Shown here: piece by piece, positions 1 through 64,000 of the stretch
Position numbering within the stretch: the first letter of the stretch is position 1
How the letters are laid out: each line of letters opens with the position of its first letter
Source of the DNA: an uncultured Pseudomonadota bacterium
GTDB taxonomy: Bacteria; Pseudomonadota; Alphaproteobacteria; RF32; CAG-239
Reading direction: 5' to 3'
DNA length: 64,000 nt
NCBI GenBank assembly: GCA_949297185.1
Contig: CASFRM010000006.1
Coordinates: 16,374-80,373, forward strand
The notes under the pieces: model-generated
What the model saw: only the letters and a program-made list of their open reading frames with translations
Database searches by the model: none
What the model was told of the DNA's origin: nothing
Program-made: the position numbers and the translations under genes

Positions 1-282
1 TTGATGGCAACTCTAAACACGGTAAGAGCGGTGTTAAAAGATGCTCATATGCGCGAACAAGCCGGTATTATTCAAAAAGAAGTCGGAGTTTTGATGGAAG
101 ATATCACAAGGCTTGACGAGAGAGTGGAGAATTTGTCAAAGCACTTTAAGCAGGCCGGAGACGATATCGATTCTATCAAAATATCCTCAGGCAAAATCTC
201 TCGCCGCATTCAAAAAATAGAAGATATAGAACTCGGCGAAGGAAATACTCAAGCCTTGGAACATTTATCCGGCAAGGACTAA
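1..282 (+). CDS. rmuC: DNA recombination protein RmuC, C-terminal fragment (5' end lies outside the window)
   Basis: Frame is open from the window edge to a stop at 280-282. The translation (...REQAGIIQKEVGVLMEDITRLDERVENLSKHFKQAGDDIDSI...) resembles the conserved C-terminal part of RmuC-family proteins. Confidence 0.6.
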   Translation: MMATLNTVRAVLKDAHMREQAGIIQKEVGVLMEDITRLDERVENLSKHFKQAGDDIDSIKISSGKISRRIQKIEDIELGEGNTQALEHLSGKD

Positions 283-380
283 AAACTTTGGATAAAAGGG
301 AAAATAGCCCTTGGCTTTTTGTAAATTTGATATATTGATAAAATAAGAAATGTTTAACTAAATTAAAAAGGAATAAAAAA

Positions 381-662
381 GTGACCAGATCAGAATTAAT
401 AGAAAAAATCGCTGCCAAAAATCCGCATTTAACTATGAAAGATGTTGAACGCATTGTTGCGGTGGTTTTCGATTCTATAATTGACGCCTTGTCCCGCGGC
501 GACAGAGTTGAATTTAGAGGTTTCGGTGCATTTTCGGTTCGCACTCGCAGCCCTCGCATGGCCAAAAATCCGCGTACCGGTGAGCAGGTAAAAGTAGACG
601 AACGCAAGATTCCTCACTTCAAAACCGGTAAACAGTTGTTTGAATCATTAAACAAAAAATAG
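381..662 (+). CDS. ihfB: Integration host factor beta subunit
   Basis: 93 aa with a GTG start. Full-length resemblance to IHF-beta/HU fold ([11 protein letters not shown]...[39 protein letters not shown]). Confidence 0.9.
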
Positions 663-703
663 TTCTAAAGTTATTGTCACATATTTAACAAGGAGCAAAC
701 ACC

Positions 704-1114
704 ATGGGATTTATTAAAGTACTTATAGGTCTACCTTTGATATTTATTATTTTGGTGTTTGCCTTTGTTAACAATGATATGGCTGTTTTTAGCTTATGGC
801 CCACGGGAATAGAAATTACCGTTTCGCTCAGTGTGGCAATAGTATTTTTGTTGCTTGTCGGCTATATTTTGGGTTGGTTCTTTACTTGGTTGTCATATTC
901 GCCGGTTCGTTCTGCCTTGCGCCAACAAAAGAAACAAAACAAAAAGCTGTCCAAAGAACAAGAAAAGTTGGTCAAAGAGGTTGAAGGCCTGCAAGATAAT
1001 ATCGAAAACCTAAAAAATATTGTACCGGCTGAAGAAAAAAAGTCTTTTAAAGAAAGAATAAAAAACTTTTTCTCTTTATCAAAAGATAACTCTTTATCGG
1101 AGAAAAGCGAATGA
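704..1114 (+). CDS. LapA-family (DUF1049) inner-membrane protein
   Basis: Two N-terminal TM helices followed by a K/E-rich coiled tail. The position directly after ihfB is the typical alphaproteobacterial arrangement. 4-nt ATGA overlap with accD. Confidence 0.6.
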   Translation: MGFIKVLIGLPLIFIILVFAFVNNDMAVFSLWPTGIEITVSLSVAIVFLLLVGYILGWFFTWLSYSPVRSALRQQKKQNKKLSKEQEKLVKEVEGLQDNIENLKNIVPAEEKKSFKERIKNFFSLSKDNSLSEKSE

Positions 1115-1956
1115 ATTGGATTTCCGATTTTGTTCGCCCCAAAATAAAAAAAGCCTCCCCAAAAGAGCTGTCCGACAATTTGTGGACCAAATGTCCCGAA
1201 TGCGGGCAGATGTTGTTTAATAAAGAACTCGAAAAAGATTTTTATGTTTGCTCATTTTGCGGACACCATTTGCGCTTGCCGGTATTAAAAAGGCTGCAAA
1301 TGCTTTTTGATGATGGCAAATACCGAGCCCTAAGCCTCCCCAAACTTCAAGATGATCCGCTCAATTTTAAGGATTCCAAGAAATACACCGACCGATTGCG
1401 TTCGTATCGTAAACTAAGCGGCAGAGACGACGCGATAGTGGTTGCCTATGGCGAAATTGGCGGTATAAAGGCCGTCGTAGCCATACTTGACTTTAGCTTT
1501 ATGGGCGGTTCAATGGGAACGGCCGTCGGTGAAGGAATAGTCCGCGGCGCCGAGTTTGCTCTCAAGACCAAAAGTCCGTTTATTGCCATCTCAGCCTCCG
1601 GCGGAGCCAGAATGCAAGAAGGCATTTTGTCTCTAATGCAAATGGCGCGTACCACGGCGGCAATCAATCAATTAAAAGAAAAAGGTTTTCCCTACATTTC
1701 GGTAATGACCGATCCCACCACCGGCGGAGTTTCGGCATCATTTGCTATGTTAGGTGATATTAATATCGCCGAAAAGGGAAGTGTAATCGGCTTTGCCGGA
1801 GCCAGAGTCATCGAACAGACGATTCGCGAGCAGTTACCCGAAGGTTTTCAAAAGGCTGAGTATTTGCAAGCTCATGGTATGGTCGATATCGTTGTTAACC
1901 GAACCGAGCTGCGTGACAAACTCATAAAAATACTAAAACTGTTGTTAAATCGCTAA
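1111..1956 (+). CDS. accD: Acetyl-CoA carboxylase carboxyltransferase beta subunit
   Basis: N-terminal Zn ribbon (CPECGQ...CSFCGHH) and a carboxyltransferase core (FSFMGGSMG, ASGGARMQEG). Confidence 0.92.
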   Translation: MNWISDFVRPKIKKASPKELSDNLWTKCPECGQMLFNKELEKDFYVCSFCGHHLRLPVLKRLQMLFDDGKYRALSLPKLQDDPLNFKDSKKYTDRLRSYRKLSGRDDAIVVAYGEIGGIKAVVAILDFSFMGGSMGTAVGEGIVRGAEFALKTKSPFIAISASGGARMQEGILSLMQMARTTAAINQLKEKGFPYISVMTDPTTGGVSASFAMLGDINIAEKGSVIGFAGARVIEQTIREQLPEGFQKAEYLQAHGMVDIVVNRTELRDKLIKILKLLLNR

Positions 1957-2001
1957 AGTCGTGTCATAATCAGTCCGTCAGATTTTCAAAAGGGAAGAAC
2001 C

Positions 2002-3492
2002 ATGCTATCGATTAAGCACATTAATATAAATTCCTTCAACGAAAACATTGTGTATCTGCACAGAGACTGTGACACTTACAAACTTGATGAAATTAAAAGT
2101 TTGACCAAAGTTGAAATACATGGCGGTGCCGTACCGGTTTTTGCCTTTTTGGAAATAGTCGAAGACGACAGTATCGTAAAAACCAACGAAATCGGACTAA
2201 ATAACGAAGCTTTTTCCAAGGTCAATTTACCCGAAGGAGCAAATGTCACCATAAGCATGGCCGGCCCTCCGACATCATCAGGAGCTCTGCAACGCAAAAT
2301 ATCCGGCAATGTACTATCTTCCAATGAATACTCAATGGTTATGAAAGACATTGTTGCCGGTCGCTATTCCAACATGGACATCGCGTCATTTTTGGTTGCT
2401 TCCGGTTCATTTATGACTTCATCAGAGGTTTTGTCCCTAACTGAGTCATTGGTTGGAGATGAGATTATCCGCTGGGATGAAGAGAATATAGTCGTAGATC
2501 ATCACTGTCTTGGGGGTGTTCCCGGCAATAAAACCGATATCATAATCACGGCAATAGTTTCGGCATATGGTCTGCCGATGCCCAAAACCGCTGCTCGCTC
2601 TCTTACATCATGTGCCGGAGTTGCCGACACATTTTCGGTTTTGGCCAATGTCGACATGACCGAAAGCAAGTTAAAAAAGATGATAAAAGAGTGCCGCGGA
2701 GCCATTGTTGATTACAATTCTTTACCCATAGCTTCTGCCAGCAAGATTGTTTCCGCCGTAGAAAAAGCCTTAGGCATTACTCAGCAACAGCATATAGTTT
2801 CTTCCGTTTTGGCAATCAAACTTGCTGCCGGAGTAACACATATGGTTCTTGATATTCCGGTAGGCCCGTCCTCACGAATAAAAACCACCAACGAGGCTAT
2901 GCGCATACGCAAAATGGTCGAATATATCGGAGATATGTTGTCATTGGAAATAGATGCGGTAATTACCGACGGCAGCGAACCGGTAGGAAATGGTGTCGGA
3001 GCAATCCTTGAAGCCAGAGATGTTATGAAAATTTTGCGCCATAAAGAAGATGCACCGCAAGATTTGCTTGAAAAATCGTTATTTTTGGCCGGACGAATAT
3101 TGGAATTTGATCCCAAACTCAGAGGCGGACAAGGCTATCATGTAGCCAAAGAGATATTAACTTCCGGCAGAGCTTTAGAAAGCCTAAACAGAATAATTTA
3201 CGCCCAAGGCAAAGCTCCGCAAGCTCAACTCGGACATTTAACTCGCGATATTGTTTCTTCGCGAGCCGGAATAGTAGAAAGCATAGACAATTATCAAATA
3301 AACAAAATTGGCGTTATGGCCGGAGCTTCACAATACCCCGGAGCCGGTCTTGATTTATTGAAAAAAGTCGGTGATTTGGTAGAACCCGGAGAGACCATCT
3401 ATCGCATACATTCGCTCACTTCAAATGACTTTGCCCATGCCAATTCGTTAGCCGATGCCAATTCCGGTTACGAGATAGTTTCCAAGAGGTAG
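2002..3492 (+). CDS. Thymidine phosphorylase family protein (long ~500-aa form)
   Basis: 496 aa. Glycosyl-transferase family-3 / pyrimidine nucleoside phosphorylase-like core (HHCLGGVPGNKTD, SLTSCAGVADT) with the N-terminal extension typical of the putative-thymidine-phosphorylase subgroup. Confidence 0.72.
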   Translation: MLSIKHININSFNENIVYLHRDCDTYKLDEIKSLTKVEIHGGAVPVFAFLEIVEDDSIVKTNEIGLNNEAFSKVNLPEGANVTISMAGPPTSSGALQRKISGNVLSSNEYSMVMKDIVAGRYSNMDIASFLVASGSFMTSSEVLSLTESLVGDEIIRWDEENIVVDHHCLGGVPGNKTDIIITAIVSAYGLPMPKTAARSLTSCAGVADTFSVLANVDMTESKLKKMIKECRGAIVDYNSLPIASASKIVSAVEKALGITQQQHIVSSVLAIKLAAGVTHMVLDIPVGPSSRIKTTNEAMRIRKMVEYIGDMLSLEIDAVITDGSEPVGNGVGAILEARDVMKILRHKEDAPQDLLEKSLFLAGRILEFDPKLRGGQGYHVAKEILTSGRALESLNRIIYAQGKAPQAQLGHLTRDIVSSRAGIVESIDNYQINKIGVMAGASQYPGAGLDLLKKVGDLVEPGETIYRIHSLTSNDFAHANSLADANSGYEIVSKR

Positions 3493-3530
3493 AAAAAATC
3501 ACATTTTTTATAAAAAAAATTACTTTAGCT

Positions 3531-3560
3531 CTTGCAGCAGCCAAAAGTGATTCCTATATA
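3531..3560 (+). promoter_or_regulatory. Candidate RpoH (sigma-32)-type heat-shock promoter of dnaK
   Basis: CTTG (3531-3534), an 18-nt spacer, then CCTATATA (3553-3560), about 45 nt upstream of the dnaK ATG. Resembles the alphaproteobacterial heat-shock consensus CTTG-N17-CYTATNT. The same architecture recurs at 9279 and 22573. Confidence 0.4.
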
Positions 3561-3605
3561 AGCACTTAGAAGGTTAAAATTACAATATGAAAAGAGGGAT
3601 AAATT

Positions 3606-5519
3606 ATGAGCAATAAAGTAATAGGAATAGACTTGGGAACCACCAATTCCTGTTTTGCGGTAATGGAAGGCGGCGAAGCAAAAGTTTTGGAAAACTCCGA
3701 AGGTGCCCGCACTACTCCGTCTATGGTAGCATTTACCGACACTGAAAGGTTGGTAGGCTTTCCGGCTAAAAGACAAGCGGTTACTAATCCGGAAAACACC
3801 TTGTTTGCCATTAAAAGACTAATCGGTCGTCGCTATAATTCTCCGGAAGTAGCCAAAGACAAATCTTTGGTGCCGTTTAAGATTATTGAGGGTGACAATG
3901 GTGACGCCTGGGTTGAAGTAAAGGGACAAAAGTATGCTCCGTCACAAATTTCGGCGATTGTACTGCAAAAGATAAAAGAATATGCCGAGAGCTATTTGGG
4001 TGAAAAAATTGAAAAAGCAGTAATTACCGTACCGGCATACTTCAATGACTCGCAAAGACAAGCGACTAAAGACGCCGGAAAAATTGCTGGTTTGGAAGTT
4101 TTGCGTATCATCAACGAGCCGACGGCCGCTGCTTTGGCCTATGGTTTGGATAAAAAGACCAATGGTACTATAGCCGTATACGACCTTGGTGGTGGTACTT
4201 TTGATATTTCTATTTTGGAAATAGGTGACGGTGTATTTGAAGTTAAGTCGACCAATGGTGATACTTTCTTGGGTGGTGAGGACTTCGACCAGAGATTGGT
4301 TAACTACCTGTCTGAAGAATTCAAAAAAGAGACCGGTATTGATTTGAAAAATGACCGTTTAGCTTTGCAAAGATTAAAAGAAGCTGCCGAAAAGGCCAAG
4401 ATTGAATTGTCATCGACCACTCAAACCGAAGTAAACTTGCCGTTTATTACCGCTGACGCTACCGGCCCGAAACACTTGAATATCAAGTTGACCAGAGCAA
4501 AGTTGGAATCTTTGGTTGAAGATTTGATTGATAAGACGGTTGAGCCCTGCAAAAAAGCCATGGCCGATGCCGGTGTTTCGCCTTCTGACATCAGCGAAGT
4601 AATCTTGGTCGGTGGTATGACTCGTATGCCTAAAGTCCAAGAAAAGGTAAAAGAGATTTTCGGCAAAGAGCCGCATAAAGGTGTAAACCCCGATGAAGTA
4701 GTTGCCGTCGGTGCCGCAATCCAAGGCGGTGTCTTGATGGGCGATGTAAAAGATGTGTTGTTGTTGGATGTAACTCCGTTGTCTTTGGGTATCGAAACCT
4801 TAGGCGGCGTGTTCACTCGCTTGATTGACCGCAACACCACTATTCCGACCCGCAAGTCTCAAGTATTTTCAACCGCCGAAGATGGTCAAACCGCAGTTAC
4901 CATCAGAGTATTCCAAGGTGAGCGTGAAATGGCTGCCGATAACAAATTGCTTGGTCAGTTTGATTTGGTAGGAATTCCGCCTGCACCGCGTGGTATGCCG
5001 CAAATTGAAGTAACCTTTGATATTGATGCCAACGGTATTGTAAATGTTTCGGCCAAAGATAAAGCCACCAACAAAGAACAAGCAATCAGAATTCAAGCCA
5101 GCGGTGGTTTGTCTGATGCCGATATAGAAAAGATGGTAAAAGACGCCGAAGCCAATGCCGAGGCCGATAAGAAGAAAAAAGAAGTAGTTGAGGCCAAAAA
5201 CCAAGGTGAAGCTTTGGTTCATTCAACCGAAAAAACCTTAAAAGAACACGGCGACAAGATTTCCGCAGCCGAAAAAGAAGCTATCGAAAAAGAAATTAAT
5301 GCTTTGAAGACAGCTTTGGAAGCCGAAGACTTGGCCGTTATCAAAGAAAAGACCGAAAGCCTAATGCAAGCTTCGATGAAATTGGGCGAAGCAATGTACA
5401 AAGCTCAGGCCGCAGCTCAACAAGCACAAGGTGCAACTCAGGGGGCCGATACCGGTGCTGCCGGAGAGCAACCTAAAGACGACAAAGTTGTTGATGCTGA
5501 CTTTGAAGAAGTTAAATAA
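3606..5519 (+). CDS. dnaK: Molecular chaperone DnaK (Hsp70)
   Basis: 637 aa, unmistakable Hsp70 sequence ([22 protein letters not shown]-type C-terminus). AGAGGG RBS upstream. Confidence 0.98.
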
Positions 5520-5536
5520 GGTAAAAAAGCACAAAG

Positions 5537-5567
5537 AAAGCCCCGTCGTAATTGGCGGGGCTTTTTC
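5537..5567. terminator. Bidirectional rho-independent terminator between convergent dnaK and the 1186-aa ORF
   Basis: 7-bp GC stem AGCCCCG (5539-5545) / CGGGGCT (5556-5562), flanked by an A-run on the left and a T-run on the right. Confidence 0.6.
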
Positions 5568-5579
5568 TATCAATTCAAA

Positions 5580-8500
5580 CTATCTGGCGTTTGCGTTTCC
5601 TTTCAAATTATAAGTGCCGCCATGTGGTTTGTTTGACTTTCCGCGAGGTAGAGGCGTTCTCGATGTATCACGAGCCGCTGTCAACTTTGCATGTTCGGCA
5701 TTATTCTTTCCTATTGACGCAATTTCGGTAAAATGACGCAGTGTCATATCCTTAGTTGCCAGCGGCTTTCCGTCATAAGACAAGTTTGTTTTCCAAGCTG
5801 TCTCTCTGGTAGAATTTATATACTCCATCCCTTTTTTAGTTTCTGCAGAGCCTTTAGAATCATTGAGAGGTTCGGTTGCATAACCAACCTCTTTTTCAAA
5901 AGTATTCCATCTTGTTTCAAGGTATATGCCGAAAGATGCCTCTGCATTTTCTTCTTTCCATTCGTTTTGTACTAAAGATTTGTAACGGATACGCTCAGAT
6001 TCGTTTGGCTTAATACCGTGGACTACTTTATATTCACGATCAAGCATTTCATTTATGGATGAATCTGTATACTCCGGCAAAGCTTTAGCCTCCTGATGCT
6101 CCGGCAAAGCTTTAGCTTCCTGATGCTCAGGTAGAGCCTTTAGTTCTTTCACAGGTTTAGGAGGATTTGGCGGAATAACAGGATCTTCGCGCTCATCTTT
6201 GTTTTTGCGTTTTCCGTTAGCTCCCATAATAACATTCAAAAATTTGCTCTTAGCAGAGGTCCAAACCTTATCAAACGTAACGGTAAACGGAATAAAGCTG
6301 TGTTGTTCGGCTTTAGAGAATTGGTCAAACCTTTCATGATGAGCTTCTTCCGGAATATTAATAATTTCTTTTCCGGCCGCACCACCGGCATAGGTCGTAA
6401 ACACGGTTCCTTTACCACTTTCAGCATGTACCATTTCTCCTGCTTCATTTGCAGTTGCATTACGAGGCAAGACCCCATCATGATGAACCGGCGCGTTATC
6501 AACATGTCCTACTTCATTGTTTGCCGAAACCAGATTATCAAGTTTGGCGATAGTTTCCATAACCTCAGGAGTGAGTTTTTTAGGAATTAAATTACCATTT
6601 TCGTCAGTTATTGCTGCTACAGCTTTAATTTCTTCCGAACTAAAGCCGTATTTGCTACACCATCCTTCACCAAACACTTTGTGGTTTCCGTTTACTTCAA
6701 CCGGAGTATTACTGTTGTCAACATGGTTGAGGTTTGTATCGACCTCGGCATTGACCATCTGAGCTCCGCAATCACCTGCAATCAACAAAGCACGGTGTAC
6801 ATCAACGGCTTGTTCAGGGTGTGAAGCATTCCATTGTTCAATAGTACTCTGAGCCGCATTAACATTATTCTCCAGCAAATCAGGAACATCTTTGGTCCAT
6901 CTTTCCAAAATATCTTGAGCTTTTTCGGTAGCATTATCAAGATATCTGACCTCTGTTTTTGCGGGTTCATCAATTATTTTTACGCCATTTGCATCATCCG
7001 CATTAGTTTCTGAGCGAATAATGCCGTCTTCGGCAAGACTTGCATCATCTCTACCTAACAAATTAACGGCATCTTCTTTAGTAATGGGTTCTTTTAGAAC
7101 TCCGTTTTCATTAAGCTCATCAGGAGTCATGTTTTTATAATCATTTAACTCCTCGCCCGTAACCACGGTTTTGGTATAACTTGCATCATTAGGATCGTAC
7201 TCATCGGCTCTGACTTGTCTGGTTCCGTGTTCTCCCCACAAATCAAGCGATACATTATTCAGATGTTCTGATGCCAAGTTAACTCCGTACGATAATCCCA
7301 TGCCGCTTAATACGGCAGTACCGGTAGAAAGGGATGAGTTTGTGACAGATTTCAAAATAGCCTTACCCCATTTATCTCCGGCTTTTCTATTGTTGTGAAC
7401 TCCTTTGATAACCGATGTTGCAAAACCAAAAGCCATCATACCATAGCGAGCTGCTGCCTGCATACCATGTTCGGCAATTTTACCTCCGAACACAATTGCC
7501 GTGGTTGTTGCCGCGGTCATCAAAATCTCAGGAGATTTTTGCAATAGGAATTTACCAAAGAATTTTAATCCCTTCTCCTTAGATGCTTTCCGCTCTTCAA
7601 TATAGGATCTTGTTAATCTGTAAATAGCTTGAGTAGCATAAACACCGGCATAAATTTGTGAGCCAAGTCCCGGTACTCCCAAAGCCAAACCGGCGGTATT
7701 GCAACCGATTCGCAAAGCTTGGTTAAGAGCTTGGGCTCCCATATTTTTAGCCATCATTTTACCGAAAGTTCTGACAACCTCATAAGATTTGCCGAAACGA
7801 GCAATACAAGTCTTATCAATTTTAGCTATTGGAGCATACATTTTGCTCAAAACCGGAGCAGCACGATTTTTAAGGTGAGCCTTTCCGGCCAAGCGATTCA
7901 AAAAGCTGACATGGTTGTTAACTGTTGCAGCTTGAAAAGCTGCCAACCCTTTATCGGAAATTGGCTCATTACTGTTTAGTGCTTTTCCTATAGCCTCTCT
8001 GCGTTGTTCATCGGTAGCATTTTCCGGCAAATTGGCAAGAGCATCAGTTGATTTTAGAGTATTAATATATGTTCCGGTAACCACTTGCAGTTGATTTTTT
8101 AATTCGTCGGCAAGGGCTTGCTTATCCTTACCATATGCGGCTACAGCTGCATTTCTGACTGCTGTTAATTTAATGGTTTCAATAAATGTTTCTTTTTTCT
8201 TATCAGCATCGGGATTTTCAAAATTCAAGCTCTGAAACCAGGTTCCGGTTTCTGCAAACCAAGTTTCATTTTGCTTTTTATCGTTAACATCGATATTTTT
8301 AGCAATTTCCCAAGCGTCATCAAAAGCCTCTTCAAGCTTTTTGTCATCGCCTTCTTTTACATCGACCAAGCCATTTATTCTGTCATAATTATCAATGGTC
8401 TCGTTCATGCGATTTCTGGCAGCATTAAGCTTATTAGCCAAATCCTGTCTTACATTTTCCGGCAAGCGAGAGAGGTTGTTTTCTATATAATCGAACATCT

Positions 8501-9140
8501 CCATAGCGCCGTCATAAACATCGGCGACATTGCTTCCATCGACAATAATATCGCCTAAAACATAGCCGTTAAGCTTGCTATACATAGCCTCCAAGAGGAC
8601 CTTGCCTTGTGTTTCAAGAGAGGCAAGTTCGTCTTCTTTTCCGTTCTTTCCTTCAAGTCTTTTATCAATATCCTGACTCATCACTACCAACTGATGCGGC
8701 GGCATAACCTCGGCCAAATCTTTAGCCTTTTGTATCAGAGAAATATTAAATTTAGACAATTCCGGAGCATTAAGATTGTCTTTTAATTCTTGAATTTTGT
8801 CTTCTTTTTCTTCAGGGGAAAGGTTGGCAAAGTCCTTTGGAAATTTATCTTCCAAAACATCTTTTAAAGCAGTGATTTCCAGACCTTCGGTCATTTTAAG
8901 GCTATCATATGTCGCTTCCAAAAAAATCGGAGCTGTATCTCCATCAACGCTTCCGTCCAATAACTGTTTCCACTCATCCGAAGTATAGCCTGCAGCAGAA
9001 GATTGAGCCGTTTGCGATTTCAAAGGAGTATTGTTTTTGGGTTTATCCTCTGAGTTGATATTCTCTTTATTTTTAGAAGCAACAGATTGCATCTGATTTC
9101 TTTTTTCATCATCGTCTTCTTCGTTTACTTTAATAGCCAT
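5580..9140 (-). CDS. Large hypothetical protein (1186 aa), candidate secreted effector
   Basis: Long uninterrupted ORF with no recognisable family. No signal peptide and an acidic N-terminus. A central Gly/Ala-rich hydrophobic block is encoded around 7290-7740. Contains a KALPEHQEA tandem repeat and a basic C-terminal tail. Confidence 0.8.
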   Translation of the reverse strand: MAIKVNEEDDDEKRNQMQSVASKNKENINSEDKPKNNTPLKSQTAQSSAAGYTSDEWKQLLDGSVDGDTAPIFLEATYDSLKMTEGLEITALKDVLEDKFPKDFANLSPEEKEDKIQELKDNLNAPELSKFNISLIQKAKDLAEVMPPHQLVVMSQDIDKRLEGKNGKEDELASLETQGKVLLEAMYSKLNGYVLGDIIVDGSNVADVYDGAMEMFDYIENNLSRLPENVRQDLANKLNAARNRMNETIDNYDRINGLVDVKEGDDKKLEEAFDDAWEIAKNIDVNDKKQNETWFAETGTWFQSLNFENPDADKKKETFIETIKLTAVRNAAVAAYGKDKQALADELKNQLQVVTGTYINTLKSTDALANLPENATDEQRREAIGKALNSNEPISDKGLAAFQAATVNNHVSFLNRLAGKAHLKNRAAPVLSKMYAPIAKIDKTCIARFGKSYEVVRTFGKMMAKNMGAQALNQALRIGCNTAGLALGVPGLGSQIYAGVYATQAIYRLTRSYIEERKASKEKGLKFFGKFLLQKSPEILMTAATTTAIVFGGKIAEHGMQAAARYGMMAFGFATSVIKGVHNNRKAGDKWGKAILKSVTNSSLSTGTAVLSGMGLSYGVNLASEHLNNVSLDLWGEHGTRQVRADEYDPNDASYTKTVVTGEELNDYKNMTPDELNENGVLKEPITKEDAVNLLGRDDASLAEDGIIRSETNADDANGVKIIDEPAKTEVRYLDNATEKAQDILERWTKDVPDLLENNVNAAQSTIEQWNASHPEQAVDVHRALLIAGDCGAQMVNAEVDTNLNHVDNSNTPVEVNGNHKVFGEGWCSKYGFSSEEIKAVAAITDENGNLIPKKLTPEVMETIAKLDNLVSANNEVGHVDNAPVHHDGVLPRNATANEAGEMVHAESGKGTVFTTYAGGAAGKEIINIPEEAHHERFDQFSKAEQHSFIPFTVTFDKVWTSAKSKFLNVIMGANGKRKNKDEREDPVIPPNPPKPVKELKALPEHQEAKALPEHQEAKALPEYTDSSINEMLDREYKVVHGIKPNESERIRYKSLVQNEWKEENAEASFGIYLETRWNTFEKEVGYATEPLNDSKGSAETKKGMEYINSTRETAWKTNLSYDGKPLATKDMTLRHFTEIASIGKNNAEHAKLTAARDTSRTPLPRGKSNKPHGGTYNLKGNANAR
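6074..6143. repeat. 27-bp tandem repeat (2 full units plus a partial) inside the 1186-aa ORF
   Basis: Unit ccggcaaagctttagcYtcctgatgct at 6074-6100 and 6101-6127, with a degenerate third unit to ~6143. Encodes KALPEHQEA repeats on the minus strand. Confidence 0.9.
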
Positions 9141-9278
9141 GGCTTTTCTCCCGAGGTTATACTGTCTTTATGTCTATATTGACACAAAATGCAAATTTTG
9201 TCAAATTTTTTATTAAAGCATTATAAAGCTTATTTATTAATATTTATTTATAATTAATTCAAAAAGTTGGCTAAAGTT

Positions 9279-9307
9279 CTTGCTTTTTTACATAAATGTA
9301 CCTAAAT
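9279..9307 (+). promoter_or_regulatory. Candidate RpoH-type promoter of dnaJ
   Basis: CTTG (9279-9282), an 18-nt spacer, then CCTAAAT (9301-9307), 32 nt upstream of the dnaJ ATG. Same spacing as the dnaK and cbpA-like motifs. Confidence 0.35.
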
Positions 9308-9338
9308 AAGAAGCAAAAGATAAGAAAAGAGAACTGTT

Positions 9339-10487
9339 ATGACCGAAAAAGACTATTACGAAATACTAGAAGTATCAAAAAGTGCCAGCGGAGAAGAGAT
9401 AAAAAAATCATTTCGCCGCTTGGCTATGCAATACCATCCGGATCGCAACCCCGGCAATAAAGAGGCCGAAGCTAGATTCAAGGAAATTAACGAGGCCTAT
9501 GAAGTACTGAAAGATGAGCAGAAAAGAGCTGCTTACGACCGTTACGGGCATGCTGCATTTGCTAACGGAGGCATGGGCGCTGGCGGAGGTTTTGGCGGGT
9601 TTAATTTTGATTTTGGCGGCGGAGCCGGTGGATTTGCCGATATCTTTTCTGAGGTGTTTTCCGAGTTTATGGGCGGTGGTCGTGGTAGACAAAAAAGTTA
9701 TGCTCAAAGGGGGCAAGATGTTCGCTACAATATGACCATCACATTGGAAGAAGCCTTTTCCGGTCTGGAAAAAGAAATAACCTTGCCCTCAAGCGAAACC
9801 TGCGAAACCTGTCATGGTCACGGCACCAAAGACGGCAAAGAGGCTCCGGTTTGCACACAATGCGGTGGTTCAGGCAAGGTAAGATTGCAACAAGGCTTTT
9901 TTGTGGTTGAACAAACCTGCCCGCAATGCAAAGGCACCGGCAGAGTTGTAAAAGATGCTTGTCCCGATTGCAAAGGAAAAGGATTTATCAGTAAAAATAA
10001 AACAATCAAAGTAAAAATACCTGCCGGTATTGAAGACGGTACCCGCATGCGCATAGAAGGTGGCGGAGAAGCCGGAATCCGAGGTGGCGCAAATGGCGAT
10101 TTGTATATATTTGTTTCGGTAAAAGAACATAAGCTATACGAACGCGAAGGAGCCAATTTATATACCAGAATACCAATTTCGATGTGCTGTGCGGCTCTAG
10201 GCGGCAAGGTAGAGATACCATCAATCGATGGCAGCAAATTGGAGATTGACATTTCGGCAGGCTCCCAATCTGATCAGGTTGTAAAAGTCAAAGGACAGGG
10301 AATGACCATGGTTCGTTCGGAACGCAGAGGTGATTTGTTTGTTAAATTGCGTGTCGAAACACCTGTTAACTTATCTGCTCGCCAAAAGGAGCTTTTGGAA
10401 GAATTCAGAAGCATAAGCAAAGAAGATTCTTGCCAACCTGAGTCAAAAAGCTTTTTTGACAAGATAAAAGACCTGTTTGCTGCTTAA
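9339..10487 (+). CDS. dnaJ: Molecular chaperone DnaJ (type I Hsp40)
   Basis: J domain with HPD, a G/F-rich region, four CxxCxGxG zinc-finger repeats and a DnaJ C-terminal domain. Confidence 0.97.
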
Positions 10488-10567
10488 AAATCAATAAATT
10501 AATTGTTTATTTAATAAATATATGCTACACTACACAATGTAGATGAAATTTTATAAGGAGAAGTTTC

Positions 10568-11476
10568 ATGCCGTTGGAGAGTGTCAGCAATAAAGTTGAC
10601 GGCGTTGCCGGATGGGATAAAACGGTTGCCGATGTAAACAATATTGATGAAAATTTTGCCAATGCCCGTGACTTAGGTTATGCGCGTTTGAACAACTCGC
10701 GTATATCTGTTATTGCCCAACTGGGTAAATACGACAACAAAGACATGTACATGGTTCAGGTACAGTCCAACGGTAAATTATTTGTAAACCTCCGCACCGG
10801 TAACTCCACCGGAGACGAAAAAGTTTTGGATTTATCCAAATACGACACTACCCTTAACGAGATAAAAGCAGATTTGGAAGCAATGGGTGTCAAGACCGAA
10901 GAAGAGGTTATTGATACTACTCCCAAAACTCCATACGATATTGCCAAAGCCGAAGTTGAAAAAATGAAAGCCGAGAGAGAAGCCGAAAAAGCAGGCTTGC
11001 TTGATGATATTGCTCCGGGAATGACAATAAAGGTTTATATGAAAAAGGGCAATCGCACTATATGTTTGGGAGATTCTACAGCAGATAAAAATTCTGATGA
11101 ATATGCAATTATGAAGTCGATTCTTTCCGGTGAATACAAGGCCAAAAAAGGAATGTATTATATTGAGGTGGGCAGTGCGGAAGAAACTCCGAAAGAAAAT
11201 ATACCCTACATTATGCAAATTAAGCAAGGCGACAAGTACATAAACGACTATTTGGTTACCGAAACAGAGTCTGAAGATAGCAAAAACGAAACCATATCCT
11301 TAACATCATCCACTTCATCTTCGGAATATATTTCCTCGGCCTATGCTGCACAAATACAAGCACAGAAATATGATGCTACGGTAACCATGATGACCAACGC
11401 TTATCAAAATCTGGCCTCAATCAAAAATAAGCAAACCGGAGCCGCCAAGATGTTTTCAACTTTGTTAAATGTATAG
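10568..11476 (+). CDS. Hypothetical protein (302 aa)
   Basis: GGAG RBS 8 nt upstream. Clean ORF followed by a terminator. No family recognised; the C-terminus is Ser/Thr-rich. Confidence 0.6.
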   Translation: MPLESVSNKVDGVAGWDKTVADVNNIDENFANARDLGYARLNNSRISVIAQLGKYDNKDMYMVQVQSNGKLFVNLRTGNSTGDEKVLDLSKYDTTLNEIKADLEAMGVKTEEEVIDTTPKTPYDIAKAEVEKMKAEREAEKAGLLDDIAPGMTIKVYMKKGNRTICLGDSTADKNSDEYAIMKSILSGEYKAKKGMYYIEVGSAEETPKENIPYIMQIKQGDKYINDYLVTETESEDSKNETISLTSSTSSSEYISSAYAAQIQAQKYDATVTMMTNAYQNLASIKNKQTGAAKMFSTLLNV

Positions 11477-11497
11477 CAGTTCTAGTTTTAATTAACA

Positions 11498-11527
11498 AAA
11501 GCCGCCGTTTAATGGGCGGTTTTTTTA
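11498..11527 (+). terminator. Rho-independent terminator
   Basis: aaaagCCGCCgtttaatgGGCGGttttttt hairpin plus T-run, directly after the 302-aa ORF. Confidence 0.6.
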
Positions 11528-11528
11528 T

Positions 11529-11693
11529 ATTCTCGGGACACCATACATACCTACCTCCTCGGACACCACACATAAAGTCATCCTCGGATTTATTCCGTGG
11601 GGCTACCATATGTCGTCATCCTCGGATTTATTCCGAGGATCTCATACGCTATAGCACATTGTTTCATTAGATTCTCGGGACAAGCCCGAGAAT
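11529..11693. repeat. Cluster of short palindromic hairpin repeats (GTCATYCTCGGR-loop-YCCGAGRAT family)
   Basis: gtcatcctcggatttattccgaggatctca at 11614-11644, a degenerate copy at 11577-11602, and attctcgggacaagcccgagaat at 11671-11693. The same family occurs at 34178-35244. Confidence 0.75.
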
Positions 11694-11700
11694 AACTGGT

Positions 11701-13431
11701 CTAGAATGTACTCAGTATACTTTGTGCTGATTGAGAGGCAAGAGATAGGGAATTAATTGCTAACTGTTGACGCGTTTGCAAAGTGAGATATTGTGCCGAA
11801 GCCTCGTTCATATCGGCCAAGGTCAAATTATCGGCTCCGGTTTCCAACACATCGGTTAGAGCCTCGGTAAAATTAATACGGGTTTTAATTATTGAATAAT
11901 GATTGCCGAGTTCCTCTTGAAACGAACGGATTGAATTAACCGCTTTGGTTATTTCTTCCAACGACTTTTTAATTGCCGAGGTGTCAAACAAATCCCTAGT
12001 TTCTAACCCCAGCGACATACTATCAGCCAAAACACCGGCAATGCTGTATTTATTAGAACGACTTTCGTTAAAAGTAACTTCTAAATTGCCGCCCTTAAGC
12101 AGATTAATTCCCTGATACGAGCTGTCGTTCAATAAGTTGTCATATTCTTCCAATATTTTTTTGTATTGCTCGGCATAGTTATTTTCTTTAACCTCAAAAG
12201 CTTCTTCCAACTGTTTTTCTAAGGTACTTACAAAATCCGCCGAGTTTTTACTGTCTTCTTTTTTGGTCATAAATTGATCGTAATCGCCATTGGTTATAGT
12301 CGGCACGGTAACAGTTTGCCTAGCTACCCAATGAGACATAGCTACAGCATTTTTATTGGCTAAGTAAAATTCGGTGTTTATACTAACCACACTAGTGGGG
12401 TCTGAAAATTTGATAGCTGCACCAAATTTGGAAATAGCATATATGTATGCTGAAATTGTACAGTCTTTCACAAAATTTATTCCTGCAGCACCACCACCTT
12501 TGGCCTCAAGATTAAAAACTCCAGCAATTGATGATGATGTTATTTGAGCACAATGAGCACCTCCTCCAATAGTTGAAATATTACATTCTCCTACAAAACT
12601 TGAAGCATTTAACCACATTCCACTTCCATTTCCGAAGGTTTTTATATTTGTTGTTCCAGAAAAAACAGAACTAACTACATTTATACCTATTGCAACATAA
12701 CCATTTGTTGTAGCATTTAAATTACCACTAGCATTACTTTTTGACAAGTACACGGCATTTGCTCTGTCACCAGTTGTATTAATATTAATGTTATCAAAAT
12801 TTACCGTTGAATTACTTATGCTAACACAGTTTGAACTGTATACACTTAACGAATTAAGATTAACCGTGATATTTTGCAATGTGCATCCATCTTGCACAGT
12901 AAGCATACTATAAGTTTTGTTGGTATTATCTGTTCTTGTAAAATTCAAGCTGACATCTTGGGTTAGGCCGGCGAGGGTTTTGCCTTTAGTGAGGGTTATG
13001 GTTTCATTATCGGCAAAGGTCAAAGATTGAGTAACCACAATTTTATCAATATTACTGTCAGCAATAGCGGCTTTTAATTCCTCTACTGTTGATACTCTAG
13101 TATAGTCGCTAAAATCATATTTGACATTGCTTGCCGCCTTATTAACTACCGCGGTTGCTTGCTCCAAAAATTCCGCTCCCGAAGTCAAACCTTGGGTTGC
13201 AGCTTCAATAGTTTGGATACCTTGCCCCATCGCATCTAAAAGAGCGGTCAAATCAGCCGCCCGATTGGTCAGAGAGCGCGCTTGGTAATAGCTGGACGCA
13301 TTGTCTATCGCCGAGTTCACTTCCTTTCCCGTCGCTAAAACAAGCTGAGTTTTATCCATTTGTTTGGATATATTTCTCAAACTTAGCAAATTATTGCGCA
13401 TTGAGGCGTTTAAGGTGATGTTGTTATTCAT
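11701..13431 (-). CDS. Flagellin-like protein with a large non-flagellin central domain
   Basis: The N-terminus (ITLNASMRNNLLSLRNISKQMDKTQLVLATGKEVNSAIDNASSYYQARSLTNRAADL) and C-terminus (ADMNEASAQYLTLQTRQQLAINSLSLASQSAQSIL) look like flagellin D0/D1 helices of the alphaproteobacterial flagellin-like (DUF1522-type) group. The middle ~300 aa is rich in N/S/T/G/I/V periodic strands. Confidence 0.72.
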   Translation of the reverse strand: MNNNITLNASMRNNLLSLRNISKQMDKTQLVLATGKEVNSAIDNASSYYQARSLTNRAADLTALLDAMGQGIQTIEAATQGLTSGAEFLEQATAVVNKAASNVKYDFSDYTRVSTVEELKAAIADSNIDKIVVTQSLTFADNETITLTKGKTLAGLTQDVSLNFTRTDNTNKTYSMLTVQDGCTLQNITVNLNSLSVYSSNCVSISNSTVNFDNININTTGDRANAVYLSKSNASGNLNATTNGYVAIGINVVSSVFSGTTNIKTFGNGSGMWLNASSFVGECNISTIGGGAHCAQITSSSIAGVFNLEAKGGGAAGINFVKDCTISAYIYAISKFGAAIKFSDPTSVVSINTEFYLANKNAVAMSHWVARQTVTVPTITNGDYDQFMTKKEDSKNSADFVSTLEKQLEEAFEVKENNYAEQYKKILEEYDNLLNDSSYQGINLLKGGNLEVTFNESRSNKYSIAGVLADSMSLGLETRDLFDTSAIKKSLEEITKAVNSIRSFQEELGNHYSIIKTRINFTEALTDVLETGADNLTLADMNEASAQYLTLQTRQQLAINSLSLASQSAQSILSTF

Positions 13432-13520
13432 CTCTCACCTCCCGCCCATTCGCGATAAATCATATCATTTTGGCTAAGTCGATTCGTATGTATTTTAAAC
13501 ACAACAAAACTTTCCGCCAT

Positions 13521-13529
13521 ATTATAGCA
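13521..13529 (-). promoter_or_regulatory. Candidate extended -10 promoter element for the flagellin-like gene
   Basis: The minus strand reads TGCTATAAT (TGnTATAAT) about 90 nt upstream of the start codon. No convincing -35 element. Confidence 0.3.
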
Positions 13530-13609
13530 GAAAGCCCACAATTCCTCATTAAAGAGGCTATGTCTCAATCCTTGTGACAACAATTCTGTTGCGTCCTTAT
13601 ATCTTATTT

Positions 13610-13651
13610 CCTTAAGAAAATCCCGTATGGTTAATTACTCCATACGGGATT
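13610..13651 (-). terminator. Hairpin plus T-run (minus strand), probable terminator isolating the tRNA-Arg region from the flagellin-like gene
   Basis: Perfect 12-bp stem aatcccgtatgg / ccatacgggatt (13619-13651). On the minus strand it is followed by TTTTCTT. Confidence 0.45.
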
Positions 13652-13710
13652 CATCATACCAAAATTTTTCTTAAAAAGGAATTAATTTATTATATGTAAA
13701 CCAAATTTTG

Positions 13711-13796
13711 TGGTTCGAAAACTGCCGGAAAAAAAGTAACAAAAAAACCTCTGTTCAATTTGGAGGCTTTTACAAAAAAATGGCGCGCCCGGCAGG
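13711..13796. repeat. Direct repeat copy 1: 3'-terminal 16 nt of tRNA-Arg plus its downstream terminator/flank
   Basis: The ~86 bp from tggttcgaaaactgccggaaaaaa to ttttacaaaaaaatggcgcgcccggcagg is near-identical to 13967-14053, which overlaps the real tRNA-Arg 3' end. Confidence 0.9.
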
Positions 13797-13966
13797 CTAC
13801 AAGCTACAAAAACACCGTTGCTCCGGTGTTTTTTAGCGCAGAAGGCGAAGTTTATTTATCTTATAAGCGGCGGAGTAATCAGTCGCTTATAAGATTAAGA
13901 AACGAGAGACCGCAGCGAGTTAGCTTTTGACGCTGTTGCGTCAAAGCTTATGAGCCAGATGAACCT
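13797..13966 (+). other. tRNA-linked conserved noncoding element, copy A (candidate miniature integrative element or structured RNA)
   Basis: 170 bp between the two direct repeats and homologous to 32382-32583. The 57-nt core at 13904-13960 (gaccgcagcgagttagcttttgacgc-loop-gcgtcaaagcttatgagccaga) is nearly identical to copy B except in the hairpin loop. Two further hairpins lie upstream of the core. Confidence 0.55.
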
Positions 13967-14053
13967 TGGTTCGAAAACTGCCGGAAAAAAAGGTAACAAA
14001 AAAACCTCCGTTTTACTTGGAGGCTTTTACAAAAAAATGGCGCGCCCGGCAGG
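13967..14053. repeat. Direct repeat copy 2 (native flank plus 3' end of tRNA-Arg)
   Basis: Counterpart of 13711-13796. Includes the tRNA terminator hairpin (gcctcc...ggaggt plus T-run on the minus strand). Confidence 0.9.
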
Positions 14054-14114
14054 ATTCGAACTTACAACCTTCTGATCCGTAGTCAGATGCTCTATCCAAT
14101 TGAGCTACGGGCGC
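14038..14114 (-). tRNA. tRNA-Arg (anticodon ACG)
   Basis: The reverse complement folds as a 77-nt cloverleaf, GCGCCCG-TA-GCTC...GAGC-A-TCTGA-CTACGGA-TCAGA-AGGTT-GTAAG-TTCGAAT-CCTGC-CGGGCGC-G-CCA. CCA is encoded. The T stem has one A:C mismatch. Confidence 0.93.
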
Positions 14115-14321
14115 ATCTCAGACAACGAGATAGTTATTACAACATCAAAAATAAAAAAGCAAGAAAATTTTTAAAAAATTTATCTCGGTTAGCAATAATT
14201 TAACAAATTACTTTCTATAATGCGAGCAAATGTCATCAAACTTTTTTTGTAAAAATTCCTTTACAAAAATGCTAGATGGTGTAAAAACAAAAGGAAAGTT
14301 AAATTTTTAAGGGCTTTTTCA

Positions 14322-15416
14322 ATGACAAAAATCGCAAAAATATCATCTTTGGTACTGGCTATGGCAGCTCTTAGCGGCTGTACATATTCTTCGGATGCAA
14401 TATTCCCCTCGCTTTTTGGTGAAGATGTTGAGAATGTATCAAGTGAAAATGATGCCAAAACTGCCGGTATAGTTTTAGGAACTACAAATTTTGAACCGGT
14501 CAATATTTCAGAGGTAAATAATACCGGAACTTTTGTTGGGCAAAAAGTTCTCACATTTCGTAATGAATTAAGCCAATTACAGACCTCAATTAAAGAAAAT
14601 AATGCCGAATTGCAAAAATTGAGAAGCTCTGTTGTTAATAATGCTCTGCAATATCATAAAACTATTGGTATGATTGAGGCAAAATTACAAGTTGGTACCA
14701 CCCCCGGTAACCCTTTGATGTATGAGATGTTGGCAAAAGCTCAGAATAATATTCAGGTTATGAGCACCAACTCGGCAAGTCTTAATCAGTTGTCAGCCAA
14801 AGTTGCTGCCGACACTGCCAATACTGACTATTTGGTAGATGCAATTCGTTCGGCTTATAGCATATCAGGTGCCGTCGATGAAGACCATGTCCAATTGCGT
14901 ACACTGGAAAATGAAGCCGGACAGACCTCTATCTTGATGCACTCATTATTAAATGAAATTAATAGTGATATTTCTCGTCAACAACAATATGTTGATACGG
15001 CAAATAACAACATTGTCAAATTGAGTGACGCAATCAGAGTCGGTAGTTATGGAGTTAATAATGTCCCGATGGGCAACATGCCGATGATTGGTAATGCTAA
15101 CACAACTCGTGTAAATTCCAAGGCATCTCCGGCCATGATAAGCGGCAAGCCGTTGTTGGCAATTAAATTTTCTTCACCCGATGTCAAATATCAAGAAGGC
15201 TTAAAACAAGCTGTGGCCAATGCTGTAGCCAAAAAGCCGGATATTATTTTTGATGTCGTAGCCGTTAATCCGGCAAGAGGAGGCAGTGCACAAAAATATG
15301 CTTCTGAGGTTTTTCAAGATATAATAGACCTCGGAGTTAATGCCGACAAGGTAAATATTTCTTCAAAAACCGATGCTAAAGCCAAATCTCCGGCAGTCAT
15401 GGTTTTTGTTCGCTAG
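14322..15416 (+). CDS. Hypothetical lipoprotein (364 aa)
   Basis: Signal peptide with lipobox LSGC (MTKIAKISSLVLAMAALSGC). Coiled-coil-like middle region. Followed by a strong terminator. Confidence 0.7.
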   Translation: MTKIAKISSLVLAMAALSGCTYSSDAIFPSLFGEDVENVSSENDAKTAGIVLGTTNFEPVNISEVNNTGTFVGQKVLTFRNELSQLQTSIKENNAELQKLRSSVVNNALQYHKTIGMIEAKLQVGTTPGNPLMYEMLAKAQNNIQVMSTNSASLNQLSAKVAADTANTDYLVDAIRSAYSISGAVDEDHVQLRTLENEAGQTSILMHSLLNEINSDISRQQQYVDTANNNIVKLSDAIRVGSYGVNNVPMGNMPMIGNANTTRVNSKASPAMISGKPLLAIKFSSPDVKYQEGLKQAVANAVAKKPDIIFDVVAVNPARGGSAQKYASEVFQDIIDLGVNADKVNISSKTDAKAKSPAVMVFVR

Positions 15417-15432
15417 AAAATAATTTATTTTT

Positions 15433-15468
15433 AAGACCGCTTGGTTGCTACCCAAGCGGTCTTTTTTA
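15433..15468 (+). terminator. Rho-independent terminator
   Basis: 12-bp perfect stem aagaccgcttgg / ccaagcggtctt followed by a T-run. Confidence 0.8.
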
Positions 15469-15672
15469 TGACTATAAGACAAATATATACATCGAATGTT
15501 AGACAGAAGCGGTTAAAATCAGGTGCGGAATAAAATAGAATGCGCGCTATATAAATCATAAGATGTTGTTGGAAAATCAGACAATTAAATAGTCGCCTCC
15601 TTTTGCTGACAGAGCAGCTACTAGAGCACCGAATTGTAGAGATATCATTCATCCATACAAACTGTTTTGTGC

Positions 15673-15710
15673 AAAAAAAAGAAGCCCCCAGTTCGAGGAC
15701 TTCTTTTTTA
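15673..15710. terminator. Bidirectional terminator downstream of rpsA
   Basis: An A-run, a hairpin (agaagccc...ggacttct), then a T-run. On the minus strand it lies directly after the rpsA stop. Confidence 0.6.
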
Positions 15711-15726
15711 TTAAGAATTTTAAGCT

Positions 15727-17409
15727 TTAAGCGTTCTTCTTCAAAGCTTCACCGAGAGCATCGCCAAGGGCAGAGTTTCCGGTTGCAGAAGAGTATTCTT
15801 CCAAAGCTTTCTTTTCTTCGTCGATTTCCAAAGCCTTAATTGACAAACCAACTTTAGAGTTTTTCTTATCAACAGAAGTAACTTTGGCTTCAACTTTATC
15901 ACCTTCTTTGAAGTTTTCAGGATTTTGTGCAGCTTTATCTTTGGCTAAATCACCTTTTTTGATATAAGCAGACAAACCATTAACTTCAACGGTAATACCT
16001 TTGTCATCGATAGCTGTAACGGTTGCAGAAACAACATCACCTTTTTTCAATTCACTGATGGCAGCCGAAACACTGTCTTCGGTTAATTGTTTAATACCAA
16101 GGCTGATGCGTTCTTTTTCAACATCAACATCAATGATTTTAGCTTGGATTTCTTGACCTTTGGTGTAATCCTTAACGGCTTCTTCACCTGATTTATCCCA
16201 AGCGATATCAGACAAGTGGATCATACCATCGATTTCGTCAGACAAACCAACAAACAAACCAAATTCGGTAATGTTTTTGATTTTTCCTTCGATTACAGAA
16301 CCGAGCGGGTGCTCTTCAATATAAGCAGCCCAAGGATTCGGGGTGCATTGTTTAATGCCCAAAGAGATGCGTCTTTTATCAACATCAACTTCCAAAACCT
16401 TAACTTCAACTTCTTGAGAAGTAGAAACGATTTTGCCCGGATGAACATTTTTACGAGTCCAGCTCATTTCAGAAACGTGGACCAAACCTTCGATTCCATC
16501 TTCCAATTCAACGAAAGCACCATAATCGGTAATATTGGTAACTTTACCTTTGTAGATTTCACCGACTTTATATTTGCCTTCAACATTAGCCCAAGGATCA
16601 GATTCGAGTTGTTTCATACCCAAGCTGATGCGTTGAGTATCTTCATTGAACTTGATAACCTGAACTTTAACGGTTTGACCAACCGACAAAACTTCTGCCG
16701 GGTGATTAATACGACGCCAAGAAATATCGGTAACATGGAGCAAGCCGTCAACGCCGCCCAAGTCAATGAATGCACCGTAATCGGTAATGTTTTTAACAAC
16801 ACCCTCGAGAACAGAACCTTCTTTGAGGTCGTTAATCAATTCGGCTCTTGCTTCGGCTCTGGTTTCTTCCAATACAACGCGGCGAGAAACAACGATGTTT
16901 CCTCTAACCTTATCCATTTTCAAAATTTGGAACGGTTGAACCACACCCATCAAAGGAGTGATGTCGCGTATCGGGCGGATATCGATTTGAGAACCAGGCA
17001 AGAAAGCGATTGCACCGTTAAGATCAACGGTAAATCCGCCTTTAACTCTTCCGAAGATAACACCGTTAACTCTTTCGCCGGCGTTAAGAGATTTTTCCAA
17101 ATCATGCCAAGCTTCTTCACGGCGAGCTTTTTCACGAGACAAAACGATATTTCCGTCTTTATCTTCATAGCGGTCAACATAAACTTCAACCACATCGCCC
17201 ACTTTCAATTCCGGATTTTGCCCGAATTCACGCAACGGAATGCGGCCTTCAGACTTCAAACCGACATCTACAGTAGCAAAATCGGGAGTTAAGCGAATGA
17301 TAGTACCTTTAACAACCGAACCGGTAATACCGTTGTCACCGAATTGTTCATTCAACAATTCTTCAAAATTTTCGGTCATTTCAGGGATTTTAAATTCAGT
17401 ATTAGTCAT
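15727..17409 (-). CDS. rpsA: 30S ribosomal protein S1
   Basis: 560 aa with six S1 RNA-binding repeats (repeated GxVxxxxxxGxFVxL motifs). Confidence 0.97.
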   Translation of the reverse strand: MTNTEFKIPEMTENFEELLNEQFGDNGITGSVVKGTIIRLTPDFATVDVGLKSEGRIPLREFGQNPELKVGDVVEVYVDRYEDKDGNIVLSREKARREEAWHDLEKSLNAGERVNGVIFGRVKGGFTVDLNGAIAFLPGSQIDIRPIRDITPLMGVVQPFQILKMDKVRGNIVVSRRVVLEETRAEARAELINDLKEGSVLEGVVKNITDYGAFIDLGGVDGLLHVTDISWRRINHPAEVLSVGQTVKVQVIKFNEDTQRISLGMKQLESDPWANVEGKYKVGEIYKGKVTNITDYGAFVELEDGIEGLVHVSEMSWTRKNVHPGKIVSTSQEVEVKVLEVDVDKRRISLGIKQCTPNPWAAYIEEHPLGSVIEGKIKNITEFGLFVGLSDEIDGMIHLSDIAWDKSGEEAVKDYTKGQEIQAKIIDVDVEKERISLGIKQLTEDSVSAAISELKKGDVVSATVTAIDDKGITVEVNGLSAYIKKGDLAKDKAAQNPENFKEGDKVEAKVTSVDKKNSKVGLSIKALEIDEEKKALEEYSSATGNSALGDALGEALKKNA

Positions 17410-17566
17410 TAAATATATATTTCAAAAAATGCCGGCCCAAAAAAATACAGGCGGACTTGTGCGAGTTACAATTCCGATAAAGCAACGCACCTTGCATTAT
17501 CGACAGAGGTATTTATACACGCAAATATTTATTTTTCAAGCAAAAAAGACAGCTCAAAACCAAGTT

Positions 17567-18223
17567 TTAGAGTCTTTCATCTACGATTCTGCATACTTTT
17601 GCAAAAACTTCGTCGATTCCCATATCTGAAGTATCGATAATTATGGCGTCATCAGCCGGTTTTAGAGGAGAAGCGGCTCTGGAAGAATCTCTTAAGTCAC
17701 GTTCTTTGGTTTGCGCCAAAACCTCTTCATACACCGAAGGCAATCCTTTTTGCAGATATTCTTTGTGTCGGCGCATTGCTCTTACTTCCGGAGAGGCGGT
17801 TACAAAAAGCTTTACTTCGGCTTGTGGGCAAACCGTGGTTCCGGTATCTCTGCCGTCATAGACTACACCTGCAATCAAAGAACCGTCCTTTGCGATAGGT
17901 TTTTTTGCAAAATCTTGCTGCATTTTAAGCAATGCCTCTCTGACTTTAGGCATTGCAGCAACTTTTGAAGCAGCTTGTCCTCCAACCGAAGAGCGGAAAT
18001 CCGGATTTTGTGCCAATTCCAACATCTTGGAAAAGGTCATATTTTGTGCCGATTTTTCTGCTTCTGCAACATTGTCTGGAGCAATTCCGTTGGAAACCAA
18101 ATCGATTCCAACTGCACGGTAAACCATTCCGGTATCAAAGTATGCCAAATTATATTTATCTGCTAATTTCTGAGCAAGAGTGCCTTTTCCGGCGGCAGCT
18201 GGGCCATCAATTGTTATAATCAT
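17567..18223 (-). CDS. cmk: Cytidylate kinase
   Basis: P-loop IITIDGPAAAGKGT. The cmk-rpsA adjacency is widely conserved. Confidence 0.95.
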   Translation of the reverse strand: MIITIDGPAAAGKGTLAQKLADKYNLAYFDTGMVYRAVGIDLVSNGIAPDNVAEAEKSAQNMTFSKMLELAQNPDFRSSVGGQAASKVAAMPKVREALLKMQQDFAKKPIAKDGSLIAGVVYDGRDTGTTVCPQAEVKLFVTASPEVRAMRRHKEYLQKGLPSVYEEVLAQTKERDLRDSSRAASPLKPADDAIIIDTSDMGIDEVFAKVCRIVDERL

Positions 18224-18347
18224 GAAAAAAACTCAAAAAAAATTTATTTTGTAACCAAATATTCACTTTATTGAGAGTAAAATAACCGATATAATAAATA
18301 TAAGGAAGCCCAAAAAAGTGAATGTGTATATTTAGCGGAGAAGAGAA

Positions 18348-18815
18348 ATGATAAGGTTTTTGATATTCAGCTTTTGTTTATTTTTTAGTTTAAATGCCGA
18401 AGCTTTGGTCAAACAAAGTGTTTCGCAAGCCTTGTCATACCGCAATGTCGTAAGCGGTGTTTCCGTCAGTGAGCCGGAAGAAAAAGTTTTAGATGTTCCT
18501 TCGACACCAGCCCCCAGACCGGTAGAGGATGAAAAAATAGAAGAAGTAGATTTAAGAACATCTTCTTCAAAGACGGTATCTCTCGGTAATAAAGGCAAGG
18601 TATTGATAAGGCTTCCTGAAGAAAGCGGATCTCGCTGGAAAGTTTCTTATAACAACAGCAATGTTATAATGGTAAGCAATGTTGTTAAAAGCAGCACTAG
18701 GGAAGTGATGTTTATGAAAAAAAGAACGGGCGGTAGCACCATCTTTTTCGATAAGACCAATTCTCAAGGTGATGTAGTTACTAATAAAGCAGTCTATATT
18801 AAGGACAGCTTATGA
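18348..18815 (+). CDS. Hypothetical secreted protein (155 aa)
   Basis: N-terminal signal peptide (MIRFLIFSFCLFFSLNAEA). 4-nt overlap with rsmE. No family recognised. Confidence 0.55.
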   Translation: MIRFLIFSFCLFFSLNAEALVKQSVSQALSYRNVVSGVSVSEPEEKVLDVPSTPAPRPVEDEKIEEVDLRTSSSKTVSLGNKGKVLIRLPEESGSRWKVSYNNSNVIMVSNVVKSSTREVMFMKKRTGGSTIFFDKTNSQGDVVTNKAVYIKDSL

Positions 18816-19558
18816 GACAGCAACGCAACATAAGAATATATCTGGACAATAAATTAAAAACATCGGAACTTATTGAAGTATCCGAAGATTTGTCGCATTA
18901 TTTATGCAATGTAATGCGCTGTAATTATGGTGACATAATAAAATGTTTTAATTCGTCAGATGGTGAATATTCATGTCAAATAGTAAATATTGACAAGAAA
19001 AAAACCATAATCAAGGTCGTGGAAGAGCTTTCAAGACCAAAAGCAGTTCCAGACATATGGTTGCTTTTTGCTCCGTTAAAGAAAGACAAAACAGATTTTG
19101 TTATAGAAAAGGCTGTAGAGCTGGGAGTTAAGAAAATATTTCCGATTATAACATCATATACCAACACGGAAAAAGTTCGTCACGAAAGGTTTGTATCTCA
19201 AGCAAAAGAGGCGGCAGAACAATGCGGAAGATTTGATATCCCTGAGATATCATCAGAGTCTAAGCTGTCTCAAGTTTTGGCCGAATGGGACGATAACAGG
19301 ATATTATTTTTTATGGATGAAACCAGACAAGGTTATCCGATAGCAGAGCAATTTATTAAGCATTTATCAAAACCTGCGGCTATACTCATAGGTCCGGAAG
19401 GGGGATTCAGTGATGAAGAAAGACAGTTTCTTAATCAACAATCCTATGTAGTAAATGTAAATTTAGGTCCAAGGATTTTGCGAGCAGAAACAGCTGCGGC
19501 AGCATCATTGGCAATATGGCAATCTCTTTGCGGAGATTGGGCAAAAAAGAATGGCTAA
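18812..19558 (+). CDS. rsmE: 16S rRNA (uracil1498-N3)-methyltransferase
   Basis: RsmE-like length and motifs (HYLCNVMR, LFAPLKKDKTDFVIEKAVELGV, LIGPEGGFS, LGPRILRAETA). Confidence 0.9.
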   Translation: MRQQRNIRIYLDNKLKTSELIEVSEDLSHYLCNVMRCNYGDIIKCFNSSDGEYSCQIVNIDKKKTIIKVVEELSRPKAVPDIWLLFAPLKKDKTDFVIEKAVELGVKKIFPIITSYTNTEKVRHERFVSQAKEAAEQCGRFDIPEISSESKLSQVLAEWDDNRILFFMDETRQGYPIAEQFIKHLSKPAAILIGPEGGFSDEERQFLNQQSYVVNVNLGPRILRAETAAAASLAIWQSLCGDWAKKNG

Positions 19559-19589
19559 CACTAAGGACTAGAAGGAATATGGTAGAATA

Positions 19590-19937
19590 ATGACTAAAAT
19601 AAATCATAAACAATTGGGTGAATATCTTGATATTTTCGGTAAGAACACAATTCAAGGCTTGTTCAAAGATTATATGGCCTTATCGGCAAAGTCGTGGGAA
19701 ACCTTAGACAAAGTATCAGATGCTGAAAGATGTCGAGTTTTTCATTGTTGGAGGTCAAGTAGCTTGGTCTTTGGTATGGACGATTTTTCAAAGCTATGCA
19801 CCAAAATAGAAGATGATATGCTTAATAACCGTATGGCAAAAGTTCAAAAGCTCATTCCGGAAAGTCAAGATTGCTACCAAAAAAGCATCTTGAAAGTCAT
19901 AGAAATTTTGCAAGAGAGGGAAAATGACAACAAATAG
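19590..19937 (+). CDS. Hpt (histidine phosphotransfer) domain-like protein
   Basis: 115 aa, helical. FHCWRSSSLVFGMDDFSKLCTKIE fits the Hpt signature H-x2-(K/R)-(G/S)-S-x4-G...L...C..(I/L)E. Confidence 0.45.
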   Translation: MTKINHKQLGEYLDIFGKNTIQGLFKDYMALSAKSWETLDKVSDAERCRVFHCWRSSSLVFGMDDFSKLCTKIEDDMLNNRMAKVQKLIPESQDCYQKSILKVIEILQERENDNK

Positions 19938-20682
19938 CGCGGTAGTAAAACTTCCGGCATATATGGATATCACCTATGGCGATATTAAAAATGATATGTC
20001 CGGCCTGATGGCAATGGATAATGTTTTTTACTGCAAATTAAGGACACTTATGCAGTACAACAAGTTGGTTGATGCGGCGACAAAAGAAATCAAAATGAAC
20101 CAAAGCGTTTTGCAACTGGGGGTCGTTTTTGGAAATGAGCTTGATGAAGTTGCTCTATCAGCTGGATCATATGGACAGGTTGATATCGTTGACATCAATC
20201 CAATGCAGGTAAATCGTACCCTTGAAAAATATTGGAATATATATCCTTGTATGAAGGTTTTCAGACAAGATGCAGCAAAACTAAAATTAAAAAATTTCTA
20301 TGACAATGTACTGGTCTTTATGCTGCTTTCGGAAGTTCCTGCCGCAACCAAGAAAAAGATAGTTGATAATGCTCTTAAAATGGTTAAGCCGGGCGGAAAG
20401 GCGATATTTATAGATTGGCACAATCCGCTGTATTATCATCCGTTACGATATGTGGTTAGGATGTATAATCGTCTGTATAATCCGTTTGTTGAACCGCTAT
20501 GGGATCATGATATTGAAACCTATTCCGATACAAATTTGCGAAGACAATTTGTATGGCGTAAGAGTACTTACTTTGGCAGAATGTTTCAAAAAGTTGTTGC
20601 CGTACGCAAAACCGACGCCATCAATTCTGGAAAGACTTCGTCATCCATAAGTAAAGAAGAAAGCGAGCTATTTAATTTCTAG
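19924..20682 (+). CDS. Class I SAM-dependent methyltransferase, RquA-like (rhodoquinone biosynthesis candidate)
   Basis: The atypical motif I VLQLGVVFGNE and the C-terminal FIDWHNPLYYHPLRYVVRMYNRLYNPFVEPLW closely resemble my recollection of Rhodospirillum RquA (VLQxACVYG..., FVDYHRP..HPL...LEPF..LW). Confidence 0.55.
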   Translation: MTTNSAVVKLPAYMDITYGDIKNDMSGLMAMDNVFYCKLRTLMQYNKLVDAATKEIKMNQSVLQLGVVFGNELDEVALSAGSYGQVDIVDINPMQVNRTLEKYWNIYPCMKVFRQDAAKLKLKNFYDNVLVFMLLSEVPAATKKKIVDNALKMVKPGGKAIFIDWHNPLYYHPLRYVVRMYNRLYNPFVEPLWDHDIETYSDTNLRRQFVWRKSTYFGRMFQKVVAVRKTDAINSGKTSSSISKEESELFNF

Positions 20683-21648
20683 AATTTTTTCTGCGATTTC
20701 ATAAGCGGGATTAAGAATAGCTTTAGGTGTAAAGGGCTCGAAGTTTTCCTCTTCCAAGAGCCTTGCGTATCCGTCTTTCACCAAAGTCTCGGCAAAATTC
20801 AAGTGTTTAGGCAACAGCCAGTCGTTTCCCTTAAACAGAAAAACAGGTTTTCCGGTTTCGCAAGCTTCCGAACACATTGAAACTGAATCGGCTGTTGCGA
20901 TAACAAAATCGGAACACGCATAAAATCCCATAATTGGATTTTCTTTTTGCTCACCCCACAAGTAGGTATACATAGGGATATCTTTAAGCTGACCGAGTAA
21001 TAATTTCTCCGCATCTTCGCCGGTTCTTCTGGATGTCGTTAAGAGAAAGGAACCTCCGAACTTTTCATGAAATTTTTTTAATAAATCAGCTAATTTGGAT
21101 ATGTTTTCAGTCGGATAAGGTTTCCCTTTAATTCGTCCTCCGATAATAACCGTAGTCCAAGGTTTAGGTAAATTCGCAAAAACAGGCTCCCACCTATCTT
21201 TTTCTGCTTGCAAAAGTTTGTTCGTAATTTGCGTAGGAGCGCCAAGAATAACCATTGCATTTGGTTTTTGCTGTTTTTTCGAACGGTCATGAGATGGAAT
21301 TACCACTAATTCCATATCCTTAATGCCGATTCCCCCGCTGGGATACATTAGCTGTACAATTTTTACCGAGTTATTAGATTTTTTTCTGATATATCTAGCT
21401 ACCGGCACTGTTCTTCTGGAAGAAGACAAAACAATATCCGGATAAGGAGGGTTAAGATCAGAAGATTTTTCTTTATCTACTCCGAGCAGAGATCTGCCTC
21501 TTATCCAATTAGGAAACCAACCATGCTCAGTATACACAATATTCTTTTCGACTATATTCATTCGCTCGCCTATAGCCGTAACAATGCCCATTGTTTGGTT
21601 GACACTACCCTTTCTGTCATCAAGCAATAGCCAGATAGTCTTTTTCAT
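20668..21648 (-). CDS. ELM1/DUF1022-family putative glycosyltransferase
   Basis: 326 aa. N-terminal IWLLLDDRKGSVNQTMGI and overall layout match the mitochondrial-fission ELM1 family. Convergent 15-nt overlap with the upstream methyltransferase gene. Confidence 0.65.
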   Translation of the reverse strand: MKKTIWLLLDDRKGSVNQTMGIVTAIGERMNIVEKNIVYTEHGWFPNWIRGRSLLGVDKEKSSDLNPPYPDIVLSSSRRTVPVARYIRKKSNNSVKIVQLMYPSGGIGIKDMELVVIPSHDRSKKQQKPNAMVILGAPTQITNKLLQAEKDRWEPVFANLPKPWTTVIIGGRIKGKPYPTENISKLADLLKKFHEKFGGSFLLTTSRRTGEDAEKLLLGQLKDIPMYTYLWGEQKENPIMGFYACSDFVIATADSVSMCSEACETGKPVFLFKGNDWLLPKHLNFAETLVKDGYARLLEEENFEPFTPKAILNPAYEIAEKILEIK

Positions 21649-21748
21649 ATATGATAACTCTCAAAAAATCATAGTAAATCGATTCTAATGACTGTAGTAT
21701 AAAGCTAATCGAAATTAAAACAATATCAAATAAAAGAGAGGTTTATAA

Positions 21749-22051
21749 GTGAAGTTTATCGGTATTCTTTTATGCAGCATGGTGCTTTTTTGCAGCGTAG
21801 CAAAAGCGCAACTTTCCGCCCAAAAAGAGGCAGCCTATATGGCAACCTTGAAAGCGGTGGTCGACTATAAAATTAATGATGAAGAAAACTATAGAGATAT
21901 AGAAGAGCTGCGCGAAAACAAAAGATTTAACGAAGATTTGCTGAGAATGCTCAGTAAGCTGTCTAACCGTCGCACTAAAAACTCGACTAATTCCAGAGTA
22001 TATAAAATATTGCTCAAAGCCGGTAAAGACATCTACAACGAGCTTAATTAA
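21749..22051 (+). CDS. Hypothetical small secreted protein (100 aa)
   Basis: GTG start preceded by an AGAGAGG RBS. Signal peptide MKFIGILLCSMVLFCSVAKA. Confidence 0.5.
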   Translation: MKFIGILLCSMVLFCSVAKAQLSAQKEAAYMATLKAVVDYKINDEENYRDIEELRENKRFNEDLLRMLSKLSNRRTKNSTNSRVYKILLKAGKDIYNELN

Positions 22052-22111
22052 TAGTTATTTAACTTGGCATCGGTACAATACTAATATGCTAATTGCAAGA
22101 GGGTGATGGCA

Positions 22112-22270
22112 ATGGATAAGGAACAAATAAACAAGTTTAAGATGAGTATCGACAATATGCGCGCCAAGGTCATACAAGCTAAAGGTGAAAGCGTCGAAGG
22201 ATTAAGCAAGTTGCCGGTGATGGACAAATCAAAAATAGTAAAAAAATCAAAAGAATTGGAGAATAACTGA
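22112..22270 (+). CDS. Small hypothetical protein (52 aa; not in the ORF track)
   Basis: ATG at 22112 sits 8 nt after AGAGGG. The stop overlaps the next start (TGATG at 22268-22272), suggesting translational coupling. Confidence 0.35.
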   Translation: MDKEQINKFKMSIDNMRAKVIQAKGESVEGLSKLPVMDKSKIVKKSKELENN

Positions 22271-22560
22271 TGTTAAAAGCTGCTTTATCCTTTGCCGCGT
22301 TATTAGTGTTGGCTGCTTGCTCAACAGAACCCAAAGAAGAGATAATTATGGAGCCTCAATACAATTATTTGGTAGATAATATGGTCGTTATTGAACAAAG
22401 CTCCCGCCATGTGATATACGAATATCGCGATGTCAGAATAGACGAGGTTGCGCCTGTCGCCGCTGTGTATTGTCTTAACCAAGGCAACAAACAGGCTACA
22501 CTGTACAATATAACTTTGCGTCCGGATAATCGTCGCCGCGCTACTTTTGTTTGCGAATAA
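22270..22560 (+). CDS. Hypothetical lipoprotein (96 aa)
   Basis: Lipobox LAAC (MLKAALSFAALLVLAAC). Confidence 0.55.
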   Translation: MLKAALSFAALLVLAACSTEPKEEIIMEPQYNYLVDNMVVIEQSSRHVIYEYRDVRIDEVAPVAAVYCLNQGNKQATLYNITLRPDNRRRATFVCE

Positions 22561-22572
22561 TGGTCGGCCTCT

Positions 22573-22601
22573 CTTGCAAAGCCTTTTTTGTTACCCTATA
22601 T
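22573..22601 (+). promoter_or_regulatory. Candidate RpoH-type promoter of the cbpA-like gene
   Basis: CTTG (22573-22576), an 18-nt spacer, then CCTATAT (22595-22601), 38 nt upstream of the ATG. Confidence 0.4.
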
Positions 22602-22638
22602 AAAATATAAGGGATATAAGGAGGGGTTAGATTAAACG

Positions 22639-23562
22639 ATGGTCAAAAATCTTTATCAGGTATTAGGCGTCAACAAAGATGCCTCAGAAAATGAAATAAA
22701 ATCAGCATACAGAAAGCTCGCTCGCAAATATCATCCGGACTTAAACAAAGATGATAAAACTGCAGCTGAAAAGTTTAAGGAGATTTCTTGTGCTTATGAT
22801 ATCTTAGGCGATAAAGAGAAGCGCAAGAAATACGATAATAACGAAATAGATGCCGACGGCAAACCTACAGGATTTGGAGCAGGCGGTTTCGGAGGCGGAT
22901 TCGGCGGTGGCAATTACCGTACCTATACTCAAGAAGGATTCGGCCCGCAAGGTGCAGAGTTTGATTTTTCATCTATTTTCGGAGATGACATATTCTCGGC
23001 TTTTGGCGGACGTGGCGGAGCCAGAGGTTTTGGTGGCGGCTTCGGTGGACAACCCAGAGCCAGAAAAGGCGCGGATATTAATTACACCATGAAAATAGAT
23101 TTTCTTTCCGCAGTTCTGGGCAGTGAGCAAAATGTTAATATCGGTGGCAAAAAGATAAATGTCAAAATACCTGCCGGCACGGTTGACGGTCAAACACTGC
23201 GACTAAAAGGACTGGGAGAGGCTGGTATAAACGGCGGAGCTGCCGGCGATGTTATGATAACCCTAAATGTTATGCCGCACCCGTATTTCAAGCTCGACGG
23301 TAAAAACATATTGCTGGAATTGCCCATAAGTTTAAAAGAGGCTGTGCTGGGGGCAAAGATAACGGTTCCTACCATAAGTGGCAAAGTAATGCTTACTATT
23401 CCTTCATACGCCTCAAACGGCGAAAAAATGCGTCTTAAAGGAAAGGGAATTAAAGGCGGCGACCAAATTATTACCCTAAAAGTAATCACCCCGCAAAACA
23501 AGAGTGCAGAATTAGAAAAAGCGCTCTCTGCTATGCCCGATGAAAAGGTGCGCAATTTTTAA
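22639..23562 (+). CDS. cbpA: DnaJ-family co-chaperone lacking the zinc finger (CbpA-like)
   Basis: J domain (YHPDLNKDD), a G/F-rich linker and DnaJ C-terminal domains. No CxxCxGxG repeats. Confidence 0.82.
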
Positions 23563-24137
23563 TGATTTTAGACAATGTAAAAGATTTTAGCTGGTATAAT
23601 GACCCTCTCAATGTCAGATTTGTTGAGGAGGGTATGCTTATTGAAGCCGCAGCGCGAACCGATTTTTGGCAAAACAGCGATATCAACTTCCACAAAGATA
23701 ACGGTCATATTTTTGCTCGCGCAACCGAGGGCGATTTTATGTCTTCTTGCGGGTGGTGCTTTCCGACTGTAAAAGAAGGAGGTCAATGCGGAATTATAGT
23801 TCGCGGCGATAGCCAGAATTGGATAAAAGCCGGCCTTATGCCCACGGCAGATAATTTAGTGCAAATAGGCGTGGTCGTATCTAATCAAGGCTCCTGCGAC
23901 TGGTCTATTGTGAATTTGCCGTCAGATTGTCGCAGGTTATGGTTTAAGCTGCGTAGAAGAGGGCAGGATTTTGTCGTCTTGTACTCATTGGACGGCAATG
24001 TTTATGTTCAAGCCCGTATGGTACATCATTCCCGCATACCCAGTTTGAGCGATGTAGGAGGGTTCGTCTGCTCTTCAAAGTCCGAAAGTTTCGAAAGTAT
24101 TTTAACCGATATTGCAATAGATGAAATTAAGGCTTAA
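23562..24137 (+). CDS. DUF1349 (concanavalin-A-like lectin/glucanase fold) protein
   Basis: 191 aa. FSWYNDP...FVEEGMLIEAAARTDFWQ and later motifs match the DUF1349 family. The start overlaps the cbpA-like stop (TAATG). Confidence 0.65.
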   Translation: MILDNVKDFSWYNDPLNVRFVEEGMLIEAAARTDFWQNSDINFHKDNGHIFARATEGDFMSSCGWCFPTVKEGGQCGIIVRGDSQNWIKAGLMPTADNLVQIGVVVSNQGSCDWSIVNLPSDCRRLWFKLRRRGQDFVVLYSLDGNVYVQARMVHHSRIPSLSDVGGFVCSSKSESFESILTDIAIDEIKA

Positions 24138-24769
24138 TTTTCGACAAACGAAGCTATTTCCGCCCTTAAAAAATCGATTCCATAGTTTTTTTCCGAGCTT
24201 GTAGTTAAGACGCGGACATAGGCCGCCGGATGTTTTTTTATTTTTTCTTGAGTTTCGTGCAGCACTTTTTCCAAATTACCTTTACCGACCTTATCTTGTT
24301 TTGTCAGAACAATTTGATAGGTAACCGCAGCTTTATCAAGCATATCCATGATTTCTTCGTCAACTTTTTTTATGCCGTGACGAGAGTCAATCAACAAGAA
24401 CACTCTTTTAAGATTTACTCTGCCTTTAAGGTAAGCAAAAATAACCTGCTGCCACTGTTTAACCTGAGCCTCCGGTGCCTGCGCAAAACCATACCCTGGA
24501 AGGTCAACAATGTGGATTTTATCATCCAAATTAAAAAAATTAAGTTGTTGCGTGCGTCCCGGAGTATTAGATGTTTTAGCCAGATTTTTCTTTCCGCTTA
24601 AGGCATTTATTATGCTTGATTTTCCAACATTCGAGCGGCCGGCCAAAGCCACCTCCGGCAGCTCCGATAACGGCAACTGATTCAAATTTGCCACACCCAG
24701 CACAAAAGAAATGTCCTTCTTAAACAAGGCATTGGCTTGTTTTAATTGCTCGTCTGAAAAATCATCCAT
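24134..24769 (-). CDS. engB: Ribosome biogenesis GTP-binding protein YihA/EngB
   Basis: G1 GRSNVGKSS, G3 DLPGYG, G4 TKQDK. Confidence 0.93.
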   Translation of the reverse strand: MDDFSDEQLKQANALFKKDISFVLGVANLNQLPLSELPEVALAGRSNVGKSSIINALSGKKNLAKTSNTPGRTQQLNFFNLDDKIHIVDLPGYGFAQAPEAQVKQWQQVIFAYLKGRVNLKRVFLLIDSRHGIKKVDEEIMDMLDKAAVTYQIVLTKQDKVGKGNLEKVLHETQEKIKKHPAAYVRVLTTSSEKNYGIDFLRAEIASFVEN

Positions 24770-26454
24770 TAATCAACTCCGACCTTTTTCATAATGACCC
24801 GTTGTTGAATAATTGACAGCACATTACTCAAAGTCCAGTAGATAACCAAACCGGCGGCAAAGTGTCCCAACATAAATGTAAATATCACCGGCATCAGTGC
24901 AAACATTCTAGCCTGATCCTTATTAGCAGGTTTGGGTGATAATTTTTGTTGAATGTACATGGTAACACCCATCAATATCGGCCATACGCCAAGGTCTAAA
25001 AGCGACGGGATAGGAATACCTGTCATTGCCGACAAAGTCATCGGATCCGGAGCCGACAAGTCCTTAATCCAAGCAATAAATGGAGCATGACGAATTTCAA
25101 TAGCGATATTAAGCACCTTGTACAAAGAGAAGAATACCGGAATTTGAATAAGCATCGGCAAACAACCCGAAGCCGGATTAATTTTTTCTTTTTTGTAGAG
25201 GTTCATCATCTCTTGTTGCAAGCGCATTTTGTCATCTTTGTAGGTTTCTTGCAAAGCCATTATTTTAGGCTGAACCTTTTTCATCTTAGACATACTCTCA
25301 TAAGATTTGTTTGCAATCGGGAACATAACCAATCTGAGCAATACGGCAAACAAGATAATTGCCCAGCCCATATTACCTATGAAATGATACAAGAAATCCA
25401 GAATATAGAAGAACGGTTTGGTTAAGAAATAATACCACCCAAAATCAACCGCTAAATCAAACTTTTCGATATTTAAGTTTTTGGTGTATTTATCCAATAA
25501 GGCAATTTCCTTAGCACCGGCAAAGAATTTTACGCTGTTTGTGCCGACCGAGCCGTTTGCAACCACCACCGGAGCACCTACATAATCAGCCTGATAGGTG
25601 TTGTCGTCGGTTTTGCTGAATTTTACCTTGTTTTGCGAATTAGCATCACCAAGAATGATTGCCGAAAACCAATACCTCTCGCCAAATCCGAGCCAGCCGG
25701 AAGCGGTCTCAAACTTTTCGGATTCACCTTTATCAAGGTCTTTGGGCTTAATTTCTTTAAGGTTAGAATCAACGACCCCGAGCAAACCTTCGTGTACTAC
25801 TGCAGAAGTGCTGTTTTGCGGAGTGTAGACTTTGTTTACTAGACCATAAGGATACAAAGTAACTGATTTCCCGGAGTTGTTCTCAACAATTTGCTCAACA
25901 TTAAACATATAATTTTTATCAAGCGAAATACGGCGTACAAACTTCAAGCCTTGGCCGTTATTCCATTCCAGAGTAATCGAAGTTTCCGGAGTTAATTTTG
26001 AGCCGACAAGTTTCCAATTGGTTTGTGCATTTGGCAACTTGATATTAGGATTATTGCTGAGCCAGCCAAATTCGGCATAATAAGGATTTTCGGTTTTTGC
26101 CGGAGTTAAAAGGCGTACATCTGCACTGTCGGGATTGATGGTTTCTTTATATTTGCTCAAAAGCAAATCATCAAATCTGGCACCTTTAAGTCTGATAGAG
26201 CCCACGATATTTGCATTGGCAATATCAACGCGCTTATCTTCATCCAATGCCTCATTTGCAGATAAAACCGCAGCTTTTTCAGATTCCGTGGCTTTTAGTT
26301 CTTTGGCCTCAGGTTGTACTTCGGCAACCACTTCCGAAGAGTCGGTTGCAGGCTGAGAGCCACTGGGCCACAACCAATTAACGGCCAAGATGGCAATGGT
26401 AGAAAGAATAATAGCAGTATAAAGTCCTTTAATTTCGTCTTTCATTTTATTCAC
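24769..26454 (-). CDS. yidC: Membrane protein insertase YidC
   Basis: 561 aa. Large periplasmic domain plus a conserved C-terminal 60-kDa IMP core (GCLPMLIQIPVFFSLY). Confidence 0.95.
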   Translation of the reverse strand: MNKMKDEIKGLYTAIILSTIAILAVNWLWPSGSQPATDSSEVVAEVQPEAKELKATESEKAAVLSANEALDEDKRVDIANANIVGSIRLKGARFDDLLLSKYKETINPDSADVRLLTPAKTENPYYAEFGWLSNNPNIKLPNAQTNWKLVGSKLTPETSITLEWNNGQGLKFVRRISLDKNYMFNVEQIVENNSGKSVTLYPYGLVNKVYTPQNSTSAVVHEGLLGVVDSNLKEIKPKDLDKGESEKFETASGWLGFGERYWFSAIILGDANSQNKVKFSKTDDNTYQADYVGAPVVVANGSVGTNSVKFFAGAKEIALLDKYTKNLNIEKFDLAVDFGWYYFLTKPFFYILDFLYHFIGNMGWAIILFAVLLRLVMFPIANKSYESMSKMKKVQPKIMALQETYKDDKMRLQQEMMNLYKKEKINPASGCLPMLIQIPVFFSLYKVLNIAIEIRHAPFIAWIKDLSAPDPMTLSAMTGIPIPSLLDLGVWPILMGVTMYIQQKLSPKPANKDQARMFALMPVIFTFMLGHFAAGLVIYWTLSNVLSIIQQRVIMKKVGVD

Positions 26455-26529
26455 AAAACCCTAATAGAAATTAACAAATTGAGTAAAAGTTATTACAAAA
26501 ACGGCTTTTAAGCAAGGATATATAAGCAA

Positions 26530-26760
26530 TTATCCGTTTTTATTTTTCGGCGGCACGGGGTCATAACCGCTTCCGCCCCAAGGGTGGCAACGCAAAATGC
26601 GCTTTATGCCCAAAACAGACCCTTTTATCACTCCGTGCACCTGCAGAGCTTCGATAAAATATTCCGAGCAAGAAGGCTTGTAGCGGCATACATTCGGCAA
26701 TAACGGGGAGATTATTTTTTGATAAAATTTTATTGCGGCAATCATAAGTTTTTTAATCAT
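26530..26760 (-). CDS. yidD: Membrane protein insertion efficiency factor YidD
   Basis: 76 aa with [10 protein letters not shown] and [14 protein letters not shown] motifs. Confidence 0.9.
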
Positions 26761-27125
26761 TTTGCCTCATTTTTCATATTGATTTGGCTGTTTATGTCTT
26801 TGATAGCCTCGGTTAATTTTTTAACCAGATAAGCAAAATTCAAATCTGCGGTATTATGCCTTCCGATAAGCACATATTTAGCACCGGCCACGGCATTAAG
26901 CGGTAATACGTTTTGAGCAGCGGCTCGCAATCTGCGTTTTACGCGATTCCTGATATGTGCCTTTCCGAGTTTTTTGGTTGCGGTATATCCGACAAAACAA
27001 ATATCCTCATTGTTGTTATCGGGCAAAGTAAAAGCCGCCTGAACGACCACACCGTTAACAACGGCTTTGAGTTCACTGGCGGCTTTAAGAAAATCTCTGC
27101 GTTTTTTTAATGTAAAAACTTTCAT
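26757..27125 (-). CDS. rnpA: Ribonuclease P protein component
   Basis: The internal ATG at 27125 ([13 protein letters not shown]...) was chosen because the longer tracked ORF (to 27224) would overlap rpmH. Position between rpmH and yidD is conserved. Confidence 0.85.
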
Positions 27126-27135
27126 ATCGCGGTTA

Positions 27136-27270
27136 TTAAGCAGAAAGTTTTTTACGATTATGAGCGCGACGAGCAGCCAACACTTTACGACCGCCGGCAG
27201 TAGCCATGCGAGCGCGGAAACCATGACGGCGAGCTCTAACCAATTTAGAAGGTTGATATGTGCGTTTCAT
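27136..27270 (-). CDS. rpmH: 50S ribosomal protein L34 (not in the ORF track, 44 aa)
   Basis: The minus-strand translation [44 protein letters not shown] is canonical L34. Confidence 0.95.
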
Positions 27271-27371
27271 ATTTTTTCTCCGGTTAATTATTGTTATTTA
27301 AAGCTCCGGTAAAACGAGCCGGAGTCCTCGGACAAGAGCTTTATAAAGCCAAAAGCCTATTCTGTCAACAC

Positions 27372-28112
27372 CTAAATTGCCTCGCCGGCACGCAAGATTT
27401 TTTCGGCATAATCGGAGTAAGAGCCATCGTCGTTATGAACCAAAATTGCCGGATGGATTACGAGCGGTGCCTTAGAATCTTTTTGTGCTCTGACAATAAC
27501 TCTTTTAGCATTTTGCTCTGTTTTTGAATAAAGCGGAAAAATTTCGATTCCGCCGAGCTTGCCGCTGATGGTGGTTATGATGTTTTCCAAAGCCTCAGCG
27601 CGATTTATCATATAAAAATACCCTTTGGGCTTAATCATTTTTATGCAAAATTCAATCCACTTTTTTAGCGAAGCATTGCTAAAGTTGTGAGCGGTTGCTT
27701 TGCTCTTGTTAGGCGAGGGCATATCATCTTCGGCGTATGGAGGATTGGTAATTACATGGGCAAAGGAGCAGGGTTCAATTTTGCACTCAAAAATATTGTT
27801 GTTTATGATGTTAACAAAGCCAAAATCATTTTCTTTGGCGCTCATTTGTGCTGCTTCTGCCAACAGCGGCTGGATTTCAATTCCGGTAATACTAATATCT
27901 TGAGATTTTAACCTATGAGCCAAACACAAAGATATCGCACCGGTACCGCAGCCCACATCAAGAATATTATCTCCTTTTTTTACTTTAGTTACGGCTGATG
28001 CTAACCATACTGCATCAGAAGAGGCTCTGTACCCGTCTTCCGGCTGAAATATAGCCACCTTTTGGTCGAGCAGATAGTTCCGGCTGAATTTTTCCATCAC
28101 ATTTATTTCCAT
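27372..28112 (-). CDS. N6-adenine methyltransferase, TrmN6/YfiC-like (methyltransferase small domain)
   Basis: SAM motif VGCGTGAIS and catalytic NPPY (VITNPPYAED). Confidence 0.72.
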   Translation of the reverse strand: MEINVMEKFSRNYLLDQKVAIFQPEDGYRASSDAVWLASAVTKVKKGDNILDVGCGTGAISLCLAHRLKSQDISITGIEIQPLLAEAAQMSAKENDFGFVNIINNNIFECKIEPCSFAHVITNPPYAEDDMPSPNKSKATAHNFSNASLKKWIEFCIKMIKPKGYFYMINRAEALENIITTISGKLGGIEIFPLYSKTEQNAKRVIVRAQKDSKAPLVIHPAILVHNDDGSYSDYAEKILRAGEAI

Positions 28113-28840
28113 TCGATTATGGCTCTAGCCAATTCACGCTCATTTTCCGAATCATAAGTGCGAATGCTGTGGTAAGACTTAAGCCCGTCCATCTTTGTCG
28201 TTACCATAATTTTTTCGCCCATATAACCTTCTTTACGGAAATTAATTTCTATTTTGGCGGGGTCGTGAGCCAAACGAAATTCCGGCTCAACGGCTTCGCA
28301 GGCCCATAAGATGTATACGGCATTATTGATATGTTTGTTTAAGTCAATATCATCAAATCTGACTCTGAATTTAAATTGAGAATCACCTTCCGTAATCTCG
28401 GCAATCTTAGGAAAATCGGTTTCAATTGCTCTCTCTGTAATTGGTGTATGGTAAGGCATATTTTCTTCAACCGAAATCGGTCGCCATCTTTTGAGGTCGA
28501 TTAACACCCATTGGCTCGAGGCTTTTACAATGGATTCACCGTCTTCGCCAAAAATTTCAAAGTCACGATATGCCGAAAGTTTATTGATTGCCGATGGCCA
28601 CGACTTGATAGTTATGTTTTCGTGTATTTTAGGAAGTCTGGTAATTTCCAGAGCATAATTAGAGCCAACCCAAGTCATGCCGTTATCAATGCAGAACTGC
28701 AAACCGAAACCTCTTTGTGCGGCATCCACATCGGCCATATCTTGCAATATATTCATCAAGGTCAAAATACGCAGATTATTGTTGCGGTCACATTCATAAG
28801 AACGAACACTATATTGCTTAGAAAATTTACCTTCTTGCAT
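28103..28840 (-). CDS. Acyl-ACP thioesterase family protein
   Basis: 245 aa. Double hot-dog layout with N-terminal YSVRSYECDRNNNLRILTLMNILQD, typical of FatA/B-type acyl-ACP thioesterases. Confidence 0.7.
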   Translation of the reverse strand: MQEGKFSKQYSVRSYECDRNNNLRILTLMNILQDMADVDAAQRGFGLQFCIDNGMTWVGSNYALEITRLPKIHENITIKSWPSAINKLSAYRDFEIFGEDGESIVKASSQWVLIDLKRWRPISVEENMPYHTPITERAIETDFPKIAEITEGDSQFKFRVRFDDIDLNKHINNAVYILWACEAVEPEFRLAHDPAKIEINFRKEGYMGEKIMVTTKMDGLKSYHSIRTYDSENERELARAIIEWK

Positions 28841-30307
28841 TTATTTTCTCCGTTTGCAGAGCATCATTTCAAATTTTTGTACGGTTCGCCGACGGCTGAA
28901 AGTTCTTTTAAGAAAGCCGATTCCCGAAGTCGCTTTTTGCCAAACTTCGGCCAAAGCCAAATCGTCTTTTGCCACCAACCATACGGCAGGTTGTTTTGAC
29001 AACAGAGTATATTGATTCTTTTCCAGTTTGTACAAGTAATTATTTTTAGGTATGGGATTAATCAGTTTAATTCCCAAAAAGTCCGCCAGCGGTCTAAAAC
29101 TTTCTGCCACAAAACACGGGCAGTGTGTCGGAATAAAAGTTGCATTAGGTAAAATAGCGGCAATTTTGTTCCAGTCTTCAACAAAACCATGTCCAGCACC
29201 TTGCAAAATAGGATACTCTTTAACGGTAACAAACTTTATGTTGCGGGCATTCATTTGTCCTTTTAGCGGATTAAAAAAAGTTTTTGCCGTAATCAAGGCA
29301 AAAGAATCTTTTGAGTTTGCATTAAAAATATTACCGACATCATTAAATACACCGATAACCATATAGTCATCACCAAGTTCGTCCATTTCCGGAGACGGAG
29401 CATAAAGCAGTTTTATTTTCCCTTTAGCCATTTTAGCAAAATCGATACCGTATCTGTTCATCTGCTTAAGGTAATCATAAAAATCTTCATTGCCGAAAAA
29501 TATAACATTTTTCCTGAGTTTTAGAGCGGCTAAAAAGGACAAAATATACATGTCCGCATGGGTTGGATATACCGGAAAGAATATTTTTTTCTTTTGTGAT
29601 TTTTTTATTATTTTTACCAAACATTTTAATACATCGGCCTCTCTAAAGGCAAATCCGTCATTATCGATTCCGCAAAAATCGGCAACGGCGTAGTTTATAC
29701 TATCGGCCAATTCGGCGATTCTTTTTAAGTTAGTAGGCTTGCGAAAATAAGTTGTTTGGTCAACCTTCATATCGCCGGTATGATATACGGTAGTTTCTCC
29801 ATCCGATATAATAAATCCAAAACAGTCAAAACTGGTGTGCGATGCGGATATTGCTTCAATTTTCATTTTACCGAATTTGAAACAATCGCCGTCGTTTATT
29901 ACAACGAAAGTAGGACGCAAAATTTTTCCGATTTGATAATACTCATAAAGATTATCCAAAATCATTTTGGTATACTTTCCGCCATAAATGGTGGGGAGTT
30001 TATATCCGGCTCTTATATAGTGAACAATACCGTTTAAGTGGTCAGGGTGAGAGTGGGTAATAAATATTGCTTTTAGATTTAATGATTCGTCGGTCAAAAG
30101 ATTTTTGATATCAGGCACTGCGGCCACGGAATTTTTAATACCCAAAGCCTGATGATTATCAAATTTCCCCAAATCAATGATTATGGAAGTTTTTTTAAGA
30201 GCCTGATGAACGCAAGTATACTGATAACAATGCCCGCTAATCTGGTCTATATTATTACCGCCCAAAGGACGCCAATATAGACCGGGATTAAACAAAGACA
30301 CATTCAT
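28841..30307 (-). CDS. MBL-fold metallo-hydrolase (possibly beta-CASP/RNase J-like)
   Basis: HxHxDH motif (THSHPDH) and a later HTGD motif. 488 aa. Confidence 0.68.
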   Translation of the reverse strand: MNVSLFNPGLYWRPLGGNNIDQISGHCYQYTCVHQALKKTSIIIDLGKFDNHQALGIKNSVAAVPDIKNLLTDESLNLKAIFITHSHPDHLNGIVHYIRAGYKLPTIYGGKYTKMILDNLYEYYQIGKILRPTFVVINDGDCFKFGKMKIEAISASHTSFDCFGFIISDGETTVYHTGDMKVDQTTYFRKPTNLKRIAELADSINYAVADFCGIDNDGFAFREADVLKCLVKIIKKSQKKKIFFPVYPTHADMYILSFLAALKLRKNVIFFGNEDFYDYLKQMNRYGIDFAKMAKGKIKLLYAPSPEMDELGDDYMVIGVFNDVGNIFNANSKDSFALITAKTFFNPLKGQMNARNIKFVTVKEYPILQGAGHGFVEDWNKIAAILPNATFIPTHCPCFVAESFRPLADFLGIKLINPIPKNNYLYKLEKNQYTLLSKQPAVWLVAKDDLALAEVWQKATSGIGFLKRTFSRRRTVQKFEMMLCKRRK

Positions 30308-30323
30308 AAATCAACCTGTAAAG

Positions 30324-31058
30324 TTATAGTTGACGGGCCTTTTTCAAACGATACTCAGCCAATTTAGCTTCCCGCCACGCATTAGCTCGGGCAGCGGTGT
30401 CAGCCTCAATTTTATTTTTTCCGAGATTAAGAGTTTTTACTTTATCAAGTTCTCTCGGGTTGGGTAATCTGGTATTATTTTTTTCAAGCGAAGCCTGAAC
30501 GATACCCTTATATGCTTTTGATAATTTCTGAGCATATTTTTTAGCTTTTTTCGGTAAGCTGGAGTGATATGCGGTTGCAGCTTTATTCCAGTCGTTACCT
30601 TTTTTCTTATAAAGTTTTTTTAAGAACTTTGCGCCGTACTCAACGTTTCTGTACGGATTGAAAGCCTGATCCAAATTTTCGAAAGCATCCGGATGGTAAG
30701 CCAAATTAATTTGCATACATCCGACATCAATACTTTTTACACCTCTTGCCTGCAGTTTTTTAACTGCGGCAATAGCCTCTTGTTTAGTCTCGTAATAGCG
30801 TCCTTTACCTTGAGCATTAACGGTCCACGGCCAAGCAGTGTTACGTTGCTTTTGCTGATTCCATCTACCGGATTCAACATTGGTAATAGTAGAAAGCAGG
30901 TGTTTTTTAATTTGGTATTTTTCTTCAAACTGCTGAGCCGCTACTGTGCAAACTTCTGTGTCATCAACAAATTTAGGGTATTCAGAAGCTTCCACCGGCT
31001 GAATAAACATCAGCAAGAATAACAAAAACATCAAAAATTTTGATACGAAAAGTCGCAT
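30324..31058 (-). CDS. Lytic transglycosylase (SLT domain)
   Basis: Catalytic ES motif (ITNVESGRW), plus WPWTVNAQGKG and DVGCMQINLAYH. An alternative start at 31097 is created by a 39-bp tandem duplication. Confidence 0.8.
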   Translation of the reverse strand: MRLFVSKFLMFLLFLLMFIQPVEASEYPKFVDDTEVCTVAAQQFEEKYQIKKHLLSTITNVESGRWNQQKQRNTAWPWTVNAQGKGRYYETKQEAIAAVKKLQARGVKSIDVGCMQINLAYHPDAFENLDQAFNPYRNVEYGAKFLKKLYKKKGNDWNKAATAYHSSLPKKAKKYAQKLSKAYKGIVQASLEKNNTRLPNPRELDKVKTLNLGKNKIEADTAARANAWREAKLAEYRLKKARQL

Positions 31059-31108
31059 CCCTCTGTTCCTCAAAAATTTTGATACGAAAAGTCGCATCCC
31101 TCTGTTCC
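31031..31108. repeat. Perfect 39-bp tandem duplication covering the RBS, start codon and first 9 codons of the SLT gene
   Basis: tcaaaaattttgatacgaaaagtcgcatccctctgttcc occurs at 31031-31069 and again at 31070-31108. Confidence 0.95.
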
Positions 31109-31322
31109 CTTAAGTTTGCCACAAATATCCCTTATGCAACAATTGTGCCAATTTCAATTTGCTTAACTGCGATAGATGTTAACTTAAAAAACATCAAAAC
31201 TTAAGGTTAAGTTAGCCAAAACTTTTAAGGAAGGACAAGCCTTAACAAAAACCTCAAAAGCCCATAACTCGCACCCCAAAGGTTAACGAATTATTAACAC
31301 ACGAAAACGGTTTATAGCATAA

Positions 31323-32207
31323 TTAAATTTTAAAATCCAGCAAAAAATTAGCTAACTCTATAATAGAATTGCTTATATGAGTGCTAACTGATTGAAAATT
31401 AGCCTTTTTTTGATATGATAATTCGTCCATATACAAGCTTCGGTTTATCTCGAGCTGCATGGTGTATATTTTCTTGCGTGGCTGGCAATAATTAAAGGTA
31501 ATAAAGGCGCCGGCATACGGGCGGTTAAACTCGGCACGAAAGTCATCTTTTGCCAAAGATTGAAATATATTCTGCGATATTTCATCAGGGCAACTTTCGC
31601 CAAACAGATTGCATACACAAAAATCCAAAGCATTGGATTCGTTCATGATGTTGCAAATCATTGAGGGCATTGAGTGGCAGTCAATAAGCAAGCAAAATCC
31701 AAATTTTCTGACACATTTATCCACCAACTGTTTAAGTTTTTTGTGATACGGTTCATAAACATTTTGGATTCGTTCACGAGCTTCGTTGTAATCGAGTTTG
31801 CCGTCATAAATATTTTTGTTAGGGTAAACAATACGGTGCAATACCCCAAGTCCGACGCGGCATCTGCGAGAGTTAATATCAGAGCTCTGTGGCGGATTAA
31901 AAAACATAGTGTCATCAATCTCGATTTTGTCGCGATTGACATCAACAAAAGTTCTTGGAATATTAAGACTCAACAGCGGAATTCCGGCATTTGAGGCGGG
32001 CATTACAAGTTCTGTAACAAAAGCATCTTCCGATGCGCGTAATTCATGTTCGCTCAAAGCAGAGTTATCCAAAAACTCTTTTGGAAACAATCTTCCGGCA
32101 TGAGGAGAAGATAAGACTATAGGAAACTTAGGCTCTTTGGTGTTAAATTCATCAAAGACCTTAAGTTTGCTATAATCAACGGTAAAGCTCAAATTTTTTT
32201 CACTCAT
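31323..32207 (-). CDS. N-formylglutamate amidohydrolase family protein
   Basis: FGase-family motifs (VLSSPHAGR, IDCHSMP). ATG at 32207 is preferred over the upstream GTG at 32222. Confidence 0.72.
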   Translation of the reverse strand: MSEKNLSFTVDYSKLKVFDEFNTKEPKFPIVLSSPHAGRLFPKEFLDNSALSEHELRASEDAFVTELVMPASNAGIPLLSLNIPRTFVDVNRDKIEIDDTMFFNPPQSSDINSRRCRVGLGVLHRIVYPNKNIYDGKLDYNEARERIQNVYEPYHKKLKQLVDKCVRKFGFCLLIDCHSMPSMICNIMNESNALDFCVCNLFGESCPDEISQNIFQSLAKDDFRAEFNRPYAGAFITFNYCQPRKKIYTMQLEINRSLYMDELSYQKKANFQSVSTHISNSIIELANFLLDFKI

Positions 32208-32333
32208 GTTATCTCTTCTCACAAACAGCTTTCAGATATGACAAGCTATCACCAAAACCTTAAATATTCGCTAATGAAGTCAAAAAAGTTCTTGCAATTA
32301 AATTTGATATATATTATCTAGTTTAGGCATCAA

Positions 32334-32381
32334 GGGTGTGTAGCTCAGGTGGTCAGTCGCGTTACGTTGACATCGTAGAGG
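32334..32381 (+). pseudogene. Partial, slightly diverged copy of the 5' 46-48 nt of tRNA-Val
   Basis: GGGTGTGTAGCTCAGGTGGTCAGTCGCGTTACGTTGACATCGTAGAGG versus the intact gene at 32584. The D-loop region differs (GGTCAGTCGCG vs GGTTAGAGCG). Homology stops in the variable loop. Confidence 0.8.
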
Positions 32382-32583
32382 CTTGAGGCAGAAAACGGCT
32401 CCGGTGGAGCGGTTTTCAACGAAAGGCGAGAGTTTGTTGGTTTATGAGCCAGCTTTAGCGCCGCGAAATAAACGCTACAAACCGAGTGACCGCAGCGAGT
32501 TAGCTTTTGACGCCCAAGCGTCAGAGCTTACGAGCCAGAACAAGCTCGCTTGCGACCGAATTATTAAGGAATTTTATCTATAT
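32382..32583 (+). other. tRNA-linked conserved noncoding element, copy B
   Basis: Homologous to 13797-13966, with the core at 32484-32540. Same order of hairpins. The tracked ORF 32383-32619 runs into the tRNA and is not conserved in copy A. Confidence 0.55.
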
Positions 32584-32660
32584 GGGTGTGTAGCTCAGGT
32601 GGTTAGAGCGTTACGTTGACATCGTAGAGGTCGCAAGTTCGAGTCTTGCCACTCCCACCA
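32584..32660 (+). tRNA. tRNA-Val (anticodon GAC)
   Basis: 77-nt cloverleaf GGGTGTG-TA-GCTC...GAGC-G-TTACG-TTGACAT-CGTAG-AGGTC-GCAAG-TTCGAGT-CTTGC-CACTCCC-A-CCA. One U:U mismatch at acceptor pair 4:69. Confidence 0.9.
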
Positions 32661-32669
32661 ATTAAATAA

Positions 32670-32698
32670 AGGCCGGAACTAAGTTTCCGGCTTTTTTG
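32670..32698 (+). terminator. Rho-independent terminator after tRNA-Val
   Basis: Stem gccggaa / ttccggc followed by TTTTTT. Confidence 0.7.
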
Positions 32699-32792
32699 CA
32701 TTCTGTTATATCAAAAAAACAAATATCTGCTTGCCAACCCAAACAAAAGTTTTTAATATACCCGACGGTTTAAAACAAATGAGGCACAAAGG

Positions 32793-33584
32793 ATGAAAAT
32801 AGGGGTTTTTGATTCCGGTTTAGGCGGTTTGGTTATTACCAAGGCGTTTGTAGAGGCCATGCCCGAATACGACTATGTATACTATGGCGACACGGCTCAT
32901 TTACCCTATGGCGAAAAAACATCCGGACAAATCTTATCCTATAGCATAGAGGCAATAAAATATCTGATTTCACAAAAATGCGGTATAATAATAATTGCCT
33001 GCAATACTGCAACATCCATAGCCTTAAGATATCTTCAGCAAAGATTTATTCCCGAATACGCACCGGATGTTAAAGTTTTGGGAGTAGTGATTCCCACGGT
33101 TGAAGAGGCTCTAAGTGACAATGCTGCCAAAGTAGGAGTTTTGGCAACTCAAGCCACGGTTCGTTCACATATTTATCAAACCGAACTAAAAAAGATAAAG
33201 CCGGATTTAGAGGTCTTTGAAACGGCGGCGCCCGAGCTGGTACCGGCAATTGAGAGCAATGATTTTAGTGTAGCAGAAAGCAAGGCACAAGAATATGCCA
33301 AAAGTTTTTCGGATATAGATTCTTTGATATTGGGTTGTACACATTACCCATTGCTCAAACAAGCAATTCGTCAAGCTTTGCCCGAGCGGGTCAAGGTTGT
33401 ATCGCAAGATGAGTTGATGGGAGCAAAACTCAAAGATTATTTATTCAGACATATGGAAATTGACATATGTTTGAGCAGAGGAGGCAGTCTGCAGATTTTG
33501 GTAAGCAAGCTAAATGAGCATTACCGCCAAACCGCATTAAGATTATTTCCCGAAGTAGAGGTAGAAGAGAGAGAAAATGCGTAA
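32793..33584 (+). CDS. murI: Glutamate racemase
   Basis: GVFDSGLGGL, IIACNTA and LGCTHYP motifs with the two catalytic Cys. Confidence 0.93.
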   Translation: MKIGVFDSGLGGLVITKAFVEAMPEYDYVYYGDTAHLPYGEKTSGQILSYSIEAIKYLISQKCGIIIIACNTATSIALRYLQQRFIPEYAPDVKVLGVVIPTVEEALSDNAAKVGVLATQATVRSHIYQTELKKIKPDLEVFETAAPELVPAIESNDFSVAESKAQEYAKSFSDIDSLILGCTHYPLLKQAIRQALPERVKVVSQDELMGAKLKDYLFRHMEIDICLSRGGSLQILVSKLNEHYRQTALRLFPEVEVEERENA

Positions 33585-34152
33585 AGATTTTTATATGTTT
33601 CGTCATGGCGAAACCGACTACAACAAAGAAGGCAGATGGCAAGGATGCGGAGTAGATTTACCGCTAAATGCCAACGGTGTCAGCCAAGCCGGAGTTTTAG
33701 CCGAGAAGTTAAAACCGTTGGGTTTAGAGGTAATATACTCTTCTCCTTTACAAAGAGCTCTTGAAACAGCACAAATAGCGGCAGCACCGCAGCACCTAAA
33801 AGTAATACCTCTGCCCGAACTACGCGAAGGATGTTTAGGTGTTTGCGAAGGTATGCTAAAAGAAGATATTGCCGCCCAATACCCAAAGTTGTGGCAAGAA
33901 TGGTACGGCGATGAAATAAAAATGGATACCAGATGGCCGGGCGGCGAAAGCAAACTCGAGATGCAACAGAGGATGTTCAAGGGATTTGAAAAGATGCTTT
34001 CGGCCAAAGAAAATGTAATCGGGGTTGCCTCACATAGTGGTTCAATGCGTTATTTCTTATTAGCCTTTGGCTATGGTCCGCACAAAATGCCTAACACATC
34101 ATTGTTTCATATCGTGTGGGAAGACGGCAAATGGAGCCTTAATCAAGGCTAG
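33577..34152 (+). CDS. Histidine phosphatase family protein (phosphoglycerate mutase-like)
   Basis: RHGETDYN catalytic motif and SPLQRALETA. 8-nt overlap with murI. Confidence 0.8.
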   Translation: MRKDFYMFRHGETDYNKEGRWQGCGVDLPLNANGVSQAGVLAEKLKPLGLEVIYSSPLQRALETAQIAAAPQHLKVIPLPELREGCLGVCEGMLKEDIAAQYPKLWQEWYGDEIKMDTRWPGGESKLEMQQRMFKGFEKMLSAKENVIGVASHSGSMRYFLLAFGYGPHKMPNTSLFHIVWEDGKWSLNQG

Positions 34153-34177
34153 TGCAAATATTTAAGTGATACATACA

Positions 34178-34500
34178 GTCATTCTCAATGATGTCTTATT
34201 TTCATGTCATTCTCGGGCGGTGTTTTTTTATTGTCATTCTCGGGCTTGTCCCGAGAATCTCATTAAGGAGTCAAGTTTTGCGAGACCCTCGGAACGAGTC
34301 CGAGGGTGACGATAAAAAAGAAATGTCATTCTCGGGCGGTGTTTTTTTTATGTCATTCTCGGGTGGTGTTTTTTTATTGTCATTCTCGGGCTTGACCCGA
34401 GAATCTAATAAGTTTTAGGCACGGTCATTTTCAGCCTTGTCCCGAGAATCTCATAAGTTTTAAGCCCAATCATTCAAAGACCTTGACCCGAGAACCTAAT
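34178..34500. repeat. Array of short palindromic hairpin repeats upstream of the GIY-YIG gene
   Basis: Unit A is GTCATTCTCGGGCTTGTCCCGAGAATCT, unit B is GACCCTCGGAACGAGTCCGAGGGTGACGA, and half-units are GTCATTCTCGGGCGGTGTTTTTTTAT. At least 8 units are present. Confidence 0.9.
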
Positions 34501-34517
34501 AGATATAAAACAGCAAT

Positions 34518-34805
34518 ATGAAGAACATGTATGTTTACATAATGAGTAATAAGCCGAATGGTACATTATATATTGGTGTAACTAATGATTTATGTCGTCG
34601 AGTTTATGAGCATAAAAATAAACTGATAGAAGGATTTACAAAGCGATACAATCTTAATATTCTGGTCTATTATGAAGTATTTGACAGTGAAATACAGGCC
34701 ATACAACGCGAAAAGAACTTAAAACACTATACACGACAATGGAAACTTAATCTGATAAATAGTATAAATCCCGAGTGGAAAGATTTATATGATTCCATAC
34801 AATAG
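34518..34805 (+). CDS. GIY-YIG nuclease family protein (small UPF0213-type)
   Basis: 95 aa. MYVYIMSNKPNGTLYIGVTNDLCRRVYEHKN...REKNLKHYTRQWKLNLI is the classic GIY-YIG / URI-domain signature. Confidence 0.9.
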   Translation: MKNMYVYIMSNKPNGTLYIGVTNDLCRRVYEHKNKLIEGFTKRYNLNILVYYEVFDSEIQAIQREKNLKHYTRQWKLNLINSINPEWKDLYDSIQ

Positions 34806-34839
34806 GCCAAGCATTTATTGTTACTTTGGTTGTGTTTTT

Positions 34840-35244
34840 TTTATTGTTATTCTCGGGCGGTGTTTTTTTATTGTCATTCTCGGGCTTGACCCGAGAATCT
34901 AATAAGTTTTAGGCACTGTCATTCTCGGGCTTGTCCCGAGAATCCATAATGAATAGACCCTCGGAACAAGTCCGAGGGTGACGATTATGTGGTGTCCGAG
35001 TGTGATGATAAAAAACAAATGTCATTTTCAGCCTTGTCCCGAGAACCTCATAATGAATAGACCCTCGGAACAAGTCCGAGGGTGACGAGAAAAAAGAAAT
35101 GTCATTCTCGGGCTTGTCCCGAGAATCTCATTAAGGAGTCAAGTTTTGCGAGACCCTCGGAACGAGTCCGAGGGTGACGATTATGTGGTGTCCGAGGGTG
35201 ACGATAAAAAAGAAATGTCATTCTCGGGCTTGTCCCGAGAATCT
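34840..35244. repeat. Array of the same hairpin repeats downstream of the GIY-YIG gene
   Basis: At least 10 A/B-type units. The 80-bp block 35101-35180 is identical to 34233-34312. The last hairpin abuts the patatin stop codon. Confidence 0.9.
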
Positions 35245-36112
35245 AATTTTGCTCTAAAAACTTCTTGATTTTCTCAAGGTTGCTTAATGCGTCAAAACGC
35301 CCCAGCTCATACATCTGCTTGACAATATCAAGGTTACGCTCCATCTTGCCGATTTTTATTTTTTTTGACGGTCGCAAAACTAAAGTGTTACCACTCTTTT
35401 CCTCTTTGGCAATATAATCGAGCTCTTGATTATACATAATATGCCTTTGGGCAATAGCTTTGGCAAACAAAGGATATTTACGATATACCAAGTTAGCCAA
35501 CCAACCGTTGTGCGCCGGAGGTTTGCGATAACCGTCCGGTCGGGTCAAAATCACGATATTACGGTTATATCCCATATTTTGAGCGGCCTCAAGCGGGATA
35601 CTGTCGCAAATGCCGCCGTCCAATAATTTTAGCCCGCCCACTTCAACGATTTGCGAAAAAAACGGTAGAGAAGCAGAAGCTCTGAGATAATTGATATTGT
35701 CACCTCTTAATGAAGGACAATGGATATATTCGGCTTTTCCGGTTTCGATATTAGAGCAGACGGCAAAAAATTTACATTTACTGTTTTCAAAAGCATCATG
35801 GTCAAACGGGTCGAGGATATCCGGCAACTCATGATAGCAGAATTCGGTATCAACCACATTTCCGGTTTTGAGCCAATTTTTAAGGCTCATAAATCTGGGG
35901 TCGTTGCCGTATTTAAGGTTATAACGGATTGAACGACCATTTTGTTCGGCCACATAAGTACAGCCATGTATAGCTCCCGCCGACACCCCGAATACGGCAT
36001 CAGCCATGATATTATTTTCAAGCAACACATCCAATACACCGGCGGTATAGATACCGCGTTTAGCCCCGCCTTCCAAAACCAATGCCGTCGTCATAATCAA
36101 TTCATCCTTCAT
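35243..36112 (-). CDS. Patatin-like phospholipase
   Basis: Oxyanion GGAKRG, nucleophile elbow GVSAG and catalytic DGG (LLDGGICD). Confidence 0.85.
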   Translation of the reverse strand: MKDELIMTTALVLEGGAKRGIYTAGVLDVLLENNIMADAVFGVSAGAIHGCTYVAEQNGRSIRYNLKYGNDPRFMSLKNWLKTGNVVDTEFCYHELPDILDPFDHDAFENSKCKFFAVCSNIETGKAEYIHCPSLRGDNINYLRASASLPFFSQIVEVGGLKLLDGGICDSIPLEAAQNMGYNRNIVILTRPDGYRKPPAHNGWLANLVYRKYPLFAKAIAQRHIMYNQELDYIAKEEKSGNTLVLRPSKKIKIGKMERNLDIVKQMYELGRFDALSNLEKIKKFLEQN

Positions 36113-36167
36113 ACTAAAAGAGCCCCGTCAGGTGCAACGAGGCTCAAGTAATTAATAAAACACGAGA

Positions 36168-36773
36168 CTAGTAATATACCCATGTAATATCCGGAGTGGC
36201 TTTATTTTCACCCTCAGGATAGCATAAACCGTCTGCGGCATCCATAGATAACGGCAATTCTGAGGATTTCTTGCCTTCGTCGCCAATTATCATTCCCATC
36301 ATGCCGTCAGAACCCCAATCAGCGGTAAGCATAGACATACATGCATCAGCAGTCAAACCTTCCATTTTAATATAAAAATACCCGTCTCCTTCAGCACCAA
36401 CATCAGTACAATCACTCTCACCACAAGCACTTACCGTGACTGCTCCGCCAAAAGCCCCATTCAACTCACCGCCATCAGCATCGGCAATCATATCTGCGGA
36501 AACCAAGTTAAATTTTGCAGCGGTGGCATTATCCAGACCATTATAAGTCGGACTGGAAGCATAGGCCGTACGCACATTCATAAGGGTCATTGTTATTTGA
36601 TCTTGAGCTTTTGTAAGTTTAAATTTTGCCATAGCCTTAGAATAACCGGCAATACCACCGACCGACAAGACGCCGACAATAGCCAACACACCAAGCATTT
36701 CGACCATCGAACGACCGGATTCATTTATTTTAGCACCTGATAACATTTTTTTATACTCCATAAAATTAAGCAT
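36168..36773 (-). CDS. Type IV (IVb-like) prepilin, analog of R64 PilS
   Basis: Class III signal: leader ending in G, then RSMVEMLGVLAIVGVLSVGGIAGY with Glu at +5. Four Cys in the C-terminal globular part. The true start may be the internal ATG at 36746. Confidence 0.7.
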   Translation of the reverse strand: MLNFMEYKKMLSGAKINESGRSMVEMLGVLAIVGVLSVGGIAGYSKAMAKFKLTKAQDQITMTLMNVRTAYASSPTYNGLDNATAAKFNLVSADMIADADGGELNGAFGGAVTVSACGESDCTDVGAEGDGYFYIKMEGLTADACMSMLTADWGSDGMMGMIIGDEGKKSSELPLSMDAADGLCYPEGENKATPDITWVYY

Positions 36774-36873
36774 TTCTAATTATCTATTATACACTCATGT
36801 TTGTTTTTATACAATTAAAAACTCCATTTAGGGACATTCTATACTCAAATAACTTAAAATAAAGTAAACAATC

Positions 36874-37464
36874 CTATTGTTCAAACCTAAAAATTACTTT
36901 ATTTACGTCGTCACAGACATCAGCAACATTATTTCGTTTTGCCGGCAAAGCAAACTCCTCGTTACTCCAGCTAAAAATCTGCTCAGATTTATTATTCTTG
37001 ATTACTAATTCGCTGACCGATAACCAAAAATCGTGTTCAAATTGATGTGAAGCCAAGGCTATACATTGTTTTTTATTTAAGTCGTTATAAGCAATTACAA
37101 AACTCCTCATTGACGGCATAACTGCCATACCGCTTTCATCAGCTCCAATCTCCACATCATTAGCAAAATATCCTTTTAACTTGCCGTTTTCTACCCGCAT
37201 ATCGGTCGGATAAAGCTTCTGATTTATCACTTCTTTTGTGCTTAAACCCCAAAAGTCCGGTCGCATCTTATAAGCCCCGCAGATGTTTTTTGCCAAAATT
37301 GTAACTTGATTACCGGCCTCAAAAGCGCCCACATTTTGCTGTCCGCGAACTATTGCTAATAAAGACAAGGCCAAGGCAAACACAATCACTGCCGAAATTA
37401 TGGCAACCTTCCATTGGCAAAACATTACCCACAAAATTGTAAAAAAGGCTTTTATCTTTCCCAT
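36874..37464 (-). CDS. Hypothetical bitopic membrane protein in the pilus operon (minor-pilin-like or PilM-like?)
   Basis: A single N-terminal TM (VAIISAVIVFALALSLLAIV) and a ~150-aa periplasmic domain with 3 Cys. Lacks a G/xxxxE prepilin site. Confidence 0.5.
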   Translation of the reverse strand: MGKIKAFFTILWVMFCQWKVAIISAVIVFALALSLLAIVRGQQNVGAFEAGNQVTILAKNICGAYKMRPDFWGLSTKEVINQKLYPTDMRVENGKLKGYFANDVEIGADESGMAVMPSMRSFVIAYNDLNKKQCIALASHQFEHDFWLSVSELVIKNNKSEQIFSWSNEEFALPAKRNNVADVCDDVNKVIFRFEQ

Positions 37465-37473
37465 AGTTTCACC

Positions 37474-38610
37474 CTAAGTTCCCATATTGCTTGTAATTTG
37501 GTCTTGCATGTCAAAGGTTCCCATAACCGCCCAAGCAATAACACCACCGATAGCCAACAATGCCACCATGTTAAGAATTCCGGCTTTTTCTTCAATGGTA
37601 TAAACCGATTCTTCCAGCCACTCGTTAGCCAGATTGTCCAAAGCTTCTTCAAAGTTATCTAATTCGGAGTATATTTTCAAATCGTCAATAATTTCCTTAT
37701 CCGGAAACACCAAGCCTGTTTTTGCCAAAGCTTGCCCCAAGTTATCACCGTTATTGACATAAACCAAAGTCTTATCAATTCGTTCTTTTAGATATTTGGT
37801 TGCATCACGCCGTAACGCACGCAATGCCGTAGAAACCGGAGTTCCCCCCTTAACCAAAGCGGCCATAGCCAACAACCAACTAATTCCGACGAAGGTTTTA
37901 TATAATGACCATGGCGGAATGTTGTCAAATACGGCTCTTATTTTTCCGGTCCATATACTGATGGTAAAATATATGACAGCCATTAATATAGGCAAAGAAG
38001 AAAAAGCGATTAACCAATTGTCTTTAATCCATGCCGACAAGTCAACCAAGTCTCTGGCAAGACCTGTCCATTTAACATTCGGAGCAGCATCAATCATTGG
38101 CGGCACCATGTACACACCAATAGCATAAATGATCAAAATTGCCATCATCATCAAAAAGCTCGGATAAGAAATTGCTCCGATGATAGGTCTAATCATTTTG
38201 GTCGAGCCCTCGGTAACTTTAATCAGGTTTAACAAAGCACCTTCCAAGTCTGATACATCACCTACCGAAAGCATCAATCTTTCTCTGTCCGGAGCCCAAC
38301 CTTTTAAAGCATCGGAAAAAGTATTACCGTTATTTAAGCTTCTTCCCCAAGCAGCAATGGCAATGGCCAATGGTTCCCCGGGGTTTTTTCCTCCGTTTGA
38401 TGCTCCATCGTGTAACATATCCAGAGCATCCATCAATGAAAAGCGGTTACGCATCAAAGAGGCAATTTTACGATAGAGCTTCAATCTGGTCTTACTTGCA
38501 AACATAATCATTAAGCGGGCGTACATTTCCTCGGCTTTGTTAAGATTACGCATCGCTTTTTGTAAAGATTTTGAGTTTTTTTTCTTACTTACCAGTTCTT
38601 CATCAACCAT
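37474..38610 (-). CDS. Type II/IV secretion platform protein (GspF/PilC family; analog of R64 PilR)
   Basis: 378 aa. Two T2SSF-like repeats and three TM segments. Operon position is directly after the ATPase. Confidence 0.85.
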   Translation of the reverse strand: MVDEELVSKKKNSKSLQKAMRNLNKAEEMYARLMIMFASKTRLKLYRKIASLMRNRFSLMDALDMLHDGASNGGKNPGEPLAIAIAAWGRSLNNGNTFSDALKGWAPDRERLMLSVGDVSDLEGALLNLIKVTEGSTKMIRPIIGAISYPSFLMMMAILIIYAIGVYMVPPMIDAAPNVKWTGLARDLVDLSAWIKDNWLIAFSSLPILMAVIYFTISIWTGKIRAVFDNIPPWSLYKTFVGISWLLAMAALVKGGTPVSTALRALRRDATKYLKERIDKTLVYVNNGDNLGQALAKTGLVFPDKEIIDDLKIYSELDNFEEALDNLANEWLEESVYTIEEKAGILNMVALLAIGGVIAWAVMGTFDMQDQITSNMGT

Positions 38611-38625
38611 TTTATCGCCCTCAAA

Positions 38626-40299
38626 CTAGTATACCGGACGCTGATCAAGCAATCCGCACCATCTTTCAACTTCGTCCAAATCAATAAGTCCTTTGAGCAT
38701 TCGCTCCATGGCAGCTTCTTTTAATGTTCTGCCGTTCAAATCCGATGTCCAATAATCGATTGCACGTCGTGTTTCACCCTTAATCATCAATTCCAAGAAT
38801 GTTGCATCCGGCAAAATAATCTCGGGCACGCACATACGCCCCTTAATACCAGTGCCGTTACAGAACTTACATCCCGGACCACGGACATAAGTATTTTCCA
38901 CACCAAAGTCACCCAAGGCCGTACGCAAACGACTAAATGACGGATCATTTTGTCTTTCTTTAACCGACATCCTGCAATGCGGGCAAAGCTTTCTGAATAA
39001 GCGTTGAGAAATCAACCCCTTAATCAATTCTGGGTCAAGCAGCTTAAAAGTTTCAACCCCCATATCTCTAAAACGGTTAATAATTGCCGGAGCAGAGTTT
39101 GCGTGTAGGGTAGACCACATTCCGTGACCTGACAAGGCACCTTGGAAAGTAAGCTGTGCTGCCGCTAAGGCTCTGATCTCGCCCACCATAATAACATCAG
39201 GGTCCGAACGCAAAGCTGCCGACAAAGCTTTGGTAAATTGTTCGGCCTTTTCTTCCTCGGTATTGGCGTTTGTAACCGGCATTTGTCTTGCGCCCGGAAT
39301 TGGGTACTCAGGAGGATCTTCCACCGTCAACAAATTAAGCTCATAATTTTTTTCTTGCAAAAGCTTAATCATATTTCTTTGCAAAGTGGTGGATTTGCCC
39401 GAACCGGTGGGGCCGGCAACGATGCTCATTCCGACCGGAACGGCGCGTAAACGATAAAATAAATCTTCTTCAAATTGACCAAAGCCCAGAGCCGCCAAAT
39501 CACCTGAACCATCAGGATTATCATCGGCATAAAGTAAACGCATAACCAAATATTGCGAGCCGAAAGCAATTGGGTTAAATTGCAAACGGATAGCCAATAC
39601 ATTATGTGGCAGCATCAATTTGCCCTTAGAACCTCTCAGCGGAGTAGAACCTAATTTCTGTGCTCCTTGGAATTCGTTTTGCGCATAGTTTGAGTCAGAA
39701 ATATCTGCCGAAGCAAAAGCTGCGCGGACAAATGATTCGCCCCATTCTTTATTATATTCCATCTCAACTTGCATCATACCGTTAACTCTAAACATAATTA
39801 CGGTATTATCAGCGACCACGACATGAATATCCGACACCTTTTTGCTTGCAGCTCTTGCCACCACATTAACAAAGTCTTTTTGCATTTGTAGTTGGTCAAG
39901 CTCTGCATCAGCCGAAACTTCTTCGGCAGCTTGAGCACGCTCGCCTATTGCGTAAATCGCATTTAATTCATTTTGCGAAACATATGTTGGTTTCGCAATA
40001 GCAACTTTCTTCTTACGAGCCAAAACCTCAAAGCTTAAAACTCGTCCGTCAAATTTATGGGCTTCTACAACCAAAAAACGGCCATCAGAGAATAAAGCCA
40101 AAAGTCTTCTGGTATCATCATTTACGGCCAGCGGTGAACCGGGTAGGGTAAGGAGCTTGTTATTATTAGAAAAATAAACCTCGGTTATTGAGCCTTTCTC
40201 AGCCTCCGATGCTTTATCAGCGTCTTCAGACACAGGAGCAGCCGAGGCTGGAGCCTCGGCTTGAGTTAAGTTTTTTTCCTGCTCTTCAGAATTTTCCAT
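38626..40299 (-). CDS. Type II/IV secretion ATPase (GspE/PilB family; analog of R64 PilQ)
   Basis: Walker A GPTGSGKST, Asp/His boxes, Walker B DPDVIMVGEIR, and a tetracysteine motif CPHC...CKFC. Confidence 0.92.
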   Translation of the reverse strand: MENSEEQEKNLTQAEAPASAAPVSEDADKASEAEKGSITEVYFSNNNKLLTLPGSPLAVNDDTRRLLALFSDGRFLVVEAHKFDGRVLSFEVLARKKKVAIAKPTYVSQNELNAIYAIGERAQAAEEVSADAELDQLQMQKDFVNVVARAASKKVSDIHVVVADNTVIMFRVNGMMQVEMEYNKEWGESFVRAAFASADISDSNYAQNEFQGAQKLGSTPLRGSKGKLMLPHNVLAIRLQFNPIAFGSQYLVMRLLYADDNPDGSGDLAALGFGQFEEDLFYRLRAVPVGMSIVAGPTGSGKSTTLQRNMIKLLQEKNYELNLLTVEDPPEYPIPGARQMPVTNANTEEEKAEQFTKALSAALRSDPDVIMVGEIRALAAAQLTFQGALSGHGMWSTLHANSAPAIINRFRDMGVETFKLLDPELIKGLISQRLFRKLCPHCRMSVKERQNDPSFSRLRTALGDFGVENTYVRGPGCKFCNGTGIKGRMCVPEIILPDATFLELMIKGETRRAIDYWTSDLNGRTLKEAAMERMLKGLIDLDEVERWCGLLDQRPVY

Positions 40300-40326
40300 T
40301 TTTCACCTTAATTAATCAAATCAAAG

Positions 40327-41664
40327 TTATAAAGGAGTAGATATTAAACCAGATCTGGAATTATTGTTGTTCACACTGGAAGCATTACTGCCCTGTGCTT
40401 GAGCAGCTTGCATTCTGGCAGCAACTTCAGGATCAAGCTGGAAGCCGGATGTTTCCATTGGAACTATGCCGCCGGCAGAAAAATAGAGGTAACTTTTACT
40501 GCTTCCTTTACTTGCTGCAACATAAGTTGTGGTAATTTCATCTACAATATGTCCTGATTGCAGAGCCGTTCCTTTTTTAACATAGAAAGAGACACCGCCT
40601 GTATTCAGTAATTTTGCAACCAATTCTCCACCTTGTCCTCTAATTTCGGTAACGGCATATAGTTGCGATAAATCAGTTTCCACCGGCTCATTGGCGGATT
40701 TTTCTGCGGAACTATCTTCGTCACTGTTGGGGGTGGCACTACCATTTGCAAAAGGATTATTTCTCATTTGCTCATTCTCTCTTTCCAGAGTTTCTGTTCT
40801 CTGGCGCAGAATGTCAATTTGGGCTCTCAGGTTCTCAGCATCTTTTTCATATTGATCAACCTTAGCCATAAAAGATTTTTTAGCATCGGTAGCTGCGGTA
40901 TTCAATGCCGTAACCTTTGTTTTCATGTCTTCCAAAAGTGCTTTTTTAGAATTTCTCAAGTCCTCAATTTGCTTATAAAATTTGGCATTATTTTCAATCC
41001 AGAGTTGGTTTTCTTCAAGCATTTTGTTTTTGTATGCTCCCAATACTCTTTCCTGACGCAAGGTCTCAAATTTTATATCCAAATCGCGTAACTTTTGTTG
41101 TTCAACCAAAACCTTCTGCTCTTGTTCTTTTTCAAAAGCCAAATTTTTAAGCTTTAGTTGCTCGATTCTCTCTTTTTCTTGCTGCAAAGCTTGGCGTCGC
41201 TGATTTTTTACGGCTTCAATCTCATTTTTAAGCTTTTCTCTCTTTAATTCCAAGTTCAAAAGAGCTGTTCTTTTTTCAATATCAGACATCTGTGAAAACA
41301 AATCAGTGCCCTCGGCAGTGGCGTTTTCCTGCTCTGCAAGCAGAGTTAACTCCTCAGCTCCGCCGTTGTTATTATCTTCCTCCACAATGTCAATTTCGCT
41401 GACCAAAACATCATTTGCCAGCGGTAAAGGAGCATTTGCAGACTGTTTTGGAGCATTGATAATAGGCAACTCTGGAGAAGTCTGCCCTTCTTCGGTTATA
41501 TTTGGAACTTCTTGTGCCGGCAATTCCATTTCTGTATCCAAGCCATCGTCAAACATAGCTTCTTCTGACAAAGAAACTAAACCCTGAGCCTTTACTTGTC
41601 CAGCCGCAAGCGCCAAAGAACAAAAGATTGTCGTCAATAATAAATTTAAATTCTTACAAGACAT
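40327..41664 (-). CDS. PilP-like pilus biogenesis protein with a long coiled-coil insertion
   Basis: Start reset to the ATG at 41664 (AAGGAG RBS 7 nt upstream). Signal peptide and a ~250-aa E/K/Q-rich coiled coil. The C-terminal beta domain (LYAVTEIRGQGGELVAKLLNTGGVSFYVKKGTALQSGHIVDEI) resembles PilP/GspC HR domains. Confidence 0.5.
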   Translation of the reverse strand: MSCKNLNLLLTTIFCSLALAAGQVKAQGLVSLSEEAMFDDGLDTEMELPAQEVPNITEEGQTSPELPIINAPKQSANAPLPLANDVLVSEIDIVEEDNNNGGAEELTLLAEQENATAEGTDLFSQMSDIEKRTALLNLELKREKLKNEIEAVKNQRRQALQQEKERIEQLKLKNLAFEKEQEQKVLVEQQKLRDLDIKFETLRQERVLGAYKNKMLEENQLWIENNAKFYKQIEDLRNSKKALLEDMKTKVTALNTAATDAKKSFMAKVDQYEKDAENLRAQIDILRQRTETLERENEQMRNNPFANGSATPNSDEDSSAEKSANEPVETDLSQLYAVTEIRGQGGELVAKLLNTGGVSFYVKKGTALQSGHIVDEITTTYVAASKGSSKSYLYFSAGGIVPMETSGFQLDPEVAARMQAAQAQGSNASSVNNNNSRSGLISTPL

Positions 41665-42988
41665 ATATAGCTCCTTCATAATGCCAAACATTATTGTCTG
41701 GTGAATAGGTTATCAGTCTAAACTCAAGACCTGAATATTTTGTTAACAATTTTGCCCACACAGTCGGATCATGTGGCGAACTAAAAGAAAACTTTAGCGC
41801 TCTAAACACTGTAGGCTGCTGAGTTGGAACTCTCGCCGCTGGCCCTTTACCCTTGGGGGCAGCTTGCGCGGGTGCACTAGTCTTAATTGTTTCTTCCGAC
41901 AAAGAAATCTGCAACCCCAATGACTGAAATTGATTGTTTATTTTATTACGCAAGTCGACCATATTATATTCCGGAGGGGATAATAATTGCGGTGCCGGTT
42001 CCAAGTTTATAGAGGCAGTAATATTGTTTCCGGTATTATCAAACTGGTATCCCGCAAACTTGATTCCCGATTTTTCTAAAGCGTCACTCATCCAATCCAT
42101 AATGCCGAACTCTCGTCTCCACGATGTCGCTACAAAGTTTTTTGAGCAGCTTATCAAACCAATATCCCATCCGGGAGGCATAATCTGCGCCAGCTGATTA
42201 ATTCCCTCAAAGCACCTATCCATAACCTCTGCTGGATTATTAATTTTTTCCCATGGTTTAGGAACTTCTTTAACCTCAACCGGTTGAATAACTTTCGGTC
42301 TAACCGGGACGGATACTGGTCTTTTAACCGGTGTAAAAAATATTTTATCAACCAAAGTTGAAACCAACCATAATCCAACGACGGCCGAAACCACAACAAC
42401 GGCAATCAGTTTAGAACCTCGTAGGCCTTTTATCTTCTGTAACTTGGCTTTGGCACCACGGGAAAGTAAATCGCCCAAGTCTGCATCTTCGGTGTCGTCA
42501 AGTCCCCACTCTGCCGGAGCAATTTTCTTACCCCAATCAGGCACTGCCAACATTGATAAGAACTGATTTTTTGCTTCTTCTTCATTCAAAAACAGCATAT
42601 CGCCGTCAGATAAGATGATATCATTACGAACGCATGTATACCACCAACCTTCTTGAGTTTTAAAAACCGCAACGAACGAAGATACATCGGATAAAGCTGT
42701 AACCAAAGCCACAATTGCTGATGATTGCCCTTTTTTAAAGCCTTCATGCGATACACAAATACCAAACTGAGGAGCTTTACCTCCTTTTATACAGAACAGA
42801 TCAGCACCTTCTAAGATACTATTTGAAGCATCTTCAACTTCCTGCAAATAATCCTTGGCATTTTGTAATGGCTGCCAGAACAAACTTGTAGCGTAACTAA
42901 TGCCATCGACATTAATTGATGTGCCCCAAGTCTTACGGGAGTTTCCTCCCTCTAAATCGTCATCTAACAGCTTTGCTTCATCAAGCAC
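41654..42988 (-). CDS. PilO-like (R64-type pilin accessory) protein
   Basis: 444 aa with a cytoplasmic N-domain, one TM (LIAVVVVSAVVGLWLV) and a periplasmic C-domain. Size and position (between secretin and PilP-like) match R64 PilO. The call rests on synteny only. Confidence 0.4.
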   Translation of the reverse strand: MLDEAKLLDDDLEGGNSRKTWGTSINVDGISYATSLFWQPLQNAKDYLQEVEDASNSILEGADLFCIKGGKAPQFGICVSHEGFKKGQSSAIVALVTALSDVSSFVAVFKTQEGWWYTCVRNDIILSDGDMLFLNEEEAKNQFLSMLAVPDWGKKIAPAEWGLDDTEDADLGDLLSRGAKAKLQKIKGLRGSKLIAVVVVSAVVGLWLVSTLVDKIFFTPVKRPVSVPVRPKVIQPVEVKEVPKPWEKINNPAEVMDRCFEGINQLAQIMPPGWDIGLISCSKNFVATSWRREFGIMDWMSDALEKSGIKFAGYQFDNTGNNITASINLEPAPQLLSPPEYNMVDLRNKINNQFQSLGLQISLSEETIKTSAPAQAAPKGKGPAARVPTQQPTVFRALKFSFSSPHDPTVWAKLLTKYSGLEFRLITYSPDNNVWHYEGAIYVL

Positions 42989-43010
42989 TTTTTTATCTCC
43001 TGCAAAGAAG

Positions 43011-44621
43011 CTAGTTCATAGTCATTCTGGTTTCCGGTGACAACGGAGTTTCCAAAACCACCGGTGTCAAAACAATAACCAAGATATTACGCTCTCTTGC
43101 TGCATTGGCATTTCCACCTAACAGAGAAGATTCTGCCGAGCCGGTGCCGGTTTTTGTAGTTTCGTCGGAAGTTTTTTCATATCCGGTCAAAATCAACGAT
43201 TCACCTGAACTCAGGGCAACTTCTTGAGTAAAGGCACGAGATTCAACTTTCGGGTTTTGAATATATTGGTTCTCATCTTCATTTCCGAAGCTTACCTTTT
43301 CAAGAGAAATCAAATCTGATAATGTCATATTAAACATAACCAACATTCTTCCGTGCTCCAAAATTCTAGGTAACACGTCCAAAGTGAAACCGGTTTCGAT
43401 TTCCTCTGTTGTAACAGAGATATCATAATTATCTCCATCGGTGCCGTTATTTGTCTTTGTCATCTCAGAAATGTAATTTTGTTTCTGCGTTACTTGAATC
43501 GGCGCTGGTTTATTATTCAAAGTAGTTACCGTACCGCTGGTGATCAGAGTGGTTCTGTTTTTCTTAGATATTGCCTGCATAATAGCATCGGCAGACCAAT
43601 TATCTTTTAATATACCCCAAGATATCGCATTAGACAAATCATCGGATGCCGCGATTCCTTGTGTTCCGGTAATTCCAACCGAAGTAACACCATCATCGAA
43701 TGTTGCCTTCAAATCAAGACCGTAAGAATCAGAATCACTTATTGTAACCTGCATAATTTTAACCGAAATTGCAACTTGTCTTGCCAAACGTGCATTTTGT
43801 TCATTAACATATTTAGCAACCAGCTTTATATCATTTGGTGTAGCAGTTAATGTAATTGTGCCGTCTGACGGTGAAACAGTCAATTTTGCATCAGAACCGA
43901 TCATTGAAGAGATGGTTTTTTCAAACTGTGTCCACATTTCAACATCAATTGAAGATGTTAAACTGATAGACGAAGAACCTCCGCTTCCCGAAGCAGAACC
44001 ACCGATATTAACATTCATATTCGGCTTGGTCGGCAAAGAGTACATAACAAAAGTTTTGGTAATAAAACGATAGAAATAAATATCTTTATTGTCATATTTC
44101 CACCAAACACCAAAGCGCGAAGATACTTCATCCAAGAAACCGCTCAAAGGTCCTTGATACGAAACCATCATGGTATCAGGAGAAGCCCATTCACCTCCGG
44201 TCGGCAATAAAGACGAAGGCTTGTTGCTTTCACCTTTTGCTCTAACATCTGCTTCCAAATCATAAGAATATCTTATTCCAAGTCCGGTAGTACGATTGAG
44301 CATATCACCGATTTCATACAAGCTTATAGGTCTGTTAGAAACCAAAGTTATACCGTCATTTTTCTCCAAATAAGAAGGCAACGGCTCACCCTCATACTCA
44401 ATTTTACTGGTATTGCCCAACCAAATATCGTCATTAACTTTAACCAAATCTTGATTGGCAATTTTAGTTGGAGCTTTAGCTTCTTCGCGTAGTGTCGAAG
44501 CAGCTTCAATATTTTTCTCAACCACATCGTCCATCGTAGTAGAAACAGAGCATGAAGCAACAACGGTGATGGCGCAGATACTGGCACCTATCTTTTTCAA
44601 ATTAGTTATAAGCATTTTCAT
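43011..44621 (-). CDS. Secretin lipoprotein (analog of R64 PilN / BfpB-type)
   Basis: Lipobox VVASC. C-terminal secretin domain (TLITSGTVTTLNNKPAPIQV..., GFTLDVLPRI..., ERNILVIVLTPVV). The start is uncertain: TTG 44636, ATG 44621 or ATG 44615. Confidence 0.85.
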   Translation of the reverse strand: MKMLITNLKKIGASICAITVVASCSVSTTMDDVVEKNIEAASTLREEAKAPTKIANQDLVKVNDDIWLGNTSKIEYEGEPLPSYLEKNDGITLVSNRPISLYEIGDMLNRTTGLGIRYSYDLEADVRAKGESNKPSSLLPTGGEWASPDTMMVSYQGPLSGFLDEVSSRFGVWWKYDNKDIYFYRFITKTFVMYSLPTKPNMNVNIGGSASGSGGSSSISLTSSIDVEMWTQFEKTISSMIGSDAKLTVSPSDGTITLTATPNDIKLVAKYVNEQNARLARQVAISVKIMQVTISDSDSYGLDLKATFDDGVTSVGITGTQGIAASDDLSNAISWGILKDNWSADAIMQAISKKNRTTLITSGTVTTLNNKPAPIQVTQKQNYISEMTKTNNGTDGDNYDISVTTEEIETGFTLDVLPRILEHGRMLVMFNMTLSDLISLEKVSFGNEDENQYIQNPKVESRAFTQEVALSSGESLILTGYEKTSDETTKTGTGSAESSLLGGNANAARERNILVIVLTPVVLETPLSPETRMTMN

Positions 44622-45324
44622 CCTCCCTTGTTTCAACTACTAAGACACGGTTTCCTTTATAAAAAGTAGCCATGGGCGCAGGTTTTGCTCTGGCAAAATT
44701 TCTGATTAATGCCGAAGACACATCAGCAAATCTTCCTCTAAACATAGCTCCTGCAGCTAAAGTATAATTTCTGTTAGAATTCCATACCAATCTCCAACCG
44801 GATCTTTCGCACCAGTCAGAAAGTAGACCTTTCAAAGTGCTGCCTTCTTCCGCAAGCCAATCCTCGACTGCGTCGTCCCCGCTGTTATACTCAGCGTCGC
44901 TGGCATTTGCGGTTTCAGCTTCGGAAATAGCCTCGTTAACAGCTTCTTCGTAATCTGTAACTTCTTCATCTATTGTCGGAGGAATTGCAGCAGCCATATT
45001 GCTCCCGACACCGTTAGACAAGATGTACTGATCTGTAACACTTCTTTCGCCGAATTCACGATAATCAGCATCAGTCATTCTATAATCAACAAAACGGTCG
45101 TTAGCATTGTTCTGCGCGGTGGGCGTGATGGTGGGTGCCGGTTGATTTCCTTCTTGGGTGTAAATTACCACTTCCTCTACCGGCGCTTCCTCATCATTCC
45201 ATGGTAAGCTCCAAAGAGTATATGTATTGCTACATCCGCTAAGAGCAATAACAGACAATACCGCCAGAAGGCAATTCTTTTTTAAGTACATCTTTGCAAT
45301 CCTTTGAATAGATTTTCCCATCAT
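44602..45324 (-). CDS. TcpQ/PilL-like pilus lipoprotein
   Basis: Lipobox LSGC. The C-terminal STLKGLLSDWCERSGWRLVWNSNRNYTLAAGAMFRGRFADVSSALIRNF matches the TcpQ (toxin-coregulated pilus protein Q) / R64 PilL domain pattern. Confidence 0.7.
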   Translation of the reverse strand: MMGKSIQRIAKMYLKKNCLLAVLSVIALSGCSNTYTLWSLPWNDEEAPVEEVVIYTQEGNQPAPTITPTAQNNANDRFVDYRMTDADYREFGERSVTDQYILSNGVGSNMAAAIPPTIDEEVTDYEEAVNEAISEAETANASDAEYNSGDDAVEDWLAEEGSTLKGLLSDWCERSGWRLVWNSNRNYTLAAGAMFRGRFADVSSALIRNFARAKPAPMATFYKGNRVLVVETREDENAYN

Positions 45325-45378
45325 ATTTTCCTTATCATACTATTGAAAAATAAATAATCAAGCACCGTCAAACAGTTA

Positions 45379-47046
45379 TTACCATTGTATATGCTGTGGC
45401 GAGTTTATTGTATTTATTTTTCCGTTTGTTCCTCCTTTGTTTTTGCTTTTTATTGTTCGCAAAACAAAACTATTTGGCTCTCGCGAGGTAAACACTGTGT
45501 TTATTTTCGCGTAATCAAGCCCCTTATTGGTTAAAATGTTATACAGCAGGTTAAGCCTCTTCTGTTGTAGGTTTGTTGAGCTGGTGCCGTCAATGCGTAT
45601 CTCCAATGCTGCATCCGGTGTCTCCGCAATTTTTCCGGCAAACGCCTGTACCCAACGCAAGGTTTGTCCTGAAATTTCGGCTCGATTTGGCTGAAACGAA
45701 AGTCTAATTTCTGTCGGCATTATCGATAGCCTTTTTGTGACTTTGCCTTTTTGAGAAATAGATCTTTTGATTTTTGCTTTAGCCAAGGCGCGTTCTTTTG
45801 CTTGGTTTATCTCCTCTTCGGAGCTTTGCTTGCCAAATACGGAGTTTAGAGCCCGTAAAATTGTAGGCTTTTCTTCTTTCGCCGGTTCTGCCTTTTTTTG
45901 TTTATCCTCGACCAAGGGCTGTTCTTTTGTCTTTTCAGCATCCGAAGGGGGTGTTGTGAGTTCCTCTATGTCTTCATCTTCAATAGCGGACAATAGGGCG
46001 GTATTTCTTTTTTCTGAATGTTCTTTGGCTTCTTTGATTTTTTCTTGGTTTTTTATTTTTGCTTCAATAATTTTCTCTTTCTTGGCATCTTCCGAAGTCG
46101 CAGGATATGCAAGCGTGGGGGTCAGATTTTCATCTTTTATTATTTCTTCTGGTATTGGTATAATAAGATTTTTTACTGTCTCGGCTGCAACTTTTACTCC
46201 GCCTTCTTTTATTTCTGGAGACAGGTGTTTTTTGATTTCGTCATTCGTTGCCTTTGAGGATAACCTGTTTTTTGATTTTCCTCCTATTTGAGCAACTTCC
46301 CAAGGTGAATCTTTTAACGACTTCCATTCTTGTTGCTCAACAGCTTCGTCTTTTTCAGTAGATGATTTTTTTAATTCTTTTTCCATGCTTTCTATAGGAA
46401 TGTTTTTTTCATTCAAAGCCACATGGTTAAGCTTCTGGGGGTCACCGATTTTAATCTGTTTGTCGGCCAAAAGTATTTTCTGCTGTTTATCATCCTGCAA
46501 AGGTATTGAAATGTCATCATATTTTACAACATTTTTCTTAGGTAAAAGTTGTTCTTCTTGTTCGCTCCCGTTATAAACCTTTGCTGCAACTATTTTTACA
46601 TCTGCTTTCTTTTGAGGCGCGGTTTGTGGTGTGTATACAGCCTCGGTCTCAATCTTAGGACTTTCCAAAGGTTTATCTGGCGAGTACAGCACATCAGCTA
46701 ATATAACCTTGTTATTATCCTCAATTTTTTCTTCTATCGGATCAATGCTTCGTTCGATTTCCAGCGGAAAATCAAAATTGTCTAATGTATCTGCCAATAT
46801 CACCTCATGGGATTTGTCGTCTAGAGGTTGTTTGGTGACTTCGGGCAGCACATTAAGAGCAATTTTTTTTACGGGATAAGGCGAAGCGGAAGTGTCTTTT
46901 AAGAATAGCACAATGCTTTTATCTTTAATGTCAAGGGGTTGAATTTCAGTGGGTTTTTCATACCAAAAAGCCCTGTTTGCAGCCATTATAGCAAACAGAG
47001 ATACCGAAAAACTGTAAGCAAAAGCTTTAAGAACTGTTTTTGGCAT
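45379..47046 (-). CDS. Hypothetical first gene of the pilus operon (555 aa; K/E-rich, possible degenerate OmpA/MotB-like C-terminus)
   Basis: Start set at ATG 47046 (AGAGGGG RBS). N-terminal TM or signal sequence, a long K/E/P-rich region with VILAD-x-L repeats, and a C-terminal ~110 aa (EIRIDGTSSTNLQQKRLNLLYNILTNKGLDYAKI) weakly OmpA_C-like. Confidence 0.6.
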   Translation of the reverse strand: MPKTVLKAFAYSFSVSLFAIMAANRAFWYEKPTEIQPLDIKDKSIVLFLKDTSASPYPVKKIALNVLPEVTKQPLDDKSHEVILADTLDNFDFPLEIERSIDPIEEKIEDNNKVILADVLYSPDKPLESPKIETEAVYTPQTAPQKKADVKIVAAKVYNGSEQEEQLLPKKNVVKYDDISIPLQDDKQQKILLADKQIKIGDPQKLNHVALNEKNIPIESMEKELKKSSTEKDEAVEQQEWKSLKDSPWEVAQIGGKSKNRLSSKATNDEIKKHLSPEIKEGGVKVAAETVKNLIIPIPEEIIKDENLTPTLAYPATSEDAKKEKIIEAKIKNQEKIKEAKEHSEKRNTALLSAIEDEDIEELTTPPSDAEKTKEQPLVEDKQKKAEPAKEEKPTILRALNSVFGKQSSEEEINQAKERALAKAKIKRSISQKGKVTKRLSIMPTEIRLSFQPNRAEISGQTLRWVQAFAGKIAETPDAALEIRIDGTSSTNLQQKRLNLLYNILTNKGLDYAKINTVFTSREPNSFVLRTIKSKNKGGTNGKINTINSPQHIQW

Positions 47047-47247
47047 AAGACAAACCCCTCTAAAGTCTAGATAAATCAAAATGCGACTCTTGGCAATAGC
47101 GGCATAAAAAAATCCACAAATTTTTAGAAAAAAATAAAAAATTTTGTTGAAATAAAAAAATCAAAAAATTGTAACACTTTTTAAGTAATTTATATGTTAT
47201 AATTTCTTCAATAGGATAAATTTGTCCCATAAGCTTGGCGAAAAACG

Positions 47248-49329
47248 ATGAAAAAAAGCAGACAAAACATACTAAAAATAGCCTTTGCAGTATTGCTATT
47301 TAGCATTACGATACCGACATTTGCGTCTGCTCAAACTTTTGAAGCTCAATCCGCCGCCGAGTTTGCCAAAGGCCACGGAGGAATGGAATATCTTGAGATT
47401 CTTGATAAAAGCTCTGGCTCGCGCAAAATAATTTGCGGAGACAACGATACAGTTTGTGATGGCAATACGCAAGTTTGCTTGAGGTGCAGACACATCGCTT
47501 CAAAAAAAGAATTTGGAAAAGCTTGGGAAACATACAGAAAAGAAGAAGATTGGTCCAGATGTGTTTCTAAACAAGACGTTGCTGTTGATGATTTATATAC
47601 TGTTTGGCCGGAATGTACACCTTTCAATACCTCTGTGGAGAGTTTTTTTGGGACGGTAATAGATACGGATCAGCAATTTCTTGTGATAGAACCGAATGGT
47701 TTTTTGTCAGAAAACATGCACAAGGAATTAGGGATAACATGGAGTAAAGAAAAACACCCCTTTACTGACAGTCAAGGCAGAAGTTATAACTTGATAATGT
47801 CAGGAGATACTTCTATTGCCTATGGTGGCGGTTCTTTCTCTGGCTGTGAAGTTTTGCCTGTTAAGCTCTATAATATGCAAAAATGTTTTTTCTGCCCGCT
47901 GACTGCGGTTGTTTTCGGAACTTCCAATAATGTGACTATCCATTCTTTTGACACATTTGCAGCCCCGTTTGCTACCATAGTAGGTCTTCTTTTTGCTCTA
48001 TGGCTTGCCTTGCATGCGCTAAAACAAGTTTTCCCGATGACCAAACAAGATGCTCCAAAATTCCTGTCAGCTATCGTCAAGCAAGGTTTTAAGGTCGCGC
48101 TGGCAATTCTACTTCTCACGCATTCTTCCGATTTGTTTCGCTATTTCATAATTCCTGTTTTGGATGGCGGATTACAAATGGGACAGCAAATAATATCAGC
48201 AAAATTGCCTGATGACACCAAGGCAGCAGAGCCTATTACCACCACCACAATGCAATATTTTAATCTCAGAACCGGAGGAAGTGATGAGGCTCCGCGAACA
48301 TTGTATAGCGATATAGAATATTATCTGAGATCTGTTCAATATCAGCTCTCCTATATGCAAGCAATCGGAACCTCGTTATTTTGCGTCGGCAGCAAGGAAG
48401 CTATTGCAATAGATGCAGAAAAGATCGTTTCAGGGCTGAGAATGGTAGTTCTGGGGGCAATATTTGTTATTTTCGGATTTTTGCTGACAATAACCTTTGC
48501 TTTTTACTTTATGGACGCGTTGTTGCAGCTTGCTATCATCGGAGCGATGATGCCGCTGATGATTGCCGGATGGCCTTTTCGAGCAACCGGACAGTATGCT
48601 TCAACGGGATTTAAAATGCTCTTAAACACATTTTTTGTAATGTTCTTTACCGGATTTGTAGTTAGTGTATGTTTTGAAATCCTTAACCAGTCGATGGTAT
48701 TTGCTCAACGATCAAAAGAAGATTCAACGGCATTGCAAGATGCAATGGGGTATGGCTTTGACAAAATAGCCGCCGCTATTAATGAGCAAAATATTGAGGC
48801 GTTATACCAGGCTACGGAAATTGGCGGCATAGGATTTTTATTGATAATATTCTCTTGTCTTATGGGATATAAATTTGTTTCACAAGTAAATCCGTTAGCC
48901 AACAAACTGGCTTCAGGCGGAGCCTTTGCCGGCATGACCGGAAAAATAGGAACAATGGCCGCTTCCACAGTCAAAGGAATGGCAAATAAAGTCTCCCAGC
49001 CATTGGGTAATGCTGTTGCCAATAAATACCACGATGCCGGTGGTTTGGTTGGAATTGTCGGCGGTGCGGCATCAGAAGTTAGTGGCGGAGTAAAGGCTAT
49101 TGGCAGTGGCGTTCAAAAGGTCGGAAGCGGTATAAGTAAAGCCGGAAAAACTTTGGTCGCCGGAGGCGGCGTCATAGGCAAGGCCGCCGGTGCAGCCATG
49201 ATGGGGGTAGGTGCAGCTACCCAAGCTGCCGGAGCTGCAACCAAAGCCGCAGGAACAGCTACTCAAAAGGTGAGCGATGTAGCCAAAGAAGGAGCCAAAA
49301 AAGTCCATAGTGCATACGAAAGAAAGTAG
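47248..49329 (+). CDS. virB6: TrbL/VirB6-like polytopic T4SS membrane protein
   Basis: Signal peptide, a Cys-rich periplasmic N-domain, at least 6 TM helices and a G/A/K-rich C-terminal tail, as in TrbL/VirB6 and the enlarged rickettsial VirB6 paralogs. No sequence search was done. Confidence 0.5.
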   Translation: MKKSRQNILKIAFAVLLFSITIPTFASAQTFEAQSAAEFAKGHGGMEYLEILDKSSGSRKIICGDNDTVCDGNTQVCLRCRHIASKKEFGKAWETYRKEEDWSRCVSKQDVAVDDLYTVWPECTPFNTSVESFFGTVIDTDQQFLVIEPNGFLSENMHKELGITWSKEKHPFTDSQGRSYNLIMSGDTSIAYGGGSFSGCEVLPVKLYNMQKCFFCPLTAVVFGTSNNVTIHSFDTFAAPFATIVGLLFALWLALHALKQVFPMTKQDAPKFLSAIVKQGFKVALAILLLTHSSDLFRYFIIPVLDGGLQMGQQIISAKLPDDTKAAEPITTTTMQYFNLRTGGSDEAPRTLYSDIEYYLRSVQYQLSYMQAIGTSLFCVGSKEAIAIDAEKIVSGLRMVVLGAIFVIFGFLLTITFAFYFMDALLQLAIIGAMMPLMIAGWPFRATGQYASTGFKMLLNTFFVMFFTGFVVSVCFEILNQSMVFAQRSKEDSTALQDAMGYGFDKIAAAINEQNIEALYQATEIGGIGFLLIIFSCLMGYKFVSQVNPLANKLASGGAFAGMTGKIGTMAASTVKGMANKVSQPLGNAVANKYHDAGGLVGIVGGAASEVSGGVKAIGSGVQKVGSGISKAGKTLVAGGGVIGKAAGAAMMGVGAATQAAGAATKAAGTATQKVSDVAKEGAKKVHSAYERK

Positions 49330-50226
49330 TCAAAGTTTAAGTTTGGCTAAGGGATGCTTGCTTTTTACTTCATCAATCAATTTTTCGGTTATTATATGAG
49401 TATAAATTTCGGTTGTGGTGATATCTTTATGTCCCAGCATCATCTGCACCGAACGTAAATCCACATCATTATTTAATAAATGTGTAGCAAAAGAATGTCT
49501 CAGCACATGGGGGGATACTTTTTCCGGTGAAATTCCTGCTAAGACAGCCAGATTCTTAATTGCCTTAAAGAAGGCATCACGGGTCAGGTGCCCCTCCTTA
49601 GAGTTAGAAGGAAACAAGAAAGGTTTTTCTGCTCCTTTTAGCAGTTTTTTTCTAATCTCTAAATATTGCAATATTTCTTTCAGTGCGACATCCGCGACCG
49701 GAATAAGCCTTTCTTTGGCACCTTTGCCTTTGACCAAAATTTGCTTTTTATCAAAGTTAATACAATTAAGCGGCAGAGATACCAGTTCAGACACCCTTAG
49801 TCCGCAGGCATACATTAACTTAAGCATGGTAGCGGTTCGTTTGTGAGTGTTATCAGGATTATGTTCGGCCGCCTCAATTAATAGATTTATTTCATCCCTT
49901 GTTAAAAATTTAGGCAGGCTACGGCTTTTTTTAGGTGCCGAAATATTTAGCATCGGGTTTTTTGCAATTTCATTTTCGGACATCAAAAATTTGCAAAAAT
50001 CATTTAATGCCGATATTTTTCTGGCAATAGAACGAGCGGCATAACCTTGTGACTTAAGAAAGGCGATAAATTCTTTAATATCTTTCTCGTTGATATCGTG
50101 ATAATCCTTACTGCAGGATTCAAAGAACTGTTCCAAATCACGCTCATAGGAGCGTAAAGTATTTTCGGCCAAACCATGTTCGGCAGCCATCATATCCAAA
50201 AAATCGGCAAGAATATCGCGATTCAT
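49330..50226 (-). CDS. xerD: Site-specific tyrosine recombinase XerD
   Basis: 298 aa. SAM-like N-domain and catalytic R...HxxR...Y (LRHSFATHLL, MLGHKDITTTEIYTHI). Divergent from aroK, as in many alphaproteobacteria. Confidence 0.85.
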   Translation of the reverse strand: MNRDILADFLDMMAAEHGLAENTLRSYERDLEQFFESCSKDYHDINEKDIKEFIAFLKSQGYAARSIARKISALNDFCKFLMSENEIAKNPMLNISAPKKSRSLPKFLTRDEINLLIEAAEHNPDNTHKRTATMLKLMYACGLRVSELVSLPLNCINFDKKQILVKGKGAKERLIPVADVALKEILQYLEIRKKLLKGAEKPFLFPSNSKEGHLTRDAFFKAIKNLAVLAGISPEKVSPHVLRHSFATHLLNNDVDLRSVQMMLGHKDITTTEIYTHIITEKLIDEVKSKHPLAKLKL

Positions 50227-50232
50227 TTCCTT

Positions 50233-50358
50233 TTATTTCAACACTTCTTCAACATGTTCCTGTGTTAACGGCACCTCATGAACCAAAGCCACGCCGGCGG
50301 CAATTAGTACTACGGCAGCTATTACATAATACAAAGTATATGATTTTTCTCTACGCAT
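50233..50358 (-). CDS. Small hypothetical membrane protein (41 aa; not in the ORF track)
   Basis: AAGGAG RBS 8 nt before the ATG. MRREKSYTLYYVIAAVVLIAAGVALVHEVPLTQEHVEEVLK has one TM helix. It ends 6 nt before the xerD start. Confidence 0.4.
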   Translation of the reverse strand: MRREKSYTLYYVIAAVVLIAAGVALVHEVPLTQEHVEEVLK

Positions 50359-50444
50359 AAAAAAACTCCTTATCAAAAAAGATGTTGCGAAAAAAATATG
50401 TTATTTATATATTTAGCAAAATAATTTTGAAAGATAAACGAAAA

Positions 50445-50987
50445 ATGAATATACAAACAGATAAAATAATATTGTTGGTAGGTTTGATGGGCAGTGGTAA
50501 GACCTCGGTCGGCAAAAGATTGGCCCAAAGACTTGCCTTACCGTTTATCGACGGGGATATGGAAATAGAAAAAGCAGCAGGGCTTAGCTTAGTAGATGTG
50601 TTAAAATGTTTTGGTGCCGAGGAATATAGAGCCGGAGAAGCCAGAGTGATGAAGAGACTTTTGTCCGGTAATAGCTGCGTTTTAGCCTCCGGAGGAGGTT
50701 CTTTTGTCTGCGAACAAACTCGCAAGTTAGCCAAAGAAAGAGCTATAACCGTTTGGCTTAAAGCCGATGTTGATGTTTTGTGCAATCGCACGGCCGGACG
50801 CCAGCACCGTCCTTTCCTAAATGGCGACGATGAAAAGTTGCGCGACAAGATAAGTAACTATATCAACGAAGAATATCCATACTACTCACAAGCTGACATA
50901 GTCGTTGAGAGCAAAGACGAAAAAATAAACGATACGGTATCAAGAGTATTAGCGGCCATAGATAGCTATTTACAGCAAATCCAATAG
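50445..50987 (+). CDS. aroK: Shikimate kinase
   Basis: The internal ATG at 50445 gives MNIQTDKIILLVGLMGSGKTSVGKRLA (P-loop). The tracked ORF start at 50382 is likely too far upstream. Confidence 0.85.
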   Translation: MNIQTDKIILLVGLMGSGKTSVGKRLAQRLALPFIDGDMEIEKAAGLSLVDVLKCFGAEEYRAGEARVMKRLLSGNSCVLASGGGSFVCEQTRKLAKERAITVWLKADVDVLCNRTAGRQHRPFLNGDDEKLRDKISNYINEEYPYYSQADIVVESKDEKINDTVSRVLAAIDSYLQQIQ

Positions 50988-51653
50988 CTTTTCCACCATA
51001 TCAACCGATTTTTTGGGCGCATCATTCCAGAAATCAAGATATTGCTGGTTATGATTTTCGATTCCCGGTGTATCGCTGATAATTCGCATTGATAAAAACG
51101 GTTTGTTATAAATAAAGCAAGTTTGTGCTATTGCGGCCGATTCCATATCCACGGCAACGGCTTCGGGGAAATTTGCTTTTATTTTTCTAAGTTCATCAAT
51201 ATCAGAAATAAATTGATCACCCGACACAATATCGGCACAAACAATTTTTACATCAGACTTTATGGATTCAAACAGCTTAACCAATTTTTCGTCGGAGGCA
51301 AATTTAGCCGGCAGACCTTGTACCTGTCCTTTTTCATTACCTGTTCCGCACCAAACATCGTGGTAAGCAATATTTTTGGCTGCGACAATATCCATAACTC
51401 CGATTACTTTATCGATTCCTCCGGCAACACCAAGGTTGATAATACAATCGGGATTAAAGTTTTTTATCATTTCTATGCAGGCTATTGCCGCACATACTTT
51501 CCCTATACCGCTTTGTACCAAATAAATTTGGTGACTGCCGAGATTACCGCAGTAAAACTCCAGGTGATTAACATTTGTTTTTTTGCAATTCACCAATTTA
51601 TCGGCAAAAAGCTTTAGTTCTTTTTGCATGGCAACAATAAGGCCTATTTTCAT
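50970..51653 (-). CDS. mtnN: 5'-methylthioadenosine/S-adenosylhomocysteine nucleosidase
   Basis: MKIGLIVAMQKE, GIGKV and VDMESAAIAQ motifs. Confidence 0.85.
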   Translation of the reverse strand: MKIGLIVAMQKELKLFADKLVNCKKTNVNHLEFYCGNLGSHQIYLVQSGIGKVCAAIACIEMIKNFNPDCIINLGVAGGIDKVIGVMDIVAAKNIAYHDVWCGTGNEKGQVQGLPAKFASDEKLVKLFESIKSDVKIVCADIVSGDQFISDIDELRKIKANFPEAVAVDMESAAIAQTCFIYNKPFLSMRIISDTPGIENHNQQYLDFWNDAPKKSVDMVEKLLDLL

Positions 51654-51668
51654 CAGATTTTCCTTTAT

Positions 51669-52190
51669 TTAATATTTAAGTACAGAAATGACGGGAGCAT
51701 ATTTTTCAACTTTTTTAGAGCCGTTCAAGTCAGTAAGCTCAATCAAGAATGCCGTTGCAACAATATTTCCCTCAAGTCGATTTACCAATTTACAAGCAGC
51801 CTCGACCGTACCGCCGGTGGCTAAAAGATCGTCAATAATCAGGATACTTTCTCCTTTTTCAATGGAGTCAGTATGAATTTCAAGTTGTGCCTGACCATAT
51901 TCCAAATCATAACTTTCGCTTATGGTTTGAGCGGGTAGTTTCCCCGGTTTTCTCATCAAGATCAATCCGCAGCCAAGTTTATAGGCCAAAGGAGCGCCAA
52001 AGATATATCCTCGAGATTCAATAGCGGCAATTTTATCGATTTTTTTATCTTTGAACAGGCTGTAAAACTCATCAATAATAGCCTTGAAACAATCCGGATC
52101 TTTGATCGCTGTGGTAATATCCTTAAACAGAATACCTTTTTTAGGAAAATCAGGTACATCGCGAATAAATTGTTTAATAAAATCAGACAT
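51669..52190 (-). CDS. apt: Adenine phosphoribosyltransferase
   Basis: PRPP-binding motif ILIIDDLLATGGT. DFPKKGILFKDIT at the N-terminus. Confidence 0.93.
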   Translation of the reverse strand: MSDFIKQFIRDVPDFPKKGILFKDITTAIKDPDCFKAIIDEFYSLFKDKKIDKIAAIESRGYIFGAPLAYKLGCGLILMRKPGKLPAQTISESYDLEYGQAQLEIHTDSIEKGESILIIDDLLATGGTVEAACKLVNRLEGNIVATAFLIELTDLNGSKKVEKYAPVISVLKY

Positions 52191-52205
52191 AATCGGTTCT
52201 TTCTG

Positions 52206-52685
52206 TTATTTAGGGTAAATAAGGTTTTCATCGGTTGCAACAAGAAGTGTTTCATTTAGGTAGCGGTTAGCCAGGAACTTGGCCATTGGCAAGTTCATAT
52301 CCAAATAATTTCCGCAATCTTTGGCGGCAGCTCCCGGTACTTCGCCCTCAAAATCGCGGATAAAAGCAAACATTTCAATAACCAAGGGCAATATTTGCCT
52401 AGAAGAGTATTCCCCGCTTATGAGCATATAAAATCCGGTGCGGCATCCCATAGGGCCGAAATATACGGTCTTTTTTGCAAATTCGGGATGATTTCGTAAA
52501 AAAGTAGCTCCAAGGTGCTCAATAGTATGAATTTCTGCGGTGTTCATTACCGGTTCAAAATTAGGTTTGGTCATTCTTAAATCAAAAGATGTGATTGTTT
52601 GTCCCTCAAAATTATCGATTCTTGAAACATAGACCCCGCGGTTTAGACGCAGATGATCAACGGTAAAGCTGGCAATTTTTTCCAT
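52206..52685 (-). CDS. luxS: S-ribosylhomocysteine lyase LuxS
   Basis: SFTVDH, metal site HTIEH and catalytic GPMGCRTGFY. Confidence 0.9.
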   Translation of the reverse strand: MEKIASFTVDHLRLNRGVYVSRIDNFEGQTITSFDLRMTKPNFEPVMNTAEIHTIEHLGATFLRNHPEFAKKTVYFGPMGCRTGFYMLISGEYSSRQILPLVIEMFAFIRDFEGEVPGAAAKDCGNYLDMNLPMAKFLANRYLNETLLVATDENLIYPK

Positions 52686-52827
52686 AGAAACCTCTTTTCA
52701 TAACAATTAATCTGAGGCGATTATATATAAAGTGCAAAAATAGACAACAACGGATTTAAAAAAACACCAAAAATTAACAATTAGCGATTATAACAAGCAA
52801 TATATATGTGTATAAGGAGGAGTATTT

Positions 52828-53724
52828 ATGAGTAAAGTACTATCTTTTGATATCGGAGGCACCAAGATAGCTTATTCGATAATTAATGAACACGGTGAGT
52901 TTTTAAACGAAATCATAAAAGTCTCAACCCCAAAAACCCCACAAGGTATTTATGAGCTGTTAAAAACAACGGTTAAAGGTTTGGAGGAAGAAATTGACGG
53001 TGTTGCCATTGCCACAGCCGGAGCCATAAATCGCGATGGAACGGCCATCACCTCAAATGTCGGCAATTTGCCGGAAGGCTATAACAAGACAGACTTTATG
53101 AGCTTGACCGACAAACCGGTATTGCTTGAAAACGATGCCAACTCAGCCGGTTGGGCCGAATATTCAATCGGAGCGGCGCAAGGTTGTAGAGATGTTGTTG
53201 TCCTGACGCTGGGAACCGGTGTCGGAGCCGGCATAATTGTAGACGGTAAATTGTTAAAAGGCAAATCAGGTGCCGCCGGAGAGATGCATTTTCCGGTAGA
53301 TTCAGGTCATAAGAGAATATGCGGTGGTTGTGGAATGTACGATTGTTTTGAATCTTTTGCATCCGGTACCGGATTAAATGTCAATGCCCGAGAGAGTATG
53401 GGACCTGAGGCCACCAGTTATGATGTAATAAGAGGCCTAAAAGAGGGTAATCATCAAGCTAAGGTAGCATTTGACCGCTGGCAAGATTACCTAAAACGAG
53501 GTCTGACCATGCTTGCCAATATATTTGATCCTGAGATGATAGTATTATCCGGTTCTATGGCCAAATTTGTTGAGTATGAGAAGCTTAATCAAGATGTAAA
53601 TTCGCAAATTTTGACCCAGCCGTTTGAACTAAAAGAGGCCAAATTTGAGAATAATGCAGGTATGATAGGAGCAGCACTTTTGCTGATTAGTAAATTAAAT
53701 TCTTCAGCTGAAAGAGGTCAATAA
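52828..53724 (+). CDS. ROK family sugar kinase
   Basis: N-terminal FDIGGTKIA ATP-binding motif and a ROK zinc motif (GHKRICGGCGMYDCFE). Confidence 0.8.
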   Translation: MSKVLSFDIGGTKIAYSIINEHGEFLNEIIKVSTPKTPQGIYELLKTTVKGLEEEIDGVAIATAGAINRDGTAITSNVGNLPEGYNKTDFMSLTDKPVLLENDANSAGWAEYSIGAAQGCRDVVVLTLGTGVGAGIIVDGKLLKGKSGAAGEMHFPVDSGHKRICGGCGMYDCFESFASGTGLNVNARESMGPEATSYDVIRGLKEGNHQAKVAFDRWQDYLKRGLTMLANIFDPEMIVLSGSMAKFVEYEKLNQDVNSQILTQPFELKEAKFENNAGMIGAALLLISKLNSSAERGQ

Positions 53725-53867
53725 AAAACGATTCTTTTTATATTCACGAGGCAAAGACTGCTAAAAATGCCGTTTAGAAATTTTTAAGGTCTGTGAATTT
53801 TTTGTTACAGCAAAAATAATTAAGTGTAAACAATATGTTAACCATTTTTTGTTAAGAGTGTTTTTGC

Positions 53868-53882
53868 TGGCAAAATTTGCCA
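53868..53882. promoter_or_regulatory. Perfect palindrome TGGCAAAATTTGCCA upstream of the first virB2-like gene (candidate operator)
   Basis: A 7-1-7 inverted repeat 59 nt upstream of the ATG. A second palindrome, TTTTGCAAAA, lies at 53913-53922. Confidence 0.25.
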
Positions 53883-53940
53883 AAATTATGTATTCTAAAA
53901 GAGTAAATTAAGTTTTGCAAAATTTAAAAGGAGAAAGACT

Positions 53941-54282
53941 ATGCAATTTATAAAGAACAATATTTGGACCTTGTGTCTTGTAGTTTTGGCAGGTTTGTTT
54001 GCCTTTACTGGTGATGCAGCCGCTCAGGGTTCAGTAATGGAACTTGGTAAACAAAAAGCATTGAATGTGTTTACCTCAGTTAAAACAATTATTTTCATCG
54101 TTGGTGGTTTTGGTCTTGTAGGTATTGCCTTTGCCGCTATTTTCGGAAAAGTAAACTGGAAATGGTTTGCAGCTTTGGCTGTAGGTTTGGCAATTTTGGC
54201 TGCTGCCGGATCAATTGTTAACTACGCAACCGGTGATAGCATTAGTGGCTTTAACGATACCTTCTCGTCAGCTACTAACTAA
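53941..54282 (+). CDS. virB2: VirB2/TrbC-like T4SS pilin (paralog 1, canonical size)
   Basis: 113 aa. Signal peptide (…GDAAA/QG) and two hydrophobic helices separated by GKVNWKW. AAAGGAG RBS. Lies upstream of virB3-virB4. Confidence 0.7.
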   Translation: MQFIKNNIWTLCLVVLAGLFAFTGDAAAQGSVMELGKQKALNVFTSVKTIIFIVGGFGLVGIAFAAIFGKVNWKWFAALAVGLAILAAAGSIVNYATGDSISGFNDTFSSATN

Positions 54283-54295
54283 GGTTTTAGGTCAA

Positions 54296-54334
54296 GGCTT
54301 CGAGGCTTATGCAAAAGCCTCGGGGCCTAAGGCC
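54296..54334 (+). other. Stem-loop directly after the pilin gene (no T-run; possible mRNA-stabilising or attenuating hairpin)
   Basis: cgaggctt-atgcaa-aagcctcg core (54301-54322) with an extended imperfect stem, plus a ggcctaaggcc palindrome. Confidence 0.35.
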
Positions 54335-54430
54335 TAAATAAAAGAAGGCTGGATTTATTTTTATACAAGTAACGGTGTGCAAAAACAAACTCAGTCAATA
54401 AAAGCGAACTAAGGCAAATAGGAGGATAAG

Positions 54431-55108
54431 ATGTATAAGTTAAAAGACATATTAAAAGTGCTTCTTATAGCCTTGTTTGTTTGTGTTTACAGCGCCGGAG
54501 ATGTTTACGCACAGACTGATATGTGCGGAGGCCCGTGTCCAGAAGGAAGTGTATGTACTAAAACAATGTCAAATGTAAATGGTGCAGACGAATGGAGATG
54601 CGTGACCAAAGCAAAACCGACAGGAGATGTTAATACGGAAGGCCAAGGAGGTGCGACACAAAATGCCAACTTCTGCGGTACTGACGGCGGAGCGTTTTCT
54701 CAACTTGTAACTACCGGAGTTCTGATTTTCAAAAGATTACGCGATTTGATATATGTTGTAGCCGGTTTTGGTATTATAGCGGTAGCTGTCGGAGGATTCT
54801 TTGGTAACCTCAACTGGAAGTGGCTGGGCGCGATAATCATTTCGCTGGTGGTTATAGCTTCTGCCGGAGAAATTGTTGCCATGATAACAGGATGTAGCAG
54901 TTTTGATGGAGGTCTCATTACCAACACACTAACACATCCCACCGGCATGAGTACACAAGAATTTAATGATACCTATACCGAAAGAGTAAAGTTAAACAAG
55001 ACCATAGACTGGAACGACAGTATGGATGTTTATACTCCACCTAACAGTTCTAGTGCTGCCGAAGCAGCCATTGAAGAGACTGGTTTAGAAGAAAACACTG
55101 CAGAATAA
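54431..55108 (+). CDS. VirB2-like pilin paralog 2 with a Cys-rich N-domain and C-terminal extension
   Basis: 225 aa. Signal peptide and CGGPCPEGSVCTK...WRCV. The core LIYVVAGFGIIAVAVGGFFGNLNWKWLGAIIISLVVIASAGEIV aligns with paralog 1. Confidence 0.6.
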   Translation: MYKLKDILKVLLIALFVCVYSAGDVYAQTDMCGGPCPEGSVCTKTMSNVNGADEWRCVTKAKPTGDVNTEGQGGATQNANFCGTDGGAFSQLVTTGVLIFKRLRDLIYVVAGFGIIAVAVGGFFGNLNWKWLGAIIISLVVIASAGEIVAMITGCSSFDGGLITNTLTHPTGMSTQEFNDTYTERVKLNKTIDWNDSMDVYTPPNSSSAAEAAIEETGLEENTAE

Positions 55109-55143
55109 GATTATAAGGACGGATAAGGATACAGGAGGGAGCC

Positions 55144-58100
55144 ATGATGAAATTATCTAAAATAAGCAAGGTAATAATGCTGATTGGCATAATTATGGCC
55201 TTCTCAACTAGTAATGTTTTTGCAGCCAGTGACTGCGAAAAGCAATGTAGCGAAACATACAAAGGTAATCGCTCGCAAATATCTGCTTGTAAAGCTCAGT
55301 GTAAAGCCGACGAGGCTAACCAAAAAGCAACAAATACACAGGCGGCACAAGATACTGCGATAAATGATAGATGGAAGCAAGCGCAGTCAACAAAAGAAAT
55401 GACGCAGAACACCTATACAGATGCTTCGGTAAAATATAATACCTGTGTCGCAACTAAAGGTGCAAATGCTTGTCAGGCTGAAAAGAAAGCAATGGAAGAT
55501 GCCAAGTTTGACCTTGACGCTGCCAATGAATCTTATAACGATGCTCAAAAAGATGCTTCAAAGGCCTACTGGGAAAATAAAAAAATGCAAGAGAAGGCTG
55601 ATGCGGCAGCCGCCAAGGCTGAGCAGAAGCAGTTAAAAGCCGATCAAAAAGCATTAAAAGATGCCGAAAAAGCTCTCAAAAAATGTGAAAAAGAAAACGG
55701 AGAAGGTAATTGCGCTGCAGAAGAATCCGCTGTTGCCGAGGCTCAGCAAAAGGTTGATTCTCATAATCAAGCCGTTGAAGGTACATCAGGAGAAGATGCG
55801 CAACTAAACGCATTACAAAATGAATTTACCAGCGCTGGTTCAGATTATGGTAAACAATCTGATGCTCTCAACTCGATGAAAAATTATAGCAATGAACTTA
55901 CGGTCGCAGCCGCAGCCGCCTCTGCGGAATGTACAAGATACAGTGCAATGACATCTCAAGATGCCAGAGCAAAGGCAAAAGATGCCTGTGCTCAGGCAGA
56001 GGCATTAAAAGCTCAAGCAGAAGCCGCTCAATCAGCATATGAAGAAGCAAAAAATGCTATGGCCGACAGACCGTTATCAGAAAGTGTATTGGCTGCTCAG
56101 GGTCGTGTAAAACAAGGAACAAAAAACGACAATAGCTACGGAATAGTAGACATAGATGAAGCTCGCCAAATATCAATGAGTGGCAGCGATGCAAACAGTT
56201 TTGCCGGCTATAGGTCTGAAAAATTTAATTATGACTCCGGAGGAGATGTTCTAGAAAAGATAACTCGTCGTGCAGCCAGAGTTGTCGTTGGTCTCAAACC
56301 CTTAGTGTATATATTTGCCGGTTTTGGCTTAATCGGCTTTGCGTGGGCTGCAATTTTCAATAAATTAAGCTGGAAGTGGTTTGCTAATATTGCAATGGGT
56401 TTGTTCTTGGTCGCTAATATGGGACGACTGATTGAATATATGGTTGCCGGAGATGGTGGTACCCACTATTATATAGGGGTGTGGGACGATGGCGCGACAC
56501 CAACCGGAACTAAAACCGATGGCGCTAACCAACTAGCCAATGCCTTCAAAGATAGCTATTATGTATATGGTGATAATGTAGATAGACAAACAGGTTTAAG
56601 AATGTTTGAGCTTAGCGCGCAGGGTACAGATACGGAAAAAGTCGCAGAAGAATTCACGGCATCTGCAGCAGGGTTCTGCCAAGGTACCAGCGGTTCTGGT
56701 TGGGCTAACTTCACCAGCTGTGTCAAAGATGTTATTTCAACGGCTAAAAAAGCTGCCGATACTGTAAAGACAACGGTTGCCGTTGCTCAAGATATGAAGG
56801 CTCGTGTCGATACCGTAAAAGATACTGTTTCCAATATCACGCAGGCTGCTAAAAATATGAAAGGGGCAAGCTTAACTGAAATTGTAACCAATACAGGTAT
56901 AATTTTAAGCAATGTTAACACAGCTGTCTCTACCACCACTGGAGCTATTGGTTCGGTTACCAATGCTATGTCTACAATATCTAACAACGTCCAAGATATG
57001 GGCAAGAGTGTAGAACAACAAAAAGAATTGCAAGACCGCCGCAACAGCGGAGAAGCCACCAATGCCTTTGACGCTATGTTGAAAGGTCAGGAGTGGGATG
57101 CTTCAACCGGAGGTGTAGAAAATGTTGATGGCGAATGGGCCGGCCAGAGTAATTTCATAACAACGACCAATGACTTAGCTTCAGATATCAGCGACAAGTC
57201 ATCACAACTTAACGGTTTAGCTCAAGACGGTTTGATGCAGGTCGGTGTGGTTACCAACGCTATAGAAAGTGCACCAATCCTTCCGGGAGGTAAGAGCCTG
57301 TATGATAAATATGCAGATAATAAAGAGCAAAAGGTACAACAAAATCGTGCTCAAGCACAGGCTGCCGCCGATCAAGCTTATCGCGAAAGCAATGCCGGCA
57401 AAAATGAGGATTATCGAGCCAAGAGCGAACAAGTAAGCAATATGTATAACGATATGCAGAAGCAAGAACAAGAAGTTAAGCAGTTGCAAAATCAAAAAGC
57501 CAGTGCCGAAAAGGCAGTTGAGCAGAATTGTAACGGCGATAACGATACCTCTCCTTTGTGTCAAGCTTCGCGCAATAGCTTGAAGGCAGTTGAGGATTCT
57601 CTACAGGCCAAAGAAGAGCAATTAAATAAGACCAAAGATGAGTATGATGAGGCCAAGAGGTCAATGGAACACGCCTATAACGAGGCTCTAGATAGTAACA
57701 TATCTAAGGCTGAGGAAGATTACGAAAAGGCAGCTAAGGATGCAGATGATATTTGTAGCAAAAATCCTGGAAGTTCTGAATGCGCAAATGCTCGTCAAAA
57801 AGCTCTTGATGCCGCCAATACTCTGACTTCTTATGTAAATGAGAAAGAAAATGCAACCGGCGATAGTCGCTATGAGACCTCAGAGGATACGGCCAATAAG
57901 CTGGTAAGCAATGAAGATGAACAAAAACTCAAAGAAATGGAAAAACAACTTGCCTATGAGCAAGAGCAAGAAGCCAATAGATTGAAACACGAGGCCGAGA
58001 TTGCTAACAGCCAGTATGAGCAAGCAATGTCTGAAGCAGACGCACTCTACTCTGCAGTTAATAGCCAAGAAGAACAAGTAAAACAACTTGAACAAGAAGC

Positions 58101-59418
58101 TAAGAATAAACAACAAAATGCAGATAAGGCTTGTGCAACAGATCCAAATAGCTCGCTTTGTGCAACAGCCAGAGAGGCTTCGTCTGCCGCCAATGCTGCT
58201 CTTAATAATAAAAAAGACCAGCTCGAGCAGACCAAAAATGATTATGATGCAGCCAAAAACAAAGCCGAAGACGCATATCAAAATGCTCTGACTGCCAACC
58301 AAAATCAGGCTCAAAGAGATTTGGAAAACGCTAAAGAAAAATCTGAAAATGCCAAAGCAACTCTTGATGAGGTTAATAGCAAGATTGATGGTGCCAAAGA
58401 TGATATGAATACGGCCAAAGATGAGTACAATCAAGCCATGAAAGACGCTCAGGCTGCGCAAGATGCATACAATCAAGCTGTTTCAAGCGGTGCAAATCAG
58501 TCCGAAATCAATAGATTGAAGCGCGAATACGAAAATAAGCTTGCTGAGATGAGTGACAAAAAGGACAATTACGAAGAAAAGAATAAAGAATACAATGATT
58601 TGTCCAAACAAAAAGAACAAGCTCAACGCGATTATAACAGCGCGTACTCAGAGGCTAACGATGCTGCCGGCAGACTGGATTCTTATACCAATGAGGATAT
58701 CAACCAGACCGGTGATAGTCGTTTAACCTCAAGTGAAGATGTTGCAAATCAAATATTGGTTAACCAATATGAGAGCGAAACTAATCCCAATGCAGTAGCT
58801 CAGGCTTCTAAAAACAGCTATGTCGAGCAAAAGAACAAAACCGATGTCGCCGAATATACCAAAAATGAGAAAGAAGCTGCAGCTAAGAATGCCTATAACG
58901 AGTATCAAAAGGCGCTACAACGTTGTCAACAAAGCGGAAATCCGAGTGATTGTCAGCTGGCAGACCGCCTGTCAAGCCAGTACAATCTTGCAGCCAGCGA
59001 AGCCGAGGCCGCTAAGCAAGAGTATGAAAGCTTAAACAATGAACTTCAAGGTTATGAAAGCGACTACAAACGCAAAGCTCTGGAGTCAGAAAAATATAAA
59101 CAGCGCGAATATCAGGCAGATATGCAAGAAGCATCCTCGGATATCAATAAATATGAGCGGTTGGTATCTCAACAACGCCGAGTAGTAGATGATGCTGCGC
59201 TTAGATACACTCAAGCCAAGAATAGCTTGCAAGAAGGCGATGAAGCCGGCTTAAAACTAGCAGCTCAGCTCTACGACGAATACAAAGAAGCCAAAGCTTT
59301 GTATGATGACTATCAGAGCAAGTTAAATCAAGCCAGAAATAGGCTGAGTACAGCTCAAAGCAATTATGATAAATCAGTAGCGGAAGCCAGAAGACTTGAA
59401 AAAGAACTAAACGGCTAA
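55144..59418 (+). CDS. Giant (1424 aa) coiled-coil protein with an embedded VirB2-like two-helix core
   Basis: Signal peptide. The core at 56281-56450 (LVYIFAGFGLIGFAWAAIFNKLSWKWFANIAMGLFLVANMGRLIEY) aligns with both upstream pilin paralogs. It is flanked by a ~380-aa N-terminal and a ~970-aa C-terminal A/E/K/Q-rich coiled coil with recurrent C-x8-9-C loops. Confidence 0.85.
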   Translation: MMKLSKISKVIMLIGIIMAFSTSNVFAASDCEKQCSETYKGNRSQISACKAQCKADEANQKATNTQAAQDTAINDRWKQAQSTKEMTQNTYTDASVKYNTCVATKGANACQAEKKAMEDAKFDLDAANESYNDAQKDASKAYWENKKMQEKADAAAAKAEQKQLKADQKALKDAEKALKKCEKENGEGNCAAEESAVAEAQQKVDSHNQAVEGTSGEDAQLNALQNEFTSAGSDYGKQSDALNSMKNYSNELTVAAAAASAECTRYSAMTSQDARAKAKDACAQAEALKAQAEAAQSAYEEAKNAMADRPLSESVLAAQGRVKQGTKNDNSYGIVDIDEARQISMSGSDANSFAGYRSEKFNYDSGGDVLEKITRRAARVVVGLKPLVYIFAGFGLIGFAWAAIFNKLSWKWFANIAMGLFLVANMGRLIEYMVAGDGGTHYYIGVWDDGATPTGTKTDGANQLANAFKDSYYVYGDNVDRQTGLRMFELSAQGTDTEKVAEEFTASAAGFCQGTSGSGWANFTSCVKDVISTAKKAADTVKTTVAVAQDMKARVDTVKDTVSNITQAAKNMKGASLTEIVTNTGIILSNVNTAVSTTTGAIGSVTNAMSTISNNVQDMGKSVEQQKELQDRRNSGEATNAFDAMLKGQEWDASTGGVENVDGEWAGQSNFITTTNDLASDISDKSSQLNGLAQDGLMQVGVVTNAIESAPILPGGKSLYDKYADNKEQKVQQNRAQAQAAADQAYRESNAGKNEDYRAKSEQVSNMYNDMQKQEQEVKQLQNQKASAEKAVEQNCNGDNDTSPLCQASRNSLKAVEDSLQAKEEQLNKTKDEYDEAKRSMEHAYNEALDSNISKAEEDYEKAAKDADDICSKNPGSSECANARQKALDAANTLTSYVNEKENATGDSRYETSEDTANKLVSNEDEQKLKEMEKQLAYEQEQEANRLKHEAEIANSQYEQAMSEADALYSAVNSQEEQVKQLEQEAKNKQQNADKACATDPNSSLCATAREASSAANAALNNKKDQLEQTKNDYDAAKNKAEDAYQNALTANQNQAQRDLENAKEKSENAKATLDEVNSKIDGAKDDMNTAKDEYNQAMKDAQAAQDAYNQAVSSGANQSEINRLKREYENKLAEMSDKKDNYEEKNKEYNDLSKQKEQAQRDYNSAYSEANDAAGRLDSYTNEDINQTGDSRLTSSEDVANQILVNQYESETNPNAVAQASKNSYVEQKNKTDVAEYTKNEKEAAAKNAYNEYQKALQRCQQSGNPSDCQLADRLSSQYNLAASEAEAAKQEYESLNNELQGYESDYKRKALESEKYKQREYQADMQEASSDINKYERLVSQQRRVVDDAALRYTQAKNSLQEGDEAGLKLAAQLYDEYKEAKALYDDYQSKLNQARNRLSTAQSNYDKSVAEARRLEKELNG

Positions 59419-59440
59419 AGTAAGTTAACTCATTATTCAT

Positions 59441-59491
59441 AAAACGGAAGTATGCTCTAACATAAAGTTGTGTAATACTTCCGTTTTTTTT
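59441..59491 (+). terminator. Rho-independent terminator between the giant gene and virB3
   Basis: 12-bp stem aaaacggaagta / tacttccgtttt with a 23-nt loop, followed by a T-run. Confidence 0.6.
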
Positions 59492-59589
59492 GAGCTTCAA
59501 ATAGGTGTAGGATAAAATTATTTGTATTGTTGCGAAAAAATAACGGATGTTTTATCATAACCTTGGCTGTAGTCTGAGAGATAATTGAT

Positions 59590-59880
59590 ATGCGAGAAGT
59601 AATATTAAAGGCAGTTGCTAATCCTCCCAAGATTCTGTGGGGTCCGTTTTTGCCGGTTCTGCTCAATCTCGGTGTGCAATTTCCGATAATGTTTATGTTT
59701 ATGGGGACATTTAATGTCAACCCGATATGGTTTATGGCATCCTTGGTTTTAGGGCATGTCATCAGTGTTTTTATGGGAATAAAAGAACCTCACATATCAG
59801 CCATGATACAGGCTTATGGTCAAAGCGCTAAAAAAACAACCAACCTCTATAAAGTAAAGGGGAATAAATTTGCACCCTGA
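59590..59880 (+). CDS. virB3: T4SS protein VirB3-like
   Basis: 96 aa with two TM helices. N-terminal LKAVANPPKILWGPFLPVLLNLGV resembles the VirB3 motif. Overlaps virB4 by 11 nt. Confidence 0.7.
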   Translation: MREVILKAVANPPKILWGPFLPVLLNLGVQFPIMFMFMGTFNVNPIWFMASLVLGHVISVFMGIKEPHISAMIQAYGQSAKKTTNLYKVKGNKFAP

Positions 59881-62299
59881 TTATGATTTTTTCTCGATCT
59901 TCGTCGAAGGTCTGTCAAGTTTTGAAATATTGGTGGCCGTTATAGGTTTTATTTCGGCAGCGGCATTTGCCGGCTTTTGGGCAACCAAATTCGGTCATTT
60001 GGTCTTGCCTCATCCGAGAGAGTCCCGCGTTTCGGACTTTATGCCGTTTGAAAAGCTCCTTTCTGACGGAATGACGATTCGTTGCTATAATGGTTCTTTG
60101 GCGCGTGTATTTAGGGTCACCGGAGCCGATTTGGCCTTTGCTACGGAAGAAAAGGTAGCCTCTATGCTGGAGGCCAGAAAGTCGTGGATAGACGGAATGT
60201 CTGACCTGCAAGTTACCTGTCGAGTAATTACCATAAGAGAAAAAGTACCTCTGGAAGAAAATGTTAGCAATTTTAACAACCCGTTGCTCGAACAGATATC
60301 TGAGGTTTGGCAAGAGAATATAAACAGAGTATTCTTCAATACCCACTACATAGTACTTTCGGTAGCAGACCGCGATGAAAATCTAAAAGACCTAAACTAT
60401 GCCTCGCAGTCTTTGGTTGCCACCTTAAACGACTATGGCGTAAAGCCCTTGATTGAGGAAGAGGGAAGTTCTGCTGATGACAGTCCGTTTATAGTCTACT
60501 CAAAACTATGTTCTCCGGTATCAAGACCTAAGCCCAAAGTTAGAGGTGCAGTTGGAGCGCAGCTCAATCAGCTGCTAACTGCTGACCATATCCACTTCAC
60601 GGGCGAAGATGGTATCATCAAATTTTTCTCCGGAGAAAAAGAGTTGTATGAAGTTGTTATGGGAATACGTTCTTCCGGAGACTATATGGACGAGGCGATG
60701 GTTTCTTCGCTTCTTGCAATAGATTGCGAACTGGTTTTGTTGCACAATATTCGCCCGATATTTAAGCCGCAAGCTCGCGCGTTATTGTTACAACAACAAA
60801 GAATGGCCGCCATGACCAGCTTTTCCGGCGATGTTATAGACCAATACAGTGAAGTCCTTTCCGCTATTGAAGAAAGCGATAGCGACCACCAAGCTCTTAC
60901 CGAATATGCTATGGCAATAATGCTAAGAGGTGAAAGCAAAGAAGAAATAGATAATGCCGAGAGCGAAGTTCAAAGAATATGTCGTTTGTTCAGTGTAACT
61001 CCGGTTAGGGAAGGCTGGGTCGCTCAAGCAACATTCTTCAATCAGTTTCCAACATATGAAACTCTACCCAGAACATATCGCTATTTATCAAGGGTTGTCG
61101 CGACGGCCGTTTCGTTTGACAAGCCTTCGGAAGGTTTCTCTAAGTCTGACTGGGGACCGGGAGCAATTACCATATTTCGCACCACCTCGGGTTCTGCGTA
61201 TCGTTTTCAGTTCCATGTTTCATCGGAAGATTCTGCAGTCGCTCACTGTTGCATTATCGGACCGACCGGTCAAGGTAAAACCACATTACTTACCTTTTTG
61301 GCCGGACAAGCTATGCGGCACGCCGATTTGAAAGTGTTCTTTTTTGACCGCCACCGAGGTGCCGAAATATTTACTCGTGCAGTTAAAGGCGCTTATGTAG
61401 GCTTTGAAGGTGATGAAAAAAATGTTTCTTTGAACCCGTTTGCATGTGCCAATACTCCCAATAACCGAGCTTTTCTGCGTCGCTGGATGCGTGCGATTAC
61501 GCTTGTTGATGATGCTGTTTCAGAAAAAGAAATTGCTCGTGCAGTAACTACAGCTTTTGATTACTTGCGTCCTGAAGAAAGAATTATGAGTAATCTGTAT
61601 AAAAGCTGCTTTTCTCCGACCGGCAATATGCGCCGAGAACTGTTTAAGTGGGTAAACCCTGATCAGTACGGTAATATTTTCAACTCTCAGGATGATAGTT
61701 TGGATCTAAAAAGCAAGCGCTTTATGGCATTTGACTTTACTCATATATTTGAGGACGAAACTTTAGCTCCTGCCGTAATTAGTTACATCATGCACCGAAT
61801 ACAGTCCGAAACCGGAGACACAGGTGTTCCTTCGCTAATTATGATTGATGAAACAGCGCCGATGTTAAAACACCCGATGTTTAGAGACTATTTTGCCATT
61901 GGTTTGCAAGAAGGTCGTAAAAAACGCCAAGCCTATTTGTGCGCATTCCAGCAGCCCAATATTATCGATAAGCTTGGTGTTGGCGAGGTTATTCGTGGTC
62001 AATGCCAAACCGTAATCTTTTTCCGCAACCCTCAAGCCATGCCGGAAGACTATGTAAACTGGAACTTAACCGAGGCGGAAACAGACTTTATTTTTGGTAA
62101 AAGTTATCGTGATTTTCCATATGCAATCCTTTTGTCCAGACCGGCAACAGGTGAGTCAGTTATATTAGATGTCGATTTAAGCGGATTAGGTCCCTATCTC
62201 AAAATATACAATTCCGGAAGAAAGAATGTTTTGTTGGTAGAAGAACTGATAAAAGAATATGGTGAAGACAACTTTGTTACAAAATATTTAAATCTTTAG
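59870..62299 (+). CDS. virB4: T4SS ATPase VirB4 (CagE/TrbE family)
   Basis: 809 aa with a TTG start. Walker A GPTGQGKTT, Walker B LIMIDETAP and typical VirB4 length. Confidence 0.92.
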   Translation: MHPDYDFFSIFVEGLSSFEILVAVIGFISAAAFAGFWATKFGHLVLPHPRESRVSDFMPFEKLLSDGMTIRCYNGSLARVFRVTGADLAFATEEKVASMLEARKSWIDGMSDLQVTCRVITIREKVPLEENVSNFNNPLLEQISEVWQENINRVFFNTHYIVLSVADRDENLKDLNYASQSLVATLNDYGVKPLIEEEGSSADDSPFIVYSKLCSPVSRPKPKVRGAVGAQLNQLLTADHIHFTGEDGIIKFFSGEKELYEVVMGIRSSGDYMDEAMVSSLLAIDCELVLLHNIRPIFKPQARALLLQQQRMAAMTSFSGDVIDQYSEVLSAIEESDSDHQALTEYAMAIMLRGESKEEIDNAESEVQRICRLFSVTPVREGWVAQATFFNQFPTYETLPRTYRYLSRVVATAVSFDKPSEGFSKSDWGPGAITIFRTTSGSAYRFQFHVSSEDSAVAHCCIIGPTGQGKTTLLTFLAGQAMRHADLKVFFFDRHRGAEIFTRAVKGAYVGFEGDEKNVSLNPFACANTPNNRAFLRRWMRAITLVDDAVSEKEIARAVTTAFDYLRPEERIMSNLYKSCFSPTGNMRRELFKWVNPDQYGNIFNSQDDSLDLKSKRFMAFDFTHIFEDETLAPAVISYIMHRIQSETGDTGVPSLIMIDETAPMLKHPMFRDYFAIGLQEGRKKRQAYLCAFQQPNIIDKLGVGEVIRGQCQTVIFFRNPQAMPEDYVNWNLTEAETDFIFGKSYRDFPYAILLSRPATGESVILDVDLSGLGPYLKIYNSGRKNVLLVEELIKEYGEDNFVTKYLNL

Positions 62300-62362
62300 C
62301 AAAAGGCAGTTAACCTATTTAATCTACGCCGGAATTATGATAAAATATAGGAAAGTTGACCG

Positions 62363-63691
62363 ATGGGGAGAACAGAGATGAACAGGCACATAAAGACATT
62401 TGCAATATTGGCTTGCATATTTTTTTCGCACTCATCCTATGCCATTATCCCTACGGCAGATATTCCCGGTACCATTCAGGCTGCGAATGAGGTTAGCAAT
62501 ACAATTAACAATGTGAAGGAAAGTGTTGCACAGGTTACACAATATCAAAAGACTATGGCGGCCATCGGTACAGCCAAGAAGAGCGTTTCGGAATTTATAA
62601 GTAATCAAAAAGAAAAATTGCAAGAAAAGCTTGATAAGATTGAGGAATATAAGAAAAAAGCTGAAGAATATAAAGCTATGGCCTTGTCATATAAGCAAGA
62701 AGCAGAAGAGAGGGTAGCATATTACAAAGATTTAGCCGAAGACACGGTAGACACGGCACAAAGCTATAAACAACAAGCACAAGATGTTATTGGCGCAGTT
62801 TCTGATAAAACAAGCGGAGTTGCCGTAGCAAAAACAGAAGAAGCAAATGATACAGCCGAAACTGAACAAGATAAAGCGGTTGCAGAAGAAAACAACAATG
62901 CTGGAGAAATTGAGATGGTTGAGACTTCTCCCAGCACAAACAGGACCGCGTTTTCTTCAGCTGAAACAAGCTTCCCATCAAATGTAGAGGCAATAAAATC
63001 ACCAGCTGCAGCAGCATCTAACATATCTAAAACGACGCCTAAAGTGCAGCCGATTGAAGTAAAAGCTATTCAGAATGACACTGTATCTCCAGAAAATAAA
63101 GTAGAAATAAAAGCTCCGCAGCAAATCACTCCCACTCGCGCAACCTTTAAGAGCTCATTTTTAACACCCCATGTCATCAGAAATAGTTATCCGCTTGCTT
63201 TTGCCAGCATATTGGAGATAGACGCATTAAAAGGAGGAAGTACTCCCGATAAAGTGCTTATCGTTCCCGATGCCATATCCGTACATTGCGACCTAAATTA
63301 TGAGGACGCAACAGAAGAAGGCAAATTTGACGAGTGTCTGACTTCCATCAACCAAAAACTTAATTCCGAAGTGTCAGATGCCGCCGATATGCAAGAAAAG
63401 TCAACCGTACAAACGGATTTTATAAATGGTTATGTTGAATATGTTACAGCTTCTTTTCTGGAGGCTTTTGCCATATACAACGAAAGCTTAACTTTTAAAA
63501 ATAACATGGTGGATCCTGTAACTACCTCCAATATGGAGACCGTAGATTCTGCTTGGGCGTATGCAAAGGAGATGAACCGCATTATCGGTACTCGCTATAA
63601 TACATTGCGCCGTTTGTGGGCTCGGCAACTTGGTATAAAATCTTATAACTCGTATATTTACGCTGATTTGTCCCAAGAAGATGAAAAATAG
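62363..63691 (+). CDS. Hypothetical secreted T4SS-associated protein (possible VirB5/TrbJ analog)
   Basis: Signal peptide. The N-terminal helical segment IIPTADIPGTIQAANEVSNTINNVKESVAQVTQYQK is reminiscent of VirB5/TrbJ N-termini, followed by a low-complexity acidic linker and a C-terminal helical domain. Confidence 0.55.
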   Translation: MGRTEMNRHIKTFAILACIFFSHSSYAIIPTADIPGTIQAANEVSNTINNVKESVAQVTQYQKTMAAIGTAKKSVSEFISNQKEKLQEKLDKIEEYKKKAEEYKAMALSYKQEAEERVAYYKDLAEDTVDTAQSYKQQAQDVIGAVSDKTSGVAVAKTEEANDTAETEQDKAVAEENNNAGEIEMVETSPSTNRTAFSSAETSFPSNVEAIKSPAAAASNISKTTPKVQPIEVKAIQNDTVSPENKVEIKAPQQITPTRATFKSSFLTPHVIRNSYPLAFASILEIDALKGGSTPDKVLIVPDAISVHCDLNYEDATEEGKFDECLTSINQKLNSEVSDAADMQEKSTVQTDFINGYVEYVTASFLEAFAIYNESLTFKNNMVDPVTTSNMETVDSAWAYAKEMNRIIGTRYNTLRRLWARQLGIKSYNSYIYADLSQEDEK

Positions 63692-63700
63692 GAGGTGCAG

Positions 63701-64000
63701 ATGCTAAAATATCTCAAATATCTGTTTTTTTTAAGTTTTAGCTTCGGCTCATTAGCTGCCGTTGCTGCAGTTGTGGACAATGGCCGTGACGCCAACGGTA
63801 ACTTAATCGTATCAGAGGTTTTAGCAAAAAGATGTGGGTTAAGCTCCGGCAACCCCATAGTTACTAACGATTGCATAAACAGGCTTGCTTACGACTACAA
63901 GACGGGAATTATCACCGGCTATGCATCATATGCCGAGGAGCGTTCGGCAATAATGCACGACTATGTCGGAGAATATATATATAAAGCTGTTAAATCTTTG
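63701..64000 (+). CDS. Hypothetical secreted protein, 5' part (continues beyond the window; not in the ORF track)
   Basis: AGGAGG RBS 6 nt upstream of the ATG. Signal peptide MLKYLKYLFFLSFSFGSLAA. The frame stays open to the window end. Confidence 0.55.
   Translation, partial: MLKYLKYLFFLSFSFGSLAAVAAVVDNGRDANGNLIVSEVLAKRCGLSSGNPIVTNDCINRLAYDYKTGIITGYASYAEERSAIMHDYVGEYIYKAVKSL

Follow-up and report, generated by a model that had tools for sequence, protein, structure and literature searches.

A long flagellin with a predicted β-helix outer domain, its paralogs and their candidate leader RNA in an uncultured gut alphaproteobacterium

Flagellins that combine a D0/D1 core with a pectate-lyase-like β-helix outer domain appear in a flagellin survey (PMC11532411), in which the β-helix fold occupies one sentence, as a minor cluster (#35), given without taxa, function, copy number or regulation. 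The 576-residue protein encoded in the window (the whole 64,000-nucleotide stretch of DNA analysed here) has the same architecture, which is known from prediction alone in both cases. It differs from the cluster entry with respect to its multi-paralog cassettes and leader RNA, neither of which the survey describes. A literature search on this gut alphaproteobacterial lineage found no account of its flagellins.

The closest solved D0/D1 regions, by both sequence and fold, are those of Caulobacter crescentus FljJ–O (PDB 6xl0, 8uxj, 8uxn and 9cef; PMC7591256). Like C. crescentus, where the paralogs feed one flagellum, the genome under study encodes several flagellin paralogs together with both FlbT and FlaF. 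In contrast to the Caulobacter flagellins, which have ∼270 residues and lack an outer domain, there are ∼11 scattered copies here, with a predicted β-helix of 250–430 residues and a structured leader. The β-helix itself resembles the binding region of the Limosilactobacillus reuteri serine-rich-repeat protein (SRRP; 5nxk and 5ny0), an adhesin-type right-handed β-solenoid without an enzymatic signature (match probability 1.0), although sequence identity to it is 13–14% and the TM-score ∼0.33–0.36. SRRP is a Gram-positive adhesin that leaves the cell by Sec/aSec export and is anchored in the cell wall; the present domain, by contrast, sits within a flagellin.

Conserved arms around unrelated centres, with no intermediates, are also a property of the Escherichia coli/Salmonella H-antigen flagellins, in which the C1/C2 arms are conserved and centres are exchanged through recombination events that end within the arms (PMC7018530). 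The H-antigen forms are alleles that differ from strain to strain, a genome having only one or two such loci (PMC7018530); by contrast, ∼11 forms coexist here as paralogs in one 1.5-Mb genome, and each is preceded by a promoter-like box and a leader of its own. Flagellinolysins (PMC7643111) and the giant flagellins of marine gammaproteobacteria (PMC6248924) likewise carry a large non-canonical domain at the outer-domain position, but the present protein has no metallopeptidase motif or catalytic signature, is of moderate size (576 residues), and differs in fold and lineage. The comparisons and models described below identify the protein as a genuine flagellin, and we judge it reasonably probable that it serves as a filament subunit with a variable β-helix coat, made under the control of the leader.

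Domain architecture of the long flagellin

The gene is an intact open reading frame (Table 1) whose product matches three Pfam families above their gathering thresholds: Flagellin_N over residues 7–102 (39.1 bits, threshold 26.6), Flagellin_C over residues 492–574 (31.6 bits, threshold 23) and, marginally, Pectate_lyase_5 (PF20585) over residues 111–219 (25.4 bits, threshold 24.3). Pfam names the last a "putative pectate lyase-like adhesive domain"; a precomputed PF20585 annotation is present on the protein and on several homologs.

Table 1. Features of the long-flagellin locus, in window coordinates
Feature	Position	Strand	Basis
Complete long-flagellin CDS, 576 aa and stop	11701..13431	-	ORF list, translation, three Pfam domains
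N-terminal D0/D1 helices, residues 1 to ~104; conserved 5' arm of the mosaic	13120..13431	-	Model helices 9-33, 45-102
Central outer domain, residues ~105-357: conserved cap helix, then hypervariable right-handed β-helix (predicted)	12361..13119	-	PF20585, model, fold matches
Low-confidence linker from β-helix to C-terminal D1, residues ~358-397	12241..12360	-	pLDDT <50 at residues 358-397
C-terminal D1/D0 helices, residues ~398-576, and stop codon; conserved 3' arm of the mosaic	11701..12240	-	Model, paralog identity
Shine-Dalgarno GGGAGGTG ahead of ATG; kept in paralogs	13436..13444	-	Sequence and upstream alignment
Structured leader RNA core	13497..13598	-	Covariance model R1 match, 115 bits; RNAalifold consensus
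U-run next after hairpin P1	13614-13621	-	Sequence
5'-proximal hairpin P1, CCCGUAUGG...CCAUACGGG	13622..13648	-	Sequence and fold
Promoter-like box: A/T-rich element AAATTAATTCCTTTTTAAGA and extended -10	13653..13693	-	Conservation; function inferred
REP-like dispersed hairpin repeats, immediately past the stop codon	11557..11697	.	Flank blastn; repeats D5, D6, I2

In the AlphaFold2 model, conserved N- and C-terminal helices (9–33, 45–102, 397–436 and 484–575) form a complete, Caulobacter-type four-helix D0/D1 core, in which N-D1 and C-D1 flank the variable domain and a β-hairpin (449–465) separates the two C-terminal helices. Foldseek aligns the model with the FljK filaments (FljK/L/M/N) at a probability of 1.0, and phmmer against PDB sequences retrieves Caulobacter FljK/L/M/N (E 5e-15 for FljK and relatives) and Sinorhizobium FlaA. 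The original prediction had assigned the termini to D0/D1 of the alphaproteobacterial flagellin group, an assignment that these searches bear out, with FljK/L/M/N as the closest solved structures. Identity to the genome's own short flagellins is 58–65% at the N-terminus and up to ∼72% at the C-terminus. Judged by profile scores, the protein is related to the large alphaproteobacterial flagellins of NCBIfam PRK12688 (168 bits, curated cut-off 614) and PRK14708 (144 bits, curated cut-off 1384), and lies outside both subfamilies.

The central region is rich in N, S, T, G, I and V (58.6% in residues 105–360 versus 42% in the termini) and contains five scattered cysteines (residues 183, 202, 283, 294 and 324), a composition already noted in the original prediction. 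AlphaFold2 predicts residues ∼110–340 to be all-β with pLDDT >90. When the central domain was modelled alone, the listed PDB fold matches were right-handed parallel β-helices in 50 of 50 cases, the best among those listed being 5nxk, the L. reuteri SRRP adhesin binding region (E 2.9e-4); the TM-scores are modest (0.3–0.46) and the E-values near 1e-3 to 1e-4, so what is established is the fold class only. A right-handed parallel β-helix is also the fold of PF20585. The models thus place a predicted right-handed, pectate-lyase-like β-helix of ∼250 residues at the canonical outer-domain position. The structure prediction and Foldseek search for which the original prediction had called therefore returned an all-β model with right-handed β-helix matches, and its reading of the centre as a pectate-lyase-like β-helix, unlike classical D2/D3 domains, agrees with PF20585 and the fold matches.

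Searches with the central domain alone gave two matches (word-seeded) and ten relatives (exhaustive, 1.84 billion representatives), and hence no deeper family is available; a profile of the central domains found nothing among PDB sequences at E up to 10. One homolog (P0082) carries PF20585 together with PF07603, and another (P0114) PF07603 only. Conservation across 41 homologs and 7 paralogs is found in the cap (Glu118, Leu119, Ala122, Ile131, Leu153 and Gly155).

The resemblance of the centre to an adhesive-domain family, and of its fold to an adhesin as the best listed match, would also suit a flagellin homolog that is exported by the flagellar apparatus and, either released or kept at the cell surface, serves as an adhesin or receptor for host or dietary glycans, rather than as a propeller subunit. 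Sphingomonas sp. A1 has alginate-binding cell-surface flagellin homologs, and a filament could be built here by the six short flagellins alone. We nevertheless regard such a role as unlikely: the D0/D1 regions are complete and very like those of the short flagellins, including the extreme termini of the filament core, and ∼11 copies with homogenised polymerisation arms are hard to explain without assembly. Filaments can, moreover, accommodate outer domains as large as this one or larger (PMC6248924; PMC11532411).

Pectate lyases, PL6 alginate lyases, pectin methylesterases, polygalacturonases and phage tailspike depolymerases share this fold class, and proteolytic flagellinolysins provide a precedent for enzymatic flagellins (PMC7643111, as cited in PMC11532411). 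On this reading, the β-helix would act on polysaccharides as a lyase, hydrolase or esterase, with thousands of copies on display. Against this, the protein matches no Pfam lyase, hydrolase, esterase or peptidase family, the PDB sequence search gave no such enzyme, and the HExxH motif is absent from the 576 residues. No invariant or near-invariant charged or catalytic-type residue occurs in the β-helix body across the 41 homologs or the 7 paralogs, conservation being confined to the cap, and the domain is short for such enzymes (8–10 coils, estimated from the strand pattern of the model). With neither a catalytic family nor conserved catalytic residues, we reject the enzymatic reading as improbable.

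A conserved upstream cassette and leader RNA

All long copies share a 260-nt upstream promoter/leader cassette. The leader core comprises an outer stem (ACGCAACA/TGTTGYGT) around conserved single strands (CAAGGAUUGA) and an inner hairpin of 12–14 bp (GGCUUUCUGC...GCGGAAAGU). Its fold has a z-score of −5.7. In the alignment, which is fitted to the model and in which copies within one genome are non-independent, 94.7% of cells pair, versus 44–52% when the partners are slid, and 14 pairs show compensatory changes, a number reached by none of 500 shuffles. Hairpin P1 displays three compensatory pair changes in the copies of another genome, G015 (CUCGUGCGG/CCGCACGAG; alignment, by eye).

Covariance model R1 detects the leader in 15 of the 56 congeneric genomes, a single one of which may hold as many as 13 copies. 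Most copies (24 of 32) lie 12–198 nt upstream of a flagellin start, and the majority of the others either border a contig end or precede a flagellin remnant; one weak match (L115), which resembles a plain terminator, was taken as a false positive. In an Rfam scan the leader had chance-level matches only, the highest at 19.8 bits (gathering score 59), with all E-values ≥0.4. The cassette holds a strongly covarying structured RNA of ∼100 nt, previously undescribed. The upstream alignment shows that the short flagellins are without it. CsrA was considered as a reader of the AAGGA-rich leader and set aside, the best tblastn match to an E. coli CsrA query having E ∼6.

The promoter-like box is kept at 11 loci in the genome and is recognisable in G015, G008 and G004. 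Its extended −10 (TGgTATGAT, 13653–13661) was assigned by eye and received no call in a sigma-70 promoter scan; inspection by eye revealed no sigma-28 or sigma-54 consensus upstream.

Paralogs, mosaicism and the flagellar gene set

The genome (1.51 Mb, a MAG of 44 contigs) contains 14 Flagellin_N matches, seven full long open reading frames and 11 copies of the upstream cassette, giving ∼11 long flagellin loci scattered around the genome in addition to six short flagellins; the number of long paralogs is approximate because several end at contig ends. The flanks of all full long copies are unique, except for the shared cassette and the REP-like hairpins, which rules out strain duplicates as an artefact of the MAG. 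The REP-like 3' elements are 85–94% identical to sequences in C11, C13, C12, C39, C24, C23, C33 and C5 (flank blastn) and recur both in the 3' flanks of further long paralogs and at unrelated loci.

At the protein level, the N-terminal arm is 78–95% and the C-terminal arm 62–92% identical to those of other long paralogs, versus 19–24% between their central domains and that of the gene at 11701–13431; a tblastn search with this central domain matches none of the genome's paralogs. DNA identity among the long copies is mostly 83–98% from −240 to +300 (one 60-nt bin, 75–78%), ∼45% from +300 to +1260, and mostly 80–95% from +1260 to ∼+1680. Fourfold sites in the arms differ at 22–37% among long paralogs, compared with 62–84% against the short flagellins, and breakpoints vary between paralog pairs. 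These comparisons show that the D0/D1 arms have been homogenised recently and that the central cassettes have diverged almost beyond recognition.

Flagellin matches occur in all 24 congeners searched, most of which have several, many in frames of 550–800 residues. At the dnaJ-adjacent locus, two sister species carry a long flagellin with a different centre, and one congener contains internally deleted flagellin remnants (L118 and L128), which arose by between-arm recombination. Involvement of a diversity-generating retroelement (DGR) was rejected: there is no reverse transcriptase (RVT_1) in the genome and no Lcl_C/DUF1566 domain, either on the 576-residue protein or in the genome (the latter search run without a positive control). 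The diversity here comes from paralog cassettes and not from retro-mutagenesis.

Sharp mosaic boundaries with homogenised arms, breakpoints that differ between paralog pairs, the two deleted remnants and the different cassettes found at one locus in sister species are also what would be expected of a silent or rarely used archive, in which expression is limited to one or a few loci and the remaining copies supply them with central cassettes by recombination in the conserved arms, as in pilin-like antigenic variation. Silent cassettes normally lack a promoter, leader, Shine-Dalgarno sequence and full open reading frame of their own. Every complete copy here has an intact promoter-like box, leader and Shine-Dalgarno sequence and a full-length open reading frame, and a non-exhaustive search found no invertible element or recombinase tied to the loci, which makes an archive an unlikely explanation.

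Within the window, scans of most large open reading frames found no flagellar Pfam family, consistent with the original prediction that fli, flg, flh and mot genes are missing from the 64 kb; the reading frames include housekeeping genes, a type IV pilus/T2SS-like cluster, a recombinase and a VirB4-like ATPase. The genome-wide inventory of flagellar genes suggested at the time found one set of basal-body, export and motor genes, and none of the matches for FHIPEP, FliF, Flg_bb_rod, FliP and MotB lies on the window's contig. The genome encodes FlhA, FliF, FliG, FliP, FlgD/E/H/I/A, FliK and MotA/B, as well as seven rod/hook-family genes, FlbT, FlaF and a sigma-54 activator. By gene content, its flagellar set is largely complete, extending from export gate, rings, rod and hook to motor/stator and the FlbT/FlaF regulators.

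Despite the lack of flagellar genes in the 64-kb window, the reading of the gene as a repurposed orphan, left in a symbiont without flagellum or motility, is ruled out, with a residual likelihood close to nil, by a genome that encodes an export gate, MS, P and L rings, rod, hook, hook-length control, FliG, stator and regulators, together with at least 16 other flagellin genes. Neither the term "orphan" nor the non-motile symbiont of the original prediction thus survives, the gene being instead one of the ∼11 long paralogs that accompany the six short flagellins; its other option, a decorated flagellin, is supported. Two observations had been named in advance as together arguing against the original prediction, of which one, a flagellar regulon elsewhere in the genome, was found, and the other, a centre matching known D2/D3 folds, was not.

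A probable variable flagellar coat and its implications

As a filament subunit, the long flagellin would be exported unfolded via the flagellar type III system, with FlaF as its chaperone, and, given the conservation of D0/D1, would polymerise into the filament through these domains, probably mixed with other flagellins or segmented alongside them. The β-helix would fold on the filament surface, creating a thick coat set by which cassettes are expressed; variation of this coat would change how the filament adheres to glycans or mucus, and/or its antigenicity and its identity as a phage receptor. Through the shared leader, a single post-transcriptional control would act on every long copy; the most plausible candidate is the FlbT/FlaF circuit, which makes flagellin translation depend on a finished hook-basal body. 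The link of the leader to FlbT/FlaF is circumstantial; the roles of both proteins in flagellin control are described for Caulobacter (PMC7591256).

A more far-reaching proposal, which we offer tentatively and regard as possible rather than probable, is that the ∼11 long genes constitute a programme of surface variation, in which interchangeable β-helix cassettes between gene-converted arms, with a common leader that either couples translation to assembly via FlbT/FlaF or chooses among cassettes, re-coat the flagellum of a gut commensal of reduced genome in surfaces that differ in adhesion or antigenicity.

Flagellin is a main target of host immunity in the gut, innate as well as adaptive, and many phages use it as their receptor; flagellin outer domains are the site at which new functions arise. 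We estimate that flagellin genes occupy ∼1–2% of this genome (∼17 genes of 0.9–2 kb each). The presence of ∼11 adhesin-like coats with unrelated surfaces argues that, in this uncultured, widespread gut lineage, selection on the filament surface is strong and continuing, and the cassettes provide a natural series of D0/D1-compatible display modules. Post-transcriptional control of alphaproteobacterial flagellins is little understood, and the shared leader is a new candidate cis-regulatory RNA for them, with covariation support. Binding of the β-helices to mucus or dietary glycans, if it occurs, would make the flagellum a multivalent adhesin besides a propeller.

A flagellin core with a predicted β-helical outer domain

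The minus-strand gene under study is an intact ORF encoding a 576-aa flagellin (ORF list and translation), as had been predicted, and its ATG is preceded by a strong Shine-Dalgarno sequence, GGGAGGTG. Pfam places Flagellin_N and Flagellin_C above their cut-offs at the two ends of the protein, with PF20585 (Pectate_lyase_5, "putative pectate lyase-like adhesive domain") in the central region (see table); in NCBIfam, two subfamilies of large alphaproteobacterial flagellins resemble the protein but score below threshold. The described N/S/T/G/I/V-rich centre with scattered Cys is borne out, these six residue types making up 58.6% of residues 105–360, which include five Cys.

An AlphaFold2 model of the full protein (41-sequence alignment as input) contains a complete flagellin D0/D1 core (helices 9–33, 45–102, 397–436, and 484–575, plus the D1 β-hairpin), an all-β region at residues ~110–340 with pLDDT above 90, and a low-confidence linker (358–397) joining the central domain to the C-terminal part. 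In Foldseek comparisons with the PDB the core matches the Caulobacter FljK/L/M/N filaments (probability 1.0), and the centre matches pectate lyase, pectin methylesterase, the L. reuteri SRRP, and phage tailspikes; by sequence, the closest solved structures are also Caulobacter flagellins (E 5e-15). When the central domain was modelled by itself (pTM 0.79), all 50 of the 50 listed PDB fold matches were right-handed parallel β-helices. The binding region of the SRRP adhesin ranks first (5nxk, E 2.9e-4), ahead of pectate lyase B, PL6 alginate lyases, and pectin methylesterases (TMq up to 0.46). Searching the PDB with a central-domain profile gave no match. Because the listed fold matches are all β-helices and the profile is without a PDB match, the modelled right-handed β-helix class, which the original prediction had proposed, is well supported, and membership of an enzyme family is not.

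Pfam scans of most large ORFs in the window revealed no flagellar neighbours, in agreement with the original prediction. The window contains housekeeping genes (LapA, AccD, DnaK, DnaJ, RpsA, Cmk, YidC, RnpA, and the like), a type IV pilus/T2SS-like cluster, a tyrosine recombinase, a VirB4-like ATPase, and several ORFans. The recombinase, the 1424-aa ORF, and the VirB4/TrbE-like ATPase together may be conjugative or T4SS-related. Three ORFs flanking the dnaK-dnaJ-flagellin region (1186, 302, and 364 aa) matched nothing in Pfam or NCBIfam. Dispersed REP/MITE-like palindromic hairpins span the interval from the flagellin stop codon to the 302-aa ORF; on contigs C5, C11, C12, C13, C23, C24, C33, and C39, members of this family also lie at the 3′ end of further long flagellin genes as well as at unrelated loci. 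Directly upstream of the flagellin promoter cassette lies a ~95-nt duplication (88–89% identity, copies 257 nt apart), made up of the last 25 nt of tRNA-Arg, the terminator hairpin of this tRNA, and downstream sequence. Site-specific integration usually leaves such a duplicated tRNA 3′ end behind, but only ~160 nt of hairpin-rich DNA separates these repeats.

Features of the window and domains of the 576-aa flagellin
Feature	Position	Strand	Details
Long flagellin ORF	11701–13431	−	576 aa
Flagellin_N	residues 7–102		39.1 bits, cut-off 26.6
PF20585	residues 111–219		25.4 bits, cut-off 24.3
Flagellin_C	residues 492–574		31.6 bits, cut-off 23
1186-aa ORF	5580–9140	−
302-aa ORF	10568–11476	+	convergent with flagellin gene
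REP/MITE-like hairpins	11529–11697		cores TCTCGGG/CCTCGGA
~95-nt duplication	13711–13805 and 13967–14062
tRNA-Arg(ACG)	14038–14114	−
364-aa ORF	14322–15416	+	lipoprotein-type N-terminus ending LSGC
Type IV pilus/T2SS-like operon	36168–47079	−	T2SSF platform protein, T2SSE ATPase, secretin, TcpQ-like protein, several ORFans
Tyrosine recombinase	49330–50226	−	XerC/D-type
1424-aa ORF	55144–59418	+
VirB4/TrbE-like ATPase	59870–62299	+

Flagellar machinery and a mosaic family of long flagellins

The source genome (1.51 Mb, 44 contigs, 94% complete; window on contig C6) is assigned by its DnaJ relatives to an uncultured gut alphaproteobacterium, the nearest records being MAGs from human and animal faeces; "Ca. 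Scatocola" matches at ~70–72%. The proposal of a non-motile host is contradicted by the genome inventory, which includes FlhA, FliF, FliP, FlgD, FliG, FlgA, FlgH, FlgI, FliK, MotA, MotB, seven rod/hook-family genes, FlbT, FlaF, a sigma-54 activator, an FlhG/MinD-like ATPase, and weak matches to FliH and FliO. Besides the canonical FlaF, which is encoded on C17, a separate 220-aa ORF (C3:66979–67641) carries two FlaF domains in tandem (60.6 and 46.4 bits). FlhA and FliF were each found once, so the genome appears to have a single flagellar system.

Nor is the gene an orphan: there are 14 Flagellin_N matches in the genome, six in open frames of 296–370 aa clustered on C20, C41, and C11, and eight in long or truncated frames. 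Complete long flagellin ORFs number seven (576–687 aa), and the ~260 nt upstream of the ATG recur with 85–93% identity at 11 places, 3 of them contig ends, so the genome should contain about 11 long loci. Outside this shared cassette the flanks of the long copies are unique; the copies are therefore separate loci, and co-binned strain variants can be rejected. Of the original interpretation, the β-helix decoration stands, and "orphan" and "non-motile" fall. Three of the short flagellins (338–364 aa; C11:260–1324, C20:1145–3389) carry their own ~80–100-aa Thr/Gly/Asp-rich insertion after the D1 β-hairpin, at a point different from that of the long family.

Identity to the other long paralogs is 78–95% over the N-terminal 105 aa and 62–92% over the C-terminal 156 aa; the central 315 aa gave zero tblastn matches. 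When aligned, the paralogs' central domains are 19–24% identical to that of the 576-aa flagellin, the only conserved part being a short cap module (E118, L119, A122, I131, L153, and G155), and other paralog pairs range from 60% (C39/C5) downward, with differing breakpoints. DNA identity to the closest long paralogs (C5, C39, and C12) is mostly 83–98% from −240 to about +300, ~45% from +300 to +1260, and mostly 80–95% from +1260 up to ~+1680. Fourfold-degenerate arm sites differ at 22–37% from these paralogs versus 62–84% from the short flagellins. Judged from the identity profile and the fourfold-site differences, the arms share a much more recent ancestor than the centres do, a pattern that indicates cassette replacement or gene conversion. 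Neither a reverse transcriptase nor a DUF1566 domain was found in the source genome, arguing that its flagellin diversity rests on paralogs.

The central domain is nearly unique in public data, with 2 matches in a word-seeded search of 5.8 billion proteins and 10 in an exhaustive HMMER search over 1.84 billion representatives, all of the latter in 519–660-aa proteins at the same position (best non-self match 35% identical). The full-length protein has 678 relatives, mostly 550–820-aa "flagellins" from MAGs. Flagellin matches occur in 24/24 congeneric genomes searched, several in most. A long flagellin likewise sits next to dnaJ in two sister species, its arms conserved and its centre unrelated.

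A conserved structured leader

The 260-nt upstream cassette is absent from the genome's short flagellins. It comprises, 5′ to 3′, an A/T-rich box and an extended −10 (TGnTAtaaT), which can be recognised in four species, a 9-bp hairpin directly followed by a U-run, a leader core of ~100 nt, a variable spacer, and the Shine-Dalgarno sequence. The leader's predicted fold is far more stable than those of shuffled controls (z = −5.7), and no Rfam family matched it. The structure that RNAalifold predicts from 14 aligned copies in four species consists of an outer stem and a long hairpin. A covariance model detected the motif in 15 of 56 congeneric genomes, with a maximum of 13 copies in one genome and typically 8–13 where well represented. 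Among 33 aligned matches, in an alignment fitted to the model and with paralogs within one genome not independent, standard pairs fill 94.7% of cells versus 44–52% with partners slid by 1–3 columns, 14/26 pairs change on both sides, and the covariation score is 0.379 versus 0.10–0.14 for slid controls, with 0/500 shuffles reaching the observed values.

At the fetched loci, 24 of 32 leader copies have a flagellin start codon 12–198 nt downstream on the same strand, four lie at contig ends, three precede flagellin remnants, and one match is weak and probably a terminator. Judging by what follows these copies, the motif is specific to long flagellins. Two of the three remnants are clean internal deletions, the first 9–12 codons being joined to the C-terminal end. 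These two, at leader copies L118 and L128 in the congeneric genome G060, keep a complete leader and start codon ahead of a collapsed ORF, with 12 N-terminal codons fused to the last few C-terminal codons (L118) or 9 codons to the C-terminal 80 aa (L128); both are probable products of arm-to-arm recombination. Poly-C tracts of 9–10 nt between leader core and Shine-Dalgarno, candidates for slipped-strand phase variation, occur in the congeneric genome G004 (copies L092 and L096) and at the end of contig C8 of the source genome; the window's own copy has none.

Known elements and proposed role

β-helix-decorated flagellins are an already noted kind, in silico only, and multi-flagellin filaments are already known. 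So are giant (PMC6248924) and enzymatic flagellins (PMC7643111), and the conserved arms and unrelated centres of the long family resemble the classical H-antigen pattern, in which arms are conserved and hypervariable regions unrelated (PMC7018530). We found no literature description of a 1.5-Mb genome that holds ~11 such forms side by side as paralogs, of evidence for arm homogenisation in these flagellins, or of the covarying leader RNA; the novelty lies in the family organisation and the leader, less in the gene by itself.

In Caulobacter, flagellin transcripts are kept from being translated by FlbT, acting with the regulatory flagellin FljJ, until the hook-basal body has been completed; FlaF serves as the secretion chaperone (PMC7591256). 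Since FlbT and FlaF are both encoded here, as in Caulobacter, the leader RNA is a plausible target of FlbT/FlaF control; tblastn found no CsrA in the genome. The long flagellin would be exported via the flagellar type III system and polymerise through D0/D1, its β-helix folding on the filament surface. Alignments of homologs and paralogs contain no conserved polar residue in the β-helix body, and, given this and the PF20585 and SRRP affinities, we consider adhesion, or a purely structural-antigenic role, more likely than catalysis. Different cassettes would give different filament surfaces.

Follow-up and report, generated by a model that had tools for sequence, protein, structure and literature searches.

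The two tRNA genes of the DNA analyzed here, a stretch of 64 kb called the window, are each accompanied by a copy of a structured noncoding element, named X, which apparently belongs to a previously unrecorded family of structured elements of about 155 nt that are specific to the loops of tRNA genes. In the window and in other assemblies, X was found with a common structure and junction anatomy, linked to tRNA genes, and present or absent at orthologous loci. The interpretation preferred in the current study, to which we give about an even chance, is that the X family is a non-autonomous mobile element that lands in tRNA-gene loops, sits beside duplications that preserve the gene, and would be moved in trans by a putative nuclease or transposase.

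The first locus contains an intact tRNA-Arg(ACG) gene on the minus strand (14038-14114; ARAGORN, and Rfam tRNA model with 64.9 bits), and its neighbors encode DnaJ, a protein without Pfam match, flagellin and a lipoprotein. A repeat made of 16 nt of the tRNA and 70 nt of flank is present twice, as a distal copy (13711-13796) that terminates in an orphan 3' 16 nt of tRNA-Arg (13781-13796), and as a proximal copy (13967-14053). The gapped alignment of the two copies showed 82 of 87 positions to be identical (94.3%), and the differences, four mismatches and one indel, were located in or beside the terminator loop. Each copy ends in TGGCGCGCCCGGCAGG, which is the complement of the last 16 nt of tRNA-Arg, and the terminator hairpin of the tRNA is present in both. 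The proximal copy contains an inverted piece that resembles the T-loop and acceptor (13967-13984), a spacer (13985-13997), the tRNA-Arg terminator (13998-14028) and the final 16 nt of the intact tRNA (14038-14053). Between the repeats lie 170 nt (13797-13966) with three hairpins. The repeat and its three-hairpin insert had been described in the first-pass annotation of this DNA, and both were confirmed by the alignment and by folding against shuffled sequences.

Element X makes up 163 nt of this interval on the plus strand (13797-13959), as supported by a covariance-model match (13835-13959, 90 bits), folding and covariation. Its left end, CTACAAGC, is followed by hairpin 1 (13808-13833), linker 1 (13840-13850), hairpin 2 (13850-13903), the conserved linker 2, GAGAGACCGCAGCGAGTT (13904-13921), hairpin 3 (13922-13948) and the right end, TATGAGCCAGA (13949-13959). 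When folded as RNA, the element reached -61.5 kcal/mol (z -6.2), and as DNA the z values were -7.0 for the plus and -6.2 for the minus strand; in both analyses none of 200 shuffles was as good. The element is placed in the T-loop of a copy of tRNA-Arg(ACG), the far side of which keeps only the last 16 nt of the gene and the terminator (13711-13796).

The only other tRNA gene of the window, tRNA-Val(GAC) (32584-32660, plus strand; ARAGORN and Rfam), carries the second copy of X, and the homologous insert that had been reported at this gene therefore exists. It comprises 158 nt on the plus strand (32382-32539) and was identified by alignment with the Arg copy and by the covariance model, with a score of 123 bits. 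Upstream of it lies a partial tRNA-Val(GAC) copy with the first 47 nt of the gene and a variant D-arm (32334-32381, plus strand), and downstream are a T-arm-like hairpin, ACAAG-CTCG-CTTGCGACC (32540-32557, plus strand), a 26-nt spacer (32558-32583, plus strand) and the intact gene. The neighboring genes are SLT, FGase, MurI and a histidine phosphatase. Comparison of an empty relative (L036) with an occupied one (L037) showed that the partial copy represents the original gene position, preceded by the original upstream region, and that the intact gene is located downstream of X.

A search with a 22-mer of the X core retrieved two alphaproteobacterial MAG contigs, both representing the tRNA-Val/murI locus. 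A pattern of two conserved single-stranded segments, GACCGCAGCGAGTT..TAYGAGCCAGA, retrieved 24 metagenome contigs, several of them labelled human gut, and two contigs of a viral collection. In every locus with a tRNA called by ARAGORN, the tRNA gene was found about 80-250 nt from the X core. These loci involved Val(TAC) in 12 cases, Pro(TGG) in 6 and Lys(CTT) in 2, and the window adds Arg(ACG) and Val(GAC), so that X is linked to five tRNA species (Arg-ACG, Val-GAC, Val-TAC, Pro-TGG and Lys-CTT). A 57-nt core of the element had been proposed as a probe of this linkage, and it recurred beside tRNA genes in every sufficiently flanked locus, across all five species. The named host assemblies were uncultured Alphaproteobacteria.

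A covariance model built from 15 copies recovered all known copies of X; it detected no further full copy in the 64-kb window beyond those at Arg and Val, and none in relatives that lack X. When both window loci were searched with Rfam 15, at gathering scores and at E values up to 10, the tRNAs alone passed, and every other hit scored far under the gathering threshold of its family. No match to X was obtained by blastn against 72,556 plasmids and 50,697 phage records, and literature searches on tRNA-linked palindromic or IS91-derived miniature elements gave no description of X. The recurrence in many assemblies also shows that the element is not unique to the two loci of the window; uniqueness was part of what the first-pass annotation would have taken as evidence against its proposal. 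A simple local duplication with chance hairpins, without any distinct element, would account for the proximity of the repeat copies at the Arg locus and for their identity of 94%. This explanation is refuted by the presence of X at unrelated loci of many assemblies and by its covariation, and its probability is negligible.

Members of the family were 153-163 nt long and noncoding, with three hairpins and conserved linkers. X starts with CTGGAG (CTACAAG in the Arg copy and CTTGAG in the Val-GAC copy), followed in order by hairpin 1, the arms of which are an A-run and a T-run, the linker ACGACAGGCGAAG, the long hairpin 2, the near-invariant linker GAGTGACCGCAGCGAGTT and hairpin 3. X ends with TTAYGAGCCAGA, and the conserved end at the right junction is GAGCCAGA. 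Hairpin 1 lies about 10 nt from the left end and hairpin 3 lies about 12 nt from the right end, and the terminal inverted match is restricted to CTGG/CCAG. Among 22 distinct copies, the stems showed standard pairs in 95.3% of the cells, and 11 of 24 pairs were changed on both sides; none of 500 shuffles reached these values, and slid controls paired at 28-45%.

The plus strand folded more stably than the minus strand in all 12 representative copies (summed -651 vs -568 kcal/mol), and our own count from the pair table gave about 20 G-U to 4 A-C cells in the hairpins. The excess of G-U over A-C, together with the better folding, indicates that selection acts on the folding of the plus strand, in the form of RNA or of single-stranded DNA. 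Inspection of the alignment by eye showed an apparent tandem G-A/A-G motif flanking hairpin 3. It was also observed that the distal part of hairpin 3 is wholly different among orthologous Val-GAC copies of different species, and that the Arg and Val copies of the window have this part in common. With its conserved linkers and hypervariable third hairpin, X is a candidate protein-binding or guide-like RNA or DNA module.

A protein-coding function of X was considered and rejected. One frame, which encodes the peptide ..SDRSEL.., is free of stops at Val-GAC, Val-TAC and Pro, and the length of 153 nt is divisible by three. The same frame contains stops in the copies at Arg and Lys, and the variable hairpins translate to unrelated peptides. 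A hammerhead, group II domain V and a T-arm minihelix were also considered for parts of X and discarded; the motifs are unconserved among the copies, and the Arg copy has no T-arm hairpin.

Alternatively, X could be a functional structured RNA transcribed from the plus strand, i.e. an sRNA or a cis-acting module of tRNA loci, that is kept by selection and spread among these loci by rare duplication or gene conversion, with no transposition machinery dedicated to it. The covariation of the stems, the invariance of the single-stranded linkers, the tolerance of G-U pairs on the plus strand only, the better folding of that strand in 12 of 12 copies and the apparent G-A/A-G motif all support an RNA, as does the maintenance of the structure in Val-GAC orthologs down to relatives with MurI about 75-80% identical. 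Moreover, the Val copy lies directly behind a partial tRNA copy that retains its original upstream region, and may thus be transcribed from the native tRNA promoter. On the other hand, Rfam gave no match even at E values up to 10, no promoter was found for the copies at Arg, Val-TAC and Lys, which lie downstream of the tRNA in antisense orientation, and X is dispensable within a species (L048 compared with L044) and decaying in L052. Scans of the X loci for promoters and terminators were uninformative. A functional RNA also leaves unexplained the DNA-level features of the loci, namely the conserved flanking nucleotides, the loss of target nucleotides and the head-to-tail arrays. We consider this explanation unlikely, though worth keeping in view beside the mobile element that we prefer.

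The junctions of X followed a common plan. In all cases, X lies within a loop of a partial tRNA copy that adjoins an intact gene; this loop is the T-loop at Arg, Val-TAC and Lys, the anticodon loop at Pro and the variable loop at Val-GAC. On one side the partial copy reaches the end of the gene and its flank, and on the other side it continues for just about 5-17 nt. There is no short target duplication at the junctions; 2-4 target nt are lost instead. The left flank of X ends in GG, and on the right, GAAC or CAAG is found within 0-1 nt of GAGCCAGA in four of six locus types, GAAC in the T-loop cases and CAAG at Pro. Read on the complementary strand, GTTC or CTTG therefore precedes X. From the strand on which this tetranucleotide lies, the orientation of X with respect to the tRNA can be predicted for Arg, Val-TAC, Pro and one Lys locus (L017); the tetranucleotide is adjacent within 0-1 nt at the first three and has one mismatch in L017. 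The exceptions are the ancestral Val-GAC site, which is CCTG, and the second Lys locus (L015), which breaks the orientation rule. The Val-GAC site reads CTTG in the window only, where the T-stem of the tRNA and the adjacent hairpin have changed together.

In every X locus, a part of the tRNA and 13-70 nt of its flank form a short tandem duplication, and X lies a few nt away from the new joint; at the Arg locus the near side consequently consists of the intact gene end with its own terminator. An inverted tRNA snippet is often found at the joint. The joint at Val-TAC turns back on itself, GAACTCCC-GA-GGGAGTTCGAACCTC, such that 8-10 nt of antisense pair with 15-17 nt of sense, and its central dinucleotide is flipped between genomes (GA vs TC). 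At Pro the joint is a palindrome, CCAAAGCAAG/CTTGCTTTGG, and that of the Arg locus, GAACC-TT-GGTTC (13961-13972), is weaker and is followed by the inverted T-loop-to-acceptor piece. By eye, the GAAC of the Arg joint is the complement of the GTTC in the T-loop of the interrupted copy, a correspondence too short for the match list; within the inverted piece, matches to the tRNA sense strand were GTTCGAA and CTGCCGG. After the joint come a spacer and then the intact tRNA gene. By eye, the spacer at Pro repeats the ~13 nt with which the downstream flank begins, which implies a tandem duplication at the DNA level with a small inverted piece at the joint. The resemblance of the left flank to a primer-binding site led us to consider reverse transcription primed by tRNA. 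At Pro, both sides of the interrupted loop are present, and the duplication passes the terminator by ~13 nt and is thus a DNA-level event, so this mechanism was set aside.

Head-to-tail arrays of X were found with two periods. One of 153 nt corresponds to X alone and reaches three or more units at Pro, and the other, of 252 nt, corresponds to X together with flank and tRNA end, at Val-TAC. At Val-TAC the distal X is truncated at different points in three loci (L018, L026 and L022). The distal copy of the Arg repeat begins within the inverted piece, as would be expected if an older X had been lost there from a position farther out. These loci also have practical consequences, since X loci generate variable-number arrays within species and break metagenomic assemblies, with contigs that end there or contain N-gaps.

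Within the window the Arg repeats are more alike (94.3%) than they are to their orthologs in L003 (89.7% and 81.1%), which indicates gene conversion. At the Val locus the T-stem of the tRNA has changed from GCAGG/CCTGC to GCAAG/CTTGC in the lineage of the window, and the hairpin adjacent to X has changed in parallel. Taken together, the similarity of the Arg copies and the parallel change at Val point to repeats that are probably still exchanging sequence.

Empty-site alleles, which had been suggested as a check on the first-pass proposal, were found in relatives at the Arg, Val-GAC and Pro loci. At the Arg locus, X is present in the window and in L003/L004, where the flanking lipoprotein is 95% identical and hairpin 3 carries two compensatory pair changes. 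In relatives at 82% (L006) and 79% (L009), X is absent and the tRNA is followed by its own terminator. The tRNA-Arg of L006 is identical to that of the window over the stretch read. An A:C mismatch in the T-stem of the window gene had been taken as the scar of a chimeric gene rebuilt by recombination; since both L006 and L009 have the mismatch, it is a property of tRNA-Arg, and this claim is refuted.

At Val-GAC, the gene order FGase, tRNA, MurI is conserved; L036 represents a clean empty site, and X is present in L037-L040, L001, L002 and the window. All occupied loci have in common a derived D-arm variant in the partial copy, most likely as a result of one old insertion. From sequence comparison, the Val-GAC copy thus appears to be one ancient insertion that has been kept vertically with covarying stems, its structure being retained in orthologs down to the MurI identity of about 75-80% given above. 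For this copy, a selected function fits at least as well as selfish mobility.

The Pro locus was available from several genomes of one species, with RadC 100% identical. X arrays with assembly gaps are present in L044/L045, and X is missing from L046, L047 and L048, in the last of these by deletion. The site is also empty in a relative at 91% (L049). Another, at 86% (L052), has a mirror-image arrangement that shares the left junction TTTGGG/CTGGAGG; here the duplication is located 5', and X has decayed in its right part.

The first-pass annotation had offered two descriptions of the Arg locus, an att-like integration scar or a novel tRNA-linked element. The latter is supported, as the family occurs at five tRNAs, and the integrase scar is not. 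In that reading X would be the remnant of an integrase-mediated island or prophage, with the repeats as attL and attR and X either left over from the island or itself a minimal cis-mobilizable element. The boundary of the T-loop, at which the Arg repeat begins, is a classic position of integrase sites within tRNA genes, and L042 contains a prophage, encoding a large serine recombinase, that directly adjoins a partial tRNA-Pro copy beyond X. However, one 160-nt element occurs at five tRNA species, there is no contiguous att core because X lies inside the loop of the partial copy, and the repeat extends at Arg over 70 nt outside the tRNA and at Val consists of the first 47 nt of the gene. Tandem arrays of X alone also exist. 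Neither window locus had an integrase nearby, as judged from neighboring ORFs and Pfam, in agreement with the first-pass annotation; the neighbors are housekeeping genes. The L042 prophage is an element separate from X, as in L046 and L047, of the same species, the same prophage directly follows an intact tRNA-Pro without X. What had been described as an att-like repeat is the short tandem duplication by which an intact tRNA gene is kept, and an integrase-derived remnant is very improbable. X loci nevertheless leave partial tRNA copies behind, and at least one prophage lies directly after such a copy.

A homing-like process could also produce loci of this type. A staggered double-strand break, made in the tRNA loop by a site-specific nuclease, would be repaired with copying of X and tRNA sequence from an occupied allele, or ectopically by microhomology or template switching. 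The missing 2-4 target nt could reflect short overhangs that were trimmed, the joints, with their inverted snippets and tandem duplications, look like the outcome of template switching induced by a break, and the flipped dinucleotide at the Val-TAC joint is likewise in accord with it. A 95-aa ORF for a GIY-YIG nuclease is located 1.9 kb from the Val locus, amid a cluster of palindromic repeats, but nothing ties this ORF to X, and it is absent beside X at other loci. Homing of this kind is considered rather improbable.

The non-autonomous mobile element is favored here in a form moved by an HUH-type enzyme, since the junction signature of X resembles the targets and ends of IS91. Under this model, X would be mobilized in trans by a single-strand HUH-type, IS91-like transposase or by another site-specific nuclease. 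An insertion in a tRNA loop would be expected to inactivate the gene, but an intact copy is present at every locus. Two ideas could account for the duplication. In the first, a nick or break at the stem-loop of the tRNA would be repaired by template switching, and the resulting direct-inverted-direct duplication would later be trimmed. In the second, a composite unit, i.e. one array period including the tRNA part, would insert at the loop site and rebuild the gene, an idea that would also explain the seeming decay of arrays at their distal ends. To our knowledge, the accompanying duplication needed by every X insertion is produced by no known transposition mechanism.

A more specific and rather speculative version of the second idea, in our opinion unlikely, regards X as a "self-rescuing" tRNA-homing element, in which the propagating unit, one array period, consists of X, the joint, the spacer and the part of the tRNA that reaches as far as the cleavage site. 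By inserting in the loop of the cognate tRNA gene, the unit would rebuild an intact gene, new units would join next to the gene and older units would decay distally. The trans-acting HUH-type or other site-specific nuclease would recognize the stem-loops of tRNA genes. If this reading is true, it would represent a new strategy, in which essential genes serve a transposon as safe harbors with neither integrase nor intron.

A candidate for such an enzyme was sought near the known copies. The TnpA of an IS91-family element on a Porphyrobacter plasmid gave no tblastn match in about 0.4 Mb of X-locus sequence and the window, and a transposase-motif scan of the same sequences was negative. The Porphyrobacter IS91-family element had no match to the X covariance model, and no IS91 transposase was found in pO157. 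No Pfam domain of a Y1 transposase, RAYT or TnpB was found among the ORFs scanned at the window loci, and X had no Rfam match to IS605-type guide RNA families at E values up to 10.

If X is mobile, it points to an unrecognized nuclease or transposase that reads the stem-loops of tRNA genes, and to a new route by which essential genes tolerate insertions. Neither Rfam nor the literature searched contained a protein-less element of about 155 nt that lands in tRNA loops and is always paired with a duplication that preserves the gene.

Elements of the IS91 family insert beside the target tetranucleotides 5'-CTTG, GTTC or GTCC, which adjoin oriIS, without target duplication, and carry subterminal palindromes, a single one at terIS and one or two at oriIS (PMC13181058). 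Their transposition needs just 89 + 82 bp of ends and proceeds through a single-stranded circle of one strand (PMC13181058). Like IS91/ISCR (HUH Y2) and Helitrons, X has no target-site duplication, distinct ends and no long terminal inverted repeats. As in IS91, there is one subterminal palindrome at the left (hairpin 1) and two towards the right (hairpins 2 and 3), GTTC or CTTG abuts one specific end at most loci, with the ancestral Val-GAC site (CCTG) and Lys L015 as weak points of the analogy, and head-to-tail arrays occur; the size of X is also near that of the minimal IS91 ends (89 + 82 bp). Unlike IS91, X has no transposase gene and no sequence similarity to the alphaproteobacterial IS91-family element, is confined to tRNA-gene loops, loses 2-4 target nt, has GG on its other flank, and comes with an obligatory duplication of a tRNA part. 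In addition, selection for pairing seems to act on the other strand than expected. X(+) seems to be selected for pairing (G-T tolerated, A-C avoided), whereas by analogy with IS91 the complementary strand would be the one transferred, which is a weak point of the comparison.

X also resembles the palindrome-associated elements of IS200/IS605 and the REP/BIME sequences (Y1 transposases and RAYTs) in being small and noncoding, with strand-asymmetric subterminal hairpins, in lacking terminal inverted repeats and target duplications, and in the GG motif beside its left end. It differs from them in its three hairpins with conserved linkers, in a right flank that is also conserved, and in being found in tRNA loops exclusively. 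A classical MITE was rejected, X having neither the terminal inverted repeats of ~10 nt or more nor the short target-site duplication of such elements.

Islands that carry an integrase and group I introns are both well known to insert at tRNA genes. X has in common with tRNA-integrating islands and their cis-mobilizable derivatives that a partial tRNA is repeated around the insert, that sites in the T-loop and anticodon loop are used, and that an intact gene is kept. It differs from them in that there is no integrase, the same 160-nt insert is found at different tRNAs, the would-be att core is interrupted by X, and the repeat takes in non-tRNA flank or the 5' part of the gene. A group I intron was rejected; the interrupted tRNA copies are partial, no intron model matched, and X has just ~155 nt.

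Palindromic elements of Rickettsia are alphaproteobacterial repeats of 100-150 nt that insert in frame in protein genes and are non-destructive. X differs from these in being found at tRNA genes only and in having no conserved ORF. The IStron, which combines a group I intron with an IS200/IS605-type IS, is another case in which an insertion is made harmless to the interrupted gene (PMC4227781). The likeness to X is a functional analogy only, as the IStron is harmless through RNA splicing, whereas X is harmless because a DNA duplication leaves an intact copy of the gene, and X has no ribozyme core. As a small non-autonomous element, X is thus of a known kind; its targeting of tRNA-gene loops and its tie to gene-preserving duplications are apparently new.

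The tRNA-Val(GAC) gene of the window (32584-32660) has an acceptor-stem mismatch, U4:U69, which was also present in every relative that was read. At locus L040, the "intact" tRNA-Val is 73 nt long, with a D-loop that is short by 4 nt. Orthologous copies of the three-hairpin element at tRNA-Val(GAC) in different species (the window, L037, L038 and L040) differ in hairpin 3, whose distal stem-loop has been replaced wholesale; the two copies of the window share this stem-loop (hairpin 3 is at 13922-13948 in the tRNA-Arg(ACG) copy and at 32502-32528 in the tRNA-Val(GAC) copy). At tRNA-Val(TAC), genomes differ in the central 2 nt of the palindromic joint, which read either GA or TC (loci L018/L023 vs L020); this is a flipped hairpin loop.

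At one tRNA-Lys(CTT) locus (L015, 6500-7137), the element lies within the T-loop in sense orientation, and is followed by a compact, element-like piece of 95 nt beginning with CTACAAGC, an 8-mer identical to the left end of the window's copy at tRNA-Arg.

Many of the public contigs compared (L003-L011, L044 and L045) terminate within a few hundred nt of the loci of the element, and scaffolds of this set have N-gaps within its arrays. Short-read assemblies are broken by the element.

A prophage was found at tRNA-Pro in four loci (L042, 10185-12310; L046; L047; L051); it carries genes for a 568-aa large serine recombinase, a terminase, a methylase and a DUF2924 protein. Its boundary is a direct fusion to ...CCCGACCA of tRNA-Pro. 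In L042 the prophage is fused to the partial tRNA-Pro copy, on the far side of the element; in L046 and L047, which lack the element, it is fused to the intact tRNA-Pro.

Elsewhere in the window, two ORFs of 1186 aa (5580-9140) and 302 aa (10568-11476) had no Pfam match, and the adjoining flagellin (11701-13431) has a pectate-lyase-like central domain.

REP-like palindromic units (GTCATTCTCGGGCTTGTCCCGAGAATC and ACCCTCGGAACGAGTCCGAGGGTGACGA) are densely clustered at window positions 34160-35250, 1.9 kb from the tRNA-Val locus, in at least nine copies with direct repeats 109 nt long, and enclose an ORF for a GIY-YIG nuclease (95 aa, 34518-34805). In a relative without the three-hairpin element (L009), the region 3' of tRNA-Arg(ACG) (3940-4620) is packed with gtcattctgagg palindromic repeats that resemble these units. 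Small repeats seem to accumulate 3' of tRNA genes in this clade.

Follow-up and report, generated by a model that had tools for sequence, protein, structure and literature searches.

The window, by which we mean the whole stretch of 64,000 nucleotides analysed here, contains two tRNA genes recognised by ARAGORN and Rfam: tRNA-Arg(ACG) on the minus strand and tRNA-Val(GAC) on the plus strand (Table 1). The tRNA-Val gene is preceded by a partial copy of itself. As the initial annotation of this DNA had stated, the copy reproduces nt 1–46 and is separated from the intact gene by an insert of about 200 bp. Global alignment of 32334–32381 with 32584–32630 gives identity in 45 of 48 columns, and the differences within nt 1–46/47 (two substitutions and one indel) all fall in the D-loop. 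The same partial copy occurs in two related loci (L008 and L056) and, in shortened form, in a third (L015). The insert begins with a noncoding stretch of 158 nt, which we refer to as element E, followed by 44 nt of spacer and then the intact tRNA-Val. A U4:U69 mismatch on which the annotation had also commented does exist in the tRNA-Val sequence but carries no implication.

Table 1. Features of the tRNA-Arg(ACG) and tRNA-Val(GAC) loci (positions in the window)
Feature	Position	Strand	Basis
Outer copy of duplicated Arg target: inverted T-arm piece, A-runs, terminator hairpin, antisense tRNA-Arg nt 61–77	13711–13796	+	direct-repeat families D6, D14
Element E, Arg copy, left end CTACAAG, antisense to tRNA-Arg	13797–13959	+	covariance model R1, fold
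tGAACCt (antisense T-loop continuation), then TGGTTCGAAAACTGCCGG, inverted intact target (sense nt 52–69)	13960–13984	+	
Inner copy of duplicated segment and intact tRNA-Arg(ACG), 14038–14114	13967–14114	-	ARAGORN, direct repeats, alignment
Native tRNA-Val promoter-like site, TTGCAA-17 nt-TATCTA	32292–32320	+	alignment to empty site L070
Outer partial tRNA-Val(GAC), nt 1–46, ending at junction AGG/CT	32334–32381	+	global alignment
Element E, Val copy, left end CTTGAGG	32382–32539	+	R1, fold, covariation
E hairpin 1 with A-run and T-run	32391–32417	+	
E AGGCG box	32424–32428	+	
E hairpin 2	32431–32483	+	
E box 1, GACCGCAGCGAGTTAGC	32488–32504	+	
E hairpin 3 apex	32505–32525	+	loop CCAA 32514–32517
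E box 2, AGCTTACGAGCCAGA	32525–32539	+	
Target continuation caagctcg (~tRNA nt 50–57), then inverted copy cttgcgacc (reverse complement of nt 45–53)	32541–32557	+	local alignment to tRNA and its reverse complement
AT-rich spacer with ATTATTA motif	32558–32583	+	comparison of seven loci with E upstream of tRNA, same strand
Intact tRNA-Val(GAC)	32584–32660	+	ARAGORN; Rfam tRNA, 63.9 bits
Terminator hairpin 3' of tRNA-Val		32672–32691	.	consensus terminator scan

Empty sites came to light when metagenome contigs were searched with the MurI protein encoded nearby. In L070 (MurI 74% identical) and L076, the locus FGase/tRNA-Val(GAC)/murI contains a single tRNA gene, and neither E nor the partial copy nor the inverted piece is present. 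The promoter region of the single tRNA-Val gene in L070 matches window positions 32243–32310 (about 85% over 68 nt), which identifies the TTGCAA...TATCTA sequence, described in the annotation as promoter-like, as the native tRNA promoter. As judged from this alignment, the promoter now reads into the partial tRNA-Val and E. The region between E and the intact tRNA-Val does not align with the promoter region of L070. Its AT-rich spacer, which has the ATTATTA motif in common with the Pro loci, may serve as a replacement promoter for the intact gene, and TTGCGA within the inverted copy may be a -35 box. On this comparison, about 250 bp were either gained in the lineage of the window, L008, L015, L056, and L066, or lost tracelessly in the others.

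A second copy of E lies antisense to tRNA-Arg. The annotation had taken the bracketing by duplicated target sequence as a trait of the Val locus alone. This bracketing stands, but the Arg copy is not free of it: an 87/88-nt direct repeat comprising the 3' 16 nt of tRNA-Arg, a terminator, and a spacer encloses E (13711–13796 against 13967–14053, five differences and one indel in the alignment). Bracketing by duplicated target is thus the rule and no peculiarity of the Val locus. The inverted copy at the Arg locus contains the 3–4 nt that are absent at the E junction. Near matches of the Arg copy occur at the same tRNA type in L063 and L057.

The 57-nt cores of the two copies (13904–13960 and 32484–32540) agree at 49 of their 57 positions. 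As annotated, none of the four loop bases is conserved (tgtt vs ccaa); the six stem pairs flanking the loop are the same in both copies. A 26-mer common to both copies, GACCGCAGCGAGTTAGCTTTTGACGC, occurs twice in the window, compared to 0.00 occurrences expected by chance. The inserts had been described as alignable along their full length. This is correct for the core; farther upstream, the copies match in architecture and not in sequence, each with the AGGCG box placed between a first hairpin and a long one that keeps its GTTT...AAAC base. The reported left junction, AGG/CT, is also the same in both. The covariance model R1, built on the E family, scores the Val core (32420–32539) at 110.7 bits and the Arg core (13839–13959) at 84.9 bits; the corresponding fold z-scores are -2.9 and -6.4.

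Homologues of the kind envisaged in the annotation are numerous. We searched a collection of viral contigs and a collection of species-representative genomes with a pattern based on the two conserved boxes, and obtained matches in two viral-collection contigs and in 63 stretches of the genomes. By this pattern scan, the E family comprises 73 copies in 46 assemblies; model R1 finds 84 matches across the collected sequences. Copies that satisfy the strict pattern are few per assembly, mostly one to three. Almost without exception, the hosts are uncultured Alphaproteobacteria of the gut, sampled from humans, primates, and roe deer, with "Azospirillum sp. 51_20" among them; four records bear other taxon names and are probably mis-binned contigs. 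A search of a plasmid collection returned no match. The sole match in a phage collection (MT837050) proved to be host DNA with the same tRNA-Pro/E locus, and 15 extra viral-contig loci from a relaxed motif scan were chance matches according to the covariance model.

The family is linked to tRNA genes. A tRNA gene lies within 600 nt of 66 of 78 copies, and the remaining copies are mostly at the edge of their locus. Sixteen anticodon types are represented: Pro(TGG/GGG), Gly(CCC), Val(TAC/GAC), Lys(CTT/TTT), Arg(CCG/ACG/CCT), Met, His, Ala(GGC), Thr(TGT/CGT), and Ser(CGA). One and the same tRNA can have E in differing arrangements. For example, tRNA-Pro(TGG) has E upstream in two loci (L029, L051) and downstream in two others (L002, L092), and tRNA-Arg(ACG) also occurs in two arrangements. 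In the window, the gathering score of Rfam 15, a collection that covers group I/II intron domains, hammerhead and other ribozymes, tmRNA, HEARO, and IS605-associated RNAs, is reached by the two tRNAs only, and no family overlaps E even at E-values up to 10; likewise, nothing in Rfam overlaps E, or the module F described below, at six related loci. The searchable literature contains no description of the invariant boxes or of tRNA-targeting miniature elements. E is a real finding that matches no known family; the annotation, too, had been unable to assign it to a described one.

Copies of E share a common layout. A variable left end of 7 nt (most often CTGGAGG; beginning with CTGG, CTTG, CTCG, CTAC, and others) is followed by hairpin 1, the AGGCG box, hairpin 2, box 1 (GACCGCAGCGAGTTAGC), hairpin 3, and box 2 (GCTTAYGAGCCAGA). 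Hairpin 1 lies about 9–13 nt from the left end and is flanked by an A-run and a T-run, so that it resembles a bidirectional terminator; in some copies it is replaced by the tRNA's own terminator. Hairpin 2 consists of three stacked helices with internal loops, and hairpin 3 lies about 8–14 nt from the right end. The two boxes are invariant, which is in part imposed by the search pattern; their GACCG and AGA parts, which are outside the pattern, are still almost invariant. Many copies have TAGCGA inside box 1. The single-strand origins of rolling-circle plasmids, which are strand-specific structured elements of similar size to E, have a conserved TAGCG(T/A) motif and are therefore a possible lead. 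No ORF was found inside or beside E, and consensus scans of the E loci gave no consistent promoter. The ends have at most CTGG/CCAG in common, with no terminal inverted repeats, and the flanks contain no short target duplication.

Since RNAalifold on a plain MAFFT alignment missed hairpins 1 and 2 through misalignment, the structure was derived from single-sequence folds and tested by pair counts. In a 41-sequence alignment, both sides change in 18 of 25 proposed pairs; two-sided changes amount to 123 cells, compared to 41.9 ± 5.4 in shuffles, and 86.6% of the cells are paired, compared to at most 42% with slid partners. A model-based alignment of 76 distinct sequences gave 234 cells, compared to 68 ± 6, with 88.6% pairing, compared to at most 43%. 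Two hairpins show strong compensatory change. In addition, the 59 distinct segments that form the apex of hairpin 3 (8–28 nt) fold far better than shuffles (p = 7e-10). These counts bear out the earlier suggestion, drawn from the loop-only divergence of the two window copies, that a structure is conserved. The structured strand of E is the plus strand: for 39 of the 43 copies it gives the better fold, a conserved pair occurs as G-C in 42 sequences and as G-U in 32, and G·A mismatches outnumber C·T mismatches by 55 to 13. Hairpin 1 has no strand preference.

E loci come in three arrangements. In the commonest (a), an outer partial copy downstream of the tRNA has E in its T-loop, in antisense orientation to the tRNA. 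In (b), which includes the Val locus of the window, E lies upstream on the tRNA strand, after nt 1–46 (Val) or 1–38 (Pro). In (c), E lies downstream on the same strand and is followed by tRNA nt 41–77 (Pro) or the equivalent; L092 is an example, with the same terminator after both copies. All three follow one formula, namely an intact tRNA with an outer second copy of the segment that extends from the junction outward, interrupted by E. In (a) and (c), this segment covers the tRNA end and the terminator; in (b), it reaches back to the first position of the tRNA. The sites of E are the T-loop (usually antisense), the anticodon loop, or the border of variable loop and T-stem. The target has lost 2–4 nt at the junction, and 46–88 nt are duplicated. 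An inverted copy of the uninterrupted target, 9–20 nt long, lies between the inner and outer copies, with its turning point 4–12 nt from E; the Pro(GGG) and Pro(TGG) loci have perfect inverted copies of 10–13 nt, arranged as at Val. Since the inverted copies include the 2–4 nt that are missing at E, they were copied from a target free of E. This anatomy is constant across the Val, Pro, Arg, Lys, His, Ala, Thr, and Ser loci. Two of its hallmarks, the inverted copy of the intact target by E and the strictly junction-outward duplication, do not appear in the annotation.

The left junction reads GG/CT..., and the right end reads ...GAGCCAGA/(N)GAAC or CAAG. At the T-loop sites and at those of Pro, Val(GAC, window), and Thr(TGT), one of these tetranucleotides follows the right end at a distance of 0–2 nt; GAAC is the antisense of T-loop G53-T-T-C56 and CAAG belongs to the Pro anticodon stem, the Val(GAC) T-stem, or the Thr(TGT) T-loop. 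Both are absent at Gly(CCC), Thr(CGT), His (L060–L062), Met, and Ser, that is, at five of about nine site types.

Some loci contain more than one unit. L009 has three complete units of 232 nt, and in several two-unit arrays truncation at the left (5') end of E affects the far unit and spares the one on the tRNA side, which suggests that new units join at the tRNA side. We also found a second module, F, of 80 nt (e.g., L006, 5957–6036), which starts with CTACCAG, contains an AAGGC box, and has the motif GCAGCG close to its end. Outer partial tRNA copies carry module F in their T-loop, either alone or just after E and with the inverted copy laid out as at E loci, and L069 has a third kind of module in the same setting. 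A scan of the viral contigs for F returned nothing, and a hammerhead-like sequence within it (CUGAUGAG) has no support from Rfam. Among 12 E-free tRNAs with full flanks, one has a nearby partial copy, which carries module F. A partial copy without a module was found at none of the 12; thus, in the collected sequences, partial tRNA copies do not occur without a module.

As to how such loci may arise, we tentatively favour a quite possible explanation in which E, a non-autonomous element active as single-stranded DNA, inserts into the loops of tRNA genes. Its body would consist of a bidirectional-terminator-like hairpin followed by a core of two long irregular hairpins between the two invariant boxes. 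The element would be moved as single-stranded DNA by an enzyme acting in trans, perhaps of the HUH rolling-circle type, and its insertion at a tRNA loop would replace 2–4 nt of the target. Only those events that yield a duplicated target plus one intact tRNA would survive or arise. Copies of E are seen only in the spare outer partial tRNA because a hit in the tRNA gene itself is presumably harmful. For the duplication with its inverted joint, the explanation is inferential throughout: the spare copy would belong to a tandem duplication that starts at the junction, extends outward, and is generated at the replication fork during or after insertion, and the short inverted copy at the joint would mark a strand or template switch. 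Template switching of forks at short inverted repeats is documented to produce inverted joints (PMC4689423). Since the intact tRNA would be kept or regenerated alongside, repeated events would build polar tandem arrays.

In favour of a single-stranded DNA element we count the size of the family, its tRNA linkage, the covariation, the single structured strand, the constant anatomy, the empty sites, the varied arrangements, and the polar arrays, together with GAAC or CAAG at the right end in most site types and the lack of an ORF or transposase by 13 truncated copies. The search for an autonomous parent upstream of these 13 copies found only housekeeping-like ORFs. No transposase, reverse transcriptase, or dedicated recombinase lies next to any copy of E or among the 40 ORFs of the window that were scanned against Pfam; the larger, recombinase-carrying relative envisaged in the annotation did not turn up. 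Its proposal of a small non-autonomous element targeting tRNA genes is supported in part, by the family, the tRNA link, the absence of an ORF, and the empty site. Against this explanation we count the lack of such an enzyme gene, the low number of copies per assembly, and the five of about nine site types that have neither GAAC nor CAAG. In addition, the copies at a given tRNA look orthologous across genomes, with helices kept by in-place compensatory change, so that a function at the level of the host fits too. Elements that target the lagging strand in single-stranded form are often biased in orientation; relative to local GC skew, which is a noisy proxy, E has no such bias (27 of 58 loci positive). 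To our knowledge, a variable left end and the loss of 2–4 target nt are no part of HUH transposition.

E is best filed among the non-autonomous hairpin elements, with an unusual target and footprint. It resembles REP/REPIN sequences (RAYT) and the PATEs of the IS200/IS605 family in its short, noncoding, hairpin-built body, in its single functional strand with a subterminal hairpin at either end, in its compensated helices, in its long persistence at a locus, and, on the reading favoured here, in its reliance on an enzyme encoded elsewhere. It differs in being four to five times longer than a REP, in its two invariant boxes of 14–17 nt, in its restriction to tRNA genes, in its low copy number, and in always having a long target duplication with an inverted joint; by the noisy proxy of GC skew, it also shows no orientation bias. 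A Y1 transposase is absent from the collected sequences. E is no classical MITE, since it has neither terminal inverted repeats nor a short fixed target-site duplication. The direct copies joined via a short inverted segment recall tandem inversion duplications (ODIRA), for which such a joint is expected after partial loss of the inverted middle copy (PMC4689423). In contrast to ODIRA, the joint at E loci always has an inserted element 4–12 nt away and turns up at numerous independent tRNA loci, and the centre of the fold-back is off the centre of the natural T-arm palindrome. E also resembles the bridge (seek) RNA of IS110 elements as an RNA-sized structured noncoding module (150–180 nt) with CT at the left junction, but it has no DEDD recombinase gene beside it, no CT at the right junction, and long duplications. 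When E copies were compared with their own tRNA, 7-mer matches were confined to the flank and none lay inside E, which argues against a guide of the bridge-RNA type.

The strongest rival, although unlikely in our view, is that E is the gene of a structured noncoding RNA with a cellular role, transcribed from the E(+) strand. Such genes would stay next to tRNA genes to share their promoters, terminators, or processing enzymes, and the tRNA fragments and inverted copy would form flanking helices that mark the RNA for processing by enzymes such as RNase III or RNase P. E does have the covarying helices on one strand that are expected of structured noncoding RNAs in general. The G-U and tandem G·A pairs on that strand and the roughly 35 invariant nucleotides, typical of RNA–protein complexes, also fit, as does in-place compensation such as the G-C/A-T exchange that distinguishes hairpin 2 of the window from that of L015. 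At the window Val locus the native tRNA promoter reads straight into the partial tRNA and E(+), and the inverted copy could pair with both flanks of E, which would then be looped out of a long helix. However, in the commonest arrangement E(+) is antisense to the tRNA, behind two terminator-like hairpins, and lacks a consistent promoter; hairpin 1 itself is a terminator-like structure that precedes the core on the structured strand. E has no match in Rfam, and the presence/absence differences, truncated copies, and tandem arrays resemble the dynamics of an element. The narrower option of a tRNA-leader RNA, raised in the initial annotation, is compatible only with the less frequent arrangement in which E precedes the tRNA on the same strand, and not with the commonest, antisense one. 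Two further RNA candidates failed: ARAGORN finds no tmRNA and the permuted (two-piece) tmRNA model scores 16.7 bits (gathering score 47) on the tRNA itself, and hairpin 3 as domain V of a group II intron has, by inspection, its bulge on the wrong side and no GNRA loop, and no Rfam hit.

Rather doubtful, too, is the broader idea that E, F, and the third module represent either an undescribed tRNA-gene-specific class of elements with target-copying insertion, or a new widespread structured RNA. In the first case, insertion by templated strand switching would regenerate the intact tRNA and leave the fold-back joint behind, driven by an enzyme not yet linked to mobile DNA. In the second, the fragments of tRNA genes would serve as processing handles.

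We consider it very unlikely that E is a miniature of an IS91-like rolling-circle (HUH, Y2) transposon. In this scheme, the right end with its two hairpins would be the origin, next to GTTC or CTTG, the left end with one hairpin would be the terminator, and read-through would carry along flanking tRNA and terminator DNA. IS91-family elements use the target tetranucleotides 5'-CTTG and 5'-GTTC next to oriIS (PMC13181058), of which the CAAG and GAAC at the right end of E are the complements. IS91 and IS801 have two subterminal palindromes at oriIS and one at terIS; the family makes no short target duplication, forms single-strand circles, mobilises adjacent DNA by one-ended transposition, and carries flanking DNA along when termination fails (PMC13181058). 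E is like IS91/ISCR elements in having asymmetric ends with two hairpins and one, a single structured strand, no terminal inverted repeats, and flanking DNA that travels along. It is unlike them in having no transposase gene, a variable far end whose tetranucleotide differs from the target motif on the same strand, and a target that is never simply split: 46–88 nt are duplicated and 2–4 nt are missing. The tetranucleotide match is partial: it lies by one end at most sites, but the five site types listed above have none, and because GTTC is universal in tRNA T-loops, the T-loop sites constitute one observation and not many. The collected sequences contain no Y2 transposase, and the stretches around the copies in the 46 assemblies contain no full-length element with this right end. 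We know of no IS91 element that targets tRNA genes or makes fold-back duplications.

Hardly credible, finally, is an attachment-region remnant of integrase-driven islands or prophages, or a mini-element between att repeats that is mobilisable in cis. tRNA genes are classic landing sites of large islands and phages, and E loci resemble tRNA-gene islands and CIMEs in their site, flanking partial tRNA repeats, retained intact tRNA, and arrays. The junctions in the anticodon loop and T-loop fall where, reportedly after Williams in 2002, tyrosine integrases classically cross over in tRNA genes. In L001 and L002, a prophage with a large serine recombinase directly follows the outer partial tRNA-Pro copy; L092 has the tRNA-Pro/E structure without the prophage, and hence the phage arrived later. 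One E family at 16 tRNA types, three cloverleaf positions, and both orientations is too much for a site-specific integrase, no core sequence is common to both junctions, no integrase lies beside any copy, and the body is a covarying single-strand structure, whereas hairpins that covary on one strand are no feature of integrase arm sites. The window encodes a single tyrosine recombinase (49330–50226), with the domain make-up of XerC/XerD. Neither this protein nor a small GIY-YIG protein of the window is linked to E elsewhere, so the GIY-YIG gene and its repeats near tRNA-Val were discarded as partners of E.

We found no prior description of a structured element of 160 nt that occurs on many tRNA genes, at loop positions and in both orientations. 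If the fold-back duplication belongs to the insertion, E would illustrate how an essential gene can be hit by an element without loss of a working copy. If E is an RNA, it would represent a new conserved family in common uncultured bacteria of the human and animal gut. The E family is also relevant to genome annotation, as the source of partial tRNA copies, of tandem arrays, and of safe secondary attachment sites, which prophages go on to exploit.

A second, shorter element, module F, occupies a setting like that of E, the ~160-nt non-coding hairpin element inside outer partial tRNA copies. Module F starts with CTACCAGCGAAAGGC, ends with ...GCAGCGCAATGTA, and lies in the T-loop of the outer partial copy, the spare, incomplete tRNA copy beside the intact gene. 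The arrangement is the same as for E, with a short inverted copy of the intact target at the duplication joint. Module F is found either alone or immediately after E, and a comparison with Rfam returned no match.

Other module-like stretches lie 3' of tRNA-Val(GAC) at two related loci. L069 (560-980) carries, at about 620-720, a module of yet another type with tRNA fragments on both sides. The E copy that follows it has a variant box (GAGTTACAATTGCG...) and sits precisely at the fold-back point. In L066 (120-240), an antisense T-arm fragment (ctcgaacctgcga) and then AGGAGCAAAAGGATTTTCTCCTT follow the tRNA and its terminator; this stretch may be the left-end remnant of another module. Among the intact tRNAs, tRNA-Arg (14038-14114) in the window has a T-stem mismatch, A52·C62, which is also present in locus L013, and tRNA-Val (32584-32660) has an acceptor-stem mismatch, U4:U69.

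Four E-bearing contigs (L012, L034, L036 and L047) are filed in Methanobacteriaceae, Lachnospiraceae and Clostridium bins. Since their E copies match those from alphaproteobacterial genomes, these contigs were probably mis-binned.

The window also contains a repeat-rich stretch that has no relation to E. It encloses a 95-aa GIY-YIG ORF (34518-34805), and similar repeats occur in loci L008 and L062. Diverged 45-nt repeats were noted inside a 1424-aa ORF (55144-59418) at 57614, 58214, 58397 and 59273. Positions 36168-47079 hold a succession of minus-strand ORFs; among those scanned, three match pilus or secretion families.

Module F, repeats and pilus/secretion-type ORFs (window positions unless a locus is named)
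Feature	Position	Strand	Remarks
Module F, second element, 80 nt	L006:5957-6036		other loci: L007, L011, L013, L023
Repeat-rich stretch	34196-35250; 11663-11696 (single inverted copy)		palindromic units GTCATTCTCGGGCTTGTCCCGAGAATC and AGACCCTCGGAAC.AGTCCGAGGGTGACGA
Perfect tandem duplication, 39-nt unit (TCAAAAATTTTGATACGAAAAGTCGCATCCCTCTGTTCC)	31031-31108		5' end of SLT-domain ORF (30324-31097) and just upstream
Bundlin/PilS-like pilin	36168-36773	-	family match
T2SS protein F	37474-38610	-	family match
TcpQ	44602-45324	-	family match

At two related loci (L001 and L002), the outer partial tRNA-Pro copy is directly followed by the start of a prophage that carries DUF2924 together with a large serine recombinase. 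The same tRNA-Pro locus is found without the prophage in MT837050 (L092). This entry is labeled 'Bacteriophage sp.' in the database, and its gene content includes RadC and tRNA-Pro; given these two genes, it looks like bacterial chromosome. Because the prophage is present in L001 and L002 and absent from the same locus in L092, the spare tRNA copy serves as a harmless attachment site.
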